From: Patescibacteria group bacterium
GTDB lineage: Bacteria > Patescibacteriota > Minisyncoccia > Phycocordibacterales > UBA2100
Direction: 5' to 3'
NCBI GenBank assembly: GCA_038064835.1
Contig: JBBTSD010000001.1
Coordinates: 234,361 to 298,360, forward strand
Length of the DNA: 64,000 nt
Shown: positions 1 through 64,000 of the stretch, in pieces
How positions within the stretch are numbered: position 1 is the stretch's first letter
Layout of the letters: each line of letters begins with the position of its first letter
The notes under the pieces: model-generated
Told to the model about the DNA's origin: nothing
What the model saw: only the letters and a program-made list of their open reading frames with translations
Database searches by the model: none
Position numbers and translations under genes: made by a program

Positions 1-284
1 TCACTGACCTGATAGACATCGCTCGCCATAGGTTCTGGTTTTATCCGACCCTTCTTTTAGTGAAGAATGCTTTTGATAATCAAAGTCTGCTTTCGCGTTA
101 TCTGGGACCGGTACTTGTTTTACACGGAGATGCCGATACCATTATACAAACGAGTCTTGGTAAAGAATTGTTCGAATCACTTCAATCCAAGGAGAAGCAT
201 ATGGAAATTATTCAGGGTGCAGGGCATAACACTATGTTTGAATACCCTGCAACATACGAAAGTATTGGAGCGTTTGCACGGTAA
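1..284 (+). CDS. C-terminal fragment of an alpha/beta-hydrolase (5' partial, continues upstream of window)
   Basis: Open frame runs from the window edge. It has HGDAD and GAGHN motifs typical of the Asp/His region of alpha/beta-fold hydrolases. Stop at 282-284. Confidence 0.4.
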   Translation, partial: TDLIDIARHRFWFYPTLLLVKNAFDNQSLLSRYLGPVLVLHGDADTIIQTSLGKELFESLQSKEKHMEIIQGAGHNTMFEYPATYESIGAFAR

Positions 285-320
285 TAAAGCTACCCAAGTA
301 GACGACCCGAAGGCAGGGAC

Positions 321-349
321 TTGCATTCCTTGTCAGGGTGTTGTATAAT
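321..349 (+). promoter_or_regulatory. Sigma70-like promoter TTGCAT-17bp-TATAAT, probably producing a leaderless mRNA starting about 7 nt before ATG 357
   Basis: TTGCAT at 321-326, 17-bp spacer, TATAAT at 344-349. The first ATG of the downstream ORF follows at 357 with no room for an RBS. Confidence 0.45.
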
Positions 350-356
350 TGAGGAT

Positions 357-857
357 ATGACACCATTCAAGAAAGGCGGGTTTAAAAAGCCCTTTAATAA
401 GGGCTCTTTTGGAGGACACGGCAAGAGGGAAAATCGTGGAGAAATGCATCCAGCGACTTGCTCGACATGTGGCAAATCATGCGAGGTGCCGTTTCGTCCT
501 ACTGGCGAGCGCCCTATTTATTGTCGCGATTGTTTCTCGAGCAATGCACCATCTCGCGATGGGCACGATGCCCCTCGCAAAAATTTCGGCGATTCATCTC
601 AGCGCTCGTTCCGTCCGTCACACGATGGTGGATCGCGCGACGCGCGTCCATCAGCACCACCACCAATGCCTTTGCATTACTCGCCAGAAATCAGCAAACT
701 CACCAAGCAAATCGAAGCTCTCAATGCATCTATTATAAAACTCGCAGGAGCACTCGAAGTATCATCAGTCACTGCACCGGTGTCAGTTGCTGTTGCTTCA
801 GATGAGGCAGAAGTACCAACCGATAAGAAACCTCGTCGCAAAAAGAAAACGGCGTAA
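357..857 (+). CDS. Small basic zinc-ribbon protein (CxxC...CxxC) with lysine/arginine-rich tail; hypothetical
   Basis: CSTCG...CRDC forms a four-cysteine ribbon, followed by a low-complexity R/S/P-rich region and a terminal KKPRRKKKT. The track ORF begins at TTG 321; the first ATG is 357. Confidence 0.45.
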   Translation: MTPFKKGGFKKPFNKGSFGGHGKRENRGEMHPATCSTCGKSCEVPFRPTGERPIYCRDCFSSNAPSRDGHDAPRKNFGDSSQRSFRPSHDGGSRDARPSAPPPMPLHYSPEISKLTKQIEALNASIIKLAGALEVSSVTAPVSVAVASDEAEVPTDKKPRRKKKTA

Positions 858-873
858 CAAAAAGAGGACACAG

Positions 874-896
874 AAAAACCCCGTACGGGGTTTTTC
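874..896 (+). terminator. Rho-independent terminator
   Basis: aaaaaccccgtacggggttttt: GC stem flanked by A and T tracts, immediately after the stop at 857. Confidence 0.7.
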
Positions 897-964
897 TGTT
901 TCCGTGACTCGGATTGTTTCAAGAGGCATGGATTCATGGCGTAATAATGGTACAGTGCAACGCT

Positions 965-2428
965 ATGGCTCGCGCAGAATCACTACTGTCATTCGAAGGA
1001 GTCTCCTTTGAATACGGTCCCAACAAGCCGATACTCGATACGGTGGATTTTTCTGTACGCCGCGGCGCCAAGGTCACTTGCATGGGGCAAAACGGTGCGG
1101 GCAAGAGCACTATTTTTCAGTTGGTAACAGGGGCGCTTTCTCCCGAGAGTGGCAAGATCAATATTCCGCACGGCCTCTCGATTGCGGTATCGCGACAGGT
1201 CATTTCTCGCGACCAGCTTGATCTGACGGTGCGTGATTTTTTCCGCGCTTGCTTCGACACACCCATCTACGATATCGACCCACGCATCGACGAGATGCTC
1301 GAGGTGGTGCATCTGCGTGGACACGAAAAAATCCATGACCGCATCATGCGATCATTTTCGGGTGGGCAACAGGCACGACTGCTTCTCGCTTCCGCCCTGA
1401 TTCAAAACCCAGATTTGCTATTACTTGACGAGCCAACTAACAACTTAGATAAGGCCGGCATTGAGCACCTTACAGATTTTTTGGTCCACTATTCAAAAAC
1501 AGTCATGGTGATTTCGCACGACGCGGAATTTCTAAATGCCTTTAGCAACGGTGTGCTGTATTTGGATGTACGCACTCGCAAGGTCGAGCAATACTCAGGA
1601 AACTATCACGATGCAATCAAGGAAATCGCGGCGCGCATCGAGAAGGAGAATCGCAAAAACGCTCAGCTTGCGAAAGAGATTCAAGAAAACAAAGACAAGG
1701 CAAACTTTTTTGCGAACAAAGGAGGGCAGATGCGTCTGGTCGCCAAACGCATGCGCACCAAGGCGGAAGAGCTAGAGGAAGAAAAGGTTGATGTGCGCAA
1801 AGAGGACAAGACAATCCGTCCCTTTACCTTTCCCGTGCAAGAACGCCTTGGCGGGAATGTGGTCACCTTTTCTTCGTACACAGTGATCGGCAAGAAGAAC
1901 AAGCCGGTGACAAAGAAATTCAATCTGGTGCTTCGTCGTGGTGTGCGCCTGTTGTTGCGCGGACCAAACGGTATTGGCAAGACTACTCTGCTTGAGACAA
2001 TCGCCAAGCGAACAGCTGTGGGTATCGAAGTTCCACCTGAAGTAAAAATTGGGTATTATCGGCAGGATTTTTCGACACTCAATTTTGACGAGACAGTGAT
2101 GAGTGCACTGATGCACGCGTCACCAAAAAAAGATGAGGAATTTGTGCGTAGTCTAGCCGCAGGTTTTCTGGTCACGGGTGAAATGATGCGCACCAAAATC
2201 GGGAATCTTTCCGAGGGGCAAAAAGGACTGGTGGCGTTTGCGCGCCTGGTGCTCGAGCGACCAGGACTTCTCATTCTGGACGAGCCGACCAACCACATCA
2301 ATTTTCGACACATTCCCGAGATTGCCAAAGCGCTTGATCAGTTTGAAGGAGTAATGATTTTAGTGAGCCATGTCCCTGATTTTGTCGCACAAATTCGTAT
2401 TGATGAAGTGTTGGACTTGGAAAGATAA
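965..2428 (+). CDS. ABC-F family ATPase (two ABC domains; translation-associated EttA/Uup-like)
   Basis: Two Walker A motifs (GQNGAGKST, GPNGIGKTT). Two ABC signatures (LSGGQQARL, LSEGQKGLV). Two Walker B (LLLLDEPTN, LLILDEPTN) with a charged linker between them. No transmembrane domain. Track ORF starts at TTG 914; ATG 965 gives MARAESLL. Confidence 0.85.
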   Translation: MARAESLLSFEGVSFEYGPNKPILDTVDFSVRRGAKVTCMGQNGAGKSTIFQLVTGALSPESGKINIPHGLSIAVSRQVISRDQLDLTVRDFFRACFDTPIYDIDPRIDEMLEVVHLRGHEKIHDRIMRSFSGGQQARLLLASALIQNPDLLLLDEPTNNLDKAGIEHLTDFLVHYSKTVMVISHDAEFLNAFSNGVLYLDVRTRKVEQYSGNYHDAIKEIAARIEKENRKNAQLAKEIQENKDKANFFANKGGQMRLVAKRMRTKAEELEEEKVDVRKEDKTIRPFTFPVQERLGGNVVTFSSYTVIGKKNKPVTKKFNLVLRRGVRLLLRGPNGIGKTTLLETIAKRTAVGIEVPPEVKIGYYRQDFSTLNFDETVMSALMHASPKKDEEFVRSLAAGFLVTGEMMRTKIGNLSEGQKGLVAFARLVLERPGLLILDEPTNHINFRHIPEIAKALDQFEGVMILVSHVPDFVAQIRIDEVLDLER

Positions 2429-2467
2429 CCAACTGGCCCCTGCCCCATTTCGTGCTATAAATGGTGC

Positions 2468-4222
2468 ATGAAAAATATCCTTGCGTTCCTATTGCTTGTT
2501 GCGGTGCTTGCTTCAGCAGTACCTGTTCCGGCTTTTGCGCTTACTAAAAAAATCGAGACTGCGGGGAGCCCGTACACAATTGTCGACAAACGCGACTACC
2601 CGATTATTTTCATTCACGGTGCGGCGGGTGCCGAGCTTGAAAAGAACGGTGCAAGCTTGTGGCCAGGGAACCTGGGTGGGGTAGTAAACGATTCGGCGGC
2701 GGCCCAGTTGGCACTCAATAGCGATGGCAAGACAGACTGTTGTGGCACCATCGACGCGCCACGAATCATGAAGTATGCATCGGGTTATGATTCAGTGGGC
2801 GCAGGGTTTATCTCTGTCTACGCCGGGTTCTACACCTACATGGAAGAGCAGGGTTTTGGGTATGAGAAGAAACACGACGGAAAAGTGTTTTACGATTTTG
2901 TGTACGACTGGCGCGAAGACAATCGCACTTGGACGAAAGATTTGGACAAGAAAGTAGACCAAGTACTAAAGGAGACCGGTGCGGAAAAAGTGTACCTCAT
3001 TGGTCACTCGATGGGTGGCTTGCAGGCGCGCTTGTATATGAAAGACGCAGGGCGTGCCAAAAAAGTTGCAGGAGTCATCTTCCTTGGCACCCCACACCAC
3101 GGGGCACCCCAGGTGTATTGGGCATATACCTATGGCTACAATTTCGGGAACCCAAAAGTAGGCATTACGCGCATGTGGGAGGTGATGAAGAACTGGCCAG
3201 CAGGATACCAGTTGCTCCCCGATTATCCGACTGTCCAGGACGAAAGCGGAAAATTCTGGACGCTAGATCAGATGTACAGCGGAGGCACTTTCTACAGTGA
3301 GCAAGAATATTCGCACAAAATCGATGGCGCGATGCAGAGAAAAGACTATTTGATGACATCCGGTCTTCCGAATACGCGTTTTGCAAAAGATGCTGTTGAG
3401 TTCCATAAATATCTCGGCGATAGTGTCGACAAATATCCGGGAGTGAAATATGTGCACATTGCTGGCACCGGACAAAAAACTCTGCAGTATCTCGAGGCAA
3501 CGATGGTGAATCGTCCAGGCTTTGACCTGCCGATTCTCACAATGAAGCGCATCGAAAATACCCATGGTGATGGCACAGTGGCAGCGGCGGGGGCGAAAAT
3601 CGAAGGAGTCGATGAGTATCTGACAGTTGTCGGGGAACACGCGGCGCTTCCAGGGATTCCCGAGGTCACCGGGCATATTACGCGTCTGCGCGAATCATGG
3701 AATGACGAAAAGGCACGCGTGGCTCTTGCACGAAAAGTGAAAGCGTATGCAGAAAACCGTTTGCCACAGCTCGAAGCCATGCGAAGCGCCGGCCTTTCGA
3801 GTGGAGCAAAGCCTGCTGACAACGAAACATCACTCGTCAGTATTTTGTTCCGAGCGCTTTTCTTTGGTGCTCCAGACGAGCAAAAGATTAAACAGCGCGA
3901 TGATCTGCGCCGCTATGTGGCAAAGATATTCGAAGACGGAAATGTGAATGTAAAGATTTTGGCGAGTGATGGTCGTTCCGAAGAAGATTTGTTTGCGGTA
4001 ATTCGCGGATTCAAGGTGATAGAGACAGGTACAGGTATCGCGTCACCACAACGCGCCTTGGTAACCGTGAAAGACTATGCCACATTCGAGGCGCTGACGA
4101 ATGGAAATATGGATGCGCGCGACGCGCTCAAGTCTGGTGCCATTAGCCTTTCAGGGGGCGGCCTTATTGATGGTCTCAAAACAAAAGTCTATAGCTGGTG
4201 GCTGAAGTATGGAGCAAAGTAG
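2468..4222 (+). CDS. Secreted alpha/beta-hydrolase, lipase/esterase-like (GHSMGG nucleophile elbow)
   Basis: N-terminal signal peptide MKNILAFLLLVAVLASAVPVPAFA. IGHSMGG lipase motif, then FLGTPHHGAP, as in class-2 lipase / PGAP1 / LCAT-like folds. Confidence 0.7.
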   Translation: MKNILAFLLLVAVLASAVPVPAFALTKKIETAGSPYTIVDKRDYPIIFIHGAAGAELEKNGASLWPGNLGGVVNDSAAAQLALNSDGKTDCCGTIDAPRIMKYASGYDSVGAGFISVYAGFYTYMEEQGFGYEKKHDGKVFYDFVYDWREDNRTWTKDLDKKVDQVLKETGAEKVYLIGHSMGGLQARLYMKDAGRAKKVAGVIFLGTPHHGAPQVYWAYTYGYNFGNPKVGITRMWEVMKNWPAGYQLLPDYPTVQDESGKFWTLDQMYSGGTFYSEQEYSHKIDGAMQRKDYLMTSGLPNTRFAKDAVEFHKYLGDSVDKYPGVKYVHIAGTGQKTLQYLEATMVNRPGFDLPILTMKRIENTHGDGTVAAAGAKIEGVDEYLTVVGEHAALPGIPEVTGHITRLRESWNDEKARVALARKVKAYAENRLPQLEAMRSAGLSSGAKPADNETSLVSILFRALFFGAPDEQKIKQRDDLRRYVAKIFEDGNVNVKILASDGRSEEDLFAVIRGFKVIETGTGIASPQRALVTVKDYATFEALTNGNMDARDALKSGAISLSGGGLIDGLKTKVYSWWLKYGAK

Positions 4223-4224
4223 GT

Positions 4225-4411
4225 CCCTAAGGGCACTTCCATAAATAACACCATCATCTTTCGCCCACTGCATCACCGTATACAACCCTTGCTCTGTCGC
4301 GAAATATCTCGGCGTACTTATAGTACGACTCGATATTTCACTCGGTCGCAAGGGCCGTCTACGGTGCGCATTAAGCGAAATCTGAAGCAGTTATTTACGG
4401 AAGTGCCCTAA
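4225..4411. mobile_element. MITE-like element, family A, copy 1 (about 187 bp, 22-bp terminal inverted repeats)
   Basis: About 99% identical to 40423..40609 (one internal mismatch). The ends ttagggcacttccataaataac and gttatttacggaagtgccctaa are inverted complements. There is an internal palindrome around gaaatatctcgg...cgactcgatatttc. Confidence 0.65.
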
Positions 4412-4560
4412 GAAGCTGTCTAACTTCAGTGGGCTACTGAAGAGCTTGAATTGGTCTACACGGAGCGCGGAGGAGTGCTCAAGCTCATGTGCGTCAATAG
4501 TTTTCGCCAGAGCACAACAGAGCAGGGGTCACAAGCCTCTGCTTTTGCTATAATTGAGTC

Positions 4561-4911
4561 ATGACTATCGATGAGCTGACCGAATTCATCGACGAACAAG
4601 ACGCGCTCTTCCGCACGGTAAAAGATACTCACCAGACTGAACGGGAACGGACTTTTTCTCGCACGATTAAAATGGCAGAAGAATTTGGAGAGCTCTGCAA
4701 CGAAGTTCTTGCGTCGGTGGGAGATCAGCGTAAAGAGAAGCTAGATGCCCACGATGGACAGAGTCTTCGCGATGAGTTTGCCGATGTCATCATCACCACA
4801 TTCCTGCTTGCAAAATCTATGCGGGTGGATGTGATGGGCGCACTAGATCACAAGGTGAAAAAAATTCGCGAAAAACATAACAAGCAACTTCTTGCGGATA
4901 GACAGCTATGA
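4561..4911 (+). CDS. MazG-like nucleoside triphosphate pyrophosphohydrolase (small all-alpha type)
   Basis: EEFGELCNEV and EFADVII match the helix pair of MazG/HisE-like NTP-PPases at about 116 aa. There is a 4-bp ATGA overlap with the next gene. Confidence 0.55.
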   Translation: MTIDELTEFIDEQDALFRTVKDTHQTERERTFSRTIKMAEEFGELCNEVLASVGDQRKEKLDAHDGQSLRDEFADVIITTFLLAKSMRVDVMGALDHKVKKIREKHNKQLLADRQL

Positions 4912-5207
4912 AAAAGAGTTATCGTATGAAAGCGAAAATATGGCTGTATCCAGGCGACACGGCGTGGCATTTTGCGAGTGTTGGCGAGAAGCATGCCGCT
5001 GTTATAAAAAAAGCGCACGGCGCACACGCGCGAGGATTTGGCTCACTACCAGTGCGCGCGACGGTCGGGAAAACTTCCTGGGACACTTCGATTTTCCCAG
5101 ACAAAAAAAGTGGCACCTACCTTTTGCCACTCAAGTTGGCAATTCGCCGCAAGGAGGGGATTGCAGACGGTGACATTATTTTGCTGACCCTTGAAGTACG
5201 CGTGTAA
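4908..5207 (+). CDS. DUF1905-family protein
   Basis: WHF..V, GSLPVRATVGKTSWDTSIFP and LPLK..IRRKEGI..GD match the DUF1905 signature. Confidence 0.55.
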   Translation: MKKSYRMKAKIWLYPGDTAWHFASVGEKHAAVIKKAHGAHARGFGSLPVRATVGKTSWDTSIFPDKKSGTYLLPLKLAIRRKEGIADGDIILLTLEVRV

Positions 5208-5254
5208 CCCCCCGCTACCTACTGTGTACGAGTGCGGGTGTATACTGGCTTTGT

Positions 5255-5650
5255 ATGAAAGGATATACAGGAAACATCGAGACAGACACACGGGCCAATG
5301 CCGATTTTCGGCGCGTACTTTATACGGGGAGACATAGCCAGCTAGTTCTCATGAATCTGCGGCCCGGCGAAGAAATTGGTCTCGAGGTGCATACTGACAC
5401 AGATCAATTTTTCAGGTTTGAGACGGGGCAAGGGCAAGTGATTATTGACGAATCTGTGTATGAGGTGGCTGACGGAGTAGCGGTTATTGTGCCTGCAGGC
5501 GCCCAACATAATGTGGTGAATACAGGGGATATAGATTTAAAGTTGTACACCATCTACTCACCGGCTCATCATAAGGACGGTATCGTACGCACAACAAAAG
5601 AAGATGCTGTGGCACAGGATGCGCCGTTTGATGGTGTGACAACTGAGTGA
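5255..5650 (+). CDS. Cupin-domain protein
   Basis: The G(X)5HXH..E and later H pattern (EVHTDTDQFF ... PAGAQHNV) indicates a single cupin barrel. Confidence 0.5.
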   Translation: MKGYTGNIETDTRANADFRRVLYTGRHSQLVLMNLRPGEEIGLEVHTDTDQFFRFETGQGQVIIDESVYEVADGVAVIVPAGAQHNVVNTGDIDLKLYTIYSPAHHKDGIVRTTKEDAVAQDAPFDGVTTE

Positions 5651-5651
5651 T

Positions 5652-5972
5652 ATGAAAAGTGAAATCGAGAAATCAATAGGCACGCTTTTTCAAAAAAAGG
5701 TGTGGCATGAGTTGTGCAAAATTAAAAAGGGTCAGGTGATTACCTACGCCGAGCTTGCGCGGAGGATTGGAAAACCAAAAGCCATTCGCGCAGTGGGAAA
5801 TGCGGTGGGGAAGAATCCTTTGGCGCCAGAAGTACCGTGCCATCGTGTGATACGCACTGATGGAAGTCTGGGCGGATATTCAGGCAAGGGTGGTGTCAAA
5901 ACAAAGTTGGCATTACTAAAAAAGGAGGGAGCTGCTCTCGCGCTCATCAAAAACATCTCCGCCAGAGGATGA
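5652..5972 (+). CDS. ogt: Methylated-DNA-protein-cysteine methyltransferase, C-terminal (active-site) domain only
   Basis: The PCHRV active-site motif has the cysteine present. The helix-turn-helix YAELARRIG and the downstream GGY..G motif are also present. The 106-aa length lacks the N-terminal domain of classical Ogt. Confidence 0.7.
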   Translation: MKSEIEKSIGTLFQKKVWHELCKIKKGQVITYAELARRIGKPKAIRAVGNAVGKNPLAPEVPCHRVIRTDGSLGGYSGKGGVKTKLALLKKEGAALALIKNISARG

Positions 5973-5986
5973 AGAAGAAGTAGAAA

Positions 5987-6012
5987 GGGCCCCACCGAAG
6001 TTGGTGGGGCCC
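5987..6012. terminator. Bidirectional GC hairpin between convergent genes
   Basis: gggccccaccgaagttggtggggccc has an 11-bp stem, but the T-tract is weak. Confidence 0.4.
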
Positions 6013-6038
6013 CTGTCGTCAGTGTCGCGTTGCCGGTA

Positions 6039-6704
6039 TTAGCGGCCCGCCCATCCTGTAGGCACCATGCACCCAGTGCCGACATCCGCCGGGAAGGCGC
6101 TCGGGTCCGGATCGAGGCGGAAACCTCGGCGGATGAGCCCTTCTCGGTCGTCGTATCGGACGATCAGGGTCTGCAGAGTCGAGGGATCGCGGTCGAAGTC
6201 GACCTCGGTCACCTCGTGCCGAGCACGATCGCCGAAGCCGGTGCCGATTCCGCGAGTCGCTCCTTTCGAAGCGCCCATAGACTCGGGCACGCCACCAAAC
6301 CCGCGCGTCACCGCGAATCGCTTGTGCTCGAGGAAGAACGCCGCGCCGATGATGCCGAGGTTGCCCCCGCGCTTCATCTGGGTGGCATACGCCTCGGGTT
6401 GCGACGCGAAGACGAATTTAGCAACCTCGTTGTTGTTGAGGCGCCAACCCGGTATGGTCGTCGTCTTCTGGGCACCGATCACATAGCCGTCGCCGCCGGA
6501 TGAAGCCAGCTTACCATCGATGATCGACAGGCCGTCGACGGCGATGACAGCGAGCGCGCGGTGATTGCTCCGGTTCGAGATGCGAAGCTCGTAGTCGGTG
6601 CTCCGCAGACCTTCGATGAACGGGTCGGCATAGTTGGCGTTGACATACTCACGAGCCGGCTTGCCAGCGACGAGGACGGTCAGTTCGAAATTGGCCTTGA
6701 ACAT
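6039..6704 (-). CDS. Hypothetical protein encoded in a high-GC island (probable horizontal acquisition)
   Basis: 221-aa ORF with ATG start. The local GC is far above the roughly 50% background, with a strong GC3 bias. Long spurious ORFs appear on other frames, as expected for high-GC DNA. Confidence 0.5.
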   Translation of the reverse strand: MFKANFELTVLVAGKPAREYVNANYADPFIEGLRSTDYELRISNRSNHRALAVIAVDGLSIIDGKLASSGGDGYVIGAQKTTTIPGWRLNNNEVAKFVFASQPEAYATQMKRGGNLGIIGAAFFLEHKRFAVTRGFGGVPESMGASKGATRGIGTGFGDRARHEVTEVDFDRDPSTLQTLIVRYDDREGLIRRGFRLDPDPSAFPADVGTGCMVPTGWAGR

Positions 6705-6864
6705 GTGCTTGGCTTCCTTCGTCTGTTTTTTCTCTCGAAGTTACGCCACTCGATCGTCAGAGCTGCGCAATCTTCATTATATACCACATAAATGTTCTTG
6801 TCAAGTTTCAAAGGAAAAACGCCTAACTATGGTATGTTTTCCCGAGATAGAATGGAGGAGAAGT

Positions 6865-7458
6865 ATGGACATTATTCTGGCGACAAGAAATGTCACCAAA
6901 ACCAGGCAGATTCGGGCAATTTTTATAGGCTCGCCCGTCACAGTCTGGTCGCTTGACGATGCGCGGATTCAGGGTGATTTCGTTGAAGACGGCGCCACCC
7001 TCGAAGAGAACGCGCTCAAAAAGGCGTTGTTTGCCTGGAAGCGTTCGGGTGAAAGATGTATGGCAGACGACACTGGTCTATTCATCGATGCGCTTGGTGG
7101 TGAACCAGGAATTCATGCGGCTCGTTGGGCGGGCGAAGGAAAGAATACTGAAGACATAATGCGGTACACACTCAACCGTCTCGAAGATGTGCCGACGGGG
7201 AAGCGACAAGCAACTTTCAAAACCGTGGCCGCATTTGTTGATCTCACGGGTGCTCATTCTTTTTTCACAGGCCAACTGCGCGGAACAATCTTGCGAGAGC
7301 CCCGCGTACCGTGTCAATCCAAGATGCCGTACAGTGGAATTTTTCTGCCCGATGGGCACGACAAGGTATGGGCTGAAATGTCGGTTTCAGAAGAGAATGC
7401 TATCAGTCATCGTGGAAAGGCTTTTTGGCAATTACGGGATAGCTTGATGTGCGAATAA
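6865..7458 (+). CDS. rdgB: Non-canonical purine NTP pyrophosphatase (dITP/XTP), RdgB/HAM1 family
   Basis: Begins MDIILATRN.K..E, consistent with the family. GGAGGAG RBS lies 4 nt before ATG 6865. The track ORF is extended upstream. Confidence 0.8.
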   Translation: MDIILATRNVTKTRQIRAIFIGSPVTVWSLDDARIQGDFVEDGATLEENALKKALFAWKRSGERCMADDTGLFIDALGGEPGIHAARWAGEGKNTEDIMRYTLNRLEDVPTGKRQATFKTVAAFVDLTGAHSFFTGQLRGTILREPRVPCQSKMPYSGIFLPDGHDKVWAEMSVSEENAISHRGKAFWQLRDSLMCE

Positions 7459-7460
7459 TC

Positions 7461-7488
7461 AGCGGCCGTTATATGGCCGCTTTTTTAT
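7461..7488 (+). terminator. Rho-independent terminator
   Basis: agcggccgttatatggccgc followed by ttttttat. Confidence 0.7.
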
Positions 7489-7501
7489 ACCCGTATTTTT
7501 C

Positions 7502-7666
7502 CTAGTACCCCATTCATAAAATTTTGTCCATAAAACCGCATAATCGTGGCTGCGGCTCGGCAAAAATTCCTTGCCAATGCCCCTGCATTGCCTCGGTATT
7601 TTTACCTTCGCCTCGCTCACGATTCTCCGGTTTTCTCAGGACAAAATTTTACGAACGTGGCACTAG
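7502..7666. mobile_element. MITE-like element, family B, copy 1 (about 165 bp)
   Basis: The first 88 bp are near-identical to 39652..39739. The ends ctagtaccccattcataaaattttgtcc and ggacaaaattttacgaacgtggcactag are degenerate inverted complements. Confidence 0.6.
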
Positions 7667-7697
7667 ACGCCCGCGCGGTGTGCGGTATAGTTTTCGC

Positions 7698-8573
7698 ATG
7701 ATACATAAGTCTTGGATTCTGGGAGGGGTCACTGCACTGTCACTGTTACTTGTGACCAGTGTTCACGCGGCACCAAAAACTGAGTTGCATATAAAAGCTG
7801 ATGGCACCATCGTCGCTACTAATGTAGTTGTTCGGCAAAAATCTGGATCTAATCTTTTCTCGCGCATGACTTGGGGAGAGGCTGTCTATGCGCGCCTGGT
7901 TGTTTTGACGAAAGACACGACAGTGGTAACCAAGGCCTATGGCGAACGCGCGACCAAGGATGATATTCGCGAAGGCGATGTGCTTGATGTGGAGGGCAAG
8001 CTGGTAGGGGCTGACGGATCTATCACTATCGACGCGACGAGTGTGCGCGACCACTCACTACTTAAAGAGTCGAAAGTTATTTCTGGTATTGTAAAAAGTA
8101 TTGACGGTTCGGCACACTCATTCATTCTCCCCAACGCTGAATTCAAAGACACGACAGTTATGGTAACTAGTACCACCACCATTCAGAAAGGTGCCCGTTC
8201 GATCGGCTTTGGCGAACTCACACCTGGGTCAAAAATCATTTCCGTCTCTGGTGTCTACAGCTATCCCACCAATACGCTTTCAGCGATGCATGTAGAAGTG
8301 CACCAAGACAAATTGATTTTCACGCCAAAGAATTTCCAAGGTAAGCTCAAGGAGATTATTGGAACAAGTTTGCCAACTACACTAGTAGTTACCGTGGAAG
8401 GAACCGACTACACCGTGTATCTGTCTGCAACGACTAGTGTTTTGAATGGCGCGAAGGCAAAGACTACCCTCAGTCGGTACGAACTAGGGGACACCGTTCG
8501 TTTCTATGGTGCAATTCGGCCGGTAAATCTATCGGAGATTGACGCAGAAATCGTTCGCGACATCGATTTCTAG
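7698..8573 (+). CDS. Secreted hypothetical protein (signal peptide, beta-rich repeats)
   Basis: Signal peptide MIHKSWILGGVTALSLLLVTSVHA. The track ORF starts inside the MITE; ATG 7698 is used instead. Confidence 0.5.
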   Translation: MIHKSWILGGVTALSLLLVTSVHAAPKTELHIKADGTIVATNVVVRQKSGSNLFSRMTWGEAVYARLVVLTKDTTVVTKAYGERATKDDIREGDVLDVEGKLVGADGSITIDATSVRDHSLLKESKVISGIVKSIDGSAHSFILPNAEFKDTTVMVTSTTTIQKGARSIGFGELTPGSKIISVSGVYSYPTNTLSAMHVEVHQDKLIFTPKNFQGKLKEIIGTSLPTTLVVTVEGTDYTVYLSATTSVLNGAKAKTTLSRYELGDTVRFYGAIRPVNLSEIDAEIVRDIDF

Positions 8574-8631
8574 TACCTATATTCTTCATAAAAATCCTGG
8601 CGTACACGGGAATGATGAGTATAATCCCCGA

Positions 8632-9168
8632 ATGAAAACATATCTTATTGCGGGTGTTATAGCGGTTGTGGTTTTGGGAGGTGGGTGGATGCTGTGGTCG
8701 GGAAGCGATTCGACGACTCCAGAGGCTGAGGTACCGGTCGCTGTAGCAGATACAAATGACACATTGGTAGTCGACGGAAAATTCAACGGATCAATCTTTG
8801 ATTTGGCAAAAAGCGGCAAGTCGTACAAGTGTACCCTGTCACACACCATTCAGGGCGTGACTACAAACGGTACTATCTATGTTTCTGGATCAAATGTCCG
8901 AGGAGATTTTTCGAGCACCGTGCCTGTTGTGGGCACAGTTGAAATGCACATGATTTCTGACGCCGATTTCGTGTACAACTGGAGCTCGATGATGCCGACA
9001 GGTTTTAAGGCAAAGCGAACGGACGGAGGTGTCACTGACGGAGGTGACGCACTGTCCGGACAATCGTTCGATGCGGACATGGTATACGAGTACGACTGTG
9101 TACAGACACCAGCAGACGCATCACTGTTTATTGTCCCTACAGACATCATCTTCAAAACGACAGGCTAA
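8632..9168 (+). CDS. Membrane-anchored hypothetical protein
   Basis: N-terminal TM anchor MKTYLIAGVIAVVVLGGGWMLW. No recognisable domain. Confidence 0.45.
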   Translation: MKTYLIAGVIAVVVLGGGWMLWSGSDSTTPEAEVPVAVADTNDTLVVDGKFNGSIFDLAKSGKSYKCTLSHTIQGVTTNGTIYVSGSNVRGDFSSTVPVVGTVEMHMISDADFVYNWSSMMPTGFKAKRTDGGVTDGGDALSGQSFDADMVYEYDCVQTPADASLFIVPTDIIFKTTG

Positions 9169-9222
9169 GTAATTGTTCATACGACCGCTTGATTTTCAGG
9201 TGGTGTCTGGTAAAGTGTCGCC

Positions 9223-9615
9223 ATGTTAAAGATTCGCTTTCAGCGCACAGGTCGTATCAATGATGCTGCTTTTCGCGTGGTAGTTGTCGAACATACCATG
9301 AGCCCAAAGAGTGGTCGCTTCGTTGAACGCCTTGGATCATATAATCCAAAGACCAAGGTCCATACGATCGATGCTGAACGCGTTACCTACTGGCTTTCAA
9401 AAGGCGCAAAGGCCAGCGACACACTCCACAACCTTCTTTTGAAATCAGGTATTATCAAAGGCAAGAAGATAAACATTCTCCCCAAGCGCAAAATCCTCGC
9501 AAAGATTGAGGCAGAACAAAAGAGTGCAGCCGACAAAGCGGCCGTAGAAGCTGAAAAGACCGCACCAGTCGTCGAGGCTGCCCCTACAGGAGGTGCAACG
9601 CCGGTCGCCGCTTAA
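9223..9615 (+). CDS. rpsP: 30S ribosomal protein S16 (with Ala/Lys-rich C-terminal extension)
   Basis: N-terminus MLKIRFQRTGRINDAAFRVVVVE and GSYNP are the bS16 signature. Confidence 0.85.
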   Translation: MLKIRFQRTGRINDAAFRVVVVEHTMSPKSGRFVERLGSYNPKTKVHTIDAERVTYWLSKGAKASDTLHNLLLKSGIIKGKKINILPKRKILAKIEAEQKSAADKAAVEAEKTAPVVEAAPTGGATPVAA

Positions 9616-9709
9616 GTGCACACCGCGCTTCCGATTGACCGTGCCTCTAAAAGCGAGTACCATAGAAATACAGGTGCAATAGCACCCCTTACGAGTTAGC
9701 TATATCAGC

Positions 9710-10015
9710 ATGGAACGAGATCAGGAATTTCTTGAGTATGTAGTGAAGGGATTGGTAGACAATCCAGACTCCATTCAGATTACCCGCAAAGTAGACGAGA
9801 TGGGTGTGCTCCTCACGCTCACTGTGCACAAGGACGATATGGGCAAAGTAGTAGGTCGCGCTGGCGCAACAGCCAAGGCGATTCGTACGCTTTTGCGCGT
9901 TGTCGGTATGAAGAACGACGCACGCGTTAACCTAAAAATAAACGAACCAGAAGGTGGAACCCGCGCATTCGAGCAACGAGAAAAGAGCGTTGACGAGGCC
10001 ATTGCCGATTTGTAG
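9710..10015 (+). CDS. KH-domain RNA-binding protein (UPF0109/YlqC-like)
   Basis: VGRAGATAKAIRTLL is a KH GXXG-type motif. The position immediately after rpsP is conserved. Confidence 0.7.
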   Translation: MERDQEFLEYVVKGLVDNPDSIQITRKVDEMGVLLTLTVHKDDMGKVVGRAGATAKAIRTLLRVVGMKNDARVNLKINEPEGGTRAFEQREKSVDEAIADL

Positions 10016-10030
10016 GCAGTGTCGCCTTGA

Positions 10031-10069
10031 GCAACAAGCCGGAGGGCCACAGGCCCTCCGGCTTGTTGC
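10031..10069 (+). terminator. Rho-independent terminator
   Basis: gcaacaagccggagggcc...ggccctccggcttgttgc (18-bp stem) followed by atatttt. Confidence 0.7.
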
Positions 10070-10124
10070 ATATTTTACATTTCGTGATATAAAGATTTCG
10101 GTCCGGACAAACAAAGGGAAGAAA

Positions 10125-10526
10125 ATGCCAGTATCCAGCAAGCCAATGCTCTGCTCGGAAATTAGAGGATATTCTAACGAGGCCGGATGGGCCTTGCTGA
10201 TTCTCTCGAGGCATGGAGTCGTTGCGTCTCAGCTCTCGCATATCATCGTGCTTCGTGATTTTCTGAAGGCATGCGTCGAAAAAGAGACATTACGGCTCAA
10301 TAATATCAATGCCCTCCTAGGGCAAACAAATGCGATTGAGTGGGGTGCGTTAGTTGCGATTCTCGATGAGGTGATTTCGCAGAATGCGAAAAGTCGAAAC
10401 GACATCGAGACCGCCAAGCTGAAGGTCGCGTCGCTCTCGACGGCGATGCACTATGTCGAATCACAGGTGCAGGGATATCGCGCTGGTCTGCAAAGACAAT
10501 ACGACGAACACACACGCAAGTTCTAA
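10125..10526 (+). CDS. Hypothetical protein in the position normally occupied by rimM
   Basis: ATG 10125 with an AGGGAAG RBS. No similarity to RimM motifs could be recognised. Confidence 0.4.
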   Translation: MPVSSKPMLCSEIRGYSNEAGWALLILSRHGVVASQLSHIIVLRDFLKACVEKETLRLNNINALLGQTNAIEWGALVAILDEVISQNAKSRNDIETAKLKVASLSTAMHYVESQVQGYRAGLQRQYDEHTRKF

Positions 10527-10562
10527 ACTATCCGGGCACCGAGTGCCCGTTTTCCATAAGAT

Positions 10563-11201
10563 ATGATCCACTTTCACATTGTCACACTATTTCCCGAATC
10601 AATTGAGCCGTACCTTTCGGCGTCGATTCTAGGGCGCGCACAAGAGAAGAAGCTTATCAAAGTGTCATTTTACAATCCTCGCGACTATACCGATGACAAG
10701 TGGCAACGCGTCGACCGCAAGCCCTATGGCGGTGGACCTGGCATGGTACTTTCCGCTGAACCGTTTTTGCGCGCTGTGAGTGCGGCCTTAAAAGGGCGAA
10801 AGGGCGAGATTGTATTTTTCTCGCCGTCTGGCGAACAGTTTGAGCAGAGCGCCGCAAAAAAATTGGCACAGAAAAAGCATATCGTTTTTATTGCCGGGCA
10901 CTATGAGGGAGTTGATGCTCGTGTGCAAAAAATTCTGAAAGCAAAGCTTGTCTCAGTCGGTCCCTATGTGCTTACGGGTGGCGAGCTTCCTGCGGCAACT
11001 ATGATTGATGCTATTGCGCGCAATATTTCCGGCGTCTTGGGGAAAGAAGAATCTCGCGAAGATGAACGCGTGGCGAGTCCGGAAGTGTATACGCGTCCGG
11101 AAATTTTGGTATGGAAAAAGAAAAAGTACAAAGTTCCCCCAGTTCTTTTGTCGGGCAATCACGCAAAAATCGAAGAGTGGAAGAAGGGTGTTCGTGGTTG
11201 A
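10563..11201 (+). CDS. trmD: tRNA (guanine37-N1)-methyltransferase
   Basis: VTLFPE, NPRDYT, VDRKPYGGGPGMV and GHYEGVD are TrmD SPOUT motifs. Confidence 0.9.
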   Translation: MIHFHIVTLFPESIEPYLSASILGRAQEKKLIKVSFYNPRDYTDDKWQRVDRKPYGGGPGMVLSAEPFLRAVSAALKGRKGEIVFFSPSGEQFEQSAAKKLAQKKHIVFIAGHYEGVDARVQKILKAKLVSVGPYVLTGGELPAATMIDAIARNISGVLGKEESREDERVASPEVYTRPEILVWKKKKYKVPPVLLSGNHAKIEEWKKGVRG

Positions 11202-11227
11202 CATTTTTAGCTTAGTGCGAGCCCTAA

Positions 11228-11352
11228 GCGCAGGTAGTTCGCCGAGGGCTCGCGGAACCAAAAAGGCATGGTTTGCGAAGCAACTTTTTGGTGAGCGGGA
11301 GCGCGGGTGCCTGCTGGGGCACCCGACGCGTACCTCGCCGAACTACCTGCGC
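11228..11352. repeat. Structured intergenic element: 20-bp inverted repeat (1 mismatch) enclosing nested hairpins
   Basis: gcgcaggtagttcgccgagg at 11228-11247 pairs with cctcgccgaactacctgcgc at 11333-11352. Internal hairpins are ccaaaaag...ctttttgg and gggtgcctgctggggcaccc. Confidence 0.45.
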
Positions 11353-11392
11353 GGCCACAATAGCAAAAGGGGTGCGCGAGATACGCACCCCC

Positions 11393-12493
11393 CTAGATTG
11401 AGAAGAGGATCGGCATCGATACCGTCTTCCCGCGTTTCTTGTCGAACAAAAAGAACGATTGCTGTGGCGGTTCGAACCCAAAGCCTTTGTGAATCGCGAA
11501 CGCGCTATAGCCGATGAGTGATCCATTCCCAGACGCTCGCGGAAGTGGCATGTAGGTATGCAAGTGCCCAAAGACATCCATATGGGCGGGTTGTTCCTTG
11601 TTCCATCCCGCAATAACGCGATTGAGAGGAACAGTGATACCGCCGACGCCGCCATGATACTTGATGGCGTGACCGTGGTGGAAGCGGATGACTTTCCCAT
11701 AGATTGGCACCAGGGTGTGATAGGCATCTTCGATAATGAAACGCACACGGTCCTTGGTCGAAAAGCGCTGAGCAAGTGTGTGATACATCATCCATTCGAG
11801 CGAATTGCCCGTTTCGGTGGCCATGTGGATTTTTGCGGTCGTTCGACCGTGGTTGCCTACCTTACAGATGCAAGTGATGCGTAGCTTGGTGTGATTGAGC
11901 AAGAATTCGATACCTGATTGCAACAGCTCCTGGGCAAAGATTGCCGCGTCGAGCGGAAGCAGAAGAGCCTTTTCACGGTCCTCCTCGCGCAGGACACCAC
12001 TAATGAAATCACCCAAAAGCCCGAGCACAAGCTCTGTAATCACCACATCCTGCTGTTCCTTGCGGGCCAGCCGAGCGATGCGTTCAAAGAACTCGGTCGC
12101 ACGCTTTTTTGCGATCTCGAGGTTATACCTATTGAGTCCGTTCACCGTCGAGGGCTTCACTTCCTCCTCGATATGCCAGTCTGAAGCGATAGCAAACGCA
12201 GTTGCTTCGCTGTCGCGTTGAGATGCGCGAGGCTCAATCTTGAATGCCGACACGCCGGTCTTGAGTGCAAGAGCGGCCGTTAGCTCTTCCTCGAGGCGTT
12301 CGTTTGCCTGGAGGACATGCTTGTACTTCTTTGAGAGAGTACCTTTTTCGAGAGACAGTCGACCAAGTCGTTTGTCGCTCTCAATGGCTTGCTCGGTTGC
12401 TACCAGGTCTTCTTGGGTAGCTTGTGCTTTTGAGAGTTTCTTTACCACCGGGGCAGTGCCCGCATTTTTTAAGCCAGTCTTCCTACGCGTCAT
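11393..12493 (-). CDS. Calcineurin-like metallophosphoesterase with lysine-rich coiled-coil N-terminus
   Basis: All five metallophosphoesterase motifs are present (DWH, GDFISG, GNHG, HHGH, GHLH). The track start is GTG 12502; the first ATG is 12493. The hairpin ggggtgcgcgagatacgcaccccc lies downstream on the minus strand. Confidence 0.7.
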   Translation of the reverse strand: MTRRKTGLKNAGTAPVVKKLSKAQATQEDLVATEQAIESDKRLGRLSLEKGTLSKKYKHVLQANERLEEELTAALALKTGVSAFKIEPRASQRDSEATAFAIASDWHIEEEVKPSTVNGLNRYNLEIAKKRATEFFERIARLARKEQQDVVITELVLGLLGDFISGVLREEDREKALLLPLDAAIFAQELLQSGIEFLLNHTKLRITCICKVGNHGRTTAKIHMATETGNSLEWMMYHTLAQRFSTKDRVRFIIEDAYHTLVPIYGKVIRFHHGHAIKYHGGVGGITVPLNRVIAGWNKEQPAHMDVFGHLHTYMPLPRASGNGSLIGYSAFAIHKGFGFEPPQQSFFLFDKKRGKTVSMPILFSI

Positions 12494-12835
12494 CTGGTTC
12501 ACCTTTATTCAAAGACCATTCTCATCACAGCGATACCGGCCTGTGACACGCCGGCCCGCACGCACTAAATGCATACGGGCCGGAGCGCCACCTAGGGGGA
12601 GGTTGGCGAAGGTTTTTGCACACCTCTCATGGAAACTATTGTATGAACTTGATATAACGAAGCAAGTTTTTATCCCCATAAAATACAGTGAGGACACAGA
12701 GATTTACGCGAGGGAAATGCTGTGAGAGGGAAATCACACTACCCACAGTGACCTCTTGACGAGATGTGCGAATGGCAGGCATACTGAATTTCAGTCGTTC
12801 TTGAAACGACATTACTAGGGAAGGGAAGGCCACAC

Positions 12836-13069
12836 ATGGCCCACCAAAGTCATTCTGAGACAAAGAAACCGGTGATGCGACGGCCGTATATCCGTCACAC
12901 TGCAGGTGAAAATGCCCGCGCGTGGCAAATACTCCGTGACACCCCTGAGCTTTTCGGAGAGGATGTTGCTGAGACCCTCTATGATCCTGACTGTGACCCC
13001 GAAGTGATACGGGAACAGATTTCTGAGGTGAGGGAACAGTACCCCCGCTTCCACAAAGGCAATGAGTAG
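12836..13069 (+). CDS. Small hypothetical protein (77 aa)
   Basis: ATG with a GGGAAGGGAAGG RBS upstream and a terminator downstream. No domain recognised. Confidence 0.35.
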   Translation: MAHQSHSETKKPVMRRPYIRHTAGENARAWQILRDTPELFGEDVAETLYDPDCDPEVIREQISEVREQYPRFHKGNE

Positions 13070-13086
13070 TAGTTTCAATATAAGAA

Positions 13087-13109
13087 AACGGGCGCCATTG
13101 GCGCCCGTT
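13087..13109 (+). terminator. Rho-independent terminator
   Basis: aacgggcgccattggcgcccgtt followed by ctttgt. Confidence 0.6.
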
Positions 13110-13198
13110 CTTTGTAGGGGTATTGACTTTATTATAATACAGTGTAGAGTCTTTTTAGGACGGAGTCCCGTCCTTCGACTACACGAGAAGGAGAGACG

Positions 13199-13648
13199 AT
13201 GACAGGGTATGCATCTGCTGTCGTGGCAATTATGCCCGACGGAACATTTCCGATGGTCAAGGATTATCGGAAACATCCCGAAGATCCGCGCTGGAAGTTT
13301 CCTGGCGGTAAGAGTCAGGGAAACGAGACAGCGCAGGAATGCGCCGCACGCGAACTCGACGAAGAGACGGGGGTCAAGGTCGATCCTGAACAGCTTGTGG
13401 CAATTCACCGTGAGCGGCGTCGGAATCGTGATGATGGTGGCTGGCACGACCTTGTCGTGTTCCAGACGACTCTTCCGATGCTTCAAGAAGTGAAGCGCAC
13501 TGGGAACCACGGCGAACATGTTGCCCTCTGGAGCTCTGAAGACCTCCTCGACCCCCGGTCGGAGATGGATGTGTTCGCGCCACACCTCAGTATCGCCAAG
13601 AATCTGGTGCGATTCAACGATGCACGCGCGCTTGAAGCGGCTGAGTGA
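13199..13648 (+). CDS. NUDIX hydrolase
   Basis: GGKSQGNETAQECAARELDEETGV matches the Nudix box GX5EX7REUXEEXGU. GAAGGAGAG RBS. Confidence 0.8.
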   Translation: MTGYASAVVAIMPDGTFPMVKDYRKHPEDPRWKFPGGKSQGNETAQECAARELDEETGVKVDPEQLVAIHRERRRNRDDGGWHDLVVFQTTLPMLQEVKRTGNHGEHVALWSSEDLLDPRSEMDVFAPHLSIAKNLVRFNDARALEAAE

Positions 13649-13731
13649 TTAACCTCGCGCGATTTTTGACCCAAGATTGTACCCCGGCATGACCGGGGTA
13701 TCTTCACATCTACCCCATCCCCACCCACTTG

Positions 13732-13760
13732 TTGACTTCGCTCTACTGTTCTGCTACTAT
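13732..13760 (+). promoter_or_regulatory. Candidate sigma70 promoter upstream of rpoB (TTGACT-17-TACTAT)
   Basis: TTGACT at 13732-13737 and TACTAT at 13755-13760 with a 17-bp spacer, about 140 nt before rpoB ATG. Confidence 0.4.
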
Positions 13761-13898
13761 CCTCGAGTAGATTTTGTGCGAATGAGTCCTGCCTGCAACG
13801 AAATTTTAAGTACATCGGAGGCTGTATTTAATAGGCGGTAACCGCATACCAAGAGGCGTCACCACTTTCACAGAGAAAGCGGGCGTTTCATTACCCAT

Positions 13899-16800
13899 AT
13901 GGCACACAAGAAAAGCCTGCCGCAGAAGTTTTTTGGCCGGTTCAAGGAGCCCCTTGTAGAACTCCCCAATCTCGTCGGCCCCCAGGTCGAGTCTTTTCGT
14001 TTGCTTATCGAGAAGGGCACAGAACAGGTATTGAAGGAATTTTCTCCCATCTCTGACCACTCCTCAAAGAAGTTTGAATTGACCATAAAAAAGTTTGTGT
14101 ACGGTAAACCAAAGTGGGACGAGCACTATGCCAAACGAATGCAGCGATCATACGAAGCCCCACTTTCCGTCACGGTGAAATTGAAGAATCGCATCACCAA
14201 TGAAGAGCGCGAACAAGAAATTTTCCTTGCAGATTTTCCGTGGATGACCGATCACGGCACATTCGTTATCAACGGCGTTGAGCGTATCGTGGTGCCCCAA
14301 CTCGCCCGCTCATACGGTGTCTTTTTTGAAGGTGTCCCTTACCGCGGTGTGAACTACTTTATGGGAAAGATCATCCCATCTCGTGGTGTATGGATTGAAA
14401 TCGAATCCGATCCAGACAAAGCAGTCTATGTAAAAATTGATCGCAAACGACGCTTTCCGGTGACCAGTCTTCTTCGGGTCTTGGGCGCAGCCAAGGACGA
14501 AGACATGATCAAACTCTTCGAAACTATTCCTGGTGGTACAGAAATGATCAAAGCGACACTGGCGCTCGACCACGCAAAAACAGTACAAGAAGCATTTGTC
14601 GAGATTTATCGCCGTCTTCGCGACGGGGATATTGCTACGGCGGATACCGCCCGTGATTATGTCACCCTCATGCTCTCGCGTGAACGCTACGATCTCTCTC
14701 GCGTCGGTCGTTTTCATTTTAACCGTCGCTTTGGTCTCTCTACTGCCGACAAAGATTTGAACGAGACAGTGCTTTCGGCGGATGACATCGTACGCATCAT
14801 CGGACACATGCTCGAGCTCAACGAAGATCCGTCAAAGCATGCTGACGATATCGATCACCTTGGCTTCCGCCGTGTGCGTTTCGTGGGCGAGCTCCTTGAA
14901 CAAAAAATGCGCGTTGGCCTTTCACGCATGAAGCGCAATATCCAGGATCGTATGTCCATGGTAGATACGACTACTGTTCTGCCAGCTCAAATCATGAACC
15001 CGCGACCATTTGCGGCAAGTATTCGTGAATTTTTCACAGGAAACCCGTTGGCGCAGCTCATGGATCAATTCAACATTCTTGACGAAATGGAGCATCTCCG
15101 CACACTCTCCACACTCGGTCCCGGTGGGCTCACATCAGAGCGCGCAGGCCTCGAAGTGCGTGATGTACACTCGTCTCACTATGGTCGTGTGTGCCCCGTG
15201 CACACACCTGAAGGAAAGAATATTGGTCTTGTGCTCCACATGTCTTTGTACGCTCGGCCAAACGAATTTGGCATCATCGAAACGCCATACGCAAAAGTTG
15301 AGAAAGGAAAACTTACTAAAGAAATTGTGTACCTCAACGCGCTTGATGAAGAGCAGTATGCGATTGCGCACGCAGGTGTCGAGCGCGACGAAGACGGTAC
15401 CCTCACCGGCAAGCTTATTGAAGTGCGTCGTGCAGGAGAGCCAACACTGGTAAAGAAGGAAAATGTCGACCTCATGGAGGTTGCCACCAACCAGGCTTTT
15501 TCTGTCGCCACTTCACTTATTCCATTCGTCGAGCACGACGATGCAAACCGCGCGCTCATGGGTTCAAACATGCAGAAACAGTCAGTCCCCTGCATCATTC
15601 CTGCTGCTCCGGTTGTCGCGACAGGTGTCGAGGCAGTCGTTGCACGCGACTCCGGCCGTCTTGTTCATGCTGAAGAGGCAGGTGAAGTTACGCTCTCTGA
15701 TGCCCGTAAAATCGTTGTTGAAAACAAAGAAGGGAAGTCGAAAGAGTACATGTTGGTCAACTACTCGCGTACCAATGGATTCACCATGTTCCACCAACGC
15801 CCCCGCGTGTCGGTGGGCGATAAAGTAAAGCGCGGAGAGGTCCTTGCTGATATGTCCTCGACTGTCGATGGTAATTTGGCAATCGGCCAGAATGTGCGCA
15901 TCGCCTTCATTCCGTGGTCAGGCGCAAACTTCGAAGATGCAATCATTGTGTCTGAAAAAATGGCAAAGGACGGTCGCTTCACTTCAATCCATGTCGAAGA
16001 GTTTGAGTGCGTTGTTCGCGACACCAAGCTCGGGCCTGAGGTTACTACGCACGACATTCCTAATGTGAGCGAATTCAAACTCCGCAATCTCGACGAAGAC
16101 GGCATCATTCGCGTGGGAGCCGAAGTGCGTCCCGGCGACATTCTTGTTGGAAAGGTAACACCAAAAGGTGAGGCACAACTCACTCCTGAAGAGCGCCTCC
16201 TTCACTCAATTTTCGGTGAGAAAGCAAAGGATGTGAAAGATACTTCGCGTCGCATGGATGGCGGCAAGCGTGGCCGTGTGGTGAGCGTCAAAGTCTTTGC
16301 TCGCGAGAACGGTGATGTACTTGAATCAGGTGTCATCAAGCGCATTCATGTCGAAGTTGCTCAGCTCCGTACAATCTCAGTGGGCGACAAGCTCGCCGGT
16401 CGCCACGGAAACAAAGGTGTCATTTCTCGTATTCTTCCAGAAGAAGACATGCCGTTCGATGAAAATGGTGAGCAGGTAGACATCATCCTCACGCCGCTCG
16501 GTGTGCCAAGCCGTATGAACCTTGGCCAGATTCTCGAACTTCATCTTGGTCTTGCCGCAGAGGCCCTCGGCTACCAGGCAATCGTACCGTCCTTTGTCGG
16601 TGCTACCGAGGAGGAAATTCGCGCAGAGCTTAAGAAAGCCGGCTTTAGCGAGGATGGCAAGCGCAAAATGTTTGATGGACGGACTGGTGAAGCATTTGCA
16701 CAGCCAATCGCCGTGGGAGTGATGTATATGCTTAAGTTGCATCACATGGTGGAAGACAAGATCCACATGCGATCAATCGGTCCCTACTCGCTCACCACAC

Positions 16801-17090
16801 AGCAGCCACTTGGAGGAAAGGCGCAAAACGGCGGTCAACGATTGGGAGAAATGGAGGCCTGGGCATTCCTCGGATATGGTGCCGCGTACACACTCCGTGA
16901 AATGCTCACTATCAAATCCGACGATATCCTTGGTCGTTCTGCCGCGTTCGATTCAATTGTGTCCCAGTCGCGCATTCGCGAACCAGGAATTCCAGCCACC
17001 TTCAATGTCTTTGTTCGTCACCTGCGTGGATTGGGTATCGACATCACCTTTAATGGCCAGACGGAGCGCGAGCCTCGTCCATTTAACTAA
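13899..17090 (+). CDS. rpoB: DNA-directed RNA polymerase subunit beta
   Basis: 1063 aa. Has the NIGLV, rifampicin-region SQLSQFMDQ-like QLMDQ, and GGQRLGEMEAWA motifs. Confidence 0.97.
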   Translation: MAHKKSLPQKFFGRFKEPLVELPNLVGPQVESFRLLIEKGTEQVLKEFSPISDHSSKKFELTIKKFVYGKPKWDEHYAKRMQRSYEAPLSVTVKLKNRITNEEREQEIFLADFPWMTDHGTFVINGVERIVVPQLARSYGVFFEGVPYRGVNYFMGKIIPSRGVWIEIESDPDKAVYVKIDRKRRFPVTSLLRVLGAAKDEDMIKLFETIPGGTEMIKATLALDHAKTVQEAFVEIYRRLRDGDIATADTARDYVTLMLSRERYDLSRVGRFHFNRRFGLSTADKDLNETVLSADDIVRIIGHMLELNEDPSKHADDIDHLGFRRVRFVGELLEQKMRVGLSRMKRNIQDRMSMVDTTTVLPAQIMNPRPFAASIREFFTGNPLAQLMDQFNILDEMEHLRTLSTLGPGGLTSERAGLEVRDVHSSHYGRVCPVHTPEGKNIGLVLHMSLYARPNEFGIIETPYAKVEKGKLTKEIVYLNALDEEQYAIAHAGVERDEDGTLTGKLIEVRRAGEPTLVKKENVDLMEVATNQAFSVATSLIPFVEHDDANRALMGSNMQKQSVPCIIPAAPVVATGVEAVVARDSGRLVHAEEAGEVTLSDARKIVVENKEGKSKEYMLVNYSRTNGFTMFHQRPRVSVGDKVKRGEVLADMSSTVDGNLAIGQNVRIAFIPWSGANFEDAIIVSEKMAKDGRFTSIHVEEFECVVRDTKLGPEVTTHDIPNVSEFKLRNLDEDGIIRVGAEVRPGDILVGKVTPKGEAQLTPEERLLHSIFGEKAKDVKDTSRRMDGGKRGRVVSVKVFARENGDVLESGVIKRIHVEVAQLRTISVGDKLAGRHGNKGVISRILPEEDMPFDENGEQVDIILTPLGVPSRMNLGQILELHLGLAAEALGYQAIVPSFVGATEEEIRAELKKAGFSEDGKRKMFDGRTGEAFAQPIAVGVMYMLKLHHMVEDKIHMRSIGPYSLTTQQPLGGKAQNGGQRLGEMEAWAFLGYGAAYTLREMLTIKSDDILGRSAAFDSIVSQSRIREPGIPATFNVFVRHLRGLGIDITFNGQTEREPRPFN

Positions 17091-17101
17091 CACCACTCTC
17101 T

Positions 17102-20100
17102 ATGCAAAAACGAGATTCAATTCCGCACGACTTCACCGAACTGACTGTGAAGCTTGCGTCGCCAGAGCGAGCACTGGAGTGGTCACATGGTGAAGTGACG
17201 AAGCCAGAAACTATCAACTACCGCACCCAACGCCCAGAAAAGAGCGGACTATTCGATGAGAAAATATTCGGTCCAGAGCGCGACTACGAATGTTACTGCA
17301 GTAAGTACCGAGGCATCCGCTTCAAAGGTATTGTGTGTGAAAAATGTGGCGTCGAAATTACCCGCGCTATCGTCCGGCGCGAGCGCATGGGCCACATTGA
17401 TTTGGCCACCCCGGTGGCGCACATCTGGTATCTTCGCAACATTCCTTCGCGCATCGCGCTCATCCTCGGTCTCTCATCAGGAGATGCAGAAAAAGTGGTC
17501 TACTTCGCTGGCTATATTATCGTCAAAGTAAATCCTGAAGAGAAAACTCGAGTGCTCAAAGATCTCGAGCAGGAGCTTGAAATCAAGGTAAAGGCGGCAA
17601 ACAACGATGCAGAAAAGCTCCGCCTCAAGAATTTGGCGACACAGGCAAAGAAAGATATCGAACATATCGAAGTGGGTGCAGTTTTGGACGAAGCGGCATA
17701 TCACCTTTCTGCGGTGAAATATGGCGCATTCTTCGAAGCTGAAATCGGTGCAGAAGCCCTGTACACAATTCTTAAGAATATCAACATGACGAAGCTTCTT
17801 GAGGAGCTTAAAAAGAAACTCGAAAAGGCCCCAGCATCAGATCGCGAAAAGCTCAAGCGCCGAGTGTCGCTCGTGGAAACCATGCACCGTGCAGGCATTC
17901 GCCCTGAGTGGATGTTCCTCACGCGCCTACCAGTGGTGCCACCGGCACTTCGTCCGATGGTCGCGCTCGAAGGAGGACGCCATGCATCGTCAGATCTCAA
18001 TGATCTCTACCGTCGTGTCATCAACCGCAACAATCGTCTCAAGAAATTGCTTTCAATCAAGGCGCCAGAAGTTATTTTGCGCAACGAGAAGCGTATCTTG
18101 CAGGAGGCGGTGGATGCACTCATGGATAACACCATCCGCAAGAACAGTGGTTCCGGTGCGGTCCTCGGTGCTCGCCGTCGCGAACTCAAGTCGCTTGCAG
18201 ACTACTTGAAGGGCAAGCACGGATACCTCCGCCAAAACCTTCTCGGTAAGCGCGTCGACTACTCGGGTCGTTCAGTCATTGTTGTTGGTCCAGAGTTGGA
18301 TCTCGATGAATGCGGTTTGCCAAAGCATATGGCGCTTGAGCTTTTCCGTCCGTTTGTGATTGCGGGACTTCTCGAACGAGAACTTGCTTACAACATCCGT
18401 GGTGCCGGGCGGCTTATCGAAGACGGTGTGCCGGAAGTCTGGGCGATTCTGGAAGATGTCATCAAAGACAAACATGTTCTTTTGAACCGCGCACCAACGC
18501 TTCACCGCCAAAGTTTCCAAGGATTTCGTCCGACTCTTATCGAAGGAAACGCAATTCAGCTGCACCCGCTCGTATGTTCAGCCTTCAACGCTGACTTCGA
18601 CGGCGACCAGATGGCCGTGCATGTGCCACTTTCGCCAGAAGCACAGTGGGAAGCGCGTGAAATCATCTCGGCCAACAAAAACATCCTCAAGCCAGGATCT
18701 GGTGAGCCAGTGGTTATGGCGAAACTCCTTGATATCCTCCTTGGCTGTTACTGGATGACACAGGAAATTCCAGGACTTAAGGGCGAGGGGACAGCATTCC
18801 CGACAGCAAATGCGGCAATCACTGCACTTGATTTTGGTCATGTCGATATTCGCGCAAAAATCTGGGTCTTGCCAAGCAAGAACGAAAAGTACGCACAGTA
18901 CAACGGGGAGCGCTTCGAGACTACTATCGGAAGACTTCTCTTCAACTCATCTCTTCCAAACGACTTCCCGTACATCAACGAAGCGGTTGTTTCGAAAAAG
19001 ATGCGCAGTATCGTTGGCGACCTGGTCAAGCGCTATGGTCTCAGTGGCATTCCCGCAATCATCAACAAGGTAAAAACATTCGGTTTCAACAACGCGACGC
19101 GCGCAGGTATTACCTGGGGCCTTTCCGACCTCAAGACACCAAAATCAAAACCACAGATTGTGAAGGATGGCCAAGACCAAGTTGCAGAATATTGGCGCCA
19201 ATACAACGATGGACTTCTCACAGAACGCGAACGCTACCTCAAGGTCATCGAAGCATGGACATCGGTTAGTGATCGTATTCGCAAGGCGCTGGTGGAAGAG
19301 CTCGATCCGACTACTTCCGTACACAACATGGCTATATCTGGTGCTCGTGGCTCGATTGGTAACTTGCATCAGATGGCGGGCATGAAGGGGCTCATCACCA
19401 ACCCACGCGGAGAGACAATCGAATTCCCGATTATTGCTTCGATGAAAGAAGGACTTACTCCGATTGAGTATTTCATTTCAACTCACGGCTCGCGAAAAGG
19501 TTTGGCTGACACCGCACTCAACACCGCTCGCGCAGGGTACCTCACCCGTCGCCTCTTCGATGTGGCACAGGATGTTGTGGTGCTCGAAGACGATTGTGGT
19601 ACAAAAGATTCCATTGTCATCAAACGACCAGGCAAGGAAAATCTCGGTAGTGGTTTTGCTGACCGCTTAAGCGGGCGTGTCCTCGCAGACGCTATACCAG
19701 GCACCGAATGGAAACGAGGCGATCTCTTGAGTGCGCTCGATGCGCAAAAAGTGGAGCCACTTCCAGTATCTGAAGTATCTGTGCGCTCACCGATGACTTG
19801 CGCAACCATGCGTGGCGTTTGTCGAAAGTGCTATGGGATCGATCTTGCAACACAAGAAATGATTGATGTGGGTGAAGCTGTTGGTGTGGTGGCGGCCCAG
19901 GCGATCGGTGAGCCAGGGACCCAGCTGACTATGCGTACATTCCATGCCGGTGGTGTGGCGGCTGCAGGGGGCGACATCACCATGGGTCTGCCACGCGTGG
20001 AAGAGGTATTCGAACGACGCAAGCCGAAAGTTCCTGCAGTAGTTTCTCGCATTAACGGTACCGTCACCAGCATCGAAGAGGTTGAAGGAGAGATGATGAT

Positions 20101-20785
20101 TCGTGTTACTCCTGAAAGTGGCAAGGGTGGTAAGCGCGATACTGAATACACCATTCACCCCGCACGCATCATTCATGTAAAGGCTGGAGACACTGTCGTG
20201 AAGGGACAGTTCCTCACTGACGGCTCTGCAAACCTCGAAGACCTCTTTGCCTATTCGGGTCGCACAGCTACACAGGAGTACATCATCGAAGAGATTACAC
20301 GCATCTACGAAATGCAGGGCGCCTCAATCTCGCGCAAACACCTCGAACTTATCGTGAAGCAAATGTTCTCGCGCGTTACCATCACTGATGTTGGTGACAC
20401 CGAGTTTTCGTCCGATGACACAATCGAAGATTTCGAAGTTGAGCGCATTAACAAAAAGATGAAGGCAGAGGGCAAGGAACCTGCAAAGAGCAAGCCATTG
20501 GTTCTGGGTATTGCAGAAGTCGCACTTACTCGGAGTAGCTTCCTTTCATCGGTTTCTTTCCAGCACACGACACGGAAAGTCGTTGAGTCGTCGCTTGCTG
20601 GTACGGTAGATACGCTGATCGGGCTTAAAGAGAATGTGATTGTTGGCCGGCTTATTCCAGCCGGTACTGGATTCAAGGGAAGTCCAAAATACAATCGCCT
20701 CAAGGCACTTCAAGCAGAGATTTACAAGGATGTTGAAGAGCGAGAGCCGCGCGAGCGCCGTCCGCAGTCCGACGACCGCTCCTAA
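17102..20785 (+). CDS. rpoC: DNA-directed RNA polymerase subunit beta'
   Basis: 1227 aa. Has the zinc motif CxxYxxxRxxGxxCxxC and the catalytic NADFDGDQM motif. Confidence 0.97.
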   Translation: MQKRDSIPHDFTELTVKLASPERALEWSHGEVTKPETINYRTQRPEKSGLFDEKIFGPERDYECYCSKYRGIRFKGIVCEKCGVEITRAIVRRERMGHIDLATPVAHIWYLRNIPSRIALILGLSSGDAEKVVYFAGYIIVKVNPEEKTRVLKDLEQELEIKVKAANNDAEKLRLKNLATQAKKDIEHIEVGAVLDEAAYHLSAVKYGAFFEAEIGAEALYTILKNINMTKLLEELKKKLEKAPASDREKLKRRVSLVETMHRAGIRPEWMFLTRLPVVPPALRPMVALEGGRHASSDLNDLYRRVINRNNRLKKLLSIKAPEVILRNEKRILQEAVDALMDNTIRKNSGSGAVLGARRRELKSLADYLKGKHGYLRQNLLGKRVDYSGRSVIVVGPELDLDECGLPKHMALELFRPFVIAGLLERELAYNIRGAGRLIEDGVPEVWAILEDVIKDKHVLLNRAPTLHRQSFQGFRPTLIEGNAIQLHPLVCSAFNADFDGDQMAVHVPLSPEAQWEAREIISANKNILKPGSGEPVVMAKLLDILLGCYWMTQEIPGLKGEGTAFPTANAAITALDFGHVDIRAKIWVLPSKNEKYAQYNGERFETTIGRLLFNSSLPNDFPYINEAVVSKKMRSIVGDLVKRYGLSGIPAIINKVKTFGFNNATRAGITWGLSDLKTPKSKPQIVKDGQDQVAEYWRQYNDGLLTERERYLKVIEAWTSVSDRIRKALVEELDPTTSVHNMAISGARGSIGNLHQMAGMKGLITNPRGETIEFPIIASMKEGLTPIEYFISTHGSRKGLADTALNTARAGYLTRRLFDVAQDVVVLEDDCGTKDSIVIKRPGKENLGSGFADRLSGRVLADAIPGTEWKRGDLLSALDAQKVEPLPVSEVSVRSPMTCATMRGVCRKCYGIDLATQEMIDVGEAVGVVAAQAIGEPGTQLTMRTFHAGGVAAAGGDITMGLPRVEEVFERRKPKVPAVVSRINGTVTSIEEVEGEMMIRVTPESGKGGKRDTEYTIHPARIIHVKAGDTVVKGQFLTDGSANLEDLFAYSGRTATQEYIIEEITRIYEMQGASISRKHLELIVKQMFSRVTITDVGDTEFSSDDTIEDFEVERINKKMKAEGKEPAKSKPLVLGIAEVALTRSSFLSSVSFQHTTRKVVESSLAGTVDTLIGLKENVIVGRLIPAGTGFKGSPKYNRLKALQAEIYKDVEEREPRERRPQSDDRS

Positions 20786-20836
20786 AAGATGTAATTCTTG
20801 GGTGGATGTATCGTCTAGAGCAGTTCGATACATGCT

Positions 20837-23074
20837 CTAGTATTCCATCCCACCCCACTCAATCACACTGAATCCCGTGCGCGTGAATGACTGCAAATTT
20901 TGCGGAACAACCTCAGTGAATGTGTCGCGTGGCTTGAATGCCATGAATACACGCAGTACTGAGTCTGGTTGTGGCGAGATGGTGAGTGGAGCGCTCTCGG
21001 TGTATGCACTGCCAACAAAATGAATGAAGTTGTACGGATTATGTTGCATTTTCGGAAGCCAGAAAACGATGAATTCGTTATATTCGCGCGGAGTGAGTCC
21101 GAGTTTTGCAAGTGTGGTCTGTAGGAACGCACGCGTTTCGCTTCCTTTTACAACGAAGCCGTGGGTCTCGTCCACTCCGATGGGGTAGTGCGCCCCCTCC
21201 CAAAAGAGGTAGCTGTATTCGCGAGCGTTGCTTATGAGTGTGCCATCGGGATGTGCTGTAACGCGCCACCCCCCGATTGCGTCGTCGTATTCTGGATAGG
21301 TTGTGGAAAGTGTACCCTTGAATTGCAGGCCCACAGTCACTTCCTGCGTCTGTGTTGGATATAGATATATGACAGGTTTTAGAGCAATTGGGTAGGGATA
21401 TGGGTACGGAGTTCCCGTTTCAACTCTAGTCCACGCGCCATTGTCGCACTTATACCGGACAAGAATCCCTGGGCCGCAACCGACGACACACGCGACAGCA
21501 CTTGCTGCATTTGTGAGCACAAACGCCGCGGTACGGCTTCTTGAGTAGTCGACTCCCGATGATGATACAGGGCTGAAAGGAAGAATGGTGCCGTGGGGAT
21601 ATTCTTGGCCGTTAAAAGTACAGGCTAGGTCTGTTCTTAAAACACCAACGATTTGTATGCGCGCAGTTCGTGACAGTTGACTTCCCGGCGGGCCGTATGA
21701 AAGACGCAGTGTGTAGGGTATGGTTCCCTGTGCAGATGGATAGGTGTGTACATGCTCCTGCGCATCTGTGCTCGCGTTACAGCCTACCGTGGTGTGCGCA
21801 CGAGTGATTGGAGTGCTACCGTCGCCCCAATCAAGAGTAAATCCAGTGCACCCATTTTCAAGTGTGAAGCGGGCCTGGACTTGTCTCACCACACCGCCAA
21901 AGCCAGGAACAACAGACAAGTCATTCGCCGATGCAAATCCACTCGCGGCTTCACTCACTGATACGGTTTCTACTCTGGCTGCGTTGGTGTAGGCACCAAC
22001 CTGTGTCGTGGGGAGCGGATAGAGTTTGACAACTTTTGCACCCGGGGTGTCATAGCGATGGGTGATGCTAAATTCGGTTGGGCGACATGAGTCTCCTGGG
22101 TAAACCAAGGGAATTCGGTCGCCATCACCGAAATCCAGAGTATATTCGCCTCCGCCACACGATGCAGCTCCGTTGACGCGCACACTAAAGTTAACGGAGA
22201 GGGGTGCGACTCCTGACAGAGGAGAGGCAGTCAACGAGTCGGGAAAAATGGTTTTTGATTGTGTAGGTGGCGCATCTGCGACACGCACCGTGACGGCAGT
22301 TTTGTGCGCGCCAGATGATAGGGTTACCAGATAACTGCCCGGGAGTGCATAAGTATGAGCAATCGACTGAGTCATTTCGACACAGCGCGTTGCTGGGACC
22401 GACAGCTCGAATGGCGTAGTGCCGTCACCAAAATCAAGAAGATAGCTAGATCGTTCACATGAGCGCGAGGTATTTACCGTAGCAGTGGCGGTGACGGTGA
22501 GCGGTGCGCCGCCCGAGATGGGCTCTACCCGAATAAATGCGCCGACTTCTGTAGGGATGACAGAAGGACACCCTTCGGCAAGGGCCTTTCTGGTCCTCGG
22601 GCCGACACGGCCATAGCCAGTGCTCGTATATTCACCAACGGATACAATGCCACAGGAAACTTGGAAACGGCGAACGGCTGTTTCGGTGAGTGAGAGATAT
22701 CGTCCTGAGACGACACCTTCAGGATATATAGAGAAGTCTTGCGCCAAGAATGATTGAAGTCTCGCCACATCTTCTCCATTGCTTCCGCGGGCAATGTCAC
22801 GCGTTAGGAAAAGGCCACCGTGAAGCAGACTACCACTTTCTAAGTTTGTATTGGAACTTGAGGGGGTGTTTTTCAAATAGGGGGTAGTATTTGTGTTTGT
22901 CGGTTGCCCTCCCAAGTCGTTCTGAAGCATTTTGATTCGGTCGAGAAGTACTTTTATTTCTGATTCGAGTTCGGCTGAAGTTTGAGCGTGCGATATGAGT
23001 GGCAAGATGACCAGAGACAGGAGTAGTCCAACCACCACCTTCTGTACGCATATATGAGTAGTCATAGGCCTCAT
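20837..23074 (-). CDS. Large secreted protein with peptidoglycan-binding (PG_binding_1-like) domain and three PKD-like domains
   Basis: Signal peptide. ARLQSFLAQ...VRRFQ matches the PG-binding helix pair. DFGDGT, DFGDGD and DWGDGS are PKD signatures. It is convergent with rpoC. Confidence 0.7.
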   Translation of the reverse strand: MRPMTTHICVQKVVVGLLLSLVILPLISHAQTSAELESEIKVLLDRIKMLQNDLGGQPTNTNTTPYLKNTPSSSNTNLESGSLLHGGLFLTRDIARGSNGEDVARLQSFLAQDFSIYPEGVVSGRYLSLTETAVRRFQVSCGIVSVGEYTSTGYGRVGPRTRKALAEGCPSVIPTEVGAFIRVEPISGGAPLTVTATATVNTSRSCERSSYLLDFGDGTTPFELSVPATRCVEMTQSIAHTYALPGSYLVTLSSGAHKTAVTVRVADAPPTQSKTIFPDSLTASPLSGVAPLSVNFSVRVNGAASCGGGEYTLDFGDGDRIPLVYPGDSCRPTEFSITHRYDTPGAKVVKLYPLPTTQVGAYTNAARVETVSVSEAASGFASANDLSVVPGFGGVVRQVQARFTLENGCTGFTLDWGDGSTPITRAHTTVGCNASTDAQEHVHTYPSAQGTIPYTLRLSYGPPGSQLSRTARIQIVGVLRTDLACTFNGQEYPHGTILPFSPVSSSGVDYSRSRTAAFVLTNAASAVACVVGCGPGILVRYKCDNGAWTRVETGTPYPYPYPIALKPVIYLYPTQTQEVTVGLQFKGTLSTTYPEYDDAIGGWRVTAHPDGTLISNAREYSYLFWEGAHYPIGVDETHGFVVKGSETRAFLQTTLAKLGLTPREYNEFIVFWLPKMQHNPYNFIHFVGSAYTESAPLTISPQPDSVLRVFMAFKPRDTFTEVVPQNLQSFTRTGFSVIEWGGMEY

Positions 23075-23180
23075 TAGGTTTCAGTAATGTCTGGATTATA
23101 CACTGCTCAGGATAGTGGTTACGGTTCTTGAGTAAATGAACTGGGTGGTGGCTAGCCTCTACCCGTCGTATGATGTAGGT

Positions 23181-24899
23181 ATGTCGGACACAGTAGAACA
23201 GATAAAGGCACGGCTTTCCATCGTGGATGTCGTGGCTCCTTATGTAAAGCTGGTCAGGGCGGCAGGCAATTACAAAGCACGGTGTCCCTTTCACTCAGAG
23301 CGAACCCCCTCCTTCACGCTTTCACCAGACAGGGGTACTTATCACTGTTTCGGCTGTAATGTGGGGGGCGATATGTTCTCTTTTGTGCAGGCAATAGAAG
23401 GAACTGACTTTAAGGGGGCACTGAAAATACTTGCAGACAAAGCAGGTGTTCCTCTGGTATATGGCCGTAGCGACAAGAAGGACCCAACTGACAAATTGTA
23501 CGCCGCACTCGAAGAGGCGTGCTTGTTTTCAGAAAATTTGCTCACTAAAACACATCCTGCGTATGCCTACCTTGAAAAACGCGGACTCACCGAAGAGACG
23601 ATACGGTCCTTCCGTATCGGATGGGTGCCGAACGAGTGGCGTGCGCTCGCGACTCATTTGCGCGCAAAAGGTTTTACTGATGCGGATATTGAATCTGCTG
23701 GATTGGGCAAACGAACCGATAAAGGCCTCTACGACAGATTTCGAAGTAGGATTATGTTTCCACTCTGTGATTCTGCCGGTCGGGTGGTGGGGTTTTCTGG
23801 TAGAATCTTTGCCGAATCGGGAGATGTTCCGGCGGATGCGCCAAAATATCTCAATAGCCCAGAGACTCCGCTCTATCATAAATCAAAAATTCTGTATGGA
23901 TTTGATCGGGCAAAACAACATATTCGGAAACTCACTTTCTCGATTCTTGTTGAAGGACAGATGGATTTGGTCTCAGTGCACCAGGCGGGGTGGAAAAATG
24001 CAGTGGCTGTGTCGGGAACGGCACTTACTGAAGATCATATAAACTTGCTTCGTAGGATGGCAGACAATGTAGTGCTTGCGCTTGATGCGGACAAGGCAGG
24101 AGTTGAGGCGGCGCGCAAAAGTGCGCTAATCGCGCTCGCTGCCGGTATGGATGTAAAAGTTGCGCTCCTTCCTGCAGGAAGCGATCCTGCAGATTTTATA
24201 CTTACAGAAGGGAAGGATGCTTGGCGCAGTAGGGTACGAGACGCAAAGCATGTTGTTGAGTTTCTATTGACTGCTCTGACGACACAGCATGACGAAGCAC
24301 GAGCATACGCAAAGGCCGTGCGCCAAGTAGTGCTCCCGTTTATCGCTATGATACAAAGCCCTATCGACCGTGATCATTTTGTGCGCATGGTTGCCGGTCG
24401 TTTGGGTGTCGGTGAAGACGCAGTGCGTGCGGAAGTGGGTGGTGTACCTAGCAGAGAGGGAACACCACCCCTCGCTACGACAGCTTCTGTGGTGGAAAAA
24501 AAAAGAGCGTCATCGCCACGACTGCGGCAGATCTATGGCATTGTGCTTTGGCAGGGGCAGGCAAAAGACCCTGTGTGGGACAAGGAAAGAATTGCGTCAG
24601 TGCTTAGTGAAAGTGTGGGTAGTGGTGCGCTGGACTCACTTAATACACTCGATGAAGCGGTGAAGGAGAAGTTGCGGTTTGAAGCAGAAGAGCAATTTGC
24701 GCATGTGAAAGATGTCGCACAGGCTATCGAATCACTATTCCGTCTGGTTCGGCTCGATAGATTGCGCCGAGAGCTTTCCGAAGTACGCGTGCGCCTTGCC
24801 GAGGCTGAACAGACTGCCGACGGAACCCTTTCCGATGAGATGCTCGCGTTATCCACAGTCTTGACAAATGATATTGCCAAGATTGAAAGAATGCGCTAA
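23181..24899 (+). CDS. dnaG: DNA primase
   Basis: CHC2 zinc finger [11 protein letters not shown]...[10 protein letters not shown]. Toprim LVEGQMD...LDADKAG. The first ATG with family-like [10 protein letters not shown] is at 23181. Confidence 0.9.
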
Positions 24900-24981
24900 T
24901 ATGTCCCACACAGGCGCCGTGAGAACGGCGCAGCTAATTTTGTATATAAAAGGGAAGAGAGGCTTTTTATCGTTACTTATC

Positions 24982-26226
24982 ATGGCAAAAAAGAAAAAAG
25001 GAAACACAAAAAAGGTGGTACTTCGCAAAAAAACGGCGAAGGTTGCGAAACTACCCAAGCCAAAAAAAGTCGTCTCAAAGCGTGCCCCCATCAAGACAGT
25101 TGTTCGCCCCCAGAAACCCGTCCCCAAGAAAAAGACCAGCAAGAAAATAGACGCCGAAGAAAAGAAGGCACTCACACTGCTCTCGCTTGGCAAAGAACGA
25201 GGATATGTAACCTACGATGAAATATTGCGCTCTTTTCCGACAATCGAAGAAAACATCCTCCTTCTCGAAGAGATGTACGAACGATTTGCAACTGCGGGTG
25301 TCGATGTACTCGAGACAGGTAGCATGCTCGACAATGCGCATGCAGATGAAGTTCTTGAACGCAAGAAATTGCATCGTCGTCGGAGTGATTCGTCGTACGA
25401 CTCAATTCAGATGTATCTCCGCGAGATTGGCCAGTACCCCCTGCTTAACGCTCAGCAAGAACGAGAGCTGGCACAGCGCATCGTGGCAGGTGATATGGAG
25501 GCCCAAAACATCCTCGCGCGCTCAAACCTCCGTCTCGTTGTTTCTATTGCAAAAAAATATGCCAACCGCTCTCCAGACCTGACTCTGCTTGATTTGATTC
25601 AAGAAGGGAACTTGGGTCTTGCCAAAGCGGTGGTTAAATTCGATTGGACCAAGGGATACAAGTTTTCTACCTACGCAACCTGGTGGATTCGCCAGGCTAT
25701 TACGCGCGCGCTTGCCGATCAATCGCGCACTATTCGTATCCCTGTGCACATGGTGGAGACAATCGCCAAATACAAGCAAAAGATGCGCGAGCTCTCTCAG
25801 CACCTGGGGCGCGACCCACTACCAGAGGAAGTTGCCTCAGAAATGGGTGTTGAAGTAGAGAAAATTTATACCATCCAAAAAATCAGCCAGGATACCGTTT
25901 CGCTCGAAACTCCTGTGGGAAGTGACGATGATGACAAATCGAGCCTTGGAAGCTTTGTTGCTGACGAGACCATCGAATCACCGGATCATGGGGCCTCGCA
26001 TCGTATTTTGAGTGAGCAGATTCAGTCGGTTCTCGATGAATTGTCACCGAAGGAGCGCAAGATTCTTGAGCTCCGTCATGGACTCACCGAAGAGGGGATT
26101 TGCTACACCCTCGAAGAGGTAGGACGCGAATTCGGCGTTACGCGCGAACGCATTCGCCAAATTGAAGCAAAAGCACTTGAAAAAATCCGCTCACACGGCC
26201 GTGCCAAACAACTTCGCAGTTACTAG
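24982..26226 (+). CDS. rpoD: RNA polymerase sigma factor, sigma-70 family, with lysine-rich N-terminal tail
   Basis: Region 2 ([29 protein letters not shown]) and region 4 ([21 protein letters not shown]) are present. It follows dnaG, as in the conserved macromolecular-synthesis operon. Confidence 0.9.
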
Positions 26227-26314
26227 TCAGCTTTAGGGACGAGCCCTCGCACCTACCTGTGCTGCTTTTGCATACGAGAAGATCAGACCTTCTCATTTCC
26301 GCAACCCCCTGCCC

Positions 26315-26355
26315 AAAACCCCATGTCGGACTTACGAAGTCCGACATGGGGTTTT
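26315..26355 (+). terminator. Strong rho-independent terminator after rpoD
   Basis: aaaaccccatgtcggac...gtccgacatggggtttt, a 16-bp stem with flanking A/T runs. Confidence 0.8.
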
Positions 26356-26437
26356 GGAGGGTGTGAGCAGTTACCTCCACAATTTTGCCAGAGAGTAGAC
26401 AATCCACTCGTTCAGGAGTAGATTTTCTGTTCGTCAT

Positions 26438-26974
26438 ATGTCCAGTGTTTTACGAGTTTTACGAAAAGTAGCCAGCGTTGGCACCCCCACCGAGCCTGCT
26501 CCCGAGGCTGTTTTCGTTGCAAAAGAGCTACCTGTAGGGGAGAACTTGCGCAAAGCCATTGAACAATTATATGGCGGACGGGCACTGCGTATTCGACATG
26601 TGGATGCAGGATCGAACAATGGAGAGGAATATGAAATGACGGCACTCAACAATGCCTTCTACGACATCGAACGATTCGGCCTTTCTTTCGTCGCGTCTCC
26701 TCGACATGCGGATGTGCTCACCGTTTCCGGTCCGGTGACGAGAAATATGGAACACGCCCTGCGGGTGTGTTATGAAATGACACCTGCTCCGAAAATAGTG
26801 ATTGCTGTGGGTGATGGTGCATGCACCGGCGGTATCTGGAAAGACTCCTATGCAGTTGTTGGCGCTGTCGAAAATGTCATTCCTGTTGATCTCAAAATAC
26901 CGGGTGATCCGCCATCACCCAACGAGATTCTTTCAGGGATTCTGCATGCGCTGACGCATGCGCGAGTTCGTTGA
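26438..26974 (+). CDS. NuoB / group-4 hydrogenase small-subunit homolog lacking 3 of 4 Fe-S cysteine ligands (EhrS-like)
   Basis: It aligns to NuoB: RHVDAGSNNGEEYE replaces the CCxxE motif, IAVGDGACTGG replaces GSCAxSGG, and IPGDPP replaces GCPP. The conserved DIERFG and RHADVL regions are retained. Confidence 0.75.
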   Translation: MSSVLRVLRKVASVGTPTEPAPEAVFVAKELPVGENLRKAIEQLYGGRALRIRHVDAGSNNGEEYEMTALNNAFYDIERFGLSFVASPRHADVLTVSGPVTRNMEHALRVCYEMTPAPKIVIAVGDGACTGGIWKDSYAVVGAVENVIPVDLKIPGDPPSPNEILSGILHALTHARVR

Positions 26975-28940
26975 TATTTCTATGGGCTTACTTACTGAAC
27001 TTTTGGTGATTACTGGGTGCGCCGCACCATGTGTCGCGGGTTTTGTGGTTCTCCTTGCCCCGCACCGGAACACGGTCATGCAATCAGTGCTTGTTCTCGG
27101 TTCTCTCGCCGGCTTTTGCGGGACCATCCTTTCGTTCTTTATTGAGAATCCAATTTTCGCGTTGCTCGCACCATACACTATGGTTGACGCGGTGTCTTTG
27201 TTCTTTCTGTTGCTTGTTTTTGCAGGAACGGGCATCACCTCGTTTTTTGCCATCGCGTATGTACCACTATACAAGTATGCATTTCCCGCATCACGCGTGA
27301 ACGGAGCAACAGCATTTTTTGTGACCGGTATGCTGGGTGTTGTAGTTGCAGGGAGCGTTCCGCTGTTCCTTTTCTTTTGGGAAGTAATGTCTATAGCAGC
27401 ATACTTTCTGGTAGTTTCTGATCGTTCGGCAGAATCTATTAAGGCCGGACTCATTTACTTCGTCATGACCCATCTGGGGCTTGTTTCACTCCTTGGTGGA
27501 TTTGCGCTGATTGCGCCCGACTCGATTTTTGCTACCTGGCAAGATGTGGTAATTGCCGCGGGCGGAGCGTCCTACTGGTCGTTGGCGTTTGCCTTCGCGC
27601 TTTTCTGCATTGGATTTGGGTCAAAGGCTGGAATAGTGCCATTTCACGCATGGCTTCCGTATGCTCATCCGCAAGCTCCAAGTCACTCATCCGCACTTCT
27701 CTCTGGCGTTATGCTTCCTGTCGCTGTGTTTGGTTTTATTCGCATCAGCTCGCTATTTCCCTTTATCCCATTTGAATGGGCGTGCATGGTGATTGCGGCA
27801 GGACTCCTCTCCGCCTTCTTCGGGTCACTGCACGCCGCTGTCGAAAAAGATATGAAAAGACTGCTTGCCTATTCGTCAATTGAGCACATGGGGCTGATCT
27901 TTACCGGCATAGGCGTTCTATTGGTCTTGAAAACCGCACCACATGAAATTGCGGGGCCACTCATCGAGGGGGTTTCATTGTTCATAGCGCTTCATCTCGT
28001 CAATCATATGTTTTTCAAGGCAGGGCTTTTTATGTCTGCTGGTATCGTCGCCGCTAAGACACACACACGAAACCTGGATGAGTTGGGAGGTCTCGCAAAA
28101 CGCTGGCCTCTCTTTTCTGGGGGCGTTTTGCTCCTCTCGCTTTCGGCAGCAGCTCTTCCGCCTCTCGGTACTTTTTTTGGTGAGTGGGCTTTGATGCAAT
28201 CACTCGCACTCGGTATTGCTCAGCTACCTTTGCTTTTTGCGGGCGTTCTTTCCATTGTGCTTATGGTTGTCGCGCTCGCTGCTGGTCTTGCGCTCCTGGC
28301 ATCAATCAAATTGTTTAGTGTTGCATTCTTGGGACGAGCGCGTACAGAAAAAGCGGCGCATGTTGAGTCCTTGCCGTGGTCTTTGATGCTGGCTCCTCTG
28401 TTCTGTGCGGTGGGAGGGGTTCTTACTGCATTTATTGCCGTTCCATTTTTTGCGGCCCACACAATGCGGGGGGCAAACATTGTGTTTTCAGACATTAGTC
28501 TTGCCCCGACTGCCAGCGTAAATGTATGGGCGACTGCTGCCACGGTCCTCGTATTGGCCGGTCTCATACTGCTAGTGAGACGCTTGTTTGGTGCAGAAAA
28601 AGTTCGTATCACGGCAACATGGGATTGTGGTGCGCCACTCACGCCACGGATGCAATACACTGCAACAGGATTTGCAGGACCCGTTCGCTTCTTTTTTCGC
28701 CCGTTTCTCTTTTTAAAGAAAACACTCACCGTGACCCCGCTTGCAGGACATTCGTGGATTGCGAGTCGCGTGCTCATTTCAGAAGTAGGATCTGTCTGGG
28801 AGCGATGGGTGTACCAGCCTGTTGCGGATAGTGTGCTTTCAGTCGCGTCGTATGCAGCGCGTATACAAAGCGGAATAGTTCAGGTATATATTCTCATAAT
28901 TTTTGTGACCCTGGTTGCAACACTTACGCTCGCCATATGA
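26958..28940 (+). CDS. NuoL/MnhA-like antiporter-type membrane subunit (HyfB/EhrA-like)
   Basis: 660 aa, about 16 TM segments. WLPYAHPQAPSHSSALLSGV matches the NuoL/M/N signature [22 protein letters not shown]. The start overlaps the stop of the preceding gene. Confidence 0.75.
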   Translation: MREFVDISMGLLTELLVITGCAAPCVAGFVVLLAPHRNTVMQSVLVLGSLAGFCGTILSFFIENPIFALLAPYTMVDAVSLFFLLLVFAGTGITSFFAIAYVPLYKYAFPASRVNGATAFFVTGMLGVVVAGSVPLFLFFWEVMSIAAYFLVVSDRSAESIKAGLIYFVMTHLGLVSLLGGFALIAPDSIFATWQDVVIAAGGASYWSLAFAFALFCIGFGSKAGIVPFHAWLPYAHPQAPSHSSALLSGVMLPVAVFGFIRISSLFPFIPFEWACMVIAAGLLSAFFGSLHAAVEKDMKRLLAYSSIEHMGLIFTGIGVLLVLKTAPHEIAGPLIEGVSLFIALHLVNHMFFKAGLFMSAGIVAAKTHTRNLDELGGLAKRWPLFSGGVLLLSLSAAALPPLGTFFGEWALMQSLALGIAQLPLLFAGVLSIVLMVVALAAGLALLASIKLFSVAFLGRARTEKAAHVESLPWSLMLAPLFCAVGGVLTAFIAVPFFAAHTMRGANIVFSDISLAPTASVNVWATAATVLVLAGLILLVRRLFGAEKVRITATWDCGAPLTPRMQYTATGFAGPVRFFFRPFLFLKKTLTVTPLAGHSWIASRVLISEVGSVWERWVYQPVADSVLSVASYAARIQSGIVQVYILIIFVTLVATLTLAI

Positions 28941-29872
28941 CACTTCTTTTCGCATGTATAAATACCATAGTGATTGTTGCGATCGCCCCACTGACCATTG
29001 GTATAATCCGGAAAGGAAAGGCATATTTGCAGAATAGAAGAGGAGCATCAATTTTTCTCCCATACCTGCAAATTGCGTCACTTATGCGCAAGGAGATGAC
29101 TATAACGGAACATAGCTCATGGGTCTTTCGTAGTGTCCCGTTCGTTGTGCTTGCTAGCGCACTTTTTATAACTATCGCTATTCCTGCGGTGGTTATCGGA
29201 GTGATGCCCAGTGCCCTCACTAATATATTTGTGGTTGTGGGTGCGCTTGCGTTTGGTGCGGTTTTTCTCGTGATGGGCGGAATGGATACCGCTAGCACAT
29301 TTGGCAACATGGGATCCAGTCGAGAAATGACATTATCCGCTCTCGTAGAGCCCGTGATTGTTATCACCCTCTCCACACTTGCACTTCTGGCGGGGAGTTG
29401 GGGAGTGGACGGTATTCTTACAAACGCAGTTTTGAATCCATGGGCAGATGGTGGGGCATTCGCACTCACGCTTTGCGCGCTTCTGTTGATTACACTTCTT
29501 GAAAATGCTCGTTATCCAGTCGACAACCCTGCAACCCATCTCGAGCTGACCATGGTGCATGAGGCAATGATTTTAGAGTACTCGGGCCCGTATCTCGCGC
29601 TACTTGAATATGCAGCGGCAATCAAGCTTACAGTGATGGCTGTTTTTGTAGCAAACCTTGCGCTGCCATACGGACTGGTGGTGGCACCAGTATCGCTTGT
29701 AGGCATTCTGGTGGGCATCAGTTTGTTCTGCGGGAAGGTCGGACTTGCTGCCTTGGTGATTGCGCTAGTAGAGACCCTGGTTGTAAAAATGCGTTTCTAT
29801 CGAATGCAAGAGTATGTGTTACTCTCGCTTGCATTTGCCCTCGCTGGCTTGAGTGTTGCTCTACTCACCTAA
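28937..29872 (+). CDS. NuoH/HycD-like membrane subunit (EhrB-like)
   Basis: 311 aa. IRKGKAYLQNRRGASIFLPYLQ resembles the N-terminal loop motif of the NuoH/HycD family. ATGA start/stop overlap. Confidence 0.65.
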   Translation: MTLLFACINTIVIVAIAPLTIGIIRKGKAYLQNRRGASIFLPYLQIASLMRKEMTITEHSSWVFRSVPFVVLASALFITIAIPAVVIGVMPSALTNIFVVVGALAFGAVFLVMGGMDTASTFGNMGSSREMTLSALVEPVIVITLSTLALLAGSWGVDGILTNAVLNPWADGGAFALTLCALLLITLLENARYPVDNPATHLELTMVHEAMILEYSGPYLALLEYAAAIKLTVMAVFVANLALPYGLVVAPVSLVGILVGISLFCGKVGLAALVIALVETLVVKMRFYRMQEYVLLSLAFALAGLSVALLT

Positions 29873-29880
29873 TACATAGT

Positions 29881-30528
29881 ATGACTTCACTATCAGATAT
29901 AATTGTTATTTTTTCAGGCGGTATCTTGCTGGTGTCATTTTTCATGGTAAGCAGGATGCGCCTGAGGACAATGGTTTCTTTGTTCCGTGCGCAGTCTCTC
30001 TTGCTCGCTGGGTACACCAGTGTACTCGCACTTATTCTGGACGAGCCTGCCATGCTCATACCCGCCGGATTGATATTTGTTGCGAAAGTATTCGCCGTGC
30101 CTTACTTGATTCGTTCGTCCAGTAGGCGGATGAACGCTTCAGAGCGCCTCTCCTCCTTCTTGCGTCCTACAGGGTTATCAATTGCGGCACTTGTTTTAAT
30201 TAGCGGAGCTTTTCTCGTCGCACAATCACTGCCGTTCACTACATCAGAGCAGGGGATTGTGGGTACCGCTTTTGCTCTTATTGCACTCGGGTTTCTTCTG
30301 CTTGTAACACGCACAGATATGTATGGGCAGACGCTCGGTTTTCTGACGCTCGAAAATGGCATTTTTGCTTTCGGGCTTTCGCTCACCCATGGTATGCCGT
30401 TACTTGTCGAGCTCGGCGTTGTATTCGATGTTATGGTTGCATTCCTTCTGATGACGGCACTGTTGGCGAGAGCCCAAAAAGAATACCGATCAGTAGGTAC
30501 TGAAAACTTACGCGAGCTTATCGGCTAA
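29881..30528 (+). CDS. Small polytopic membrane subunit (HyfE/EhrC-like)
   Basis: 215 aa with about 6 TM segments. The size and operon position correspond to HyfE. Confidence 0.45.
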   Translation: MTSLSDIIVIFSGGILLVSFFMVSRMRLRTMVSLFRAQSLLLAGYTSVLALILDEPAMLIPAGLIFVAKVFAVPYLIRSSSRRMNASERLSSFLRPTGLSIAALVLISGAFLVAQSLPFTTSEQGIVGTAFALIALGFLLLVTRTDMYGQTLGFLTLENGIFAFGLSLTHGMPLLVELGVVFDVMVAFLLMTALLARAQKEYRSVGTENLRELIG

Positions 30529-30536
30529 TTACTTGT

Positions 30537-32015
30537 ATGCTTCCTTCTCTCCTACTGCTCTCATCTTTGGCAAGTGGCGTGCTGGTATTTATAGTGCGGC
30601 CCGATCGATTTGTGTGGGGGGTTGCTTTTCTCGGCTCATGCATTGCTCTGGGGTTTGGAGTTTTTGTTGGAGTCATTGCGATCACTGGTGGTGGGATTTT
30701 TGGAGGGGGTGCATGGTACCTCAATGGGATCACCGGCGTTATGGTGGTCTTGATAGCAGTGATTCAATTCACTGCGACACTCGTGAGTATTTCACATCTC
30801 TCACATGAAGTGCATCACCAGGTGGTGACAGTGGCGCAGGCGCGCCGTTACTTTGCACTCCTGTCACTCTTCACTCTTTCTATGTTTGCTAGCGTGATGG
30901 CCAACAACCTGGGCATTCTGTGGGTTGCTCTGGAAGCAACGACCCTCGCAACCACGCTTCTTGTCGCATTCTATGCCCGTCCAGGATCACTGGAGGCCGC
31001 GTGGAAGTATCTCACGCTCTGTTCTGTAGGAATTGCTATCGGACTCTTGGGTCTTTTTGTGGCCTACTATGCTGCCTATGTTGCCCATGTGGGCGATCGC
31101 CTCACCAGTATCCAGTGGACAACATTGTTCGAAAACGCACACCTCCTTTCTCCCGAACTTATGCAGTTTGCATTTGTCCTTGTGCTCATCGGTTATGGCA
31201 CTAAGGCGGGATTTGCGCCAATGCACGCATGGCTTCCCGATGCACATTCTCGCGCCCCTGCGCCTATCTCAGCACTTCTTTCCGGAGTGCTTTTACCTGT
31301 TGCTTTTTTTGCAGTGATTCGTTTCAAGGCAATCGTTGATGGAGCGATGGGTGGAAGCGAATGGAGCAGCAGCCTCCTTATCATCTTTGGTGTGTTTTCT
31401 ATAGTAGTTAGCGCGATTTTTATCGTGCGGCAAAGTGATTACAAACGACTGCTTGCCTATTCATCGATCGAACATATGGGTATTGCGGCGTGTGCTTTTG
31501 CACTTGGTGCCTTCGGATCGGTTATTGGTCTAGTGCACATTGTCGGGCACGCTCTCATCAAGTCCGCCTTGTTCTTTGGTGCGGGCGAATTGTTCCTTCG
31601 TTTCAAAACAACGCTCTGTTCCCGTGTTGGTTTTATTTCAGAAACACTTCCACTGACCGCGACATCATTCACTATCGCTCTAGGTGCGTTACTGGCTATC
31701 CCCCCGTCTCCTCTTTTCTTTACTGAGTATCAGCTCGTGTTGTATGGCATGCGCTTTGAGCCGCTTTCTATTTCGCTCCTGCTTGTTGCTTTGGTGGTTA
31801 CCGCGGCTGGCTTCATGAGAACTGTGGTGCCTCTTTTAGTGGCACCAGCGACTGCTGTTGAAACACATGAAGTCCCCAAGGGTGAGTTCTGGACATTGGC
31901 TCATGTAGCAGTGTATGTGCACTTGCTGCTTGCCGTTATGTTGGGTGTTATGGTATGGACGCCACAAGGCCTGGCCTTTTTTGCGCATATTAGTATGGTG
32001 TCACCACACATATGA
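30537..32015 (+). CDS. NuoM/N-like antiporter-type membrane subunit (HyfF/EhrD-like)
   Basis: GYGTKAGFAPMHAWLPDAHSRAPAPISALLSGV is the canonical antiporter-subunit motif. 492 aa. Confidence 0.75.
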   Translation: MLPSLLLLSSLASGVLVFIVRPDRFVWGVAFLGSCIALGFGVFVGVIAITGGGIFGGGAWYLNGITGVMVVLIAVIQFTATLVSISHLSHEVHHQVVTVAQARRYFALLSLFTLSMFASVMANNLGILWVALEATTLATTLLVAFYARPGSLEAAWKYLTLCSVGIAIGLLGLFVAYYAAYVAHVGDRLTSIQWTTLFENAHLLSPELMQFAFVLVLIGYGTKAGFAPMHAWLPDAHSRAPAPISALLSGVLLPVAFFAVIRFKAIVDGAMGGSEWSSSLLIIFGVFSIVVSAIFIVRQSDYKRLLAYSSIEHMGIAACAFALGAFGSVIGLVHIVGHALIKSALFFGAGELFLRFKTTLCSRVGFISETLPLTATSFTIALGALLAIPPSPLFFTEYQLVLYGMRFEPLSISLLLVALVVTAAGFMRTVVPLLVAPATAVETHEVPKGEFWTLAHVAVYVHLLLAVMLGVMVWTPQGLAFFAHISMVSPHI

Positions 32016-33550
32016 CCCTTTCATTATTGCGCGAACAAATAGGTGTGGCACAAGGGTCGAACGATCTTGTTTCGATTGCCAGAGCCGAGTTTCGTACTAT
32101 GGCCGTGCGTTGTGTGCAGGCGGGTGCGCCACTGGTGTTTATGTACGCGCTTGACGAGCGATCGACGCGTCGTGTGTTTGTTGTGCGTGCAGTGTTTTCT
32201 GTGCCTGGATCGGGATTCCTCACCCTCACCGTCGATGTTCCTGAGCAAGAGTTATCCTACCCGTCTCTAACTACGGAAATCATGGCCGCCCACTGGTTCG
32301 AACGGCTTATCTTCGATCAGTATGGTCTAGTGGCTGAAGAGCATCCAGATTGGAGGCGACTCATGCATCATGAAAATATTCCTGCACATGTGTACCCGTT
32401 GCGCAAGGATTTTGCGTGGAACACCAAGCTTCCTTATGCGAGCGAACCATATCCCATGCACGCGGTGCAGGGCGATGGTATCTATGAAATCCCTGTGGGA
32501 CCAATTCACGCAGGAATTATTGAGCCAGGTCACTTTCGTTTCAATGTACGAGGTGAGAGAATCGTCACACTCGAAGGAAAGTTGTTTTTCAAACATAAAG
32601 GAGTAGAAAAACTAGTCGAAGGAAAAACCCCTGCAGAGGCACTGCCTTTTATTGAACGGGTGTCCGGTGACATGGTAGTGGCACATACACTTGCGTTTGC
32701 AGAAGCAGTTGAGCACGCATCCGGCATGTCAATAAGTGCGCGTGCTGATTCGTTGCGTATGCTGTGGCTCGAAATGGAGCGACTCACGGCTCATATCTTT
32801 GACATTGGCAACATGGGGGGTATGGGGACTGGATTTACTTTCATGGCGGCGCAGTGTTTTCGTGTAGTTGAGGAGTTACGACGCATGCACTATGCAATTG
32901 TTGGGCATCGATATCTCCGGGGTGCAATCACGCTTGGCGGCGCTCACGATATTAGTCAAAAGAATAGAGAAGATCTCGATGCGTTACTGACAAAGGTTGA
33001 AACCGAGCTCGAGACGCTTTGCGGGATTGCGTATGCGAATGATGGCCTCATGGAACGATTTGAAACAACCGGGGTTCTTTCTCGTGCTGCAGCGATTGCC
33101 TACGGTGCGCGTGGAGTGCCGGCCAGAGCATCTGGTGTTACTAGTGACATGCGTCGCGATCATCCGTCAGGTGCTTATACTCGCATCCCGGTAACGGTTG
33201 CTACCAAGACTTCTGGGGATGTGCGCGCACGGTTTTCGGTCCGTGTCCTTGAATGTGCAGAATCTCTTCGTTTGGCTCGTCTCTGTTTGACGCAACTGCC
33301 ACAAGGACCGGCATATACAAAGTTTTCGGTGCATGCAGGAAGTTCGCTTGGATGGGCTGAAAGTTTCCGTGGAGCAGTCATTGATTGGGTACGCATTGAC
33401 ACATCGGGAAAGTTGGATCGTGTAGCGATATCCGATCCGTCATTCTGTAACTGGTCACTGTTCGGAGAAATTGGCCCCGGCAACATCGTCCCCGATTTTC
33501 CTTTGTGTAACAAAAGCCTTAACCTGTCGTACTCAGGAACCGATCTGTAG
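32012..33550 (+). CDS. Fused NuoC-NuoD / hydrogenase large-subunit homolog without Ni-Fe binding cysteines (EhrL-like)
   Basis: N-terminal NuoC-like region, then a NuoD/HycE-like region (GPIHAGIIEPGHFRF). No N-terminal CxxC is present. The C-terminal motif is DPSFCNW instead of DPCxxCxxH. ATGA overlap with the upstream gene. Confidence 0.75.
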   Translation: MTLSLLREQIGVAQGSNDLVSIARAEFRTMAVRCVQAGAPLVFMYALDERSTRRVFVVRAVFSVPGSGFLTLTVDVPEQELSYPSLTTEIMAAHWFERLIFDQYGLVAEEHPDWRRLMHHENIPAHVYPLRKDFAWNTKLPYASEPYPMHAVQGDGIYEIPVGPIHAGIIEPGHFRFNVRGERIVTLEGKLFFKHKGVEKLVEGKTPAEALPFIERVSGDMVVAHTLAFAEAVEHASGMSISARADSLRMLWLEMERLTAHIFDIGNMGGMGTGFTFMAAQCFRVVEELRRMHYAIVGHRYLRGAITLGGAHDISQKNREDLDALLTKVETELETLCGIAYANDGLMERFETTGVLSRAAAIAYGARGVPARASGVTSDMRRDHPSGAYTRIPVTVATKTSGDVRARFSVRVLECAESLRLARLCLTQLPQGPAYTKFSVHAGSSLGWAESFRGAVIDWVRIDTSGKLDRVAISDPSFCNWSLFGEIGPGNIVPDFPLCNKSLNLSYSGTDL

Positions 33551-33600
33551 AATTCGGTCACATCTTCCAAAAAAGAAGTCCGCACTAATGCGGACTTTTG

Positions 33601-34290
33601 CTAACTAAGAAGTCGTTGGCGAATGACCGCCATAGCTTCTTTGCACATATGGGCATGAGAGAGAGCAGCGTTCAACATGTGCGGAACCTTCTGTCCGTGC
33701 CCGGGGTCGAAGTACGCGTCAATAATGGCCTCTTCTTTTTCGATAAAACTGTGGCAAGCATCTTTGCCCATCCCGACCAGCACAGAAGAGGCAAGATAAC
33801 AGCTAACAACTTCACTGTCCGCTCGGGTAATGAAATACTCGGGCGGCTCGATTCCCTGCTCTTTGATGCGCGCGGCCACAATACCGTGGTGCATTGAAAG
33901 GACTTCGTTGTCCACACTTTCGCAATCAACGCATGCGGTTGCGTAGAGAACGGCGTTAAGCCCATAGCCGTCAGTAATTACGACATCATGTGCCGCGAGC
34001 GCTGGCTTCAAGTGTCGCGCATTGAATTCATTCAGGTGCGCCCAACATTTGAATAGGCGCGTTACAGGGTGCTGTGTTCGCTCACTTTCAGCCCATAAAA
34101 GTGGGTGTGGCAGTTTCCCAAACGGGTCCTCCAGGAAGGCACATGAATGTTGAGGAAATGTGATTGGCACCGTGCGCTTGAGTCCTTTGAATACCTCTGT
34201 TCGTCCGCTTCCTCGCATTCCTGAAACGGAAAAGAAATGGACTTTCTTGGCAGACTGGCTCTGCTGTTTCTGTGCTGTGCTTTCGTGCAT
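33601..34290 (-). CDS. Thymidylate-kinase-like protein with atypical P-loop (GSGRTE, Lys to Arg)
   Basis: Aligns to dTMP kinase: VSGMRGSGRTE versus EGxDGxGKTT, IKPALAAHDVVITDGYG versus IKPAL....VIxDRY, and a LID-like region. The track start is TTG 34344; the first ATG is 34290. Confidence 0.5.
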   Translation of the reverse strand: MHESTAQKQQSQSAKKVHFFSVSGMRGSGRTEVFKGLKRTVPITFPQHSCAFLEDPFGKLPHPLLWAESERTQHPVTRLFKCWAHLNEFNARHLKPALAAHDVVITDGYGLNAVLYATACVDCESVDNEVLSMHHGIVAARIKEQGIEPPEYFITRADSEVVSCYLASSVLVGMGKDACHSFIEKEEAIIDAYFDPGHGQKVPHMLNAALSHAHMCKEAMAVIRQRLLS

Positions 34291-34425
34291 GTAACCCTCT
34301 TTCAGTGCGGTCGCTATGGTACTCCGGGCATTGCTAGTTTTCAAATGATCTTTGTGTTATGGAAACAAGAAAAAGAAGGGCGCGAGCCTCACTTTTTGGA
34401 GCACTCTCTATGGTATAGTGCCCCC

Positions 34426-37392
34426 ATGAAGAGAGATCAAGGAGGATTCGCGAGTCTCTATGCGAAACTCAACCAGATTCAAAAGCACGCAGTTGATTTG
34501 ATTGAAGGACCAGTGATGGTAGTGGCGGGTCCGGGGACAGGAAAGACGCAGATTCTTACCGTACGAATTGCAAACATTCTTAAAAAGACCGACACGCCAC
34601 CCGATGCGATTCTCGCTCTGACCTTCACCGAGTCTGGTGTTGCCGCAATGCGGCGCAGGCTTGTCGAGATTACAGGCTCCGCAGGGTACAAAATAAATAT
34701 CCACACCTTTCACGGTTTTTGTAACGAAATCATTCGTCGTTATCCAGATGAATTTCCACGCATCATCGGCGCAAAGCCTATTTCTGAAGTGGTTCGTATT
34801 GAACTCTTCCGACTCTTGCTGGATACTTTGCCCCTTGCGCTTCTGCGCCCGTTTGGTGATCCCTACTACCATGTGTCGTCTCTTCGTCGCGTTATTGGTG
34901 AGCTGAAACGAGAGAATATTTCACCAGAAAAACTTCACTCACATGTCAGTCGTGCGATGAGCGAGCTTGAGGACACACCGGATCTATATCACGAAAAAGG
35001 AGTACACAAAGGATCAATGAAGGGAAAGTATCAAACAGAAGAGCGGCGCCTTGAGCGAACTCGAGAGCTTGCGCAGGTATACGAAGCCTATGAATCCGCA
35101 TTGCGTGAACGCAGGCTTTTTGACTTTGAAGATATGATTGTCGAAGTTGTTTCCCAACTCGAAACAAACAAAGATCTCCTCTTGCGTTTGCAAGAGGAGT
35201 ATCATTATATTCTGGCCGATGAGCATCAGGATGCGAACGGTGCACAAAATCGTCTGCTCGAATTACTATCGGGTTTTCATGAGCGTCCAAATCTTTTTAT
35301 TGTGGGAGACGAGAAACAGGCAATCTTTCGCTTTCAGGGGGCGTCACTCGATAACTTCCTTTACTTCAAAAAACTGTATCCGGATGCCGAACTCATCACC
35401 CTGACGGAAGCATATCGCTCTGGACAAAAGATTCTTGACTCCGCACATGCCATGATTGGGCGCGATGGGGTGGCTGGGCGTATTCCACTGGTATCACGGG
35501 CGAATATCTTGAAAGATACGGTTGAGTTGAGAAGCTACCCAACGCATGATGACGAAGTGCGCGGTGTGGCGCGAGAGGTGCGGAGACTTATTGATGAAGG
35601 TGTTGCATCGCAAGAAATCGCACTCCTATTTCGTGCAAACGCAGAAGCTGAGGCACTTGCGCGGGCACTGGAACAAGAGGGGATTGTGGTTGCAATTGAA
35701 TCAGATCAAAATGCTTTGGCTGACCCTGATATCCGCTCGCTTATGCTTTTGTTTGAAGCCGTGGCGCACCCCGGGAGCGACGAAGCGCTGGGAAAAGTCT
35801 TGCATGCACCCTTTCTTGGGCTCTCACCCGTTGATGTGTATCGAGTGGGCAGTTTTGCGTACAAGCGACGCATCCCACTGGCGGATGTGCTTGAAAGCAG
35901 AAAGCTAATCGAGGAGGCAAAAGTACGCGAACCAGATGCTCTACATGCTGTATTCACGCTTATCGAAAGTCTGGCCAAAAAGCGCGGCTCGGTTCTCGAT
36001 AGGTGCGACGAGGCTATTCACGAATCGCAGTTTTTTGCCCATGTGTTAAAACTTCCACGGGCTGTTGAGGTAGTAGAAAAACTAGCTGGACTATTGAGTG
36101 ATATTGAGGCGCTTGCTGATGGTAACCCCGATTACTCAATGCGTGATTTGGTTGGACACCTGCGCCTCCTTGCCGAATACCACATTCCAGTGCGTAAGGA
36201 AATTCGAGCAAAACCCAGGTCGGGGGCAGTGCGCTTAATGACCGCACACAAATCAAAAGGTCTCGAGTTCGACTATGTATTTGTGACGAATGTGGTAGAT
36301 GGTGCGTGGGGTGGCAAGCGTGAGAAGTCACTGTTCGAGCTTCCAACCGGGGGTGCGGAGGGTAGTGATGACGACGAGAGACGATTGTTATATGTGGCAC
36401 TGACTCGCGCTCGTTACGGAGTCTTTATGAGCCACCCCGAAGAAAAGGAGGGTAAGGCGCTACTGCCGTCTCGGCTTATTGAAGAAATCGATGAAACACA
36501 TATTGCACGGGTTGCCGTACGCGATGCCCCAGGTCCTGAAGAGCGGATACGCGCACGCCGGCGAGTCAATCAAAGCCCCGATATTCATAGCAAGGTTTTC
36601 TTGCGTGAGCTCTTTGTGGCACAAGGGATATCGGTTACTGCTATAAATAATTACCTGAACTGTCCATGGCGCTATTTCTACCAAAATCTTATTCGCCTAC
36701 CTCAAGCTCCGCACAAACATTTGCTCTACGGTAACGCGGTGCATGCGGCGCTCAGTGAATTTTTTAACATGCGCACCCGTGGAAAACCTGCAACACCTCA
36801 GACGCTTGTAAGCGCATTTGTGGACGCACTCGAGCGCACATCAATTGGCCGAGCGGATCTCGAAGTGGCGCGGGCACGAGGTACTGAACACTTGATTGGC
36901 TGGTACAAAAACGCAGAATCCCGTTTCCCTAAAGAAGTTTTGACTGACTACCGTATTTCTCATGAGTTTGAAACTGATCATGCCGAAATCCCTGTCATTA
37001 AAGTAGTTGGTGCGCTTGACCGCGTCGATATTCATCCCGAAGGTGATGTCTCTGTCGTTGACTACAAAACGGGAAATCCCAAAAGTAGAAATGAAATTAC
37101 GGGCAAGACAAAAAGTAGTGAGGGAGAGTATTGGCGGCAGCTCGTCTTTTACAAAATGCTGTTAGACATGGAAGGGAAGTACCACATGCGCCAAGCTTCT
37201 CTCGACTTTATTGAGCCAGACAAGAAAGGTAAGTATCATCGTGAAGATTTTATTGTTACCACAGAAGATGTGGAGATACTTCGTGCGGAAACTAAGCGTG
37301 TGGTGGGAGAGGTATGGGACTTTTCATTCTGGGAGAGGACTTGCGACGAGAAAGGATGCGAACATTGCGCTTTGAGAGATATAGTGCTATAA
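34426..37392 (+). CDS. UvrD/PcrA-like SF1 helicase fused to a C-terminal PD-(D/E)XK nuclease with 4-Cys cluster (Cas4/AddB-like)
   Basis: Walker A VVAGPGTGKTQ. DEHQD (motif II). Helicase motifs III-VI are present. C-terminal LDRVDI...VSVVDYKTG and the cysteines YLNCPWRYF...CDEKGCEHC. Confidence 0.85.
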   Translation: MKRDQGGFASLYAKLNQIQKHAVDLIEGPVMVVAGPGTGKTQILTVRIANILKKTDTPPDAILALTFTESGVAAMRRRLVEITGSAGYKINIHTFHGFCNEIIRRYPDEFPRIIGAKPISEVVRIELFRLLLDTLPLALLRPFGDPYYHVSSLRRVIGELKRENISPEKLHSHVSRAMSELEDTPDLYHEKGVHKGSMKGKYQTEERRLERTRELAQVYEAYESALRERRLFDFEDMIVEVVSQLETNKDLLLRLQEEYHYILADEHQDANGAQNRLLELLSGFHERPNLFIVGDEKQAIFRFQGASLDNFLYFKKLYPDAELITLTEAYRSGQKILDSAHAMIGRDGVAGRIPLVSRANILKDTVELRSYPTHDDEVRGVAREVRRLIDEGVASQEIALLFRANAEAEALARALEQEGIVVAIESDQNALADPDIRSLMLLFEAVAHPGSDEALGKVLHAPFLGLSPVDVYRVGSFAYKRRIPLADVLESRKLIEEAKVREPDALHAVFTLIESLAKKRGSVLDRCDEAIHESQFFAHVLKLPRAVEVVEKLAGLLSDIEALADGNPDYSMRDLVGHLRLLAEYHIPVRKEIRAKPRSGAVRLMTAHKSKGLEFDYVFVTNVVDGAWGGKREKSLFELPTGGAEGSDDDERRLLYVALTRARYGVFMSHPEEKEGKALLPSRLIEEIDETHIARVAVRDAPGPEERIRARRRVNQSPDIHSKVFLRELFVAQGISVTAINNYLNCPWRYFYQNLIRLPQAPHKHLLYGNAVHAALSEFFNMRTRGKPATPQTLVSAFVDALERTSIGRADLEVARARGTEHLIGWYKNAESRFPKEVLTDYRISHEFETDHAEIPVIKVVGALDRVDIHPEGDVSVVDYKTGNPKSRNEITGKTKSSEGEYWRQLVFYKMLLDMEGKYHMRQASLDFIEPDKKGKYHREDFIVTTEDVEILRAETKRVVGEVWDFSFWERTCDEKGCEHCALRDIVL

Positions 37393-37437
37393 TACAAAAA
37401 GCATGCCTTGAGCATGTGGCCAGAGAAGGGGCTAAAA

Positions 37438-37728
37438 ATGAATGAGATCTTTTCGGCGAGCTGGCAGATTCAGCTCTATATGATGCTTGCGATCGGCGTG
37501 GCGGCACTGCCATTGCTCGGTCTTTTCAAGGTGGTCAGTCGGCCAGTGGCGATGCTGGGATTCGTGGCCCTGAATGTGATTGGTGTTGCAGTCCTTGTGA
37601 CACTCTTGCCAGGGGACTTTCGGCGTGCCCATGAAGATGTGTGGCATGTGGCCCGCATGCTTGACCTGACGACGACCGTCTTTGGAGTACTCTGCTTGTC
37701 ACTTCTCTATCTGCGGAAAGAGGAGTGA
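37438..37728 (+). CDS. Small membrane protein, hypothetical
   Basis: GAAGGGG RBS before ATG 37438. Two or three TM helices. Confidence 0.35.
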   Translation: MNEIFSASWQIQLYMMLAIGVAALPLLGLFKVVSRPVAMLGFVALNVIGVAVLVTLLPGDFRRAHEDVWHVARMLDLTTTVFGVLCLSLLYLRKEE

Positions 37729-37731
37729 ACC

Positions 37732-38013
37732 ATGATTGTCGATCTACTGACCTGGCTGGTTGCACTTGGGGCAACGACAGCACTTATTATGGGGACCCTG
37801 GGGCTCGATGCTCCTTTTCCTCAGAAATGGGTTGCAATAGGGGCTGGTATCTGGGGGCTTGGTGTCCTCGTGCCATGGCTTGCAAATCCACTGCCCTACC
37901 TCGAATTGGTATTCGCAGTAGCGACTGCGGCAGCCTTGGTCTTGTTTCTTGGCAAGGAGCCACACAAAGGCGAGATTGGAGGGAACCCCAACGACCCCAA
38001 TGACCGTCGCTAA
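37732..38013 (+). CDS. Small membrane protein, hypothetical
   Basis: AGGAGTG RBS and ATG. Three hydrophobic helices. Confidence 0.35.
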   Translation: MIVDLLTWLVALGATTALIMGTLGLDAPFPQKWVAIGAGIWGLGVLVPWLANPLPYLELVFAVATAAALVLFLGKEPHKGEIGGNPNDPNDRR

Positions 38014-38033
38014 CAGCTCGATTTCATGAAAAT

Positions 38034-38070
38034 AGAAAAGCCGGACCTCCACGGGTCCGGCCTTCTCTTG
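38034..38070. terminator. Bidirectional terminator hairpin
   Basis: aaaagccggacctccacgggtccggcctt, with T-runs on both strands. Confidence 0.6.
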
Positions 38071-38086
38071 TGTATGGCTTTGAAAT

Positions 38087-38794
38087 TTATTCGCTCTTTG
38101 CGAGAAGCGCGTCAATCATCCCTTTCACCACTTCATACGGTTGCCCGCCTTCGATTGGGAACTGTTCGCCAGCAAAGATAACAATTGAGTGGGGTGTACC
38201 GCGTCCGCCGGCCGCGATTACTTCGTCCATGTCTGTAGAGACACGATCAGCGTGTTTACCACTAGCAAGACATTTCTCGAACGCCACTTTGTTTAGACCG
38301 TTCTTCTCGGCGAGCACAGGAAGTTGCGCGGCATCGAATCCATTATTGGAAGGAGTTGCCTCGTACAATGCATCGGTGTACTTCCAGAATCCATCGTTAC
38401 CTCCAAGTTCGGCAGCACATTCGAGTGCTTGCGCCTCGTTTTCGGCCTTTGGGTGAAGCTGGGTAAGAGGGAAGTGCCGATAGACCCATGCGACTTTTCC
38501 GTCTGCACCATATTCAGACGCAATTTGCTTCATGGTGTTGTGGAAGTTCTTGCAGAATGGGCATTCAGTATCTGAATATTCGACAATAACCACTTCGGCG
38601 TTTGGGTTACCTCGGATATGGTCGTCGGCCTGTGGGCCACGAACCTTCTCGAGAACAACACCTGCTGGTGGCTGTTCGCCTCCGGCGGGGGTGGGGGCAG
38701 GTTTTCCTTGATTAACAAAGTAGAGGGCGCCGGCAATCAAAGCGCCAGCAAGGACGATGGCAATTGGGACTGCGAGTTTCTGAACTGTCTCCAT
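38087..38794 (-). CDS. DsbA-family thiol:disulfide oxidoreductase (membrane-anchored)
   Basis: CPFC active site in a thioredoxin fold. N-terminal anchor. The start is taken as METVQK. Confidence 0.7.
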   Translation of the reverse strand: METVQKLAVPIAIVLAGALIAGALYFVNQGKPAPTPAGGEQPPAGVVLEKVRGPQADDHIRGNPNAEVVIVEYSDTECPFCKNFHNTMKQIASEYGADGKVAWVYRHFPLTQLHPKAENEAQALECAAELGGNDGFWKYTDALYEATPSNNGFDAAQLPVLAEKNGLNKVAFEKCLASGKHADRVSTDMDEVIAAGGRGTPHSIVIFAGEQFPIEGGQPYEVVKGMIDALLAKSE

Positions 38795-38850
38795 ACGAAT
38801 TACAACACAGACTATTATGATTAACCGCATCAGTATAGCATACTGTTGTC

Positions 38851-39669
38851 ATGAACATACTTGACGCGATTATACTCGGAGTGGTGCAGGGGCTCACTGA
38901 ATTCCTGCCTGTTTCTTCGTCCGGTCACCTTATTTTGGCTCGTGAGCTGTTTGGCGTTGGTATAGAGGGGGGACTTGCATTTGATGCAGCCCTTCATTTT
39001 GCGACCGCATGCGCTGTGATAATGTACTTCCGCGCTGACATAGTCGTCCTTGTGCAGTCGTGCTTTCGATTCATTATGCGTCATGAGGACTCTGCGGACG
39101 GCAAGGCTATGATGTGGGGCATTGCCCTTGCAACTATCCCCGCATTCGCACTAGGCCTTTTGCTTGAAAGTGTCATGGAAACAGTCTTTCGAAATGGCTC
39201 GTTGGTGGCAGGTACGCTTGTCGCAGGATCAGTAATTATGTATGCGGCAGAAAAATGGGTGTCGGTGGACACTAAAAGCCAAGTACCCACATTACGCACA
39301 GCGTTTCGGATAGGGCTCTTTCAATCACTCGCCTTGATTCCTGGTATGAGCAGATCGGGTATGGCTATTGCGGGAGGTATGTTTTTAGGGCTTTCACGAG
39401 AAGCGTCGGCGCGGTTTGCATTTCTGATTGCTGTGCCACTTATGCTGGGCGCCGGCTTGAAAAAAATTATAGACCTGGGGGCTGAAGGGTTGGCGGCGGA
39501 GGGAAATATATTGGCGGCGGGGATGATCACCGCGTTTTTGGTCGGGGTGTTCGTTATTCACTACTTGATGCAGTTTTTGCGTACGAATTCACTTACGGTA
39601 TTCATATGGTATCGCATGATCCTGGCGATGCTAGTACTTGGATCTATATGGCTAGTACCCCATTCGTAA
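38851..39669 (+). CDS. uppP: Undecaprenyl-diphosphatase
   Basis: GVVQGLTEFLPVSSSGHL and PGMSRSG are BacA/UppP motifs. The last 5 codons and the stop lie inside MITE-B copy 2. Confidence 0.9.
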   Translation: MNILDAIILGVVQGLTEFLPVSSSGHLILARELFGVGIEGGLAFDAALHFATACAVIMYFRADIVVLVQSCFRFIMRHEDSADGKAMMWGIALATIPAFALGLLLESVMETVFRNGSLVAGTLVAGSVIMYAAEKWVSVDTKSQVPTLRTAFRIGLFQSLALIPGMSRSGMAIAGGMFLGLSREASARFAFLIAVPLMLGAGLKKIIDLGAEGLAAEGNILAAGMITAFLVGVFVIHYLMQFLRTNSLTVFIWYRMILAMLVLGSIWLVPHS

Positions 39670-39802
39670 AATTTTGTCCATAAAACCGCATAATCGTGGC
39701 TGCGGCTCGGCAAAAATTCCTAGCCAATGCCTCTGCATTTTTCAGATATGGGGAAGATTATGAACAGCTACTTAGGACAAAATTTTACGAATGGGGTACT
39801 AG
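39652..39802. mobile_element. MITE-like element, family B, copy 2 (151 bp, perfect 28-bp terminal inverted repeats)
   Basis: ctagtaccccattcgtaaaattttgtcc and ggacaaaattttacgaatggggtactag are exact inverted complements. The first 88 bp match 7502..7589. Confidence 0.65.
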
Positions 39803-39805
39803 TGT

Positions 39806-39829
39806 GAAAAAACCCTCGAGAAGAGGGTT
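39806..39829 (-). terminator. Terminator for clpP (minus strand)
   Basis: aaaccctcgagaagagggttt hairpin with a T-run on the minus strand. Confidence 0.55.
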
Positions 39830-40366
39830 CTACACTATCTTATCTATCAGTCCCATGCGCCGTGCCTCAAGCGCAGTTACTTCGCGTTCGTCGTTCAACA
39901 GTTTGATCATTGTGTCGCGGGAGCGACCAGAACGATCTGTAAGGATGTCGAGGATTTGATTTTGCACACCGCGTGCTTGTTTCTCGCGTTCGCGCATGAG
40001 TCCCGTATCCTTGAGGCGATTGTAGGGAACCGACATGTTACTGAGGACATTATGGAAGAACATACGAGCATTGCGGGCACATTCGCGAGTAGTACCTGCT
40101 TGCACCAAGAGCGCCGCCATGGAATTGGCATAACCAATGACGCGGGTGGTTTTTTTGCCTGGGTAGAGACGGAGGGAATCATAAATCAAGAATCCTGCCG
40201 CCGCGTCGCCGCCATGGCTCGTGATCAGCACCGAAATGTCTGGGGAGCCCTGAGCTATGAGCGTACTAGTTGCGTGGCGAACATAATCCGCCATATTTCC
40301 GCACACCTCTCCGGTCAGATCGATGTGGTGGTGAAGTAAAAGACGAGCAAGTAGATCCTCTGTCAT
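39830..40366 (-). CDS. clpP: ATP-dependent Clp protease proteolytic subunit
   Basis: ITSHGGDAAAGFLIYDS, GYANSMAALL (catalytic Ser) and MFFHN (His) are present. The track ORF is extended 5' through MITE-A; ATG 40366 with a GAGGTG RBS is used. Confidence 0.8.
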   Translation of the reverse strand: MTEDLLARLLLHHHIDLTGEVCGNMADYVRHATSTLIAQGSPDISVLITSHGGDAAAGFLIYDSLRLYPGKKTTRVIGYANSMAALLVQAGTTRECARNARMFFHNVLSNMSVPYNRLKDTGLMREREKQARGVQNQILDILTDRSGRSRDTMIKLLNDEREVTALEARRMGLIDKIV

Positions 40367-40422
40367 GGCACACCTCATCCTGTCTATACCGAGCATCCTC
40401 TGTAAAAAGGATTTACGCAAGG

Positions 40423-40609
40423 CACTTAGGGCACTTCCATAAATAACACCATCATCTTTCGCCCACTGCATCACCGTATGCAACCCTTGCTCTGTCGCGA
40501 AATATCTCGGCGTACTTATAGTACGACTCGATATTTCACTCGGTCGCAAGGGCCGTCTACGGTGCGCATTAAGCGAAATCTGAAGCAGTTATTTACGGAA
40601 GTGCCCTAA
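40423..40609. mobile_element. MITE-like element, family A, copy 2
   Basis: About 99% identical to 4225..4411 (one internal mismatch), with the same terminal inverted repeats. Confidence 0.65.
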
Positions 40610-41181
40610 AAACCAAGTGTTTGTGTCAACGGGCGCGAGGAGGGCTTGAGCCACTGTCGGGTATCAAGTTTTAAATCTTTCAACTTACCAAGCTCACGAT
40701 AGCGGACAGCCCCATTTTTAAGTGCAAAATCAAAAATCTTTCGTGTAATTTCAACATCTTTAAGGCAATATTCCCGCACCTGATCAATCTTGCCTTCTCG
40801 CCACCACTTCAGCGATTGAAGGCCATGACCGCTTTTGCGCTCGCCCAAAGTACCCTCGGCAATGGTATCCAATTTGATGCGCCTACCAAGGACAGCATAC
40901 ACTTCTTTGAGTAGGTCAAGACTTTTGAGTTGGGTGAGATCGCCTGGATAATATTTATTGAGTAGCGGAATATCGAAGTGATCGGAATTAAATCCGACAA
41001 GCATATCTGCTTTTTCAAGTACTTTCCAAAGACGAGGGAGGTCGCTCATTAAAAATGAGTCGTAGGAGCCATCTTGTGAATCGTGAATGCCAACAATCGC
41101 AAGTTCAAGTGCCGCGGGGTCTGATGATCCGACATCGGAGAACTGATTCGTAGTTTCAATATCAAAGGTGATGATGCGCAT
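40606..41181 (-). CDS. DEDD-family 3'-5' exonuclease (DnaQ/RNase T-like)
   Basis: FDIETT (Exo I), HFDIP (Exo II) and YCLKDVE (Exo III). The stop codon lies in the MITE-A terminal repeat. Confidence 0.65.
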   Translation of the reverse strand: MRIITFDIETTNQFSDVGSSDPAALELAIVGIHDSQDGSYDSFLMSDLPRLWKVLEKADMLVGFNSDHFDIPLLNKYYPGDLTQLKSLDLLKEVYAVLGRRIKLDTIAEGTLGERKSGHGLQSLKWWREGKIDQVREYCLKDVEITRKIFDFALKNGAVRYRELGKLKDLKLDTRQWLKPSSRPLTQTLGF

Positions 41182-41202
41182 GGCGACAGTGTACTACAGC
41201 GA

Positions 41203-42459
41203 CTATCCCTGCGCCGATAACAAGTGTGATGCGATGCGATCCGCGGCGAGGACTGTTTCTTTTGCTGAAGGAAGGTGTTTGAGAGTGTACTGCCCGGTCT
41301 CGCGTTCGTGTGAACCGATGCAAATGATCGAGGATATACCCATCTTGAGCGCGTGTTTAATCTGGTCCCCTGCGCGCTTGCCAGAAAAATTGACGGCGAC
41401 AGTTACATCTTCGGTACGCAAATCATGCGCCAGCTTCATTGCGTGTGCCATGTGCCCCGGTTCGAGGACACATAACATGAGCTCGGTTGCGGGTGTGTAT
41501 GAAGGGAGTAAGCCGTGGGTATCGAGGAAGTCGCGGGCCGTGACATCGCCCATGCCAAACCCGACAGCGCTCATTTGCTCGTCGTCAAAGAGCCCAAAGA
41601 GATTGTCGTAACGACCGCCACCAAAAAGAGAGCGGGTGTTCTCGGGCGAGGTGTCGAACACTTCAAAAATCATACCTGTGTAATAGTCGAAGCCGCGTAC
41701 GATACTGGTGTCTATGTGCACATTTTCAATACCAAGTGTGTAGAGTAAGGAAAGTAGCTCCTCAAGATAGGCGCTTGAATTTGCGCGTGCAAGTTCCTTT
41801 TCAACAATGGCGGCGCGATCGGCTCCGATGTGCCCTACCAGCTGTGCACTAAAGTCGTCAATCTTGTCCCTACGGTCGAGCAGACGCATGACAAAGGATT
41901 TCTGGCTATCATCAAGTTCAGTTTTCGTAAATATTTCATTGAGAAGACGGCGGTCATTCACGCGAATTTCGAAAGCTTGCGGGGATGCACCCATGTCGAG
42001 CATAAGCTGGTGGGCGAGTGCGATGATTTCCGCGTCGGCTTCTACGCCCGGTGCGCCAAAAATATCAGCATTGAGCTGCCAGTGCTCGCGCACACGCCCT
42101 CGCTGTGGGCGCTCATAGCGAAACATATTGGCTATGGTGTACCAGCGTAATGGAAAGACCAGCTCGCGTCTTTTTCCGGCAACCATGCGGGTGACTGTAG
42201 GGGTCATCTCTGGGCGAAGAGTGACTTCGCGCCCGCCACGATCCGTGAAAGTGTAAGTCTGATCATTTACGATTTCTTCGCTCGTCTTGCTGCGGTAGAG
42301 TTCTGCGGGTTCAAGAATGCTGGCATGGTAGGATTCGTATCCAAAGCGTTCGCAGGTTGTGCGCATCGTTTCAAAGAGGTACTCCTGAATGAATTGGTCT
42401 TGCGGGTAAAAATCCCGAACACCCTTGTACGACTCGGTAGAAAGTTTCTGGTTACTCAT
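41203..42459 (-). CDS. hisS: Histidine--tRNA ligase
   Basis: Class II motifs: GVRDFYP, RYERPQRGR and GGGRYD. 418 aa. Confidence 0.9.
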   Translation of the reverse strand: MSNQKLSTESYKGVRDFYPQDQFIQEYLFETMRTTCERFGYESYHASILEPAELYRSKTSEEIVNDQTYTFTDRGGREVTLRPEMTPTVTRMVAGKRRELVFPLRWYTIANMFRYERPQRGRVREHWQLNADIFGAPGVEADAEIIALAHQLMLDMGASPQAFEIRVNDRRLLNEIFTKTELDDSQKSFVMRLLDRRDKIDDFSAQLVGHIGADRAAIVEKELARANSSAYLEELLSLLYTLGIENVHIDTSIVRGFDYYTGMIFEVFDTSPENTRSLFGGGRYDNLFGLFDDEQMSAVGFGMGDVTARDFLDTHGLLPSYTPATELMLCVLEPGHMAHAMKLAHDLRTEDVTVAVNFSGKRAGDQIKHALKMGISSIICIGSHERETGQYTLKHLPSAKETVLAADRIASHLLSAQG

Positions 42460-43021
42460 GTTGATTGCGCTGACTCATAATATCCTTGAAGTCGGAGTCG
42501 TTTGGGTTCTTGGCAAACCGGTCTGCTTGGGTGAGGACAAAGCGCTTCACCTCCTCGGGGCGAGGGATGTCGTGCATCAGCACATCGTTTTCCGACGCTC
42601 CCGCGCTCTGAACGCGCAGTGTACCAAAATCGAGTACTGTTTCAATGAAGTTCCCGTAGCGCACAGTGGCGTCTTGGATGCGCTCGAGGGGGAGTGTTGT
42701 GACTTCGCGCACAAAAAAGCGAACTTGCTCGACATAGACGACACGGCGTTCGGTGATGACCCACATATCGAGATAATGATTCGTCCAGGCAACAGCCATC
42801 ATCATCCATGCAATCAAAAGCCACAGAGAGCCAAAGAAAAGAACTAGCGCGCCGATAAGTGGATTTGTGCCTAGTGCGCCTGCAAGAAATCCGGCCACAA
42901 TAAAGGGGAGTATGCCGGCGAGCGTCAAGCCGAACAGATTTTCCACAAGGACAAACCAATGCTTACGCACTTTTGCAAGGATGCGTTCGTCTGGATGGAT
43001 GTTGAATGTGGTATGCGACAT
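42452..43021 (-). CDS. Membrane protein with bacterial PH (bPH_2/YdbT-like) domain
   Basis: Two TM helices followed by YLDMWVITERRVVYVEQ, as in the bPH_2 fold. Confidence 0.5.
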   Translation of the reverse strand: MSHTTFNIHPDERILAKVRKHWFVLVENLFGLTLAGILPFIVAGFLAGALGTNPLIGALVLFFGSLWLLIAWMMMAVAWTNHYLDMWVITERRVVYVEQVRFFVREVTTLPLERIQDATVRYGNFIETVLDFGTLRVQSAGASENDVLMHDIPRPEEVKRFVLTQADRFAKNPNDSDFKDIMSQRNQHE

Positions 43022-43022
43022 A

Positions 43023-43244
43023 TCAAAGGATAGTGATCAGAGAAAAAAGCATGATGGCGACAAGTACGACACAACCTATGGCGTAGGTAACTATAGAAAA
43101 GAATGCAACCAGTGGGCTCGCGGCAAATCGTATCCAGTGGTACGAAAGTATAAGTCCGAAGATTGCACTAACAAGCACTGCGAGCGCAAGTAGAATCCAA
43201 AAAAGTGGCGCGAACGCTGCGAATGAGCCAACAGAAGCATCCAT
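43023..43244 (-). CDS. Small membrane protein, hypothetical
   Basis: Two TM helices. ATG at 43244 (track GTG at 43283). Confidence 0.3.
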   Translation of the reverse strand: MDASVGSFAAFAPLFWILLALAVLVSAIFGLILSYHWIRFAASPLVAFFSIVTYAIGCVVLVAIMLFSLITIL

Positions 43245-43315
43245 CGCTTTAGTATGCAACAAGATGACAAAATTGCACGCCACCGATGAGGTAACCCCTC
43301 ACGGGGATTATTAGG

Positions 43316-43457
43316 GAACCTCTGGCAGTAAGGTTTCTGGAGTGTAGGACCGGTTAGCGATCAAGAAAACAAGGAGTGGCTACGACTATGTTTTTGGAAG
43401 CACCCTTTGTGGTGCGGCCTTGGAGCGCACTCCAGAAACCTTACTGCCAGAGGTTCC
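43316..43457. repeat. 29-bp perfect inverted repeat enclosing an 83-nt loop that contains an RBS plus 28-codon ORF
   Basis: ggaacctctggcagtaaggtttctggagtg at 43316-43344 pairs with cactccagaaaccttactgccagaggttcc at 43428-43457. aaggag at 43371-43376 and ATG at 43388. Confidence 0.55.
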
Positions 43458-43570
43458 TCACTCGGAGGTGTGAGAGGTTTTACACCGAGTAGGTAAATTC
43501 CCTTGCGTGGCGGCATGCAGTTACGCTGGAGGATTCATTCACGGAAGGTGGTATCGGGTATACTGCCTAC

Positions 43571-44152
43571 ATGACACCGCGCGAGAAAAGACTACACGAT
43601 GTTGTTCGCGCACGGCGACGGGGTATCAGGATTATTCTGGAAGATATTCATGACCCGCACAATGCAGGGGCAATCATGCGCACGGCAGATGCTTTCGGCA
43701 TTCAGGAAGTGTGGTTTATCTTTGCGCAGGAAAAGCCCTACAATCCCAGGCGTGTGGGCAAGGGGTCATCGAGCTCGGCCAATAAATGGCTTTCTTTTCG
43801 GATCTTTCAGAGTACTGAAGACTGCGTCGCGGCGCTTGCAGTAGAAGAATGTGTATCTGTCGCAACGACCCTTCACGGAGGTGTGCCTATAGGAGAGGTC
43901 GCTCTTGAGAGTTTTCCAGAGGTGGCTCTGTGGGTAGGGAACGAGCATCGAGGACTTTCAGAGGTAGCGATCGCTTCCGCCGCTGTGCGTGTACTGCTCC
44001 CTATGGAGGGAATGGTCGAGAGTTTGAATGTTTCAGTCGCCACAGCGTTGTGCATTCAGTATCTCGTTGGGGCACGCATCCGTGCGGGGAAAGACGAGCG
44101 ATTGACCGACACTGAGGCTACAGCGCTTGCACAAGAGTTTCTTGCGCGGTAG
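43571..44152 (+). CDS. SpoU/TrmH-family RNA 2'-O-methyltransferase
   Basis: DPHNAGAIMRTA, GNEHRGLS and ESLNVSVA are SPOUT motifs. Confidence 0.75.
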   Translation: MTPREKRLHDVVRARRRGIRIILEDIHDPHNAGAIMRTADAFGIQEVWFIFAQEKPYNPRRVGKGSSSSANKWLSFRIFQSTEDCVAALAVEECVSVATTLHGGVPIGEVALESFPEVALWVGNEHRGLSEVAIASAAVRVLLPMEGMVESLNVSVATALCIQYLVGARIRAGKDERLTDTEATALAQEFLAR

Positions 44153-44163
44153 TTTTTTCTTTC

Positions 44164-44613
44164 ATGACTAAAATTATCAAAATATCTGTGCGGCCTGCAC
44201 AAACAGGCGAAGGTCTTTTTGCTGATGCACCAATCCTCGAAGGTTCGGTGATTGTCGAGTATACCGGAGTCACTATGCCGACAACTGTTGCCGATACGCT
44301 CGCATCCCGTTTTCTCTTTGATTTGGAGAATGGGTGGACCATCGACGGAGAAGCCAAGAGCAACACCGCGCGTTATGTGAACCATGCCTGTGATCCCAAT
44401 AGTGAGGCAGAGATTGAAGGGAAACGCGTTTTGTTTCGGGCGGCGCGTAACATAGCTGCCGGAGAAGAAATAACTATCGATTATGGAGAAGAATATTTTG
44501 ATGAGTATATAAAACCGTATGGATGTTTGTGCGAGGAGTGTAAGAAAAAGCCGTCAGGTAAATACCTAACGGCTACTCCACCAACGACGGGGACGAACGG
44601 GGTGAATCGGTAG
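44164..44613 (+). CDS. SET-domain protein (putative lysine methyltransferase)
   Basis: ARYVNHACDPN, EEITIDYG and the post-SET CLCEEC. Confidence 0.75.
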   Translation: MTKIIKISVRPAQTGEGLFADAPILEGSVIVEYTGVTMPTTVADTLASRFLFDLENGWTIDGEAKSNTARYVNHACDPNSEAEIEGKRVLFRAARNIAAGEEITIDYGEEYFDEYIKPYGCLCEECKKKPSGKYLTATPPTTGTNGVNR

Positions 44614-45090
44614 GTGCGGATGAACCAGCATCTCGTTGATCGCTTGAACAACCACATCGGGTGTCGTGCGCGCACCAAAAAGGGTATTCCACGCATCCCG
44701 TTGGTCCCCGGTCATTTTCGAGTGAATATTTCTGAGATTCCCACCACGACCATGTCCAGACCAAGGGCGGAGACGAAACCATCCGCCAGTACTCTCCTCC
44801 TGTTCAGTTTCTTTGCACACAAAACGCAGTCGCTTTTCTCCCTTAAAGATGTAGCCCCATGCCATCCATACCGTCAGCTGGATTGCGATCTCTCGTGAGG
44901 TTTTGTTGCGAAAGATTTCATGCCAGTGAGCATGGAGAACCTGATTGATTTCGACAAGATTTTCAGGACTGTTGTCGCCACCGCGGCTACGCGGAAGACG
45001 ATGATGTATATTACGCGGCCCTGTTCGTAGGTGGGCGCGTACATCCTCGATTGCTCGTTTGGTGCCATGAGCTTCGTCTGGCTTTGGCAC
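44566..45090 (-). CDS. HNH-like nuclease domain protein (cysteine-less HNH), hypothetical
   Basis: HHRLPRSRGGDNSPENLVEINQVLHAHWH follows the H-x(P)-GG-N-L-H-H spacing of the HNH motif. GTG start with a GAGGAAAGGGG RBS. Its 3' end overlaps the SET gene by 48 bp. Confidence 0.4.
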   Translation of the reverse strand: MPKPDEAHGTKRAIEDVRAHLRTGPRNIHHRLPRSRGGDNSPENLVEINQVLHAHWHEIFRNKTSREIAIQLTVWMAWGYIFKGEKRLRFVCKETEQEESTGGWFRLRPWSGHGRGGNLRNIHSKMTGDQRDAWNTLFGARTTPDVVVQAINEMLVHPHLPIHPVRPRRWWSSR

Positions 45091-45218
45091 AGAAAGCCCC
45101 TTTCCTCTGAGTTACTAATTGTTCTTTATCATGCATACGCAGAGTACACAAGGAAGTGTAGGGTAAGCCCTCGCACGGGTTATGGGGTACAGTGCAGGCT
45201 CTGTGCTACCATCGCGCT

Positions 45219-45878
45219 ATGCGGGTGAATATCGAACCGTCGTGGAAAGAGAAGTTGGCGCCAGAATTCTCTCAGATGTATTTCGCTGACATGAGTGCCT
45301 TTGTGCGTAGCGAATACTTGTCCAAGACGGTGTATCCAAAACCAGGCAATGTATTTCGCGCATTTTCATTGTGTCCGTTTGATCAAGTAAAAGTAGTCGT
45401 CTTGGGACAAGATCCCTATCATGGTGCAGGACAGGCGAACGGCCTTTGTTTTGCTGTTGATGACGGGATGCGGATACCACCCTCGCTGCAAAATATCTTT
45501 AAGGAAATCGAATCCGATATCGGGAGTGCAACTCGTGTGGGAAATCTGGAAACCTGGGCAAAGCAGGGAGTCTTGCTACTCAATGCAACACTGACGGTAC
45601 GCGCTCAGTCACCAGGAAGTCATCAGGGGCGTGGGTGGGAGCGATTCACTGATGCAGCAGTGCAGGCACTCTCGGATGAAAAAGAACATCTGGTATTTCT
45701 ATTATGGGGAAATTACGCGCGTCAAAAAGGTGCGCGTATCGATCGCGAGAAACATCGGGTGCTTGAGGCACCACATCCATCACCATTTTCAGCACATACA
45801 GGATTTCTGGGGTGCAAACATTTTAGCAAGGTGAATGAGTACCTAATTGAGAAAGGAAAGCAGCCGATTGTATGGTAG
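45219..45878 (+). CDS. ung: Uracil-DNA glycosylase, family 1
   Basis: VVVLGQDPYHGAGQANGLCF and HPSPFSA are UDG family 1 motifs. Confidence 0.85.
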   Translation: MRVNIEPSWKEKLAPEFSQMYFADMSAFVRSEYLSKTVYPKPGNVFRAFSLCPFDQVKVVVLGQDPYHGAGQANGLCFAVDDGMRIPPSLQNIFKEIESDIGSATRVGNLETWAKQGVLLLNATLTVRAQSPGSHQGRGWERFTDAAVQALSDEKEHLVFLLWGNYARQKGARIDREKHRVLEAPHPSPFSAHTGFLGCKHFSKVNEYLIEKGKQPIVW

Positions 45879-45895
45879 CAGCTGAGAGCAAAACA

Positions 45896-45925
45896 AAAAC
45901 CCCCGGCTTACGCCGGGGGTTTTTG
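45896..45925. terminator. Bidirectional terminator between ung and csp
   Basis: aaaaacccccggcttacgccgggggttttt. Confidence 0.8.
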
Positions 45926-45933
45926 TTTTAGGC

Positions 45934-46134
45934 TTATGCCTTTGCAACGTTGACGGCGCTAGGGCCTTTCGGTCCCTCAGTGATCTCAAAAGTCACTCGG
46001 TCGCCCTCACGAAGATCGTCGTAGCGGAGTCCCTGAAGATCCTTGGCATGGAAGAAGACATCCTTGTCTCCGCCCTCTGGCTTGATGAAGCCGTAGCCAC
46101 GATCCGTGAGACGCGCGATAGTTCCTGAACTCAT
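45934..46134 (-). CDS. cspA: Cold-shock protein (CspA family)
   Basis: GYGFI (RNP1) and VFFH (RNP2). 66 aa. Confidence 0.9.
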   Translation of the reverse strand: MSSGTIARLTDRGYGFIKPEGGDKDVFFHAKDLQGLRYDDLREGDRVTFEITEGPKGPSAVNVAKA

Positions 46135-46393
46135 GTGATGTGTATGATAGTGCTAAATGCTTTCTGCAATCGTCTTGAAAAAACCGACCCCTTTTCCTCT
46201 CGACGGCGCTGTGCCCAATAGTCTCCTCAGAGACTTCAGAGCCTGCATATCGGAATTACCCGATATGGCTATGATAACACGGGGCATACTGGAAGTCAAT
46301 CGGTACTACTTTGGATTGACGACTTCCCTGCACAGGCATATAAAGACTACAGGAAGAAGGAAGGGGCTCCTTGAAACAAGACAGGAGAAGGGA

Positions 46394-47065
46394 ATGAGTA
46401 AAATCAGGCCAATTACAGGGCTCGGTCCCGTTCGTGTGACCGCAGACTACAATCGCGTACGGTTCTTGGTCTCACTCCTTTTTGCTGCCGCACTAATCCT
46501 CGGGATTATGTGGGCGCAGTATGAAGGATATATCGCGCTGGTAAACAGACTGCAAACAATAGTCTTCACGATTGTGTTTGCTATCGTTCTGGTGGTCGGT
46601 GTGTCGCGTGGTTTGTACGAGTCATGGCACTATTCGAATGCAATCGACGCGATCAAGCGCGTCAATCTTGATACTGAAGAGTTGAAACGACTTCTCGATG
46701 TCCACGACCTCTCTGAGCGCAGTGTTGATCTGTTGCAAAATGAGATTGAAGACGAAGCTTTCCGTCGCGTTGAGAAAATCGAATACTTCGCCTTCATCGC
46801 AGTGCAGGTCGGTCTCTTTGGTACGGTCTTGGGCATGATGCTGGGCATTCTAGAGATCGCCGACAAGGTGCGCTCTATAGAAAGCATGGTTTCCAATCTC
46901 CCGACAATCATCGGCTATATCGCTGTTGCTCCTGCGACGACCCTGGTCGGCATCGTAGTGAGTTTGGCTGTTCTGCAAGTTGCACGAATGGCTCGTGATT
47001 CTGCAATGGCCTTTACGCATCGCGTTGCACGGACATTGCACGACCATCTCGCGCGGAAGGAGTAA
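46394..47065 (+). CDS. MotA/TolQ/ExbB-family proton-channel protein
   Basis: GLFGTVLGMMLGI and AVAPATTLVGIVVSLAVL match the C-terminal motifs GLLGTVxGM and AxxTTxxGLxVAIP. AGGAGAAGGG RBS. Confidence 0.6.
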   Translation: MSKIRPITGLGPVRVTADYNRVRFLVSLLFAAALILGIMWAQYEGYIALVNRLQTIVFTIVFAIVLVVGVSRGLYESWHYSNAIDAIKRVNLDTEELKRLLDVHDLSERSVDLLQNEIEDEAFRRVEKIEYFAFIAVQVGLFGTVLGMMLGILEIADKVRSIESMVSNLPTIIGYIAVAPATTLVGIVVSLAVLQVARMARDSAMAFTHRVARTLHDHLARKE

Positions 47066-47071
47066 TTACTC

Positions 47072-47794
47072 ATGGCCAGAAAGAGTAGATGGCAAGGAGG
47101 TGAATCAGTAGCGCAAAGAGCGCAAGCGGTTACTTTCAATGATGCGCTCTTCAATATGATCGTGGGAATGGTGCTGTTGATTGCGCTGTTCATGCTTATG
47201 CTCAATCCGAAGGGCGCACAGAGCACCAATGTGGCTGCGCCCCCAGGCAACATCATTATCGAGGCCTATTGGAATCAGATTGATTCGCGCACAAAAAAAC
47301 CTGTCGACACGGATGTCGATCTGTGGGTGAAGTGTGTCAATGATCAGCCTGTAGGGTACTCCAATAAGGGCACAGCGCTTTGTAACTATTTGCGCGATGA
47401 CCTGGGTAATCGTTCGCCGGATGATCCGGTGAATTACGAGCTCACGACGAGTCGTGGCATCGCCCATGGGCAGTACTGCGTTAATGTGCATTTGTACAGC
47501 AATCGTAGCAATGTGTATCCGATTACTGTAAAGGTGACAGTAAAGATTGCAAAGAGCGCTCCTGGAGCGAGTGGTGGTGACAAAGTTGCATCAACCCCCG
47601 TGCTTGTGTCCGATGTCGTGTTGAAACGCACTGGCCAAGAGCTCAATGTATTCTGCTTTACCATCAACGAAGGCGGGGCACTCGTGGCGTCGCAAACATT
47701 TACTTCGCAAGGCATCTGCTTGCGCAGTCCTGCGAATGCTGCGACAGGTAAGTGTGATGAAGGCACTGCTCCTTTTTCGCAGCAACAGCCATAG
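47072..47794 (+). CDS. Membrane-anchored periplasmic protein (ExbD/TolR-position partner, atypically large)
   Basis: Single N-terminal TM helix followed by a beta-rich domain of about 200 aa. It starts 6 bp after the channel gene. Confidence 0.4.
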   Translation: MARKSRWQGGESVAQRAQAVTFNDALFNMIVGMVLLIALFMLMLNPKGAQSTNVAAPPGNIIIEAYWNQIDSRTKKPVDTDVDLWVKCVNDQPVGYSNKGTALCNYLRDDLGNRSPDDPVNYELTTSRGIAHGQYCVNVHLYSNRSNVYPITVKVTVKIAKSAPGASGGDKVASTPVLVSDVVLKRTGQELNVFCFTINEGGALVASQTFTSQGICLRSPANAATGKCDEGTAPFSQQQP

Positions 47795-47803
47795 GAGAGT
47801 CAC

Positions 47804-48385
47804 ATGGAAGAGAGATCTTGGTTCTATGATCTGATGTCGTGGTTTGAAGTGCCAACGGTATTGTTTGGTGACTTCACCTTCAGTGCGCTCATCCTCGTTG
47901 TATTGATGGGGACGCTGGGGCTTGTCTACTTTGCTGTGCGCGCACCTAAGTTGCCGCAAAAAATAACGGCAATGATTTTGTGCGTCGCTGTGTGGGGCAT
48001 GCTCTTTGTGTCCCATGTCGAGCAACTCTCATATCCCAAAAAGCTCTCGCTCACCTGGGTGAAGCAACAAGGAAAAGTAGGTATGGCAGTTCACTCTGCC
48101 GTGATGCGTCCGCCCAAGCGAATTTATCTCTCGCTCGATATTGCTGGAGAACCTCGAGGTTTTTGGATTCCCTGGACAAAGGAGCTTGAAAAATCTCTCG
48201 GTACTGCCCTTGAAGAACGACGCAAAAAGGAAGGCCGTGGAACACTGATGTTCAAGTTTGAACCTTCGGAAGAGAAAGAGCGGTTTCGTTTCTATCTCAT
48301 GCCGTGGCCAGTGCCACCGGACAAAGATGAAAACACTCGTCCGCCCGAGCCGTATCGTCTCAAACGGCCGGAACAGGAAGCATGA
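47804..48385 (+). CDS. Membrane protein with proline-rich C-terminus, hypothetical
   Basis: Two TM helices, then a soluble region ending PWPVPPDKDENTRPPEPY. AGGAGAG RBS. Confidence 0.4.
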   Translation: MEERSWFYDLMSWFEVPTVLFGDFTFSALILVVLMGTLGLVYFAVRAPKLPQKITAMILCVAVWGMLFVSHVEQLSYPKKLSLTWVKQQGKVGMAVHSAVMRPPKRIYLSLDIAGEPRGFWIPWTKELEKSLGTALEERRKKEGRGTLMFKFEPSEEKERFRFYLMPWPVPPDKDENTRPPEPYRLKRPEQEA

Positions 48386-48456
48386 TCAGAGCGCCCGCGT
48401 TATAGCGGGCGCTTCTCTGTGGGTATAGGATATAGATAGTAGTAGAGGAGACTTTC

Positions 48457-49191
48457 ATGCCACAAAGCATGCTTTCATCTTCGGTTTTAATTGAAAACAA
48501 AAACGGTAGCTCGGGTTCGGGCACTATCATTTTCTCAGGGAAACATGCCCGCGAGGCTGACGGTCGGGTGCATACCTATGTGTTGACCAATTGGCATGTT
48601 ATCGATCCCAGTATGCTCTTTCGATTCACACGACCACACACGCGCCGCGCACACGCAAAAGGTGAGCAACGCGAACGCTGGAAAGTGAAACGACTTGCGG
48701 TGAAGGTAACGGTGTATCGCTATGCGGCAAGTGGTGTTATGAGCGAAATTTCGCATCAAGCCGATATCGTGGCTTGTGACAAAGAAAAAGACTTGGCACT
48801 GCTTCGGCTTCGTACCGGCAACCTACTTCCTTGCGCCCGCTTTGCGGCACGAACGCATGTGGTCGAAACCTTTGGAAAAGTGTGGGCAGTGGGATGCCCG
48901 ATAGGGTATAGTCCATTCCCGACAGAGGGTATTGTTGGAGGTATTAAGAAGGCGGGTCGGGCACTACGCATACTCGCTTCTACTCCTATTTTTTTCGGGA
49001 ACTCTGGTGGTGGGTTGTACCAGCTTCACGATGAAACAGGACACAAGCTGATCGGTGTTACAACCGAAGTGGGATCGGATGATGGGGTTGCTGTGGCGCA
49101 TCTTTCGCTGAGCATCCCTATCCGCAGTGTCTATGAGTTTCTGGAGCGGCACTCATTCGGTTTTATTGCACGAGTGCAAACAGCTCCCTAG
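48457..49191 (+). CDS. Trypsin-like (S1) serine peptidase without signal peptide
   Basis: Catalytic triad context TNWHV (His), DLALLRL (Asp) and GNSGGG (Ser). AGAGGAG RBS. Confidence 0.65.
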   Translation: MPQSMLSSSVLIENKNGSSGSGTIIFSGKHAREADGRVHTYVLTNWHVIDPSMLFRFTRPHTRRAHAKGEQRERWKVKRLAVKVTVYRYAASGVMSEISHQADIVACDKEKDLALLRLRTGNLLPCARFAARTHVVETFGKVWAVGCPIGYSPFPTEGIVGGIKKAGRALRILASTPIFFGNSGGGLYQLHDETGHKLIGVTTEVGSDDGVAVAHLSLSIPIRSVYEFLERHSFGFIARVQTAP

Positions 49192-49275
49192 CCCCGGTCA
49201 TGCCGGGGTTTGTTTTTTCTTGTGTATAGTGCGCAATACTTTATACTCGCCCCAGTCTACAAAGGGGAAACAAAG

Positions 49276-49764
49276 ATGGGGAACACTCACTTCAAGCCGT
49301 TTGCAGGACTCACGGCAGAGGCACACAGTGTGGTAGTGCTTGTCAGCTTCTTTGGATGCCAGTGTGATTCAGAGCTTTTGAAAGGGGCACATCGGGGCAC
49401 ATTACTCGACATGCTTCGTCGCGCGGTCGAAGGAGCTGGATTCGGTGTTATCGGCGAGTCTATTCAGCCGTTTGGGATGACGACTGGAGAACAGGTCGAG
49501 CATGGTGCCACCATTAATCTGGTTCTTGCCGACTCGGGCATCTCGTTCGATTGCTACCCTGATGCACAACCTGTGCATGGTACGGTGCAGATGAATCTAC
49601 ACTACTGCAATATTACCAACGACAATGATCACAAGGTGAAGCCATGCATCGAGGCGATCGAGCAGGTGTTTAGGCCTCGGGTGACCCAGCGCTATCCGCG
49701 CATGGTAATGCCTATCAATGTGAAGGCGGCTCTCGATCAGGAGTATGAAAAGCTTCCTCGATGA
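49276..49764 (+). CDS. Pyruvoyl-dependent decarboxylase family protein (S-adenosylmethionine decarboxylase SpeH-like)
   Basis: LADSGISFDCYPD versus the SpeH self-cleavage region [13 protein letters not shown]. An upstream FGCQCD corresponds to LWGCD. Confidence 0.5.
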   Translation: MGNTHFKPFAGLTAEAHSVVVLVSFFGCQCDSELLKGAHRGTLLDMLRRAVEGAGFGVIGESIQPFGMTTGEQVEHGATINLVLADSGISFDCYPDAQPVHGTVQMNLHYCNITNDNDHKVKPCIEAIEQVFRPRVTQRYPRMVMPINVKAALDQEYEKLPR

Positions 49765-49820
49765 ACGAGAGCGAAAAACGACGGCGATTCTCGCCGTCGT
49801 TTCTCTTTTCCCAGGTCTTG

Positions 49821-50363
49821 CTAGCGAGTAAATCCGTTGGGCTCACTCACGCAGTGAGGATAGGGAGTTAGCGGGCTATCATACTCGTATGGGTAGCGGA
49901 CATCAAAGAAAATGGAAGTATCTTTGGTCGCCTTAAAAGTATTCATCAGGTAATCATGTACCGGCTTTGGGTCAAACACTTTGCACGAGAATATATCAAC
50001 GCACACTTCTCGAGGTTTCGAAAATGTGTGTATGCCAATATGAGAGAAGTCTACGATACAGACCGCGGTAAAACCCGGGTTCGAGGGAATACCTTTCACT
50101 GCATGCGGTCCGGAGACAATTTTCATATCGCACAACCGCGCGATATCTCGAAGGGCTTTTTCAAGGAGGTTTTTATCGAGCGTCACTGCCCTAGGTACAT
50201 TTGTTGCATCGAATATCCAATGATGCAGACCAGTTTTTAGTAATGCGCGGGGATGCTCTTTCCGTTTTGACGGAGCCGAAGCGGGCTTGCGGATCGTGGA
50301 CGCAGAAGGACGACGAGCCGACAAAGTTGCAGTTTTCACTAGCCAACGGGGAGGGATTAGCAC
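49821..50363 (-). CDS. Second pyruvoyl-dependent decarboxylase family protein (SpeH-like paralog)
   Basis: IVDFSHIGIHTFSKPREVCVDIFSCKVFD versus [28 protein letters not shown]. The start is uncertain: the track uses GTG and there is a basic N-terminal extension. Confidence 0.5.
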   Translation of the reverse strand: MLIPPRWLVKTATLSARRPSASTIRKPASAPSKRKEHPRALLKTGLHHWIFDATNVPRAVTLDKNLLEKALRDIARLCDMKIVSGPHAVKGIPSNPGFTAVCIVDFSHIGIHTFSKPREVCVDIFSCKVFDPKPVHDYLMNTFKATKDTSIFFDVRYPYEYDSPLTPYPHCVSEPNGFTR

Positions 50364-50595
50364 GGGGTTTTTCCCTCCCAGGTTAGAAAGTTAATAAGTG
50401 GGATTGATTGCTTTCGCAATCTCGTCCAACAACGCGCCGCCCGTGGCTCGCGGTTTCGCTCCGCGCAGCTTCTGCTTGCCGCAATTGTGATGCGAGTATA
50501 CAAAACATCACAGGTCTGTAAAGAGTTTCGGGACATTTTCTTATGTGTATAACTTTTGTTAATAAAAGTTTCTAAAAATATTCTTCGGATGAAAA

Positions 50596-50621
50596 GAAAA
50601 GACCCCCGTTAGTGGGGGTCG
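50596..50621 (-). terminator. Terminator for M48 peptidase gene (minus strand)
   Basis: gcgacccccactaacgggggtc followed by ttttcttttc on the minus strand. Confidence 0.6.
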
Positions 50622-50633
50622 CAGTGCACGCGC

Positions 50634-51584
50634 TTACTCTTCGGTGAGCCTCACATTGCCGTGGCGGTCAGCGCGGTACTTTACACCAATCACTGCCGCG
50701 CGGTTGCCCGCGTCGGGGTGACTGGCAAAGATTTCCATGCCGGTTTTTTGCAAAAGCTTGAACGGGCTCTTGCCACTCATGACATGACCCACTTTGATGA
50801 GTCCCGCGACAAGTTCGTCGCGATAGTCCCATCCGGCAATTGCCAGGCCACCAGCATCTGCCAAGTATTCACGGCAACGAGAGTGCGCTGCCGCAAGCAA
50901 GCTGTAGCAGAGCTGTACGAGACTGATGCAAAGCCAAGTAATCACCAGGACTCGGAAGTCACCCCACAATTCAGGTCCCGCCACTCCAGCGAAACAGGTC
51001 ATCATGAGCACAAGCCATTTCTGCCACCTGATGGCCATCTGGCCAGCCATGATGATTGCTCGTGCGGGGACATCCAGGTGTATCAGATGCGCAATTTCGT
51101 GCGCAAACACCACTTCCTCCTCACGATCTTCGAGGAGTTCGATTACACCGCCAATAGCGAGAATTTGATTGCCGTGGAAGATACTTCCGGCGGCGGCGGC
51201 GTTGAGCCCGATCATTCCAGGTACTGGAGCATCGATGATTATTATGTCCGGTGTCCGGCTTAATCCTGCCTTGCGGGCGAGGTGCCGGATTCGTGCCTGG
51301 AAGTTGGGTCGGTTACTCGGGTGCGCTTTTTGTTGAGCCAAAGCTTTCGCCTGGCCCTCGAGTGCAACCCACGCACCAATAAAGCAACCCAGGATGATGA
51401 AGAGATGATTGTCGAACAGATTCTTGGCTAACGGTCCGGGCCTGAGCCCGAGCATGCCATGCAAGTGTTCCACAATAGTGGGAAGGAACCAGAACAGCCC
51501 ACCCATGAGGAGGAACAGTATCCAACCCTTGGTGAACTGCCAAAAGATGTGGCCGTTGAGTCCGCGACACCACGAAAGTAGCAT
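50634..51584 (-). CDS. M48-family zinc metalloprotease (HtpX-like)
   Basis: HEIAHL (HExxH) and membrane helices. ATG 51584 with an AGGAAAGGAGAG RBS; the track ORF starts at TTG 51614. Confidence 0.8.
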   Translation of the reverse strand: MLLSWCRGLNGHIFWQFTKGWILFLLMGGLFWFLPTIVEHLHGMLGLRPGPLAKNLFDNHLFIILGCFIGAWVALEGQAKALAQQKAHPSNRPNFQARIRHLARKAGLSRTPDIIIIDAPVPGMIGLNAAAAGSIFHGNQILAIGGVIELLEDREEEVVFAHEIAHLIHLDVPARAIIMAGQMAIRWQKWLVLMMTCFAGVAGPELWGDFRVLVITWLCISLVQLCYSLLAAAHSRCREYLADAGGLAIAGWDYRDELVAGLIKVGHVMSGKSPFKLLQKTGMEIFASHPDAGNRAAVIGVKYRADRHGNVRLTEE

Positions 51585-51854
51585 CGATCTCTCCTTTCCT
51601 TCATTGTGTTTCAACTTGGACCAGCTCAGAGAGCTAGCTGTCGGTATTATATCATATACACATAGAAAAGCAATCTATAGGACAGTAAAGGACATCGTGT
51701 CCTTTACATGCTGGTGCAAGGATACCACCCGAAAAAAAGGAGTTCCCACATCAAAGAACAGTAATCGGCACAAGTCCATTACTTTACGAGGATGTGCGTG
51801 GTACTGTTGCCCATATTTTAGTAATCGCCGTTATTAATACAGAAATTATTTATA

Positions 51855-54800
51855 TGTTCGTGCGCAATCATCAAGGTGGAAAAAAGGGGTGGATGCAAGT
51901 GGCCCATAGCGCAAAGAAAGGCTTATCAGTTTTTGCAATCGTTGCTCTCGTTGTGATGAGCGTTCCTACCAGCGTTGTGCTTGCCGCGATTAGTTTTGGC
52001 TCCGTTGCTTCCGCAGCAAATGAATCAAGTCCTGGTAGCACTGACGACATAACAATTACTAAGCCAGCGTCCACCGTTTCTGGCGATTTTCTTGTCGCCG
52101 GGATTACCATCAATGGTGGTGATGAGGTGGATATCAACTCTGTCCCGAGTGACTGGGTCCTCATAGAACGCACAGATAATGACGACGATGTGATGTTGGC
52201 GACCTATTACAAATTTGCAGGTGGTTCTGAACCAGCCTCCTATACTTGGTCTTTTGACCGTGACGACAGCGGTGATGTACGCGCTGCGGGTGGTATTATA
52301 AGATACACGGGAGTACACACATCCTCTCCAATAGACGAAGAAGCGGAGAATGAGGGTGGGGACGATGAGCTCGATGCCCCCTCGGTAGATACAGACTATG
52401 CGAATGACATGGTCGTTGTATTCTATGCCCAAGATGACAACCGGGTGCATTCGACACCTTCGGGCACGACAGCTCGCTTTGATGCGGTCAACCCGGATAG
52501 TTCTGGCCCTCGTGTTTCTTCGGCAGATTTTGTCCAAGCGAGCGCAGGAGCAACTGGCGTCAAGACTGCGGAGATTGATGGCAACGAAGATTGGATTGCC
52601 CAAACAGTCGCGCTTCGCATGGCCCCGACCGCGTCAATCACCATTGTGAAAGAGGCGACTCCTGAACACTCGCAAAATTTTGAGTTCTCCACTTCAGGCG
52701 AAGGTCTTTCCGATTTTCTCCTTGACGACGATGCCGACGAAACGCTTTCAAACTCCGTTGTGTTCGACGAACTTGAGGCCGGAGTCTACTCAATCACAGA
52801 AGATGTAGTTGCTGGATGGACACAAACGAGTGCTGTTTGCTCTGACGGGAGCCTCGTTTCAGCCATAGATCTTTCTGAAGACGAGGACATCACATGTACA
52901 TTTGCTAACACTAAGCTCAGCTCAATCACTATCGTGAAGGACACAGTGCCGAATGACGCGCAAGATTTCGCGTTCAGCACCACAGGCACAGGTCTATCCG
53001 CCTTCTCGCTGGATGACGATGCCGACGGCACGCTCTCAAACACGAAGGTGTTTAGCGACCTCGTCGCAGGCGAGTACACCGTGGCAGAAATGACGGTCGC
53101 AGGTTTCGATCTCACCGGCCTTTCCTGCAGTGATGGAAGCGCGGTGGATATAGCAACTGGAACCTCTACGATCAGCCTCGCTGTTGGCGAGGATGTAACC
53201 TGTACCTACACAAACACCAAACGAGCAACATTCCAGATGGTGAAGTACACCGATCCAGCGGTTGGATCCTACGAATTCACTCTTGGCGATGGTGAACTTG
53301 AGCAAGATGGTTTCCCCATGACGCACACATTCACTCCAGCGGGTGAGTGGGGAGTGCTCAGTAATCTTTTGCCAGGTTCCTACAGCCTGAGCGAGACTAT
53401 TCTCGAACTTCCTGAAGAGAACGAGTATCCATCGTGGGAGCGCAACGCATCGTGTAACGGTATCTTTTCTGACCCATCTGGTTCAGTCGAAGGTGAAGGC
53501 CTTGCGCTTTCACTTGTCGCCGGAGAGGAGATGAGTTGTATCGTCAACAATACGCAAAATGCAGTTATCTCGGGCAAAAAGTTTGAGGATACTGACGGCC
53601 ATGGCGCAGAAGCTACAGGCTCGACCTTGAGTGGCTGGACAATCACCATCAAAGAAATCGTGGCGGACATTCCAGAGACTGAAGAAATTGACGAGAGCGA
53701 GGGAACCTATACTAATTCAAACAACACCAACGAGAGTGGCGACTACCTCTTCTTGGTTCCTCCTGGTACCTATCGTGTATGCGAAAGTCCAGAGCCATCC
53801 TGGTACCAATCGTTCCCAACCAGCAATTACAACTGCAACGATGAAGGATCATCCTACGACAATGGCTACGAGATCACTGTCGAGGCAGGTGATGTGGTGA
53901 CCGGCAAAGATTTTGGCAATTATCAACGCGGCACGATTGCTGGCGTGAAGTGGCATGATGCCAACGCAAACGGCACTGTCGAGGATGGAGAGAACGGTCT
54001 CGAAGGGTGGACTATCAATCTCTTAAAAGACCTTGGCGGGGGTTTTGAGTGGGTTGCATCTGCTGTCACTGACTCTGCAGGTGTCTACGAATTTTCAGGT
54101 GAAGGAGCACTTGATCCAGGAACTTACCAGCTTGAAGAGGTACAGCAAGGCGGATGGGTGCAGACATACCCAACCGATCCAACTACCCACACCACCACGC
54201 TCTCATCTGGAGGCTCGAATGTGAACAAGAACTTCGGAAATGTGGGAGATGCAACCATCTCCGGACAAAAGTGGAATGATGAGGACAACAACAGCGAATG
54301 GGATGAAGGCGAAGATGTGGTTACAGGCGATTCATTCACCTTTACGCTCCTACGCGTCGTAGGCGAAGGTGAGCCAGAGTTTGTCATCGCGACCACAACG
54401 ACAACAGGCTTTTACCGATTCATCAACTTGCTTCCAGGAACCTACATCGTTCTTGAGAACTCTGCAGAAGGTTGGATGCAAACATCCCCAACAGATCAAG
54501 GTGGTCACACAGTGACAGTTGGAGCAAACGAAGATTCTACCGACAATGATTTCGGCAACATCGAAGTTATTGAGCTCTATGGCTACAAGTGGAACGATTT
54601 AGACAAGAACGGTATCTGGTACAACGAAGAAGAAGGTGACGATGAGGAGAGTTATGAGCCGGGGATTCAGGACTGGAAGATTCACGCAACCCCGATAGTG
54701 GCAGAAGGTGGGGAAGTTGCGACGACTACCGATCGCATCGCAAAAATCGCACTCACGGACGAGGAAGGAGAATACGAATTTGAATTTCTTGGAAGTGAAA

Positions 54801-56464
54801 GTGGTTGGTGGCGCATTACCGAAGACAATCACCGCGGATGGACACAGACATATCCAGGTGGTATCGACGATGCCTACCATTACGATGTGTTCATCAGTCC
54901 AGAAGGTGATGGTGATGACTGTGAGGGGCCAGGATGGTGCGAGGGCGGATACTACGATTACAACTTCGGCAACTGGCAGTGGCCACTTATCAATGTGTTC
55001 AAGTGGCGTGATGTGAACCGTGATGGTCTATTCCTCGGCGAAGAAGCATCAACCACAGAGCCAGGCGTATCAGGAACACTGATTGGTGTAGGTCGCACTT
55101 TGCCGATTCCAGAGGAATCTCCAGAAGGGACACCGGTGCCTATCGAATTGGTTGCACTTGGTCTCACTGGTAATAATGGCTGGGCGCACATTCCGGTGCC
55201 ACAACAAGGAGATTATGTTGTGTTCGAAGCCGACCATCAATTCTGGGACAAGATGTTCCCTACAGCAACGCGCACTAATCCGTTCGCTCTCCAAAATCCT
55301 AGTGGACAGACTCCGTTTTACATCGACTCATTCTTCGATGTCTTTGCTGAGTTCGGTGCGCCCGCTCCGTTCCCTGGAGCCCCAACAACACAGTTCCCAG
55401 TGGACTCATTCTTTGACATCTTTGTGGACATGAGTGTTGATGGAACACCGACACCAATTCCAGCCCCCACAGCAGTTGATTCATTCTTCGATATCTTTAC
55501 CGAAGTGACTCCGGAACAGCGTGCAGACTCATTCTTCGACATCTTCGTGGAACTTCCTGAAGGTGTGAGCTTGCCTCCATTCCATCTGGACTCATTCTTC
55601 GATGTGTATGTCGGTCCGCTGTCTGGCGGTGAGGTCGCAAACGGTACAACTGGCGGTGAGTACGGTACTTCACCACTTCGTTTCGGCAACGCATTCACTG
55701 TCGCTTGTTCAGACGGTCTTGATAACGATGGTGATGGCCTGATCGATTACCCAGCTGATCCAGGATGTGGTGGCCCACTTGATGGTGATGAACCGCACAC
55801 TACTGGCAGTACCAGTTCGGGTAGTGGCGGCGGAAGCAATGGCCCTATCAGCGGTAGCTTCGGTGGCTCTAATGGTAATGGCCAGGTTCTCGGCGTATCG
55901 ACATCGACGAATGGTCTACCAGGACTTACGATACCTTCAGGCGAACAGTGCACCGACTACATCACTGAAAACATGGGTCCAAACCGCGTAAACAATCCAG
56001 AACAGGTACGACGCCTCCAGGAGATTCTCTTGCGCGAAGGATTCACTGTAGTAGTGAATGGCGTGTTCGACGCGGAAACGCTTGCGGCGGTGAAAGCATT
56101 CCAACTCAAGTACGCGGCAGACATCCTTGCACCGTGGGGTCTCACACAACCGACAGGTTTTGTGTACCTTACGACCAAGAAAAAGCTGAACGAGGTATTC
56201 TGTGGTGTGACAAGAACACTTTCCCCAGCCGAGCAAGCTATTATTGATGGCTTCCGCAGTGGGCAAGGTGGTGGAAATACCGGCGGTGGCGCAGGTGGCA
56301 ACAGTGCTCCTGGTACGCCAACCCCGTCGACTTCTCCGGCTGACACAAACGATGACGCACCAACAGACAATTCGCAGGTAGGTGCGGCAGCAGCGGCAAC
56401 CGACGATACCAAGACCGACAGCAAAGGATTCTGGGGCAAACTCCGTGGATTCTTTGGTCTTTAA
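51855..56464 (+). CDS. Giant surface protein: signal anchor, multiple Cna-B/SdrD-B-like domains, DSFFD[IV]F tandem repeats, C-terminal peptidoglycan-binding domain
   Basis: Repeated modules carry TxxxDxxAGWTQT and EGWxQTYP. DSFFD[IV][FY] occurs six times between 55320 and 55610. PG_binding_1-like NPEQVRRLQEILLREGF...AVKAFQ. Gly-rich tail. The start is uncertain (track GTG 51794; ATGs at 51855 and 51893). Confidence 0.75.
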
Positions 56465-56485
56465 TTGAGTTGATTAAGTAGAAAC

Positions 56486-56515
56486 AAAACCCGCCCTGTG
56501 GCGGGTTTTGTTTTT
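56486..56515 (+). terminator. Rho-independent terminator
   Basis: aaaacccgccctgtggcgggttttgttttt. Confidence 0.8.
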
Positions 56516-56643
56516 CAAAGAGGAATACTTCCTTCGCGACCGCACCTTTTCGGAGACCGCTCCAAGGCCGCTTGGCCAGTCTTAGGGTCGCTCCGTCTGC
56601 AGACCTGTGGATAGACCCCTTTTTAATATGCGACAATGGATTC

Positions 56644-57681
56644 ATGGCAGTAAAGAAGGGGATATTTCAAAAGATTAAACGACATCGCAGAAAGGGCGAC
56701 ACACCATACGAAATGTCGGGCATCACTATCGGTATCGCTTCGGTGACACTGGTCCTTTTTGGTGCGTCGATTTTGCAGCACTTCTCACTGCAAGCAAACA
56801 ATTTTGCTACGGTAGTGACTGCAGTTTTGGTTGATCTGGCAAACAATGACCGCATAAGTGCGGGTGTTGAACGGCTCGCATCCAACGACGCACTGACTCG
56901 TGCCGCCCAGGCAAAGGCCAGTGATATGGCATCTCGTGGATATTTCGCACACACAAGCCCTGACGGGCGCGAGCCGTGGGATTTTATGAAGGACGCACAG
57001 TATAATTTTGAATACGCAGGCGAGAATCTCGCGATACAATTTGCAGACTCTGAACAGGTAGAAAAAGCATGGCTAGATTCGGCTCCGCACCGCGCAAATC
57101 TTCTCGACACCCGGTTTACCGAGGTGGGTATTGCCACGGCCCAAGGTTTCTACCAAGGGCAATCTACTGTCTTTGTTGTACAGATGTTTGGGAAACCGCG
57201 TAAAGACGAACTCATTCGCACAACGCCAGAACCAATCGCAGAAATTACTGAGACGCCGGTTGTCGCAAGTGATTCGCCTGTTACACCGACTGAAAACGAA
57301 GTGGTCATTCCGGCCGAGAGTGCGGTCCTCGGTGTTGCGGCGGCATTAGGAAACACCGATGCCACCCGCCGTAAAATCGACCAGGATCCCCCAGTTGTTT
57401 CAGAAATAAAGTCAGCAATCGCACCAAACGAAGCGCCGTGGTGGAAGCATCTGGCAGCATCGCCCCGCACCTATATAAACTATGCACTGTGGTCCCTGGT
57501 AGCACTCCTTATTTTATTTACAGGGTACATCGTGTATGCCGAAGCTCGACAGCACCACGCGCGGCACATCATATTCGCACTCGCGCTCTGTGTCGCTATA
57601 CTGGCTCTCCTCTATCTTGCTAATGTGTATATTTTTGGCGATGCGGTCATTGGACCACCGTTGCCTATTGTAACCGGATGA
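56644..57681 (+). CDS. CAP/SCP (PR-1-like) domain protein with C-terminal membrane anchor
   Basis: YFAHTSPDG, GENLA and APHRANLL are CAP-domain motifs. N-terminal TM and two C-terminal TM helices. Confidence 0.7.
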   Translation: MAVKKGIFQKIKRHRRKGDTPYEMSGITIGIASVTLVLFGASILQHFSLQANNFATVVTAVLVDLANNDRISAGVERLASNDALTRAAQAKASDMASRGYFAHTSPDGREPWDFMKDAQYNFEYAGENLAIQFADSEQVEKAWLDSAPHRANLLDTRFTEVGIATAQGFYQGQSTVFVVQMFGKPRKDELIRTTPEPIAEITETPVVASDSPVTPTENEVVIPAESAVLGVAAALGNTDATRRKIDQDPPVVSEIKSAIAPNEAPWWKHLAASPRTYINYALWSLVALLILFTGYIVYAEARQHHARHIIFALALCVAILALLYLANVYIFGDAVIGPPLPIVTG

Positions 57682-57723
57682 TATGCGTGGCATAGTACAG
57701 GCAGAAGTTTAAGAGGTATATCG

Positions 57724-58086
57724 ATGGAGAGTCAGAAAAAGCAAGGAATCCTTGCGCGTGTTCAAAACTCACTCCGGGGTATTTTATGTGCCGTCCAGAC
57801 CGAAGGGAGTATTCGCTTGCATGTAGTGGGGTGGGTGGTACTTGCAGTTTTAGGCTTCACGCTTGGCTTCAGTATCACGGATTGGCGCTGGGTATGTTTT
57901 GCCACCACCATCGCTTTTGTGGTGGAATTACTGAACACAGCGCTTGAGGATGTCTGCGACATGTATTCCAAGGAGTACCACCCTATGATCAAACGAATCA
58001 AAGATGTTGCCTCAGGTGCGGTCTTGGTTTCGACTTTGGCATGCTTGGGTGTAGTTGTCAGTGTTGTCTACCCATTTTTTCGGTGA
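57724..58086 (+). CDS. dgkA: Diacylglycerol/undecaprenol kinase (DgkA family)
   Basis: ELLNTALEDVCD and three TM helices. 120 aa. Confidence 0.75.
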   Translation: MESQKKQGILARVQNSLRGILCAVQTEGSIRLHVVGWVVLAVLGFTLGFSITDWRWVCFATTIAFVVELLNTALEDVCDMYSKEYHPMIKRIKDVASGAVLVSTLACLGVVVSVVYPFFR

Positions 58087-58094
58087 GTCTTGAC

Positions 58095-58124
58095 CAGCAG
58101 TCACTATCGGTGACTGCTTTTTTC
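58095..58124 (+). terminator. Rho-independent terminator
   Basis: cagcagtcactatcggtgactgctttttt. Confidence 0.75.
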
Positions 58125-58154
58125 ATTATCGCGTAAAGCGAGTATACTGGCACC

Positions 58155-59546
58155 ATGAAGCTTGAACAATCGATGTTTCGTGAATATGACATCCGTGGGC
58201 GTGAGTCACCTGAAGAACTAAACGAAAAATCGATCGAGCATATCACCCGCGGTTTCGGGGCGCTTTTGCGAGAAAAAGGCATCACGCAAGTGGTAGTGGG
58301 TCATGATGCGCGCGGTACTTCAAAAGCTTTCTACGCTATTGCGCTCCAAACACTGAAAGACTCAGGACTTGAGGTGTCTGCAATCGGGGTGTGTATCACG
58401 CCCATGGGGTACTGGGCGCAATATCACCTGCAAGTTCCCGGACTTTGTATGATTACAGCAAGTCACAATCCCACTGGGTGGAATGGCCTCAAACTCGGGT
58501 GCGGTCTTTCGAAAACACTGTTGCCTGACGAAGTGCAACACCTCTACAGCATTATTGAACGCGAAGCGTATGTTACAGGACCCGGCTCTATCAAAGAAGA
58601 AACTATCATCAGCGCTTACTATAGCGACTTGGTTTCAAGGGCACCTATCCAACACCCTCTGAAAGTGTTGGTCAATACAGGAAACGGCACCGCAGGGTTG
58701 TTTGCTCCCGTTTTGTTGCGCCAAGCGGGCTGTGAGGTCGTCGAACATTACACCGAAGTCGATCCGACTTATCCGCACTACACGGCAAATCCAGATGGCA
58801 CGGCGATGATGCAAGATACAGGTAACCAAACACGGCTGAACCAGTGCGATGTCGGGCTTGCGTTCGATGGTGACGGCGACAGATTAGGAGTTGTCGATGA
58901 ACTGGGTCAGACGGTATGGCCCGATCGCTATATGATTCTCCTTTCGCGACTTATGTTGCGCGAGAAGCCCGGCGCCAAGATTATTTTCGATGTCAAAGTT
59001 TCCGAAGCACTACCCGAAGACATTGCGTTACACGGAGGTGTGCCAATTATGTGGCGCACTGGACACTCCTACATCAAAGCAAAGCTCGCCGAGGAAGAGG
59101 CCGCACTCGCGGGCGAGATGAGCGGGCATATTTTCTACAACGAAAACTTTTACGGATTCGACGATGCAGGTTTTGCGGCGCTCAAGCTGTTGCAGTACCT
59201 CTCCACCGAAAGCAAGAAACTCTCAGAACTTATTGCTGAAACGCCGTACTACCAATCCACCCCGACCATCCAGGTAAGGACAACCGATGCCGAAAAATAC
59301 GGCATTGTTGAGCGGCTGACAGCCGAGTTCAAGCAAGATGGTTTTAGAGTTGTGGATATCAATGGCGCTCGTGTGTATACCCCCGATGGGTGGGGATTGG
59401 TCCGCGCATCTTCAAATACCCCTACACTGGTGCTTCGTTTTGAGTCAAAGACTACAGAGGGTCTTGAGAAAATAAAGACATTTTTTGAGGGAAGGCTTGA
59501 AAAACAGGGGATTGCGAAAGCGGCGTGGGACACAAGCGGGAATTAG
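58155..59546 (+). CDS. Phosphomannomutase/phosphoglucomutase
   Basis: TASHNPTGWNGLK phosphoserine loop. GDGDR metal loop. GEMSGH sugar-binding loop. Confidence 0.85.
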   Translation: MKLEQSMFREYDIRGRESPEELNEKSIEHITRGFGALLREKGITQVVVGHDARGTSKAFYAIALQTLKDSGLEVSAIGVCITPMGYWAQYHLQVPGLCMITASHNPTGWNGLKLGCGLSKTLLPDEVQHLYSIIEREAYVTGPGSIKEETIISAYYSDLVSRAPIQHPLKVLVNTGNGTAGLFAPVLLRQAGCEVVEHYTEVDPTYPHYTANPDGTAMMQDTGNQTRLNQCDVGLAFDGDGDRLGVVDELGQTVWPDRYMILLSRLMLREKPGAKIIFDVKVSEALPEDIALHGGVPIMWRTGHSYIKAKLAEEEAALAGEMSGHIFYNENFYGFDDAGFAALKLLQYLSTESKKLSELIAETPYYQSTPTIQVRTTDAEKYGIVERLTAEFKQDGFRVVDINGARVYTPDGWGLVRASSNTPTLVLRFESKTTEGLEKIKTFFEGRLEKQGIAKAAWDTSGN

Positions 59547-59578
59547 CGACCCCAGAGGCTCTTGGTGTGGATTATGAA

Positions 59579-59965
59579 ATGCCAACTGTATCTGCGTGGT
59601 ATAATCCGCCCATGTTACGCCCCGAACCATATCGAGAGGATCGCCCTTGGGGAAATTTTACGCGGTTTACGCTAAACGAGCCTGTCACCGTGAAAATTAT
59701 CGAGGTTGGTCCGGGTGAAATGACCAGTTTGCAATCACACAAAAACCGCGAAGAGTTTTGGGAGATTCTTGAAGGCGAGTTTCTGATTACGATGGGTGAT
59801 CTTCAAGAGAAAGGGGTGGCTCGAGACAGATTTTGGGTTTCCCAAGGCACCAAGCATCGTATTACTGGCGTTGGTGCTTCCAATCGGCTCCTCGAAATAT
59901 CGTATGGCACCTTTGATGAAAATGACATTGAGCGGTTTGACGACCAATACGGCCGTGTTTCTTGA
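59579..59965 (+). CDS. Cupin, mannose-6-phosphate isomerase type II C-terminal-domain-like
   Basis: DRPWGNF...VKIIEV.PGEMTSLQSHKNREEFWEILEG is the ManC-type cupin signature. Confidence 0.55.
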   Translation: MPTVSAWYNPPMLRPEPYREDRPWGNFTRFTLNEPVTVKIIEVGPGEMTSLQSHKNREEFWEILEGEFLITMGDLQEKGVARDRFWVSQGTKHRITGVGASNRLLEISYGTFDENDIERFDDQYGRVS

Positions 59966-59968
59966 GCT

Positions 59969-61714
59969 ATGGTTACAAAGAAGGCAAGTTCTCAAAAAAA
60001 AGGGAAGGCCGTAGTAAAAGCTAAGAAGCCTGCTCCTACTCGCACGGCGCGTGGCGTCAAAAAAACAAAGACACTCAAGGAAGTCGCCACCAAAGTAGCG
60101 ATACCTAAAAAGAAGGTTGTTTCAAAAAAGTCTGTTGCTAGAAAAATCCCCAAAGACTTTGCATCGGCACCGCTCTTTGTAACTGATAAAGGTGCTCGTG
60201 TGGGTCTGATAAACAAAGATGGCGCGGGGTATCCCGTTCTCACGCAAGGTCGGTCTGTGCAACTCGGGGCAGAGCCTGCTATTCGTTCGCGTGGGCGAGA
60301 TCACGACCCCAATCGTGGTGAATTTTACTTTGATACGCAAGGGGTCGAAGTCGTTGGTGTTTTTCGTATCAAAGAAGGCGTCCTTGTTGTCTACCAGACA
60401 GGTGGCGCACACGATGGTATATACGCAATTAAAATCGGCGCGGCACTTTTCCATGTGGACGGTCTTTCGTGGCACGAACGATGGCGTACTGAGGCTCCAA
60501 TTTTGGACACACAATGGTCACTTACCAAGGGCGAGGTGGTTGCCCCCAGTAGTGTTTTTATCGATGACACGATTACACTCTTTTGGAAAAGTCCAAAAAA
60601 CAGTCGATCGTATGCTTTTCCAAATCCTTTTGGATTCTTGTATGCAGATGCAAAAAAAGGTGCGTACTTAACTCGATACGAAGGAAATCCAATTGTCTCG
60701 CCCGACCCGACGCAATCGTGGCAGTCAGTTGCCACATTCAATCCCGGTGCGGTCCTTGTCGATGGTAAGGTCCATCTTTTTTACCGCGCGGTTGGTATGG
60801 GTGGGCGCTCTGTTATCGGGCATGCAGTATCTAATGACGGCCTTCATTTTACGCGCCATACTGATCCTGCATATGCGCCACATACTCGCGATGAGGGAGT
60901 CCGTATTCCAAAATCTAAGAAGAACCATCTTTTTCGCTCGCCAACACCGTACGGAGTGGATGGTGCCGAAGACCCACGGGTTACCGCGCTCGAAGGAGAT
61001 ATACACATGCTGTACGCAGCTTTTAATGGATATGAACAGGCACGAAGCGCTCATGTGAAAGCGTCAATTCATGGACTCGCAGAAAATGATCTTGATTGGA
61101 CGGAGCCAACCTTGCTAACGCGACCACCAACGCGCTGGGGAACGGGTGGGAAAAACGCAGCGCTTCTCCCCGGGAAGGTTAACGGGAAGTATGTTGTGTT
61201 GCATCGTATGTGGCCCGATATTTGCATCGACTACATCGATACACTCGATTTTGCAGAGTTCAAGCACCCAGAACGGTGGCTTGCTGATCGATGTCGTATT
61301 GCGATTCGACCTACGCACTGGGATTCTGGCAAAGTACTGGTAGGAGCGCCACCTATCGAAACTGACGCTGGTTGGCTTTTGATTTACAATGCAGTATCAC
61401 ATCAGCATGATGGTGGTGGCTACAAAATGGGCGCGATGATTCTTGATCGTGACGATCCTTCACGCGTGCTGTTTCGCACCAAACGACCGATTCTTGAGGC
61501 GCAGACCTGGTATGAGGAAGCTGGCTTAGTTCCTCGCGTTACCTATGCATGTGGCGCTGTGGTAAAAGATGGCACTTTGTTTGTCTATTATGGGGCCGCT
61601 GATACTTACACCGCAGTTGCCACTGCTCCTTTTACGGAATTTGTAGCGGCTGTTATGCGTGATTCTGTCGAACAGGTGGTGCCCACATGCACACCGGTGA
61701 AGCGCAGGGTATAA
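59969..61714 (+). CDS. GH130-like (beta-mannoside phosphorylase family) protein with lysine-rich histone-H1-like N-terminal tail
   Basis: FNPGAVLVDGKVHLFYRAVG, GAEDPRVTAL...YAAFNG and YYGAADTYT are GH130/DUF377 motifs. The N-terminal 70 aa are K/A/P-rich. Confidence 0.6.
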   Translation: MVTKKASSQKKGKAVVKAKKPAPTRTARGVKKTKTLKEVATKVAIPKKKVVSKKSVARKIPKDFASAPLFVTDKGARVGLINKDGAGYPVLTQGRSVQLGAEPAIRSRGRDHDPNRGEFYFDTQGVEVVGVFRIKEGVLVVYQTGGAHDGIYAIKIGAALFHVDGLSWHERWRTEAPILDTQWSLTKGEVVAPSSVFIDDTITLFWKSPKNSRSYAFPNPFGFLYADAKKGAYLTRYEGNPIVSPDPTQSWQSVATFNPGAVLVDGKVHLFYRAVGMGGRSVIGHAVSNDGLHFTRHTDPAYAPHTRDEGVRIPKSKKNHLFRSPTPYGVDGAEDPRVTALEGDIHMLYAAFNGYEQARSAHVKASIHGLAENDLDWTEPTLLTRPPTRWGTGGKNAALLPGKVNGKYVVLHRMWPDICIDYIDTLDFAEFKHPERWLADRCRIAIRPTHWDSGKVLVGAPPIETDAGWLLIYNAVSHQHDGGGYKMGAMILDRDDPSRVLFRTKRPILEAQTWYEEAGLVPRVTYACGAVVKDGTLFVYYGAADTYTAVATAPFTEFVAAVMRDSVEQVVPTCTPVKRRV

Positions 61715-61723
61715 TGACTCGCT

Positions 61724-63643
61724 ATGTTTGTTGTCCGCAGACTTCCTGAGAATCCGCTTCTGCGCCCAAACTTTGATAGGGCGTGGGATGGTTTCGGAGC
61801 CTTTAATTGGTGTCCGGTTGACAAAGAAGGTAAGACACATGTGGTGTATCGGGCTATGTCACTTGCAGATCCGTTGCGTGAAGGGCCACACAATATCTCG
61901 ACGGTCGGATACGCGGTTTCCGAAGACGGAGTGCATTTTAGCGGTAATAGACAACTCATTGCACCCGAGCACGACTGGGAAAAATATGGATGCGAAGATC
62001 CCCGAGTGACCTACTTCGAGGGAACCTACTGTATTTTTTATACCGCTCTTTCACAATTCCCGTTTCGTCCCGAAGGGATTCGCACGGCACTTGCGACAAC
62101 CCGTGATTTTAAAAAAATAGACAGCAAACATCTCATCACCCCATTCAATTCAAAAGCGATGGCGTTGTTTCCCGAGCGAGTCAACGGAAAAATTACCGCT
62201 ATCTTGACTGCCGATTCTGAACGAATGCCGAAAAAAGTTGCGATTGCACAATTTGATACTGACTCCGATCTGATTGATCAGGAATGGTGGAAGAAGTGGT
62301 ATGAAAACATTGATGCGCATCGTATCTATCCAGAGCGTACAAACAATGATCAAGTTGAAGTCGGATCGCCCCCACTCAAAACCGACCGAGGCTGGCTGGT
62401 CATTTACTCGCTTATCGAGAATCATTTTGACAAAGGTATTCAATACCAATATGTCTATGGTATTGAAGCGGTCCTTCTCGATATGCACGACCCGCACAAA
62501 ATTATCGGTGCCACAAAAGGGCCGATGCTGACACCGTTTGAAGGGTACGAACGAGCGGGAATTGTAGGGAATGTCATTTTCCCAAGTGGCGCCCGCATTC
62601 ACGGAGATCAACTCGAAATATACTATGGAGCGGCAGATACAACAGGGTGTGTGGCATCGGTTCGTCTTACAGATCTTCTGGATACCATGCACCCAGAGAC
62701 TGCTTCGCGCATGAGTCTGACTCGTTCATCAGAAGAACCCATCATTACTCCTCGTCCAGAGAACGCATGGGAGAACAAAGCGACTTTTAATCCGGCAGCT
62801 ATCGATATCGATGGCACGGTGCATATCTTGTATCGGGCAATGGGCAATGACGATACTTCAGTCATTGGCTATGCGACAAGTGAGGATGCTGTGCATATTA
62901 CCGAACGACTGAGCGATCCGGTCTATGTGCCCCGTTCAGATTTCGAGCAGAAGCGACGCGGCGGAAATTCGGGGTGCGAAGATCCGCGTATCACGCGGAT
63001 TGGCGACACTCTCCACATGATGTATACCGCGTATGATGGCATTGGGCCTCCCCGTGTGGCAACATCGTCGATTTCAATTTCTAATTTCACAAAAAGGAAA
63101 TGGGAGTGGAGCGAGCCACAACTTGTCACACCGGCAGGTGTCGACGACAAAGACGCCTGTTTGTTTCCACGCACGATAGAGGAAAAATATGTCCTTGCGC
63201 ATCGTATTGCGAATACGATATGTCTATTTCGTTTTGATACGCTCGATTTTGCACACCAAAAAGCAAATACCTGCACACATGTGTTGGGGCCACGACCTGG
63301 CATGTGGGACAATCTAAAGGTAGGACTTGCGGGACCTCCCCTTGAGACACCGGGTGGCTGGCTCCTTTTTTATCACGGTGTTTCCGGATTTCAGAAAACC
63401 TATCGTATGGGCGTGGCGCTCTTGGATCTGAAAGACCCGTCGATTGTTCTAGGGCGCAGTACCGATGCGATTTTCTCTCCCGAAGCCAAGTACGAGAAAG
63501 AGGGTATTGTGCCGAATGTAGTATTCCCCTGCGGACATATTTTGCGAAACGGTATTGTGTACTCTTACTATGGCGGGGCAGATACAGTCATTAATGTCGC
63601 CGAAATGAAGCTCGATACGATACTTACTGCACTCAGACCCTAA
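61724..63643 (+). CDS. Tandem double GH130-like domain protein
   Basis: There are two complete motif sets: NWCPV..VVYRAMS / CEDPRVTYF..YTALS / YYGAADT, and FNPAAIDIDGTVHILYRAMG / CEDPRITRI..YTAYDG / YYGGADT. Confidence 0.6.
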   Translation: MFVVRRLPENPLLRPNFDRAWDGFGAFNWCPVDKEGKTHVVYRAMSLADPLREGPHNISTVGYAVSEDGVHFSGNRQLIAPEHDWEKYGCEDPRVTYFEGTYCIFYTALSQFPFRPEGIRTALATTRDFKKIDSKHLITPFNSKAMALFPERVNGKITAILTADSERMPKKVAIAQFDTDSDLIDQEWWKKWYENIDAHRIYPERTNNDQVEVGSPPLKTDRGWLVIYSLIENHFDKGIQYQYVYGIEAVLLDMHDPHKIIGATKGPMLTPFEGYERAGIVGNVIFPSGARIHGDQLEIYYGAADTTGCVASVRLTDLLDTMHPETASRMSLTRSSEEPIITPRPENAWENKATFNPAAIDIDGTVHILYRAMGNDDTSVIGYATSEDAVHITERLSDPVYVPRSDFEQKRRGGNSGCEDPRITRIGDTLHMMYTAYDGIGPPRVATSSISISNFTKRKWEWSEPQLVTPAGVDDKDACLFPRTIEEKYVLAHRIANTICLFRFDTLDFAHQKANTCTHVLGPRPGMWDNLKVGLAGPPLETPGGWLLFYHGVSGFQKTYRMGVALLDLKDPSIVLGRSTDAIFSPEAKYEKEGIVPNVVFPCGHILRNGIVYSYYGGADTVINVAEMKLDTILTALRP

Positions 63644-63701
63644 GAAGCTGTCTAAAATCTTTCCCCCTGGCAGGGTACCACGAAGATTTTAGACAGCTTC
63701 T
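63644..63701 (+). terminator. 19-bp perfect stem hairpin after the GH130 operon; member of a short repeat family sharing ccctaagaagctgtctaa with 4405..4422
   Basis: agaagctgtctaaaatctt at 63644-63662 pairs with aagattttagacagcttct at 63683-63701. The loop contains cccctggcagggg. Confidence 0.5.
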
Positions 63702-64000
63702 AAGCAGATGAGAGTGTTGTAGAGCTCTTGAATTTTAAACATTTAGTGGTAGGGTACATCTAGCTAAAACCAGACAGACGAGTCAGGGAGAAGCTGTGTG
63801 CAGCAGTCGGAAGCAGAGCTCTCGGCGTCATTTCTGTGCGAAATGAGGTATGCCCTCAGGGCTCATCCTGAAAAAGAAGAGTCCCTTGAACTATTACGCT
63901 CGGACATTGCCTTTCGGCGTTGTACCGAAGAAAGCATTCTCAAGCTGCTAAAAAAGATTAGTCGGGCAAAAGCGCTCGACTATCATGATGTCTCACTGAT

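What the first reader, a model, noticed from the sequence alone, without database searches (positions are those of the whole stretch)
39652..39802. MITE-B copy 2 (perfect 28-bp terminal repeats) encodes the last five codons and stop codon of uppP
The uppP reading frame ends ...WLVPHS-stop. The codons for LVPHS and the TAA are the first 18 nt of the element (ctagtaccccattcgtaa). Either the insertion truncated or replaced the native UppP C-terminus, or the terminal repeat fortuitously provides an in-frame stop immediately. The intact perfect repeats indicate this copy is young. Directly after the element lies the clpP terminator on the opposite strand, so the element occupies a convergent intergenic space of only about 160 bp.
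Basis: seen in the sequence. Interest (0 to 1): 0.55.

Follow-up and report, generated by a model that had tools for sequence, protein, structure and literature searches.

The report
Small transposon rewrote end of uppP
A 151-bp non-coding mobile element landed five bases before the stop codon of a cell-wall gene (uppP) in a groundwater Patescibacteria genome and added three amino acids and a new stop. This is a clean example of a well-known kind of event, not a new kind.

Summary
Window 39652-39802 is a 151-bp element with perfect 28-bp terminal inverted repeats, and uppP (BacA family, 272 aa) ends LVPHS-TAA inside its left repeat.

It belongs to a small MITE family. I found five copies at five unrelated loci: two in the window and three on other metagenome contigs. 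CTAG, or a one-base variant of it, sits at both ends of every copy.

Treating CTAG (or its central TA) as the duplicated target, and removing the element plus one CTAG, restores ...TGG CTA GTG TGA. That gives a 269-aa UppP ending ...SIWLV. Its tail length is the commonest among 119 orthologues, and the closest syntenic orthologue has the same Val-TGA-hairpin layout. So the insertion added only Pro-His-Ser and a new stop; nothing was truncated.

Independent proof that the tail is junction-derived: a TatD gene on another contig ends ...RVFG-LVPHS* at another copy of the family.

The original uppP/clpP spacer was about 22 bp, all terminator hairpin, and that hairpin is intact.

I found no empty-site allele and no parent transposase, so the transposase family (IS630-like or IS5-like) is unresolved. 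"Young" cannot be shown.

Verdict: real, a new member of a known kind, of modest interest.

The parts
38851..39669 (+). uppP (undecaprenyl-diphosphatase, BacA family), 272 aa as it now reads. The last 18 nt lie inside the element.
   Evidence: ORF list. Pfam BacA E 3.7e-77, residues 6-260. Identical protein P0001 is named UppP in a Patescibacteria MAG.
39652..39802 (.). MITE copy 2, 151 bp including CTAG at each end. The net insertion is 147 bp.
   Evidence: Perfect 28-nt inverted repeats. The first 88 nt are 97% identical to copy 1. Folds at -65.9 kcal/mol, z -8.7. No Rfam family matches.
39652..39679 (+). Left terminal inverted repeat, CTAGTACCCCATTCGTAAAATTTTGTCC. In the uppP frame it reads L V P H S stop.
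39775..39802 (-). Right terminal inverted repeat, the exact reverse complement of the left one.
39652..39655 (.). Left copy of the inferred target-site duplication (CTAG, or its central TA).
   Evidence: CTAG or a one-base variant flanks all five family copies. Reconstruction.
39799..39802 (.). Right copy of the inferred target-site duplication (CTAG).
39805..39807 (+). Relic of the native uppP stop codon (TGA), preceded by the native Val codon G-TG at 39802-39804.
   Evidence: Removing 147 bp gives ...TGG CTA GTG TGA, a 269-aa protein. Orthologue locus L018 ends GTG TGA followed directly by a hairpin.
39807..39829 (-). Terminator-like hairpin (39811-39829) and U/A tract (39807-39812) for the Clp-protease-like gene. 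Probably bidirectional, and formerly the whole uppP/clpP spacer.
   Evidence: Fold of -15.6 kcal/mol on the minus strand and -13.3 on the plus strand. Sequence.
39830..40366 (-). Clp-protease-like gene converging on uppP.
   Evidence: Pfam CLP_protease 2.3e-23. Called as 178 aa or 213 aa in public assemblies.
7502..7666 (.). MITE copy 1, the 165-bp near-palindromic form of the same family. It lies 43 nt after the stop of a Ham1/RdgB-like gene, just past that gene's terminator.
   Evidence: Fold -61.3 kcal/mol, z -9.7. Pfam Ham1p_like.

Best explanation
A non-autonomous DNA transposon (MITE) inserted at a CTAG site five bases upstream of the native TGA stop of uppP.

- **Family.** It is a 151-bp variant of a roughly 165-bp hairpin-forming family found in groundwater Patescibacteria.
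- **Insertion.** The insertion duplicated the target, either the whole CTAG or its central TA. The native end ...Trp-Leu-Val-stop became ...Trp-Leu-Val-Pro-His-Ser-stop.
- **Codons.** Leu and Val are kept (CTA from the target; GTG became the synonymous GTA). Pro-His-Ser and TAA come from the terminal repeat.
- **Why it is tolerated.** The repeat stops translation at once, the added residues lie beyond the BacA domain, and the terminator of the converging Clp-protease-like gene was left intact four bases away.
- **Genome context.** Spacers in this very compact genome are about 20-30 bp. CTAG contains the stop codon TAG, so gene ends are among the few places such an element can land and survive.

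Shown: the element, its family, the reading frame, and the same tail on a second protein. Inferred: the target duplication, the pre-insertion sequence, and mobilisation in trans by a DDE transposase that recognises the 28-bp repeats.
For: **Family at unrelated loci.**
- Window copies lie at 7502-7666 and 39652-39802. Metagenome copies are L007 2329-2493, L008 1399-1563 and L009 6907-7071.
- The 165-bp copies are 88-95% identical to one another.
- CTAG is at both ends of three copies. The other two have a one-base variant at one end.

**Reconstruction.**
- Removing 147 bp gives a 269-aa UppP ending SIWLV*.
- Removing all 151 bp (no duplication) gives a 445-aa protein running antisense through clpP.

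**Orthologues.**
- Tails after the last YR motif are 11-16 residues in all 119 orthologues, with a mode of 14 (43 of 119).
- The window protein has 17 and the reconstruction has 14.
- Only one orthologue has Pro or His in its last five residues.
- L018 (64% identical UppP, with partly conserved gene order) ends GTG TGA AATAACCCGCGC-TAT-GCGCGGGTT. The window's right flank reads GTG TGA AAAAACCCTC-GAGAA-GAGGGTT.

**Second protein with the same tail.**
- TatD on L007 ends RVFG-LVPHS* at the same type of element end.
- Its orthologues keep RVFGL, so that Leu codon (CTA) predates the insertion.
- The reconstruction gives RVFGLG*, 261 aa, the same length as P0125, which ends RVFGLK.

**Other copies at gene ends.**
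- The stop of the Asp/Glu-racemase-family gene on L009 (probably murI) sits in the junction CTA(A)G.

**Precedent.**
- IS630 targets TA within CTAG (title of Tenzen & Ohtsubo 1991, in the reference list of PMC2170065).
- The IS630 family shows TA duplications (PMC2170065).
- Bacterial MITEs of 100-200 bp with long stem-loops, TA termini and fusions to ORFs are reviewed in PMC2229807.
Against: - No empty-site allele was found, so the duplication and the pre-insertion sequence are reconstructions. All assemblies carry the element, and P0001 and P0121 are singletons in their 90% clusters.
- CTAG is palindromic and present at every copy. It cannot be formally separated from the outermost four bases of the repeat without an empty site.
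- No autonomous element or transposase with these repeats was found. The 10 mid-sized window ORFs tested had no transposase domain, there are no further termini in the window or loci, and the public scans gave only chance hits besides the three copies.
- The similarity to the L018 3' end is short: 8 nt plus the hairpin layout.
Confidence: 0.85

Rival explanations
1. The whole 151 bp, CTAG included, is foreign and there is no target duplication, so all five codons are imported and the native UppP C-terminus was cut off or replaced.
For: The repeats are perfect out to the CTAG. No direct repeat is visible outside CTAG in any copy.
Against: - Deleting 151 bp predicts a 445-aa UppP with no stop until it has run antisense through clpP. 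All 119 orthologues end 11-16 residues after the YR motif.
- In TatD the same model destroys the conserved RVFGL Leu.
Confidence: 0.04
2. Reverse direction. LVPHS-stop is the native UppP end, and the repeat family arose from, or only by chance resembles, the uppP 3' end.
For: GCTAGTAC also occurs 21 nt upstream, at 39630-39637, within uppP.
Against: - 0 of 119 orthologues end in PHS.
- The same 28-mer ends elements at four other loci next to unrelated genes, and gives the same tail to TatD.
- The uppP-side sequence continues into 88 nt that are 97% identical to copy 1.
Confidence: 0.01
3. The element is mobile but is moved by a different mechanism: a single-strand HUH (IS200/IS605-type) transposase that inserts next to a CTAG tetranucleotide and uses the hairpin, instead of a DDE enzyme making a target duplication.
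For: - The 165-bp form is nearly a perfect hairpin.
- A fixed tetranucleotide sits at both borders.
- There are three compensatory arm changes among four copies, and 8 G.U against 1 C.A mismatches on one strand.
Against: - Long perfect terminal inverted repeats reaching the very ends are typical of DDE elements, not IS200/IS605 ends (established knowledge).
- The covariation is not significant: 44 of 500 shuffles reach it.
- This rival predicts the same empty site, so it does not change the reading of uppP.
Confidence: 0.07
4. Not a transposon. It is a conserved structured RNA or regulatory hairpin (a terminator or mRNA stabiliser) that belongs natively to these 3' ends.
For: - Very stable folds (z -8.7 and -9.7).
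- Four of five copies lie at or within 10 nt of a gene's 3' end, and the fifth lies 43 nt after one.
Against: - No Rfam family matches.
- Copies sit next to unrelated genes, with either end facing the gene.
- The orthologous uppP loci lack it.
- Assemblies break inside it, as at a repeat.
- A host role gained after insertion is not excluded.
Confidence: 0.03

Closest known systems
IS630/Tc1-mariner-mobilised bacterial MITEs (e.g. RUP of Streptococcus pneumoniae, Correia/NEMIS of Neisseria)
   Same: - 100-200 bp, terminal inverted repeats, TA at the termini, long stem-loop transcripts, no coding capacity.
- Sometimes fused to ORFs (PMC2229807).
- IS630 itself prefers TA within CTAG (reference in PMC2170065).
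   Different: - No sequence relation was tested or seen.
- The host is a Patescibacteria (CPR) lineage.
- No IS630-like partner was found.
- A TA duplication cannot be told apart from a CTAG duplication here.
IS5-group elements and their MITEs (4-bp YTAR/CTAG duplication)
   Same: CTAG on both sides would fit a 4-bp duplication of a CTAG target (my own knowledge of IS5; not tested here).
   Different: With CTAG removed, the ends start TACCCC.../TGCCAC..., unlike the GG/GA starts usual for IS5-family repeats (from memory). No partner was found.
Rickettsia palindromic elements (RPE) and ERIC/YPAL elements fused in frame to genes
   Same: Small palindromic mobile elements that become part of protein-coding genes without destroying them (PMC2229807).
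   Different: RPEs are read through as in-frame inserts of tens of residues. Here the element terminates translation after three added residues, at the extreme C-terminus.

Membership tests
MITE (non-autonomous inverted-repeat transposon) | Small size (roughly under 300 bp) and no coding capacity | tested here: met
   151 bp and 165 bp. The only ORFs overlapping the element mostly lie in flanking sequence: a 50-aa minus-strand ORF that runs on into uppP antisense, and an 87-aa plus-strand ORF that runs out into flanking DNA. They were not scanned against protein families. No Rfam match.
MITE (non-autonomous inverted-repeat transposon) | Terminal inverted repeats | tested here: met
   28/28 in copy 2. 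Four of 28 positions differ between the ends of copy 1, and two or three in the other 165-bp copies apart from changes in the terminal CTAG.
MITE (non-autonomous inverted-repeat transposon) | Several copies at unrelated loci | tested here: met
   Five loci next to uppP, Ham1, TatD, an Asp/Glu-racemase-family gene and a 2-hydroxyacid-dehydrogenase gene.
MITE (non-autonomous inverted-repeat transposon) | Target-site duplication, shown by filled versus empty sites | tested here: inconclusive
   CTAG (or a one-base variant) flanks all copies, and reconstructions fit the orthologues. No empty site was found.
MITE (non-autonomous inverted-repeat transposon) | Autonomous partner with matching repeats | tested here: not met
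   None in the window, nor in the genome, metagenome or viral scans. The rest of the source MAG could not be read.
IS630/Tc1-mariner-derived MITE | TA duplication, often in CTAG, and an IS630-type transposase binding the repeats | tested here: inconclusive
   The borders are compatible with C-TA-G, but equally with a 4-bp CTAG duplication. No transposase was found.
UppP/BacA undecaprenyl-diphosphatase | Full-length match to the family model | tested here: met
   PF02673, E 3.7e-77, model positions 1-256 of 257, residues 6-260. The insertion point (codon 270) is outside the domain.
Intrinsic (rho-independent) terminator | G+C-rich hairpin followed by a U run directly after the gene | tested here: met
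   Minus strand: 7-9 pairs, 5-nt loop, -15.6 kcal/mol, then a U run, starting right after the clpP-like TAG. The consensus scan did not list it. Function was not tested.

The most novel reading that the evidence does not exclude
The family may be adapted, not merely filtered, for life in ultra-compact CPR genomes.

- Its CTAG target embeds the TAG stop codon.
- The commoner of its two end types carries stop codons in all three forward frames within 32 nt: TAG at bases 2-4, TAA at 16-18 and TAA at 30-32.
- It can therefore land in the last codons or the stop codon of essential genes, adding at most about ten residues. Three of the five known copies do exactly this (uppP, TatD and the racemase-family gene).
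- The G.U-biased long hairpin might then serve as a 3'-end RNA structure for the host gene.
Probability: 0.15. Interest if true: 0.45.

Novelty: new member of a known kind. Interest (0 to 1): 0.3.

Why it matters
- It documents a MITE family in Patescibacteria, whose mobile DNA is little described. A full-text search for MITEs together with Patescibacteria found only two papers, each mentioning both in passing.
- It shows at base resolution how a gene with almost no intergenic room absorbs an insertion: a three-residue tail, a new stop, and the neighbour's terminator preserved.
- For annotation, recurrent LVPHS C-termini in these genomes mark element junctions, not native protein ends.
- It does not change what is known about how MITEs work.

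Tried and rejected
- **Genome-collection scan with the repeat.** One hit, in Aquibacillus, with no partner repeat: chance. The source MAG is evidently not in that collection.
- **Metagenome scan.** Eleven loci, of which eight are chance matches lacking the outer repeat and three are real copies.
- **Viral scan.** Nothing.
- **Empty-site search.** Exact look-ups of UppP, TatD and both called forms of the Clp-like protein returned only filled sites or contigs that break inside the element. Homologue searches for UppP, TatD and the L008 dehydrogenase found no relative closer than 63-72% identity, so there are no near-identical genomes to compare.
- **Parent transposase.** Pfam on 10 mid-sized window ORFs gave only housekeeping families or nothing. 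An approximate search for further termini (up to 7 mismatches) in the window and loci found none.
- **The 32-nt stretch unique to copy 2.** It has no second copy in the window.
- **Hairpin covariation.** Three compensatory pairs among four sequences, but 44 of 500 shuffles do as well, so it is not evidence of selection.
- **Rfam and tRNA scans.** Empty.
- **Promoter and terminator scan.** No excess over shuffles, and it missed the visible hairpin.

Full report
**What is at the coordinates.**

Window 39652-39802 is a 151-bp element. Its first and last 28 nt (CTAGTACCCCATTCGTAAAATTTTGTCC) are perfect reverse complements, 95 nt apart. With up to three mismatches the 28-mer occurs four times in the window, against none expected. 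The other two matches bound a 165-bp copy at 7502-7666.

The ORF 38851-39669 is a full-length BacA/UppP (Pfam E 3.7e-77, residues 6-260). Its last six codons, CTA GTA CCC CAT TCG TAA (LVPHS-stop), are element bases 1-18.

On the minus strand a Clp-protease-like ORF (39830-40366; Pfam 2.3e-23) ends with TAG. It is followed at once by the hairpin GAACCCUC-UUCUC-GAGGGUU and a U run (-15.6 kcal/mol, z -4.3).

**Where the window comes from.**

The window is from a Patescibacteria MAG (GCA_964361175.1, contig CAYHZP010000001.1). The same organism appears in Hainich groundwater assemblies and in two Logan runs.

**It is a mobile family.**

A metagenome scan with the inner repeat returned three further complete copies:
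- L007 2329-2493
- L008 1399-1563
- L009 6907-7071

The other eight loci were chance matches lacking the outer repeat. The 165-bp copies are 88-95% identical to one another and fold as one long hairpin.

Their two ends differ at fixed positions, CTAGTACCCCA... against CTAGTGCCAC... These differences are shared among copies, so they are features of the family and not decay.

Copy 2 in the window is a variant:
- Its first 88 nt are 97% identical to copy 1.
- The next stretch has no recognisable counterpart.
- Both of its repeats are of the first type.

The five copies sit beside unrelated genes: uppP, a Ham1-like gene, TatD, an Asp/Glu-racemase-family gene (probably murI) and a 2-hydroxyacid dehydrogenase. 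Short-read assemblies break inside the element, as at a repeat. Rfam has no match.

**CTAG as target, and the pre-insertion sequence.**

CTAG flanks both ends of three copies. L007 has CTGG on one side and L009 has CTTAG on one side. No direct repeat exists outside it. I read CTAG (or its central TA) as the duplicated target and tested that reading in four ways.

1. *UppP length.* Deleting the element plus one CTAG (147 bp) gives ...ATA TGG CTA GTG TGA, a 269-aa UppP ending SIWLV*. Deleting all 151 bp gives a 445-aa protein that reads antisense through clpP.
2. *Orthologue tails.* In 119 orthologues the tail after the last YR motif is 11-16 residues, with a mode of 14 (43 of 119) and none of 17 or more. 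The present protein has 17 and the reconstruction has 14. None ends in PHS, and only one has Pro or His in its last five residues.
3. *The closest syntenic orthologue.* L018 (64% identical UppP; DsbA-like gene upstream, RNase-H-like gene downstream) ends GTG TGA AATAACCCGCGC-TAT-GCGCGGGTT. That is Val, TGA, then directly a hairpin within a 33-bp spacer. The window's right flank has the same layout: GTG TGA AAAAACCCTC-GAGAA-GAGGGTT.
4. *A second gene.* On L007 a TatD gene runs into the same type of element end and finishes ...RVFG-LVPHS*.
   - Its orthologues conserve RVFGL, so the Leu codon CTA was there before the element.
   - The 4-bp model restores RVFGLG* at 261 aa, the length of P0125 (...RVFGLK).
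   - The no-duplication model loses the Leu.

The same pentapeptide on two unrelated proteins shows directly that the tail comes from the junction. The conserved Leu shows that its first codon belongs to the host.

**What the insertion did.**

- The native end Trp-Leu-Val-TGA became Trp-Leu-Val-Pro-His-Ser-TAA.
- Three residues were added beyond the BacA domain, and nothing was removed.
- The old Val and stop codons survive at 39802-39807.
- The original uppP/clpP spacer was 39808-39829, about 22 bp, all of it the hairpin.
- The element therefore entered coding sequence, four bases from the terminator's U tract, and left the terminator intact.

**Why gene ends.**

- On L009 the stop codon of the racemase-family gene lies in the junction C-TA(A)G, so that protein is unchanged.
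- On L008 the element starts 9 nt after a stop.
- Copy 1 lies 43 nt after a stop, just past a terminator.
- CTAG is depleted in the window: 59 sites, against 85 expected from a Markov model and 249 from base composition.
- Seven to ten of those 59 sites coincide with the TAG stop of a long open frame.

A CTAG-seeking element in a genome with almost no spacers will therefore often be seen at gene ends. Whether this reflects targeting, survivorship or adaptation cannot be decided from five copies.

**What remains open.**

- *No empty site.* Every assembly of this locus is filled. The UppP and TatD proteins are alone in their 90% clusters, and the nearest relatives are 63-67% identical. The L008 protein is not in the collection at all; its best hits are 72% (unnamed) and 65% (Candidatus Kaiserbacteria).
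- *No transposase.* None was found with these repeats. The choice between an IS630-like enzyme (TA within CTAG; references in PMC2170065) and an IS5-like enzyme (4-bp duplication; from memory) is open. A single-strand HUH mechanism is a minor rival. All three predict the same empty site.
- *Hairpin selection.* Arm covariation (three compensatory pairs) is not significant with four sequences.
- *Age.* "Young" is not demonstrable.

**Comparison with what is known.**

Bacterial MITEs of 100-200 bp with TA termini and long stem-loops, some of them fused to reading frames, are well documented: Correia, RUP, ERIC, RPE and YPAL (PMC2229807). This is a new member of that kind in a little-studied phylum. 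It differs from RPE-type in-frame fusions in that the element ends translation almost immediately.

Interest is modest. The value lies in the base-level reconstruction and in flagging LVPHS tails as junction artefacts.

Noticed in passing
Whole window; the two sites are at 7655 and 45947. Also L007 and L009.: - The tetranucleotide ACGT is almost absent: 2 sites against 155 expected in the window (ratio 0.01). All 15 other palindromic tetramers tested have ratios of 0.66-1.09.
- L007 has 0 against 35 expected and L009 has 0 against 25. L008, L017 and L018 are normal.
- This suggests lineage-specific restriction avoidance of an ACGT-cutting enzyme.
- One of the two surviving sites lies inside the right repeat of MITE copy 1 (CCACGTTCG). 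The L007 and L009 copies read CCACATTC there, and the copy in the non-avoiding L008 keeps ACGT. This hints that copy 1 is a recent arrival.
   Followed up: partly
Window 40426-40609 and 4228-4411: - A second, unrelated MITE-like family of 184 bp, with terminal repeats TTAGGGCACTTCCATAAATAAC (4 termini against 0 expected; arms 44 nt at 80% complementarity).
- The copy at 40426-40609 overlaps the TAG stop (40606-40608) of the RNase_H_2-like gene 40606-41181(-). It ends 60 nt upstream of the clpP-like ATG at 40366.
- The 213-aa clpP gene call in the public MAG therefore starts inside this element.
- The other copy begins 5 nt after the stop of ORF 2468-4222.
   Followed up: partly
Window 39751-39807: Inside copy 2, a Shine-Dalgarno-like GGGGAAG precedes an ATG at 39760. 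This opens a 15-codon frame (MNSYLGQNFTNGVLV*) that reads outward through the right repeat and stops at the old uppP TGA (39805-39807). Probably chance, but it is an outward-facing start signal in the part of copy 2 that has no counterpart in other copies.
   Followed up: no
Alignment of window 7502-7666(-), L007 2329-2493, L008 1399-1563 and L009 6907-7071: On one strand of the 165-bp hairpin, nearly all arm mismatches are G.U wobbles: 8 G.U against 1 C.A and 1 A.G. There are also three compensatory pair changes, and 99.2% of cells are paired. On the opposite strand the wobbles become A.C mismatches (fold -61 against about -87 kcal/mol). This may reflect RNA-level selection on one transcript orientation or a strand-biased mutation process. 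Four sequences are too few to say.
   Followed up: partly
L003, L004 (ends at 3846); L019 (end at 2306): Logan unitig assemblies stop 11-45 nt inside the element at both the uppP and TatD loci. This is as expected where a 31-mer becomes shared between copies. It is a practical sign that these MITEs fragment short-read assemblies of this organism.
   Followed up: yes
L008 (OFQY01013259.1), 1399-1563: A copy 88-90% identical to the others sits in a contig with 58% G+C and normal ACGT content. The contig's dehydrogenase has best hits at 72% (unnamed) and 65% (Candidatus Kaiserbacteria). The family is therefore shared by at least two distinct Patescibacteria lineages, which implies horizontal spread or old ancestry.
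   Followed up: partly
Window 39630-39637 and 39651-39658: The 8-mer GCTAGTAC occurs twice, 21 nt apart: once in native uppP sequence and once at the element junction. It is probably coincidence, and the flanks of the other copies show no extended target consensus.
   Followed up: partly

What the first reader, a model, noticed from the sequence alone, without database searches (positions are those of the whole stretch)
43316..43457. 29-bp perfect inverted repeat forming a 142-nt stem-loop that encloses an RBS and a 28-codon Cys-containing ORF
ggaacctctggcagtaaggtttctggagtg pairs perfectly with its reverse complement 83 nt downstream. Inside the loop are aaggag at 43371-43376 and ATG at 43388, opening a 28-codon frame (MFLEAPFVVRPWSALQKPYCQRFLTRRCE) that runs into the 3' arm. 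A further hairpin follows (ctcggaggtgt...acaccgag). The element lies in the 287-bp gap between two minus-strand membrane-protein genes and the TrmH-family gene. A perfect 29-bp stem is unusual for ordinary terminators or attenuators. Possibilities include a type I toxin-antitoxin-like or leader-peptide RNA, a 6S-like or other structured sRNA, or the footprint of another mobile element.
Basis: seen in the sequence. Interest (0 to 1): 0.55.

Follow-up and report, generated by a model that had tools for sequence, protein, structure and literature searches.

The report
Orphan MITE-like palindromic insertion
A perfect 30-bp inverted repeat in a groundwater Patescibacteria genome is most likely the remnant of a small mobile DNA element inserted between two back-to-back promoters, not an RNA or peptide gene, so it is fairly ordinary.

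Summary
The inverted repeat is real: the arms are 43315-43344 and 43428-43457, 30 nt, 100% complementary, with an 83-nt loop. That is far beyond chance, and three independent assemblies carry the identical sequence.

From ATG 43388 the frame has 34 codons, not 28. It runs through the right arm and ends at TAG 43490-43492.

The genome is a Kaiserbacteria-like Patescibacteria MAG. In the three closest relatives with the same gene order, the spacer upstream of TrmH is only 56-72 nt, against 326 nt here. Conserved promoter blocks bracket 276 nt of lineage-specific DNA (43282-43557) that contains the repeat.

Both flanking genes appear leaderless, so the element lies upstream of both transcription starts. 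There is no Rfam match, the loop has no structure beyond the stem, and no homologue covers the whole peptide.

One 46-aa database ORF shares only the first 19 codons. Logan contig breaks at 43391 and 43416 fit a second locus sharing 43362-43445. The window also holds two true multi-copy MITE families.

The best reading is a low-copy MITE-like insertion. It lacks a target-site duplication, a full second copy and a known transposase, so membership is not proven. Interest is low.

The parts
43315..43344 (.). Left arm of the perfect 30-nt inverted repeat (GGAACCTCTGGCAGTAAGGTTTCTGGAGTG)
43345..43427 (.). 83-nt loop or internal region. It has no significant structure of its own.
   Evidence: Fold z +0.35 (+ strand) and -0.24 (- strand).
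43428..43457 (.). Right arm of the inverted repeat
43362..43445 (.). 84-nt core inferred to be shared exactly with a second locus elsewhere. It covers the 3' 66 nt of the loop plus the inner 18 nt of the right arm, and excludes the left arm and the outer 12 nt of the right arm.
   Evidence: P0125 is identical over nt 43388-43445. Logan contigs end at 43391 and start at 43416. A k=31 graph simulation reproduces those breaks only when such a second locus is added. The left boundary is inferred from the breaks alone.
43388..43492 (+). 34-codon ORF plus stop, preceded by AAGGAG at 43371-43376. Judged non-functional.
   Evidence: No full-length homologue among 1.84 billion representatives. The exact sequence is not in the 15-billion-protein collection. 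SD-to-ATG spacing is 11 nt, against 5-9 nt in this genome's SD-led genes.
43461..43489 (+). Second small hairpin (CTCGG-AG-GTGT ... ACAC-CCGAG), not followed by a T-run
   Evidence: z -2.2
43282..43557 (.). 276 nt of lineage-specific extra DNA that contains the repeat. The closest syntenic relative, L099, has 6 nt here.
43251..43278 (-). Inferred promoter of the small-membrane-protein/bPH_2/HisRS operon. On the minus strand: -35 GTGCAA (43278-43273), 16-nt spacer, -10 CATACT (43256-43251), then 6 nt to ATG (43244-43242). L099 has the same boxes at the same spacing.
   Evidence: 23/40 ungapped identity, concentrated in the two boxes. Promoter function is inferred.
43559..43573 (+). Inferred leaderless promoter -10 box of the TrmH/SpoU gene: TATACT (43559-43564), 6 nt, then ATG 43571. 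GTATACTGCC is identical in L099.

Best explanation
The 143-nt element is a non-coding, MITE-like palindromic repeat. That means the footprint of a small non-autonomous mobile DNA element, or of a low-copy repeat family.

It sits inside 276 nt of extra DNA (43282-43557) that this lineage has between the promoter blocks and that L099 lacks. The site is the core of a very compact divergent promoter region, between the small-membrane-protein/bPH_2/HisRS operon (minus strand) and the TrmH-SET-UDG operon (plus strand).

**Shown:**
- the perfect terminal inverted repeat;
- the extra DNA relative to syntenic relatives;
- genuine multi-copy MITEs in the same genome;
- at least one other locus sharing part of the element.

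**Inferred:**
- it arrived by transposition, with a transposase supplied in trans from elsewhere;
- it is not part of either neighbour's mRNA, because both genes have a -10 box 6 nt before their ATG (leaderless);
- its effect, if any, is on DNA. It separates the two promoters and replaces the sequence upstream of the TrmH -10 box.

The SD-like motif and the 34-codon ORF are incidental.
For: - **Anatomy.** 30-nt perfect terminal inverted repeats, 143 nt overall, no coding capacity, intergenic.
- **Genome context.** The same 81 kb holds two repeat families with the same build. FamB (4227-4412 and 40426-40609) has copies about 99% identical, flanked by TAA/TAA and TTA/TAA. FamA is at 7502-7666 and 39652-39802. 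There are 7 long inverted repeats against 0 in shuffles.
- **Lineage-specific extra DNA.** Relatives with the same gene order have 56 nt (L099-L102) or 71-72 nt (L103-L105) upstream of TrmH, against 326 nt here. Conserved blocks on both sides bracket the extra 276 nt.
- **Part of it is repeated elsewhere.** P0125, on a 65.7-kb NCBI/ENA contig, matches nt 43388-43445 exactly and then diverges. Its tail is absent from the 81 kb. Logan contig ends at 43391 and 43416 are exactly what a second locus sharing 43362-43445 predicts at k=31.
- **No sign of RNA or protein function**.
Against: - No target-site duplication flanks the arms: TTAG on the left, TCAC on the right.
- No second full copy was found. 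There is none in 81 kb of the contig. The outer arm gave 0 matches in GTDB representative genomes and in IMG/VR, and only 5 chance 18-mer matches in JGI metagenomes.
- The segment shared with the second locus is internal and lacks both termini. A transposase should conserve exactly those termini.
- No transposase or recombinase domain occurs in the 81 kb.
- The relatives used as an 'empty site' are distant (TrmH 56-64% identical). The 276 nt may therefore have accumulated in several steps.
Confidence: 0.55

Rival explanations
1. A locally made inverted duplication. A 30-nt stretch at the right edge of a pre-existing repeated 84-nt module was copied in reverse 83 nt upstream, by template switching or snap-back repair. 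On this view the palindrome itself never transposed.
For: - There is no target-site duplication.
- The stem is perfect, which suggests a recent origin.
- The unit shared with the second locus (43362-43445) is not bounded by the arms. The right arm straddles the boundary of the shared unit.
Against: - It needs two events: arrival of the 84-nt module, then the duplication.
- The other inverted-repeat elements in this genome, of the same size class, are demonstrably multi-copy.
- No microhomology is evident at the junctions.
Confidence: 0.15
2. A REPIN-like doublet: two inverted REP-type sequences separated by a spacer and mobilised as single-stranded DNA by a RAYT/IS200-type tyrosine (Y1) transposase. 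That mechanism leaves no target-site duplication.
For: - The architecture fits: two 30-nt inverted units, an 83-nt spacer and no duplication.
- Each arm can form a small internal hairpin, GGAACCU/AGGUUUC with the G-U pair, 7 pairs.
Against: - REPINs occur in tens to hundreds of copies together with singlet REPs. Here there are no singlets and no second copy in 81 kb.
- No Y1 transposase domain was seen.
- The arm's internal hairpin is no better than shuffles (z -0.13).
Confidence: 0.08
3. A functional RNA or peptide module. The hairpin and the SD-ATG ORF would form a type I toxin-antitoxin, a leader peptide or attenuator, or a small RNA gene, present in two copies.
For: - AAGGAG lies 11 nt before an ATG that opens a 34-codon frame.
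- The SD, the ATG and the first 19 codons lie inside the segment shared with the second locus, where a gene caller annotated a 46-aa ORF.
Against: - Identity stops abruptly in mid-ORF and the tails are unrelated. There are no other homologues among 1.84 billion representatives.
- The peptide has no membrane-spanning stretch.
- There is no Rfam hit and no structure in the loop or core beyond shuffles.
- No promoter-like site was found inside the element.
- Both neighbours look leaderless, so this cannot be their leader. It is absent from orthologous loci.
Confidence: 0.07
4. An invertible DNA switch (inverton). The arms would be recombination sites, and the 83-bp segment would flip to direct a promoter toward one or the other divergent operon.
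For: Perfect inverted repeats flank a short segment that lies exactly between two divergent operons.
Against: - All three assemblies that span the element show the same orientation.
- No recombinase domain occurs in 81 kb.
- No promoter-like site lies in the loop.
- The Logan contig breaks sit inside the loop. Flipping would put them at the loop/arm junctions.
Confidence: 0.05

Closest known systems
Bacterial MITEs, e.g. Correia elements (CREE/NEMIS) of Neisseria
   Same: 100-155 bp, about 26-30-bp terminal inverted repeats, non-coding, intergenic and next to promoters. If transcribed they would form a long double-stranded stem. (The description of Correia elements is from general knowledge.)
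   Different: Correia elements have hundreds of copies and a TA duplication. This element has no duplication, one full copy plus one partial copy, and no sequence similarity to them.
The two MITE families in the same window (FamA CTAGTACCCC..., FamB GGGCACTTCC...)
   Same: Same genome, same size class (151-186 nt), long terminal inverted repeats, intergenic or at gene ends. FamA is mosaic between copies, much as this element shares only part of itself with its second locus.
   Different: No significant sequence similarity in the arms or interior. FamA and FamB each have two full copies in 64 kb, flanked by TWA or CTAG.
REPINs (inverted REP doublets mobilised by RAYT transposases)
   Same: Two inverted units plus a spacer, forming a hairpin of about 110-140 nt with no target duplication. 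(From general knowledge.)
   Different: No population of copies, no singlet REPs and no RAYT gene were found.
Invertons (invertible promoters, such as fimS or the Bacteroides switches)
   Same: Inverted repeats flank a short intergenic segment beside regulated genes.
   Different: No recombinase, no promoter in the segment, and only one orientation observed.
IS5 of E. coli (terminal repeat GGAAGGTGCGAATAAG)
   Same: Both termini begin with GGAA, and the left flank TTAG fits a YTAR-type target.
   Different: Only 8-9 of 30 positions match without gaps, and there is no 4-bp duplication. This is not evidence of relationship.

Membership tests
MITE (non-autonomous DNA transposon) | Terminal inverted repeats | tested here: met
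   30/30 nt complementary
MITE (non-autonomous DNA transposon) | Small size and no transposase gene | tested here: met
   143 nt. The only ORFs are 34-51 codons and have no full-length homologues.
MITE (non-autonomous DNA transposon) | Target-site duplication flanking the repeats | tested here: not met
   The flanks are ...ATTATTAG and TCACTCGG..., with no direct repeat.
MITE (non-autonomous DNA transposon) | Several dispersed copies with the same termini | tested here: inconclusive
   No second copy in 81 kb. The outer arm is absent from GTDB representatives, IMG/VR and JGI contigs. One other locus shares an internal 84 nt. The rest of the genome could not be read.
MITE (non-autonomous DNA transposon) | Presence/absence polymorphism (empty site in relatives) | tested here: inconclusive
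   Syntenic relatives have 56-72 nt instead of 326 nt, with conserved promoter blocks on both sides. They are distant, though, and the extra DNA (276 nt) is larger than the element.
MITE (non-autonomous DNA transposon) | Cognate autonomous IS with matching termini | tested here: not met
   No transposase domain in 81 kb and no arm match elsewhere.
REPIN / RAYT system | Many copies plus singlet REPs and a RAYT gene | tested here: not met
   Only 81 kb of the genome was examined.
Rfam RNA families (including 6S and known leaders or sRNAs) | Covariance-model match | tested here: not met
   0 hits at gathering score in the whole window. At E<=10 the only hit is a chance TarB match outside the element.
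Type I toxin-antitoxin | Small hydrophobic membrane peptide conserved across copies, with an antisense RNA | tested here: not met
   The peptide sequence shows no stretch long enough to span a membrane. The second copy diverges after codon 19. An antisense RNA cannot be tested here.
Leader peptide / attenuator of the downstream gene | Lies in the 5' UTR of the regulated gene and is conserved with it | tested here: not met
   TrmH has a -10 box 6 nt before its ATG, a pattern found at 18/77 genes against 2.9% of control ATGs. The element is absent upstream of TrmH orthologues. The transcription start itself is inferred.
Inverton | Both orientations present in the population, with a recombinase | tested here: inconclusive
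   Three of three spanning assemblies have one orientation and no recombinase is nearby. Raw reads were not available.
Intrinsic terminator | Short GC-rich stem followed by a T-run at a gene's 3' end | tested here: not met
   It lies between divergent gene starts, and no terminator-like site falls in the element.

The most novel reading that the evidence does not exclude
The 84-nt core (43362-43445) carries a Shine-Dalgarno motif, an ATG and 19 codons, and recurs exactly at a second locus. It could be a small mobile 'gene-start' or sORF/sRNA module that is expressed. In this reading the 30-bp hairpin at this copy controls its expression, or acts as a regulatory insulator between two leaderless promoters in a reduced Patescibacteria genome.
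Probability: 0.05. Interest if true: 0.55.

Novelty: new member of a known kind. Interest (0 to 1): 0.2.

Why it matters
Small palindromic mobile elements are well known in bacteria. The paper library searched returned no paper about them in Patescibacteria/CPR genomes, only two incidental co-mentions.

This window shows that a reduced genome carries several such families. One element sits in the middle of a 56-nt-class divergent, leaderless promoter region without destroying the conserved promoter boxes.

That is useful for annotating CPR MAGs, because these elements break short-k assemblies and attract spurious small-ORF calls. It is also a natural experiment on how leaderless promoters tolerate new upstream DNA. 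It does not open a new kind of biology.

Tried and rejected
- **Rfam.** Gathering thresholds on the whole window, and E<=10 on 43150-43650: nothing relevant. No tRNA or tmRNA.
- **Outer-arm probes.** The 22-mer gave 0 in GTDB representative genomes. The 18-mer gave 0 in IMG/VR and 5 hits in JGI metagenomes, all chance matches that end at the 18-mer. In hindsight the outer arm was the wrong probe, because the second locus lacks it.
- **Core probe.** 0 in IMG/VR. blastn of the 276 nt against phages and plasmids found no match.
- **Close relatives for a true empty-site test.** None exist. The best TrmH homologue is 64% identical and the best HisRS in GTDB is 65%.
- **DNA of the second locus.** P0125 is not in the contig index. 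A profile search returned only P0125 itself. The 51-aa minus-strand ORF found nothing.
- **Similarity of the arms to other termini.** No robust similarity to the termini of FamA, FamB or the other inverted repeats. The best was a TTAGGG..C.TC match that includes flank bases, p about 0.02-0.08 before multiple testing. Against E. coli IS5 ends: 8-9 of 30.
- **A larger element.** Short matching sequences flanking the hairpins, or at the ends of the 276 nt (TAG...TAG, AGGTAA...AGGTAA, CCGAT/ATCGG), are all short enough to be chance.
- **Tandem-repeat proteins P0121-P0124** from the representative search: artefacts of summing many weak repeats.

Full report
**1. The observation**

- The window has a perfect inverted repeat: arms 43315-43344 and 43428-43457, 30 nt, 100% complementary, 83 nt apart.
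- With up to three mismatches the arm occurs only at these two places in 64 kb. Shuffles gave none.
- I joined the window with two flanking loci of the same contig to make 81 kb. It holds seven inverted repeats with arms >=18 nt and spacers of 20-400 nt. Ten shuffles gave zero. This repeat is the longest and the only 30/30 one.
- As RNA, either strand folds into the expected long hairpin (dG -94.6 and -85.4 kcal/mol; z -8.4 and -9.9). That follows trivially from the repeat.
AAGGAG (43371-43376) and ATG (43388) are correct.
- The ORF is 34 codons, or 38 from GTG 43376. It runs through the right arm and the next hairpin to TAG 43490-43492. It is not a 28-codon frame that merely 'runs into' the arm.
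- The downstream hairpin, 43461-43489, exists but is modest (z -2.2).

**2. It is not an artefact**

- The window comes from NCBI MAG GCA_964361175.1, contig CAYHZP010000001.1 (330,809 bp).
- The same sequence, base for base, spans the element in two replicate Hainich groundwater assemblies from ENA (L004, L091).
- Logan contigs from five sequencing runs cover both arms and most of the loop.

**3. Organism and neighbours**

- HisRS is at most 65% identical to GTDB representatives. These are all Patescibacteria, mostly labelled Kaiserbacteria or Paceibacterota.
- The closest TrmH in 5.8 billion protein clusters is 64% identical. No close relative is available.
- Gene order on the minus strand: HisRS (41203-42459), a bPH_2 membrane protein (42452-43021) and a small membrane protein.
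- Gene order on the plus strand: SpoU/TrmH (43571-44152), a SET-domain protein and UDG.
- Alignment with orthologues puts the small protein's start at ATG 43244. The intergenic region is therefore 43245-43570, 326 nt.

**4. The key comparison**

- The three closest lineages with the same gene order have a very short spacer upstream of TrmH. It is 56 nt in L099-L102 (TrmH 64% identical) and 71-72 nt in L103-L105 (56-59% identical).
- The window and L099 still share recognisable blocks at both edges.
- Left edge: CAT..AGTATG..TTGCACGC, 23/40 identical without gaps. The identities are concentrated in two hexamers with identical spacing.
- Right edge: GTATACTGCC followed by ATG.
- Between these blocks L099 has 6 nt and the window has 276 nt (43282-43557). 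The repeat occupies the middle 143 nt.
- So the hairpin is lineage-specific extra DNA, not a conserved feature of these genes.
- The relatives are distant. The 276 nt need not have arrived in one step, and its other 133 nt match nothing.

**5. Where transcription probably starts**

- Of 77 called genes in the 81 kb, 18 have a TAnnnT box 5-7 nt before the start codon, against 2.9% of control ATGs (p about 1e-11). Only 13 have a Shine-Dalgarno motif.
- TrmH (TATACT, 6 nt, ATG) belongs to this leaderless class.
- The small membrane gene has CATACT, 6 nt, ATG. A GTGCAA box lies 16 nt further upstream, and L099 has both boxes at the same spacing.
- I infer that both divergent genes are transcribed from their ATG, which would leave the element upstream of both mRNAs. 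This inference argues against a leader-peptide, attenuator or 5'-UTR role.
- It also means the extra DNA now supplies whatever lies upstream of the TrmH -10 box.

**6. RNA or peptide function**

- Rfam gives no hit at gathering thresholds in the whole window. At E<=10 the only hit is a chance TarB match outside the element.
- The loop alone and the 84-nt core fold no better than shuffles (z between -1.4 and +0.35).
- No promoter-like or terminator-like site falls inside the element.
- The peptide has no membrane-length hydrophobic stretch.
- Its SD-ATG spacing (11 nt) is longer than in this genome's SD-led genes (5-9 nt).
- None of the three small ORF products is in the 15-billion-protein collection.
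- A full HMMER pass over 1.84 billion representatives found four tandem-repeat artefacts and one real match, P0125.

**7. A second locus**

- P0125 is 46 aa and occurs on two NCBI/ENA contigs, the longer 65,710 nt.
- It is identical to the window ORF for its first 19 residues (nt 43388-43444, plus the T at 43445). After that it is unrelated.
- Its tail occurs nowhere in the 81 kb or in any fetched locus.
- This explained an oddity I had noted earlier. Logan contigs (k = 31) coming from the left end at 43391 in two runs. Those coming from the right start at 43416 in two runs, and at 43411 in a third.
- A k = 31 graph of the locus alone breaks only at the arms. Adding a second sequence that shares 43362-43445 produces breaks at exactly 43391 and 43416.
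- So a second locus, present in the same samples, shares an 84-nt core exactly. The core is the 3' 66 nt of the loop plus the inner 18 nt of the right arm. The second locus lacks the left arm and the outer 12 nt of the right arm.
- I could not retrieve its DNA.
- The abrupt switch from 100% to no similarity in mid-ORF is what a DNA repeat boundary looks like. It is not what a conserved peptide looks like.

**8. Genome context**

- The window contains two clear multi-copy MITE families.
- FamB (4227-4412 and 40426-40609) has copies about 99% identical, with termini GGGCACTTCC...GGAAGTGCCC and flanks TAA/TAA and TTA/TAA.
- FamA (7502-7666 and 39652-39802) has ends CTAG...CTAG. Its left 88 nt are 97% identical between copies, but the middle is not homologous.
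- There are also single palindromic elements at 11228-11352 and 63640-63704.
- The present element has the same build but no significant similarity to any of them.
- No transposase or recombinase domain is encoded in the 81 kb.

**9. Interpretation**

- The best-supported reading (confidence about 0.55) is a low-copy, MITE-like palindromic element or its relic, lying in lineage-specific DNA in the core of a compact divergent promoter.
- The anatomy, the lineage-specific presence, the MITE-rich genome and the partial second copy all point that way.
- It cannot be filed as a proven MITE. There is no target-site duplication, no second copy with the same termini was found, and no cognate transposase is known.
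- My public DNA scans used the outer arm, which the second locus lacks. They do not bear on the core's copy number.
- Rivals are a locally generated inverted duplication around a repeated 84-nt module (0.15), a REPIN-like element that would explain the missing duplication (0.08), a functional RNA or sORF module (0.07), and an inverton (0.05).

**10. Verdict**

The most interesting interpretations are not supported. It is a new, apparently orphan member of a familiar class of small palindromic repeats, in a phylum where the paper library returned no paper about such elements, only two incidental co-mentions. Interest is low, 0.2.

Noticed in passing
window 4227-4412 and 40426-40609: FamB MITE. 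Two copies of about 186 nt are about 99% identical. The termini are GGGCACTTCC...GGAAGTGCCC, with arms of about 44 nt at 80% complementarity. The flanks are TAA/TAA and TTA/TAA, which suggests a TWA target.
   Followed up: partly
window 7502-7666 and 39652-39802: FamA MITE with 28-nt arms beginning CTAG. The two copies share the left 88 nt (97%) and the right 32 nt (88%), but their middles are not homologous, so the family is mosaic.
   Followed up: partly
window 11228-11352; 63640-63704; 26313-26357: Three further single inverted repeats. One has 20-nt arms and an 85-nt spacer, between convergent genes after trmD. One has 22-nt arms and a 21-nt spacer, after a GH130 gene. One has 21-nt perfect arms and a 3-nt loop, just after the sigma-70 gene.
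   Followed up: no
81 kb around the window (77 genes): 18 of 77 genes carry a TAnnnT box 5-7 nt before the start codon, against 2.9% of control ATGs. Only 13 have a Shine-Dalgarno motif. Leaderless transcription therefore looks widespread in this MAG.
   Followed up: partly
window 26438-33550: A cluster encodes a NuoB-like subunit, two Proton_antipo_M proteins, a NuoH-like protein and a NuoC/NuoD ([NiFe] large-subunit-like) fusion. This is a membrane-bound hydrogenase/Mrp-like complex, which I believe is unusual for a Patescibacteria genome.
   Followed up: no
L006-L017 and other GTDB relatives versus window 41203-44613: In most Kaiserbacteria-like relatives the SET gene abuts HisRS directly. 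The bPH_2, small membrane protein and TrmH block lies between them only in a subclade. L103-L105 add a 99-aa gene at the same junction. This divergent junction is therefore a recurrent site of gain and loss.
   Followed up: partly
L002 (ERR3858115) start = window 43411: This Logan contig starts 5 nt to the left of the position the second-locus model predicts (43416). The cause may be a different variant in that sample or assembler behaviour. It remains unexplained.
   Followed up: no
window 44566-45090 (-): A 174-aa ORF overlaps the 3' end of the SET gene. I read an HNH-like motif in it by eye (HRLPRSRGGDNSPENLVEINQVLHAHWH), but it has no Pfam hit.
   Followed up: partly
window 51794-56464: A 1556-aa SpaA/SdrD-repeat surface protein with internal repeats of about 75-111 nt.
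   Followed up: no
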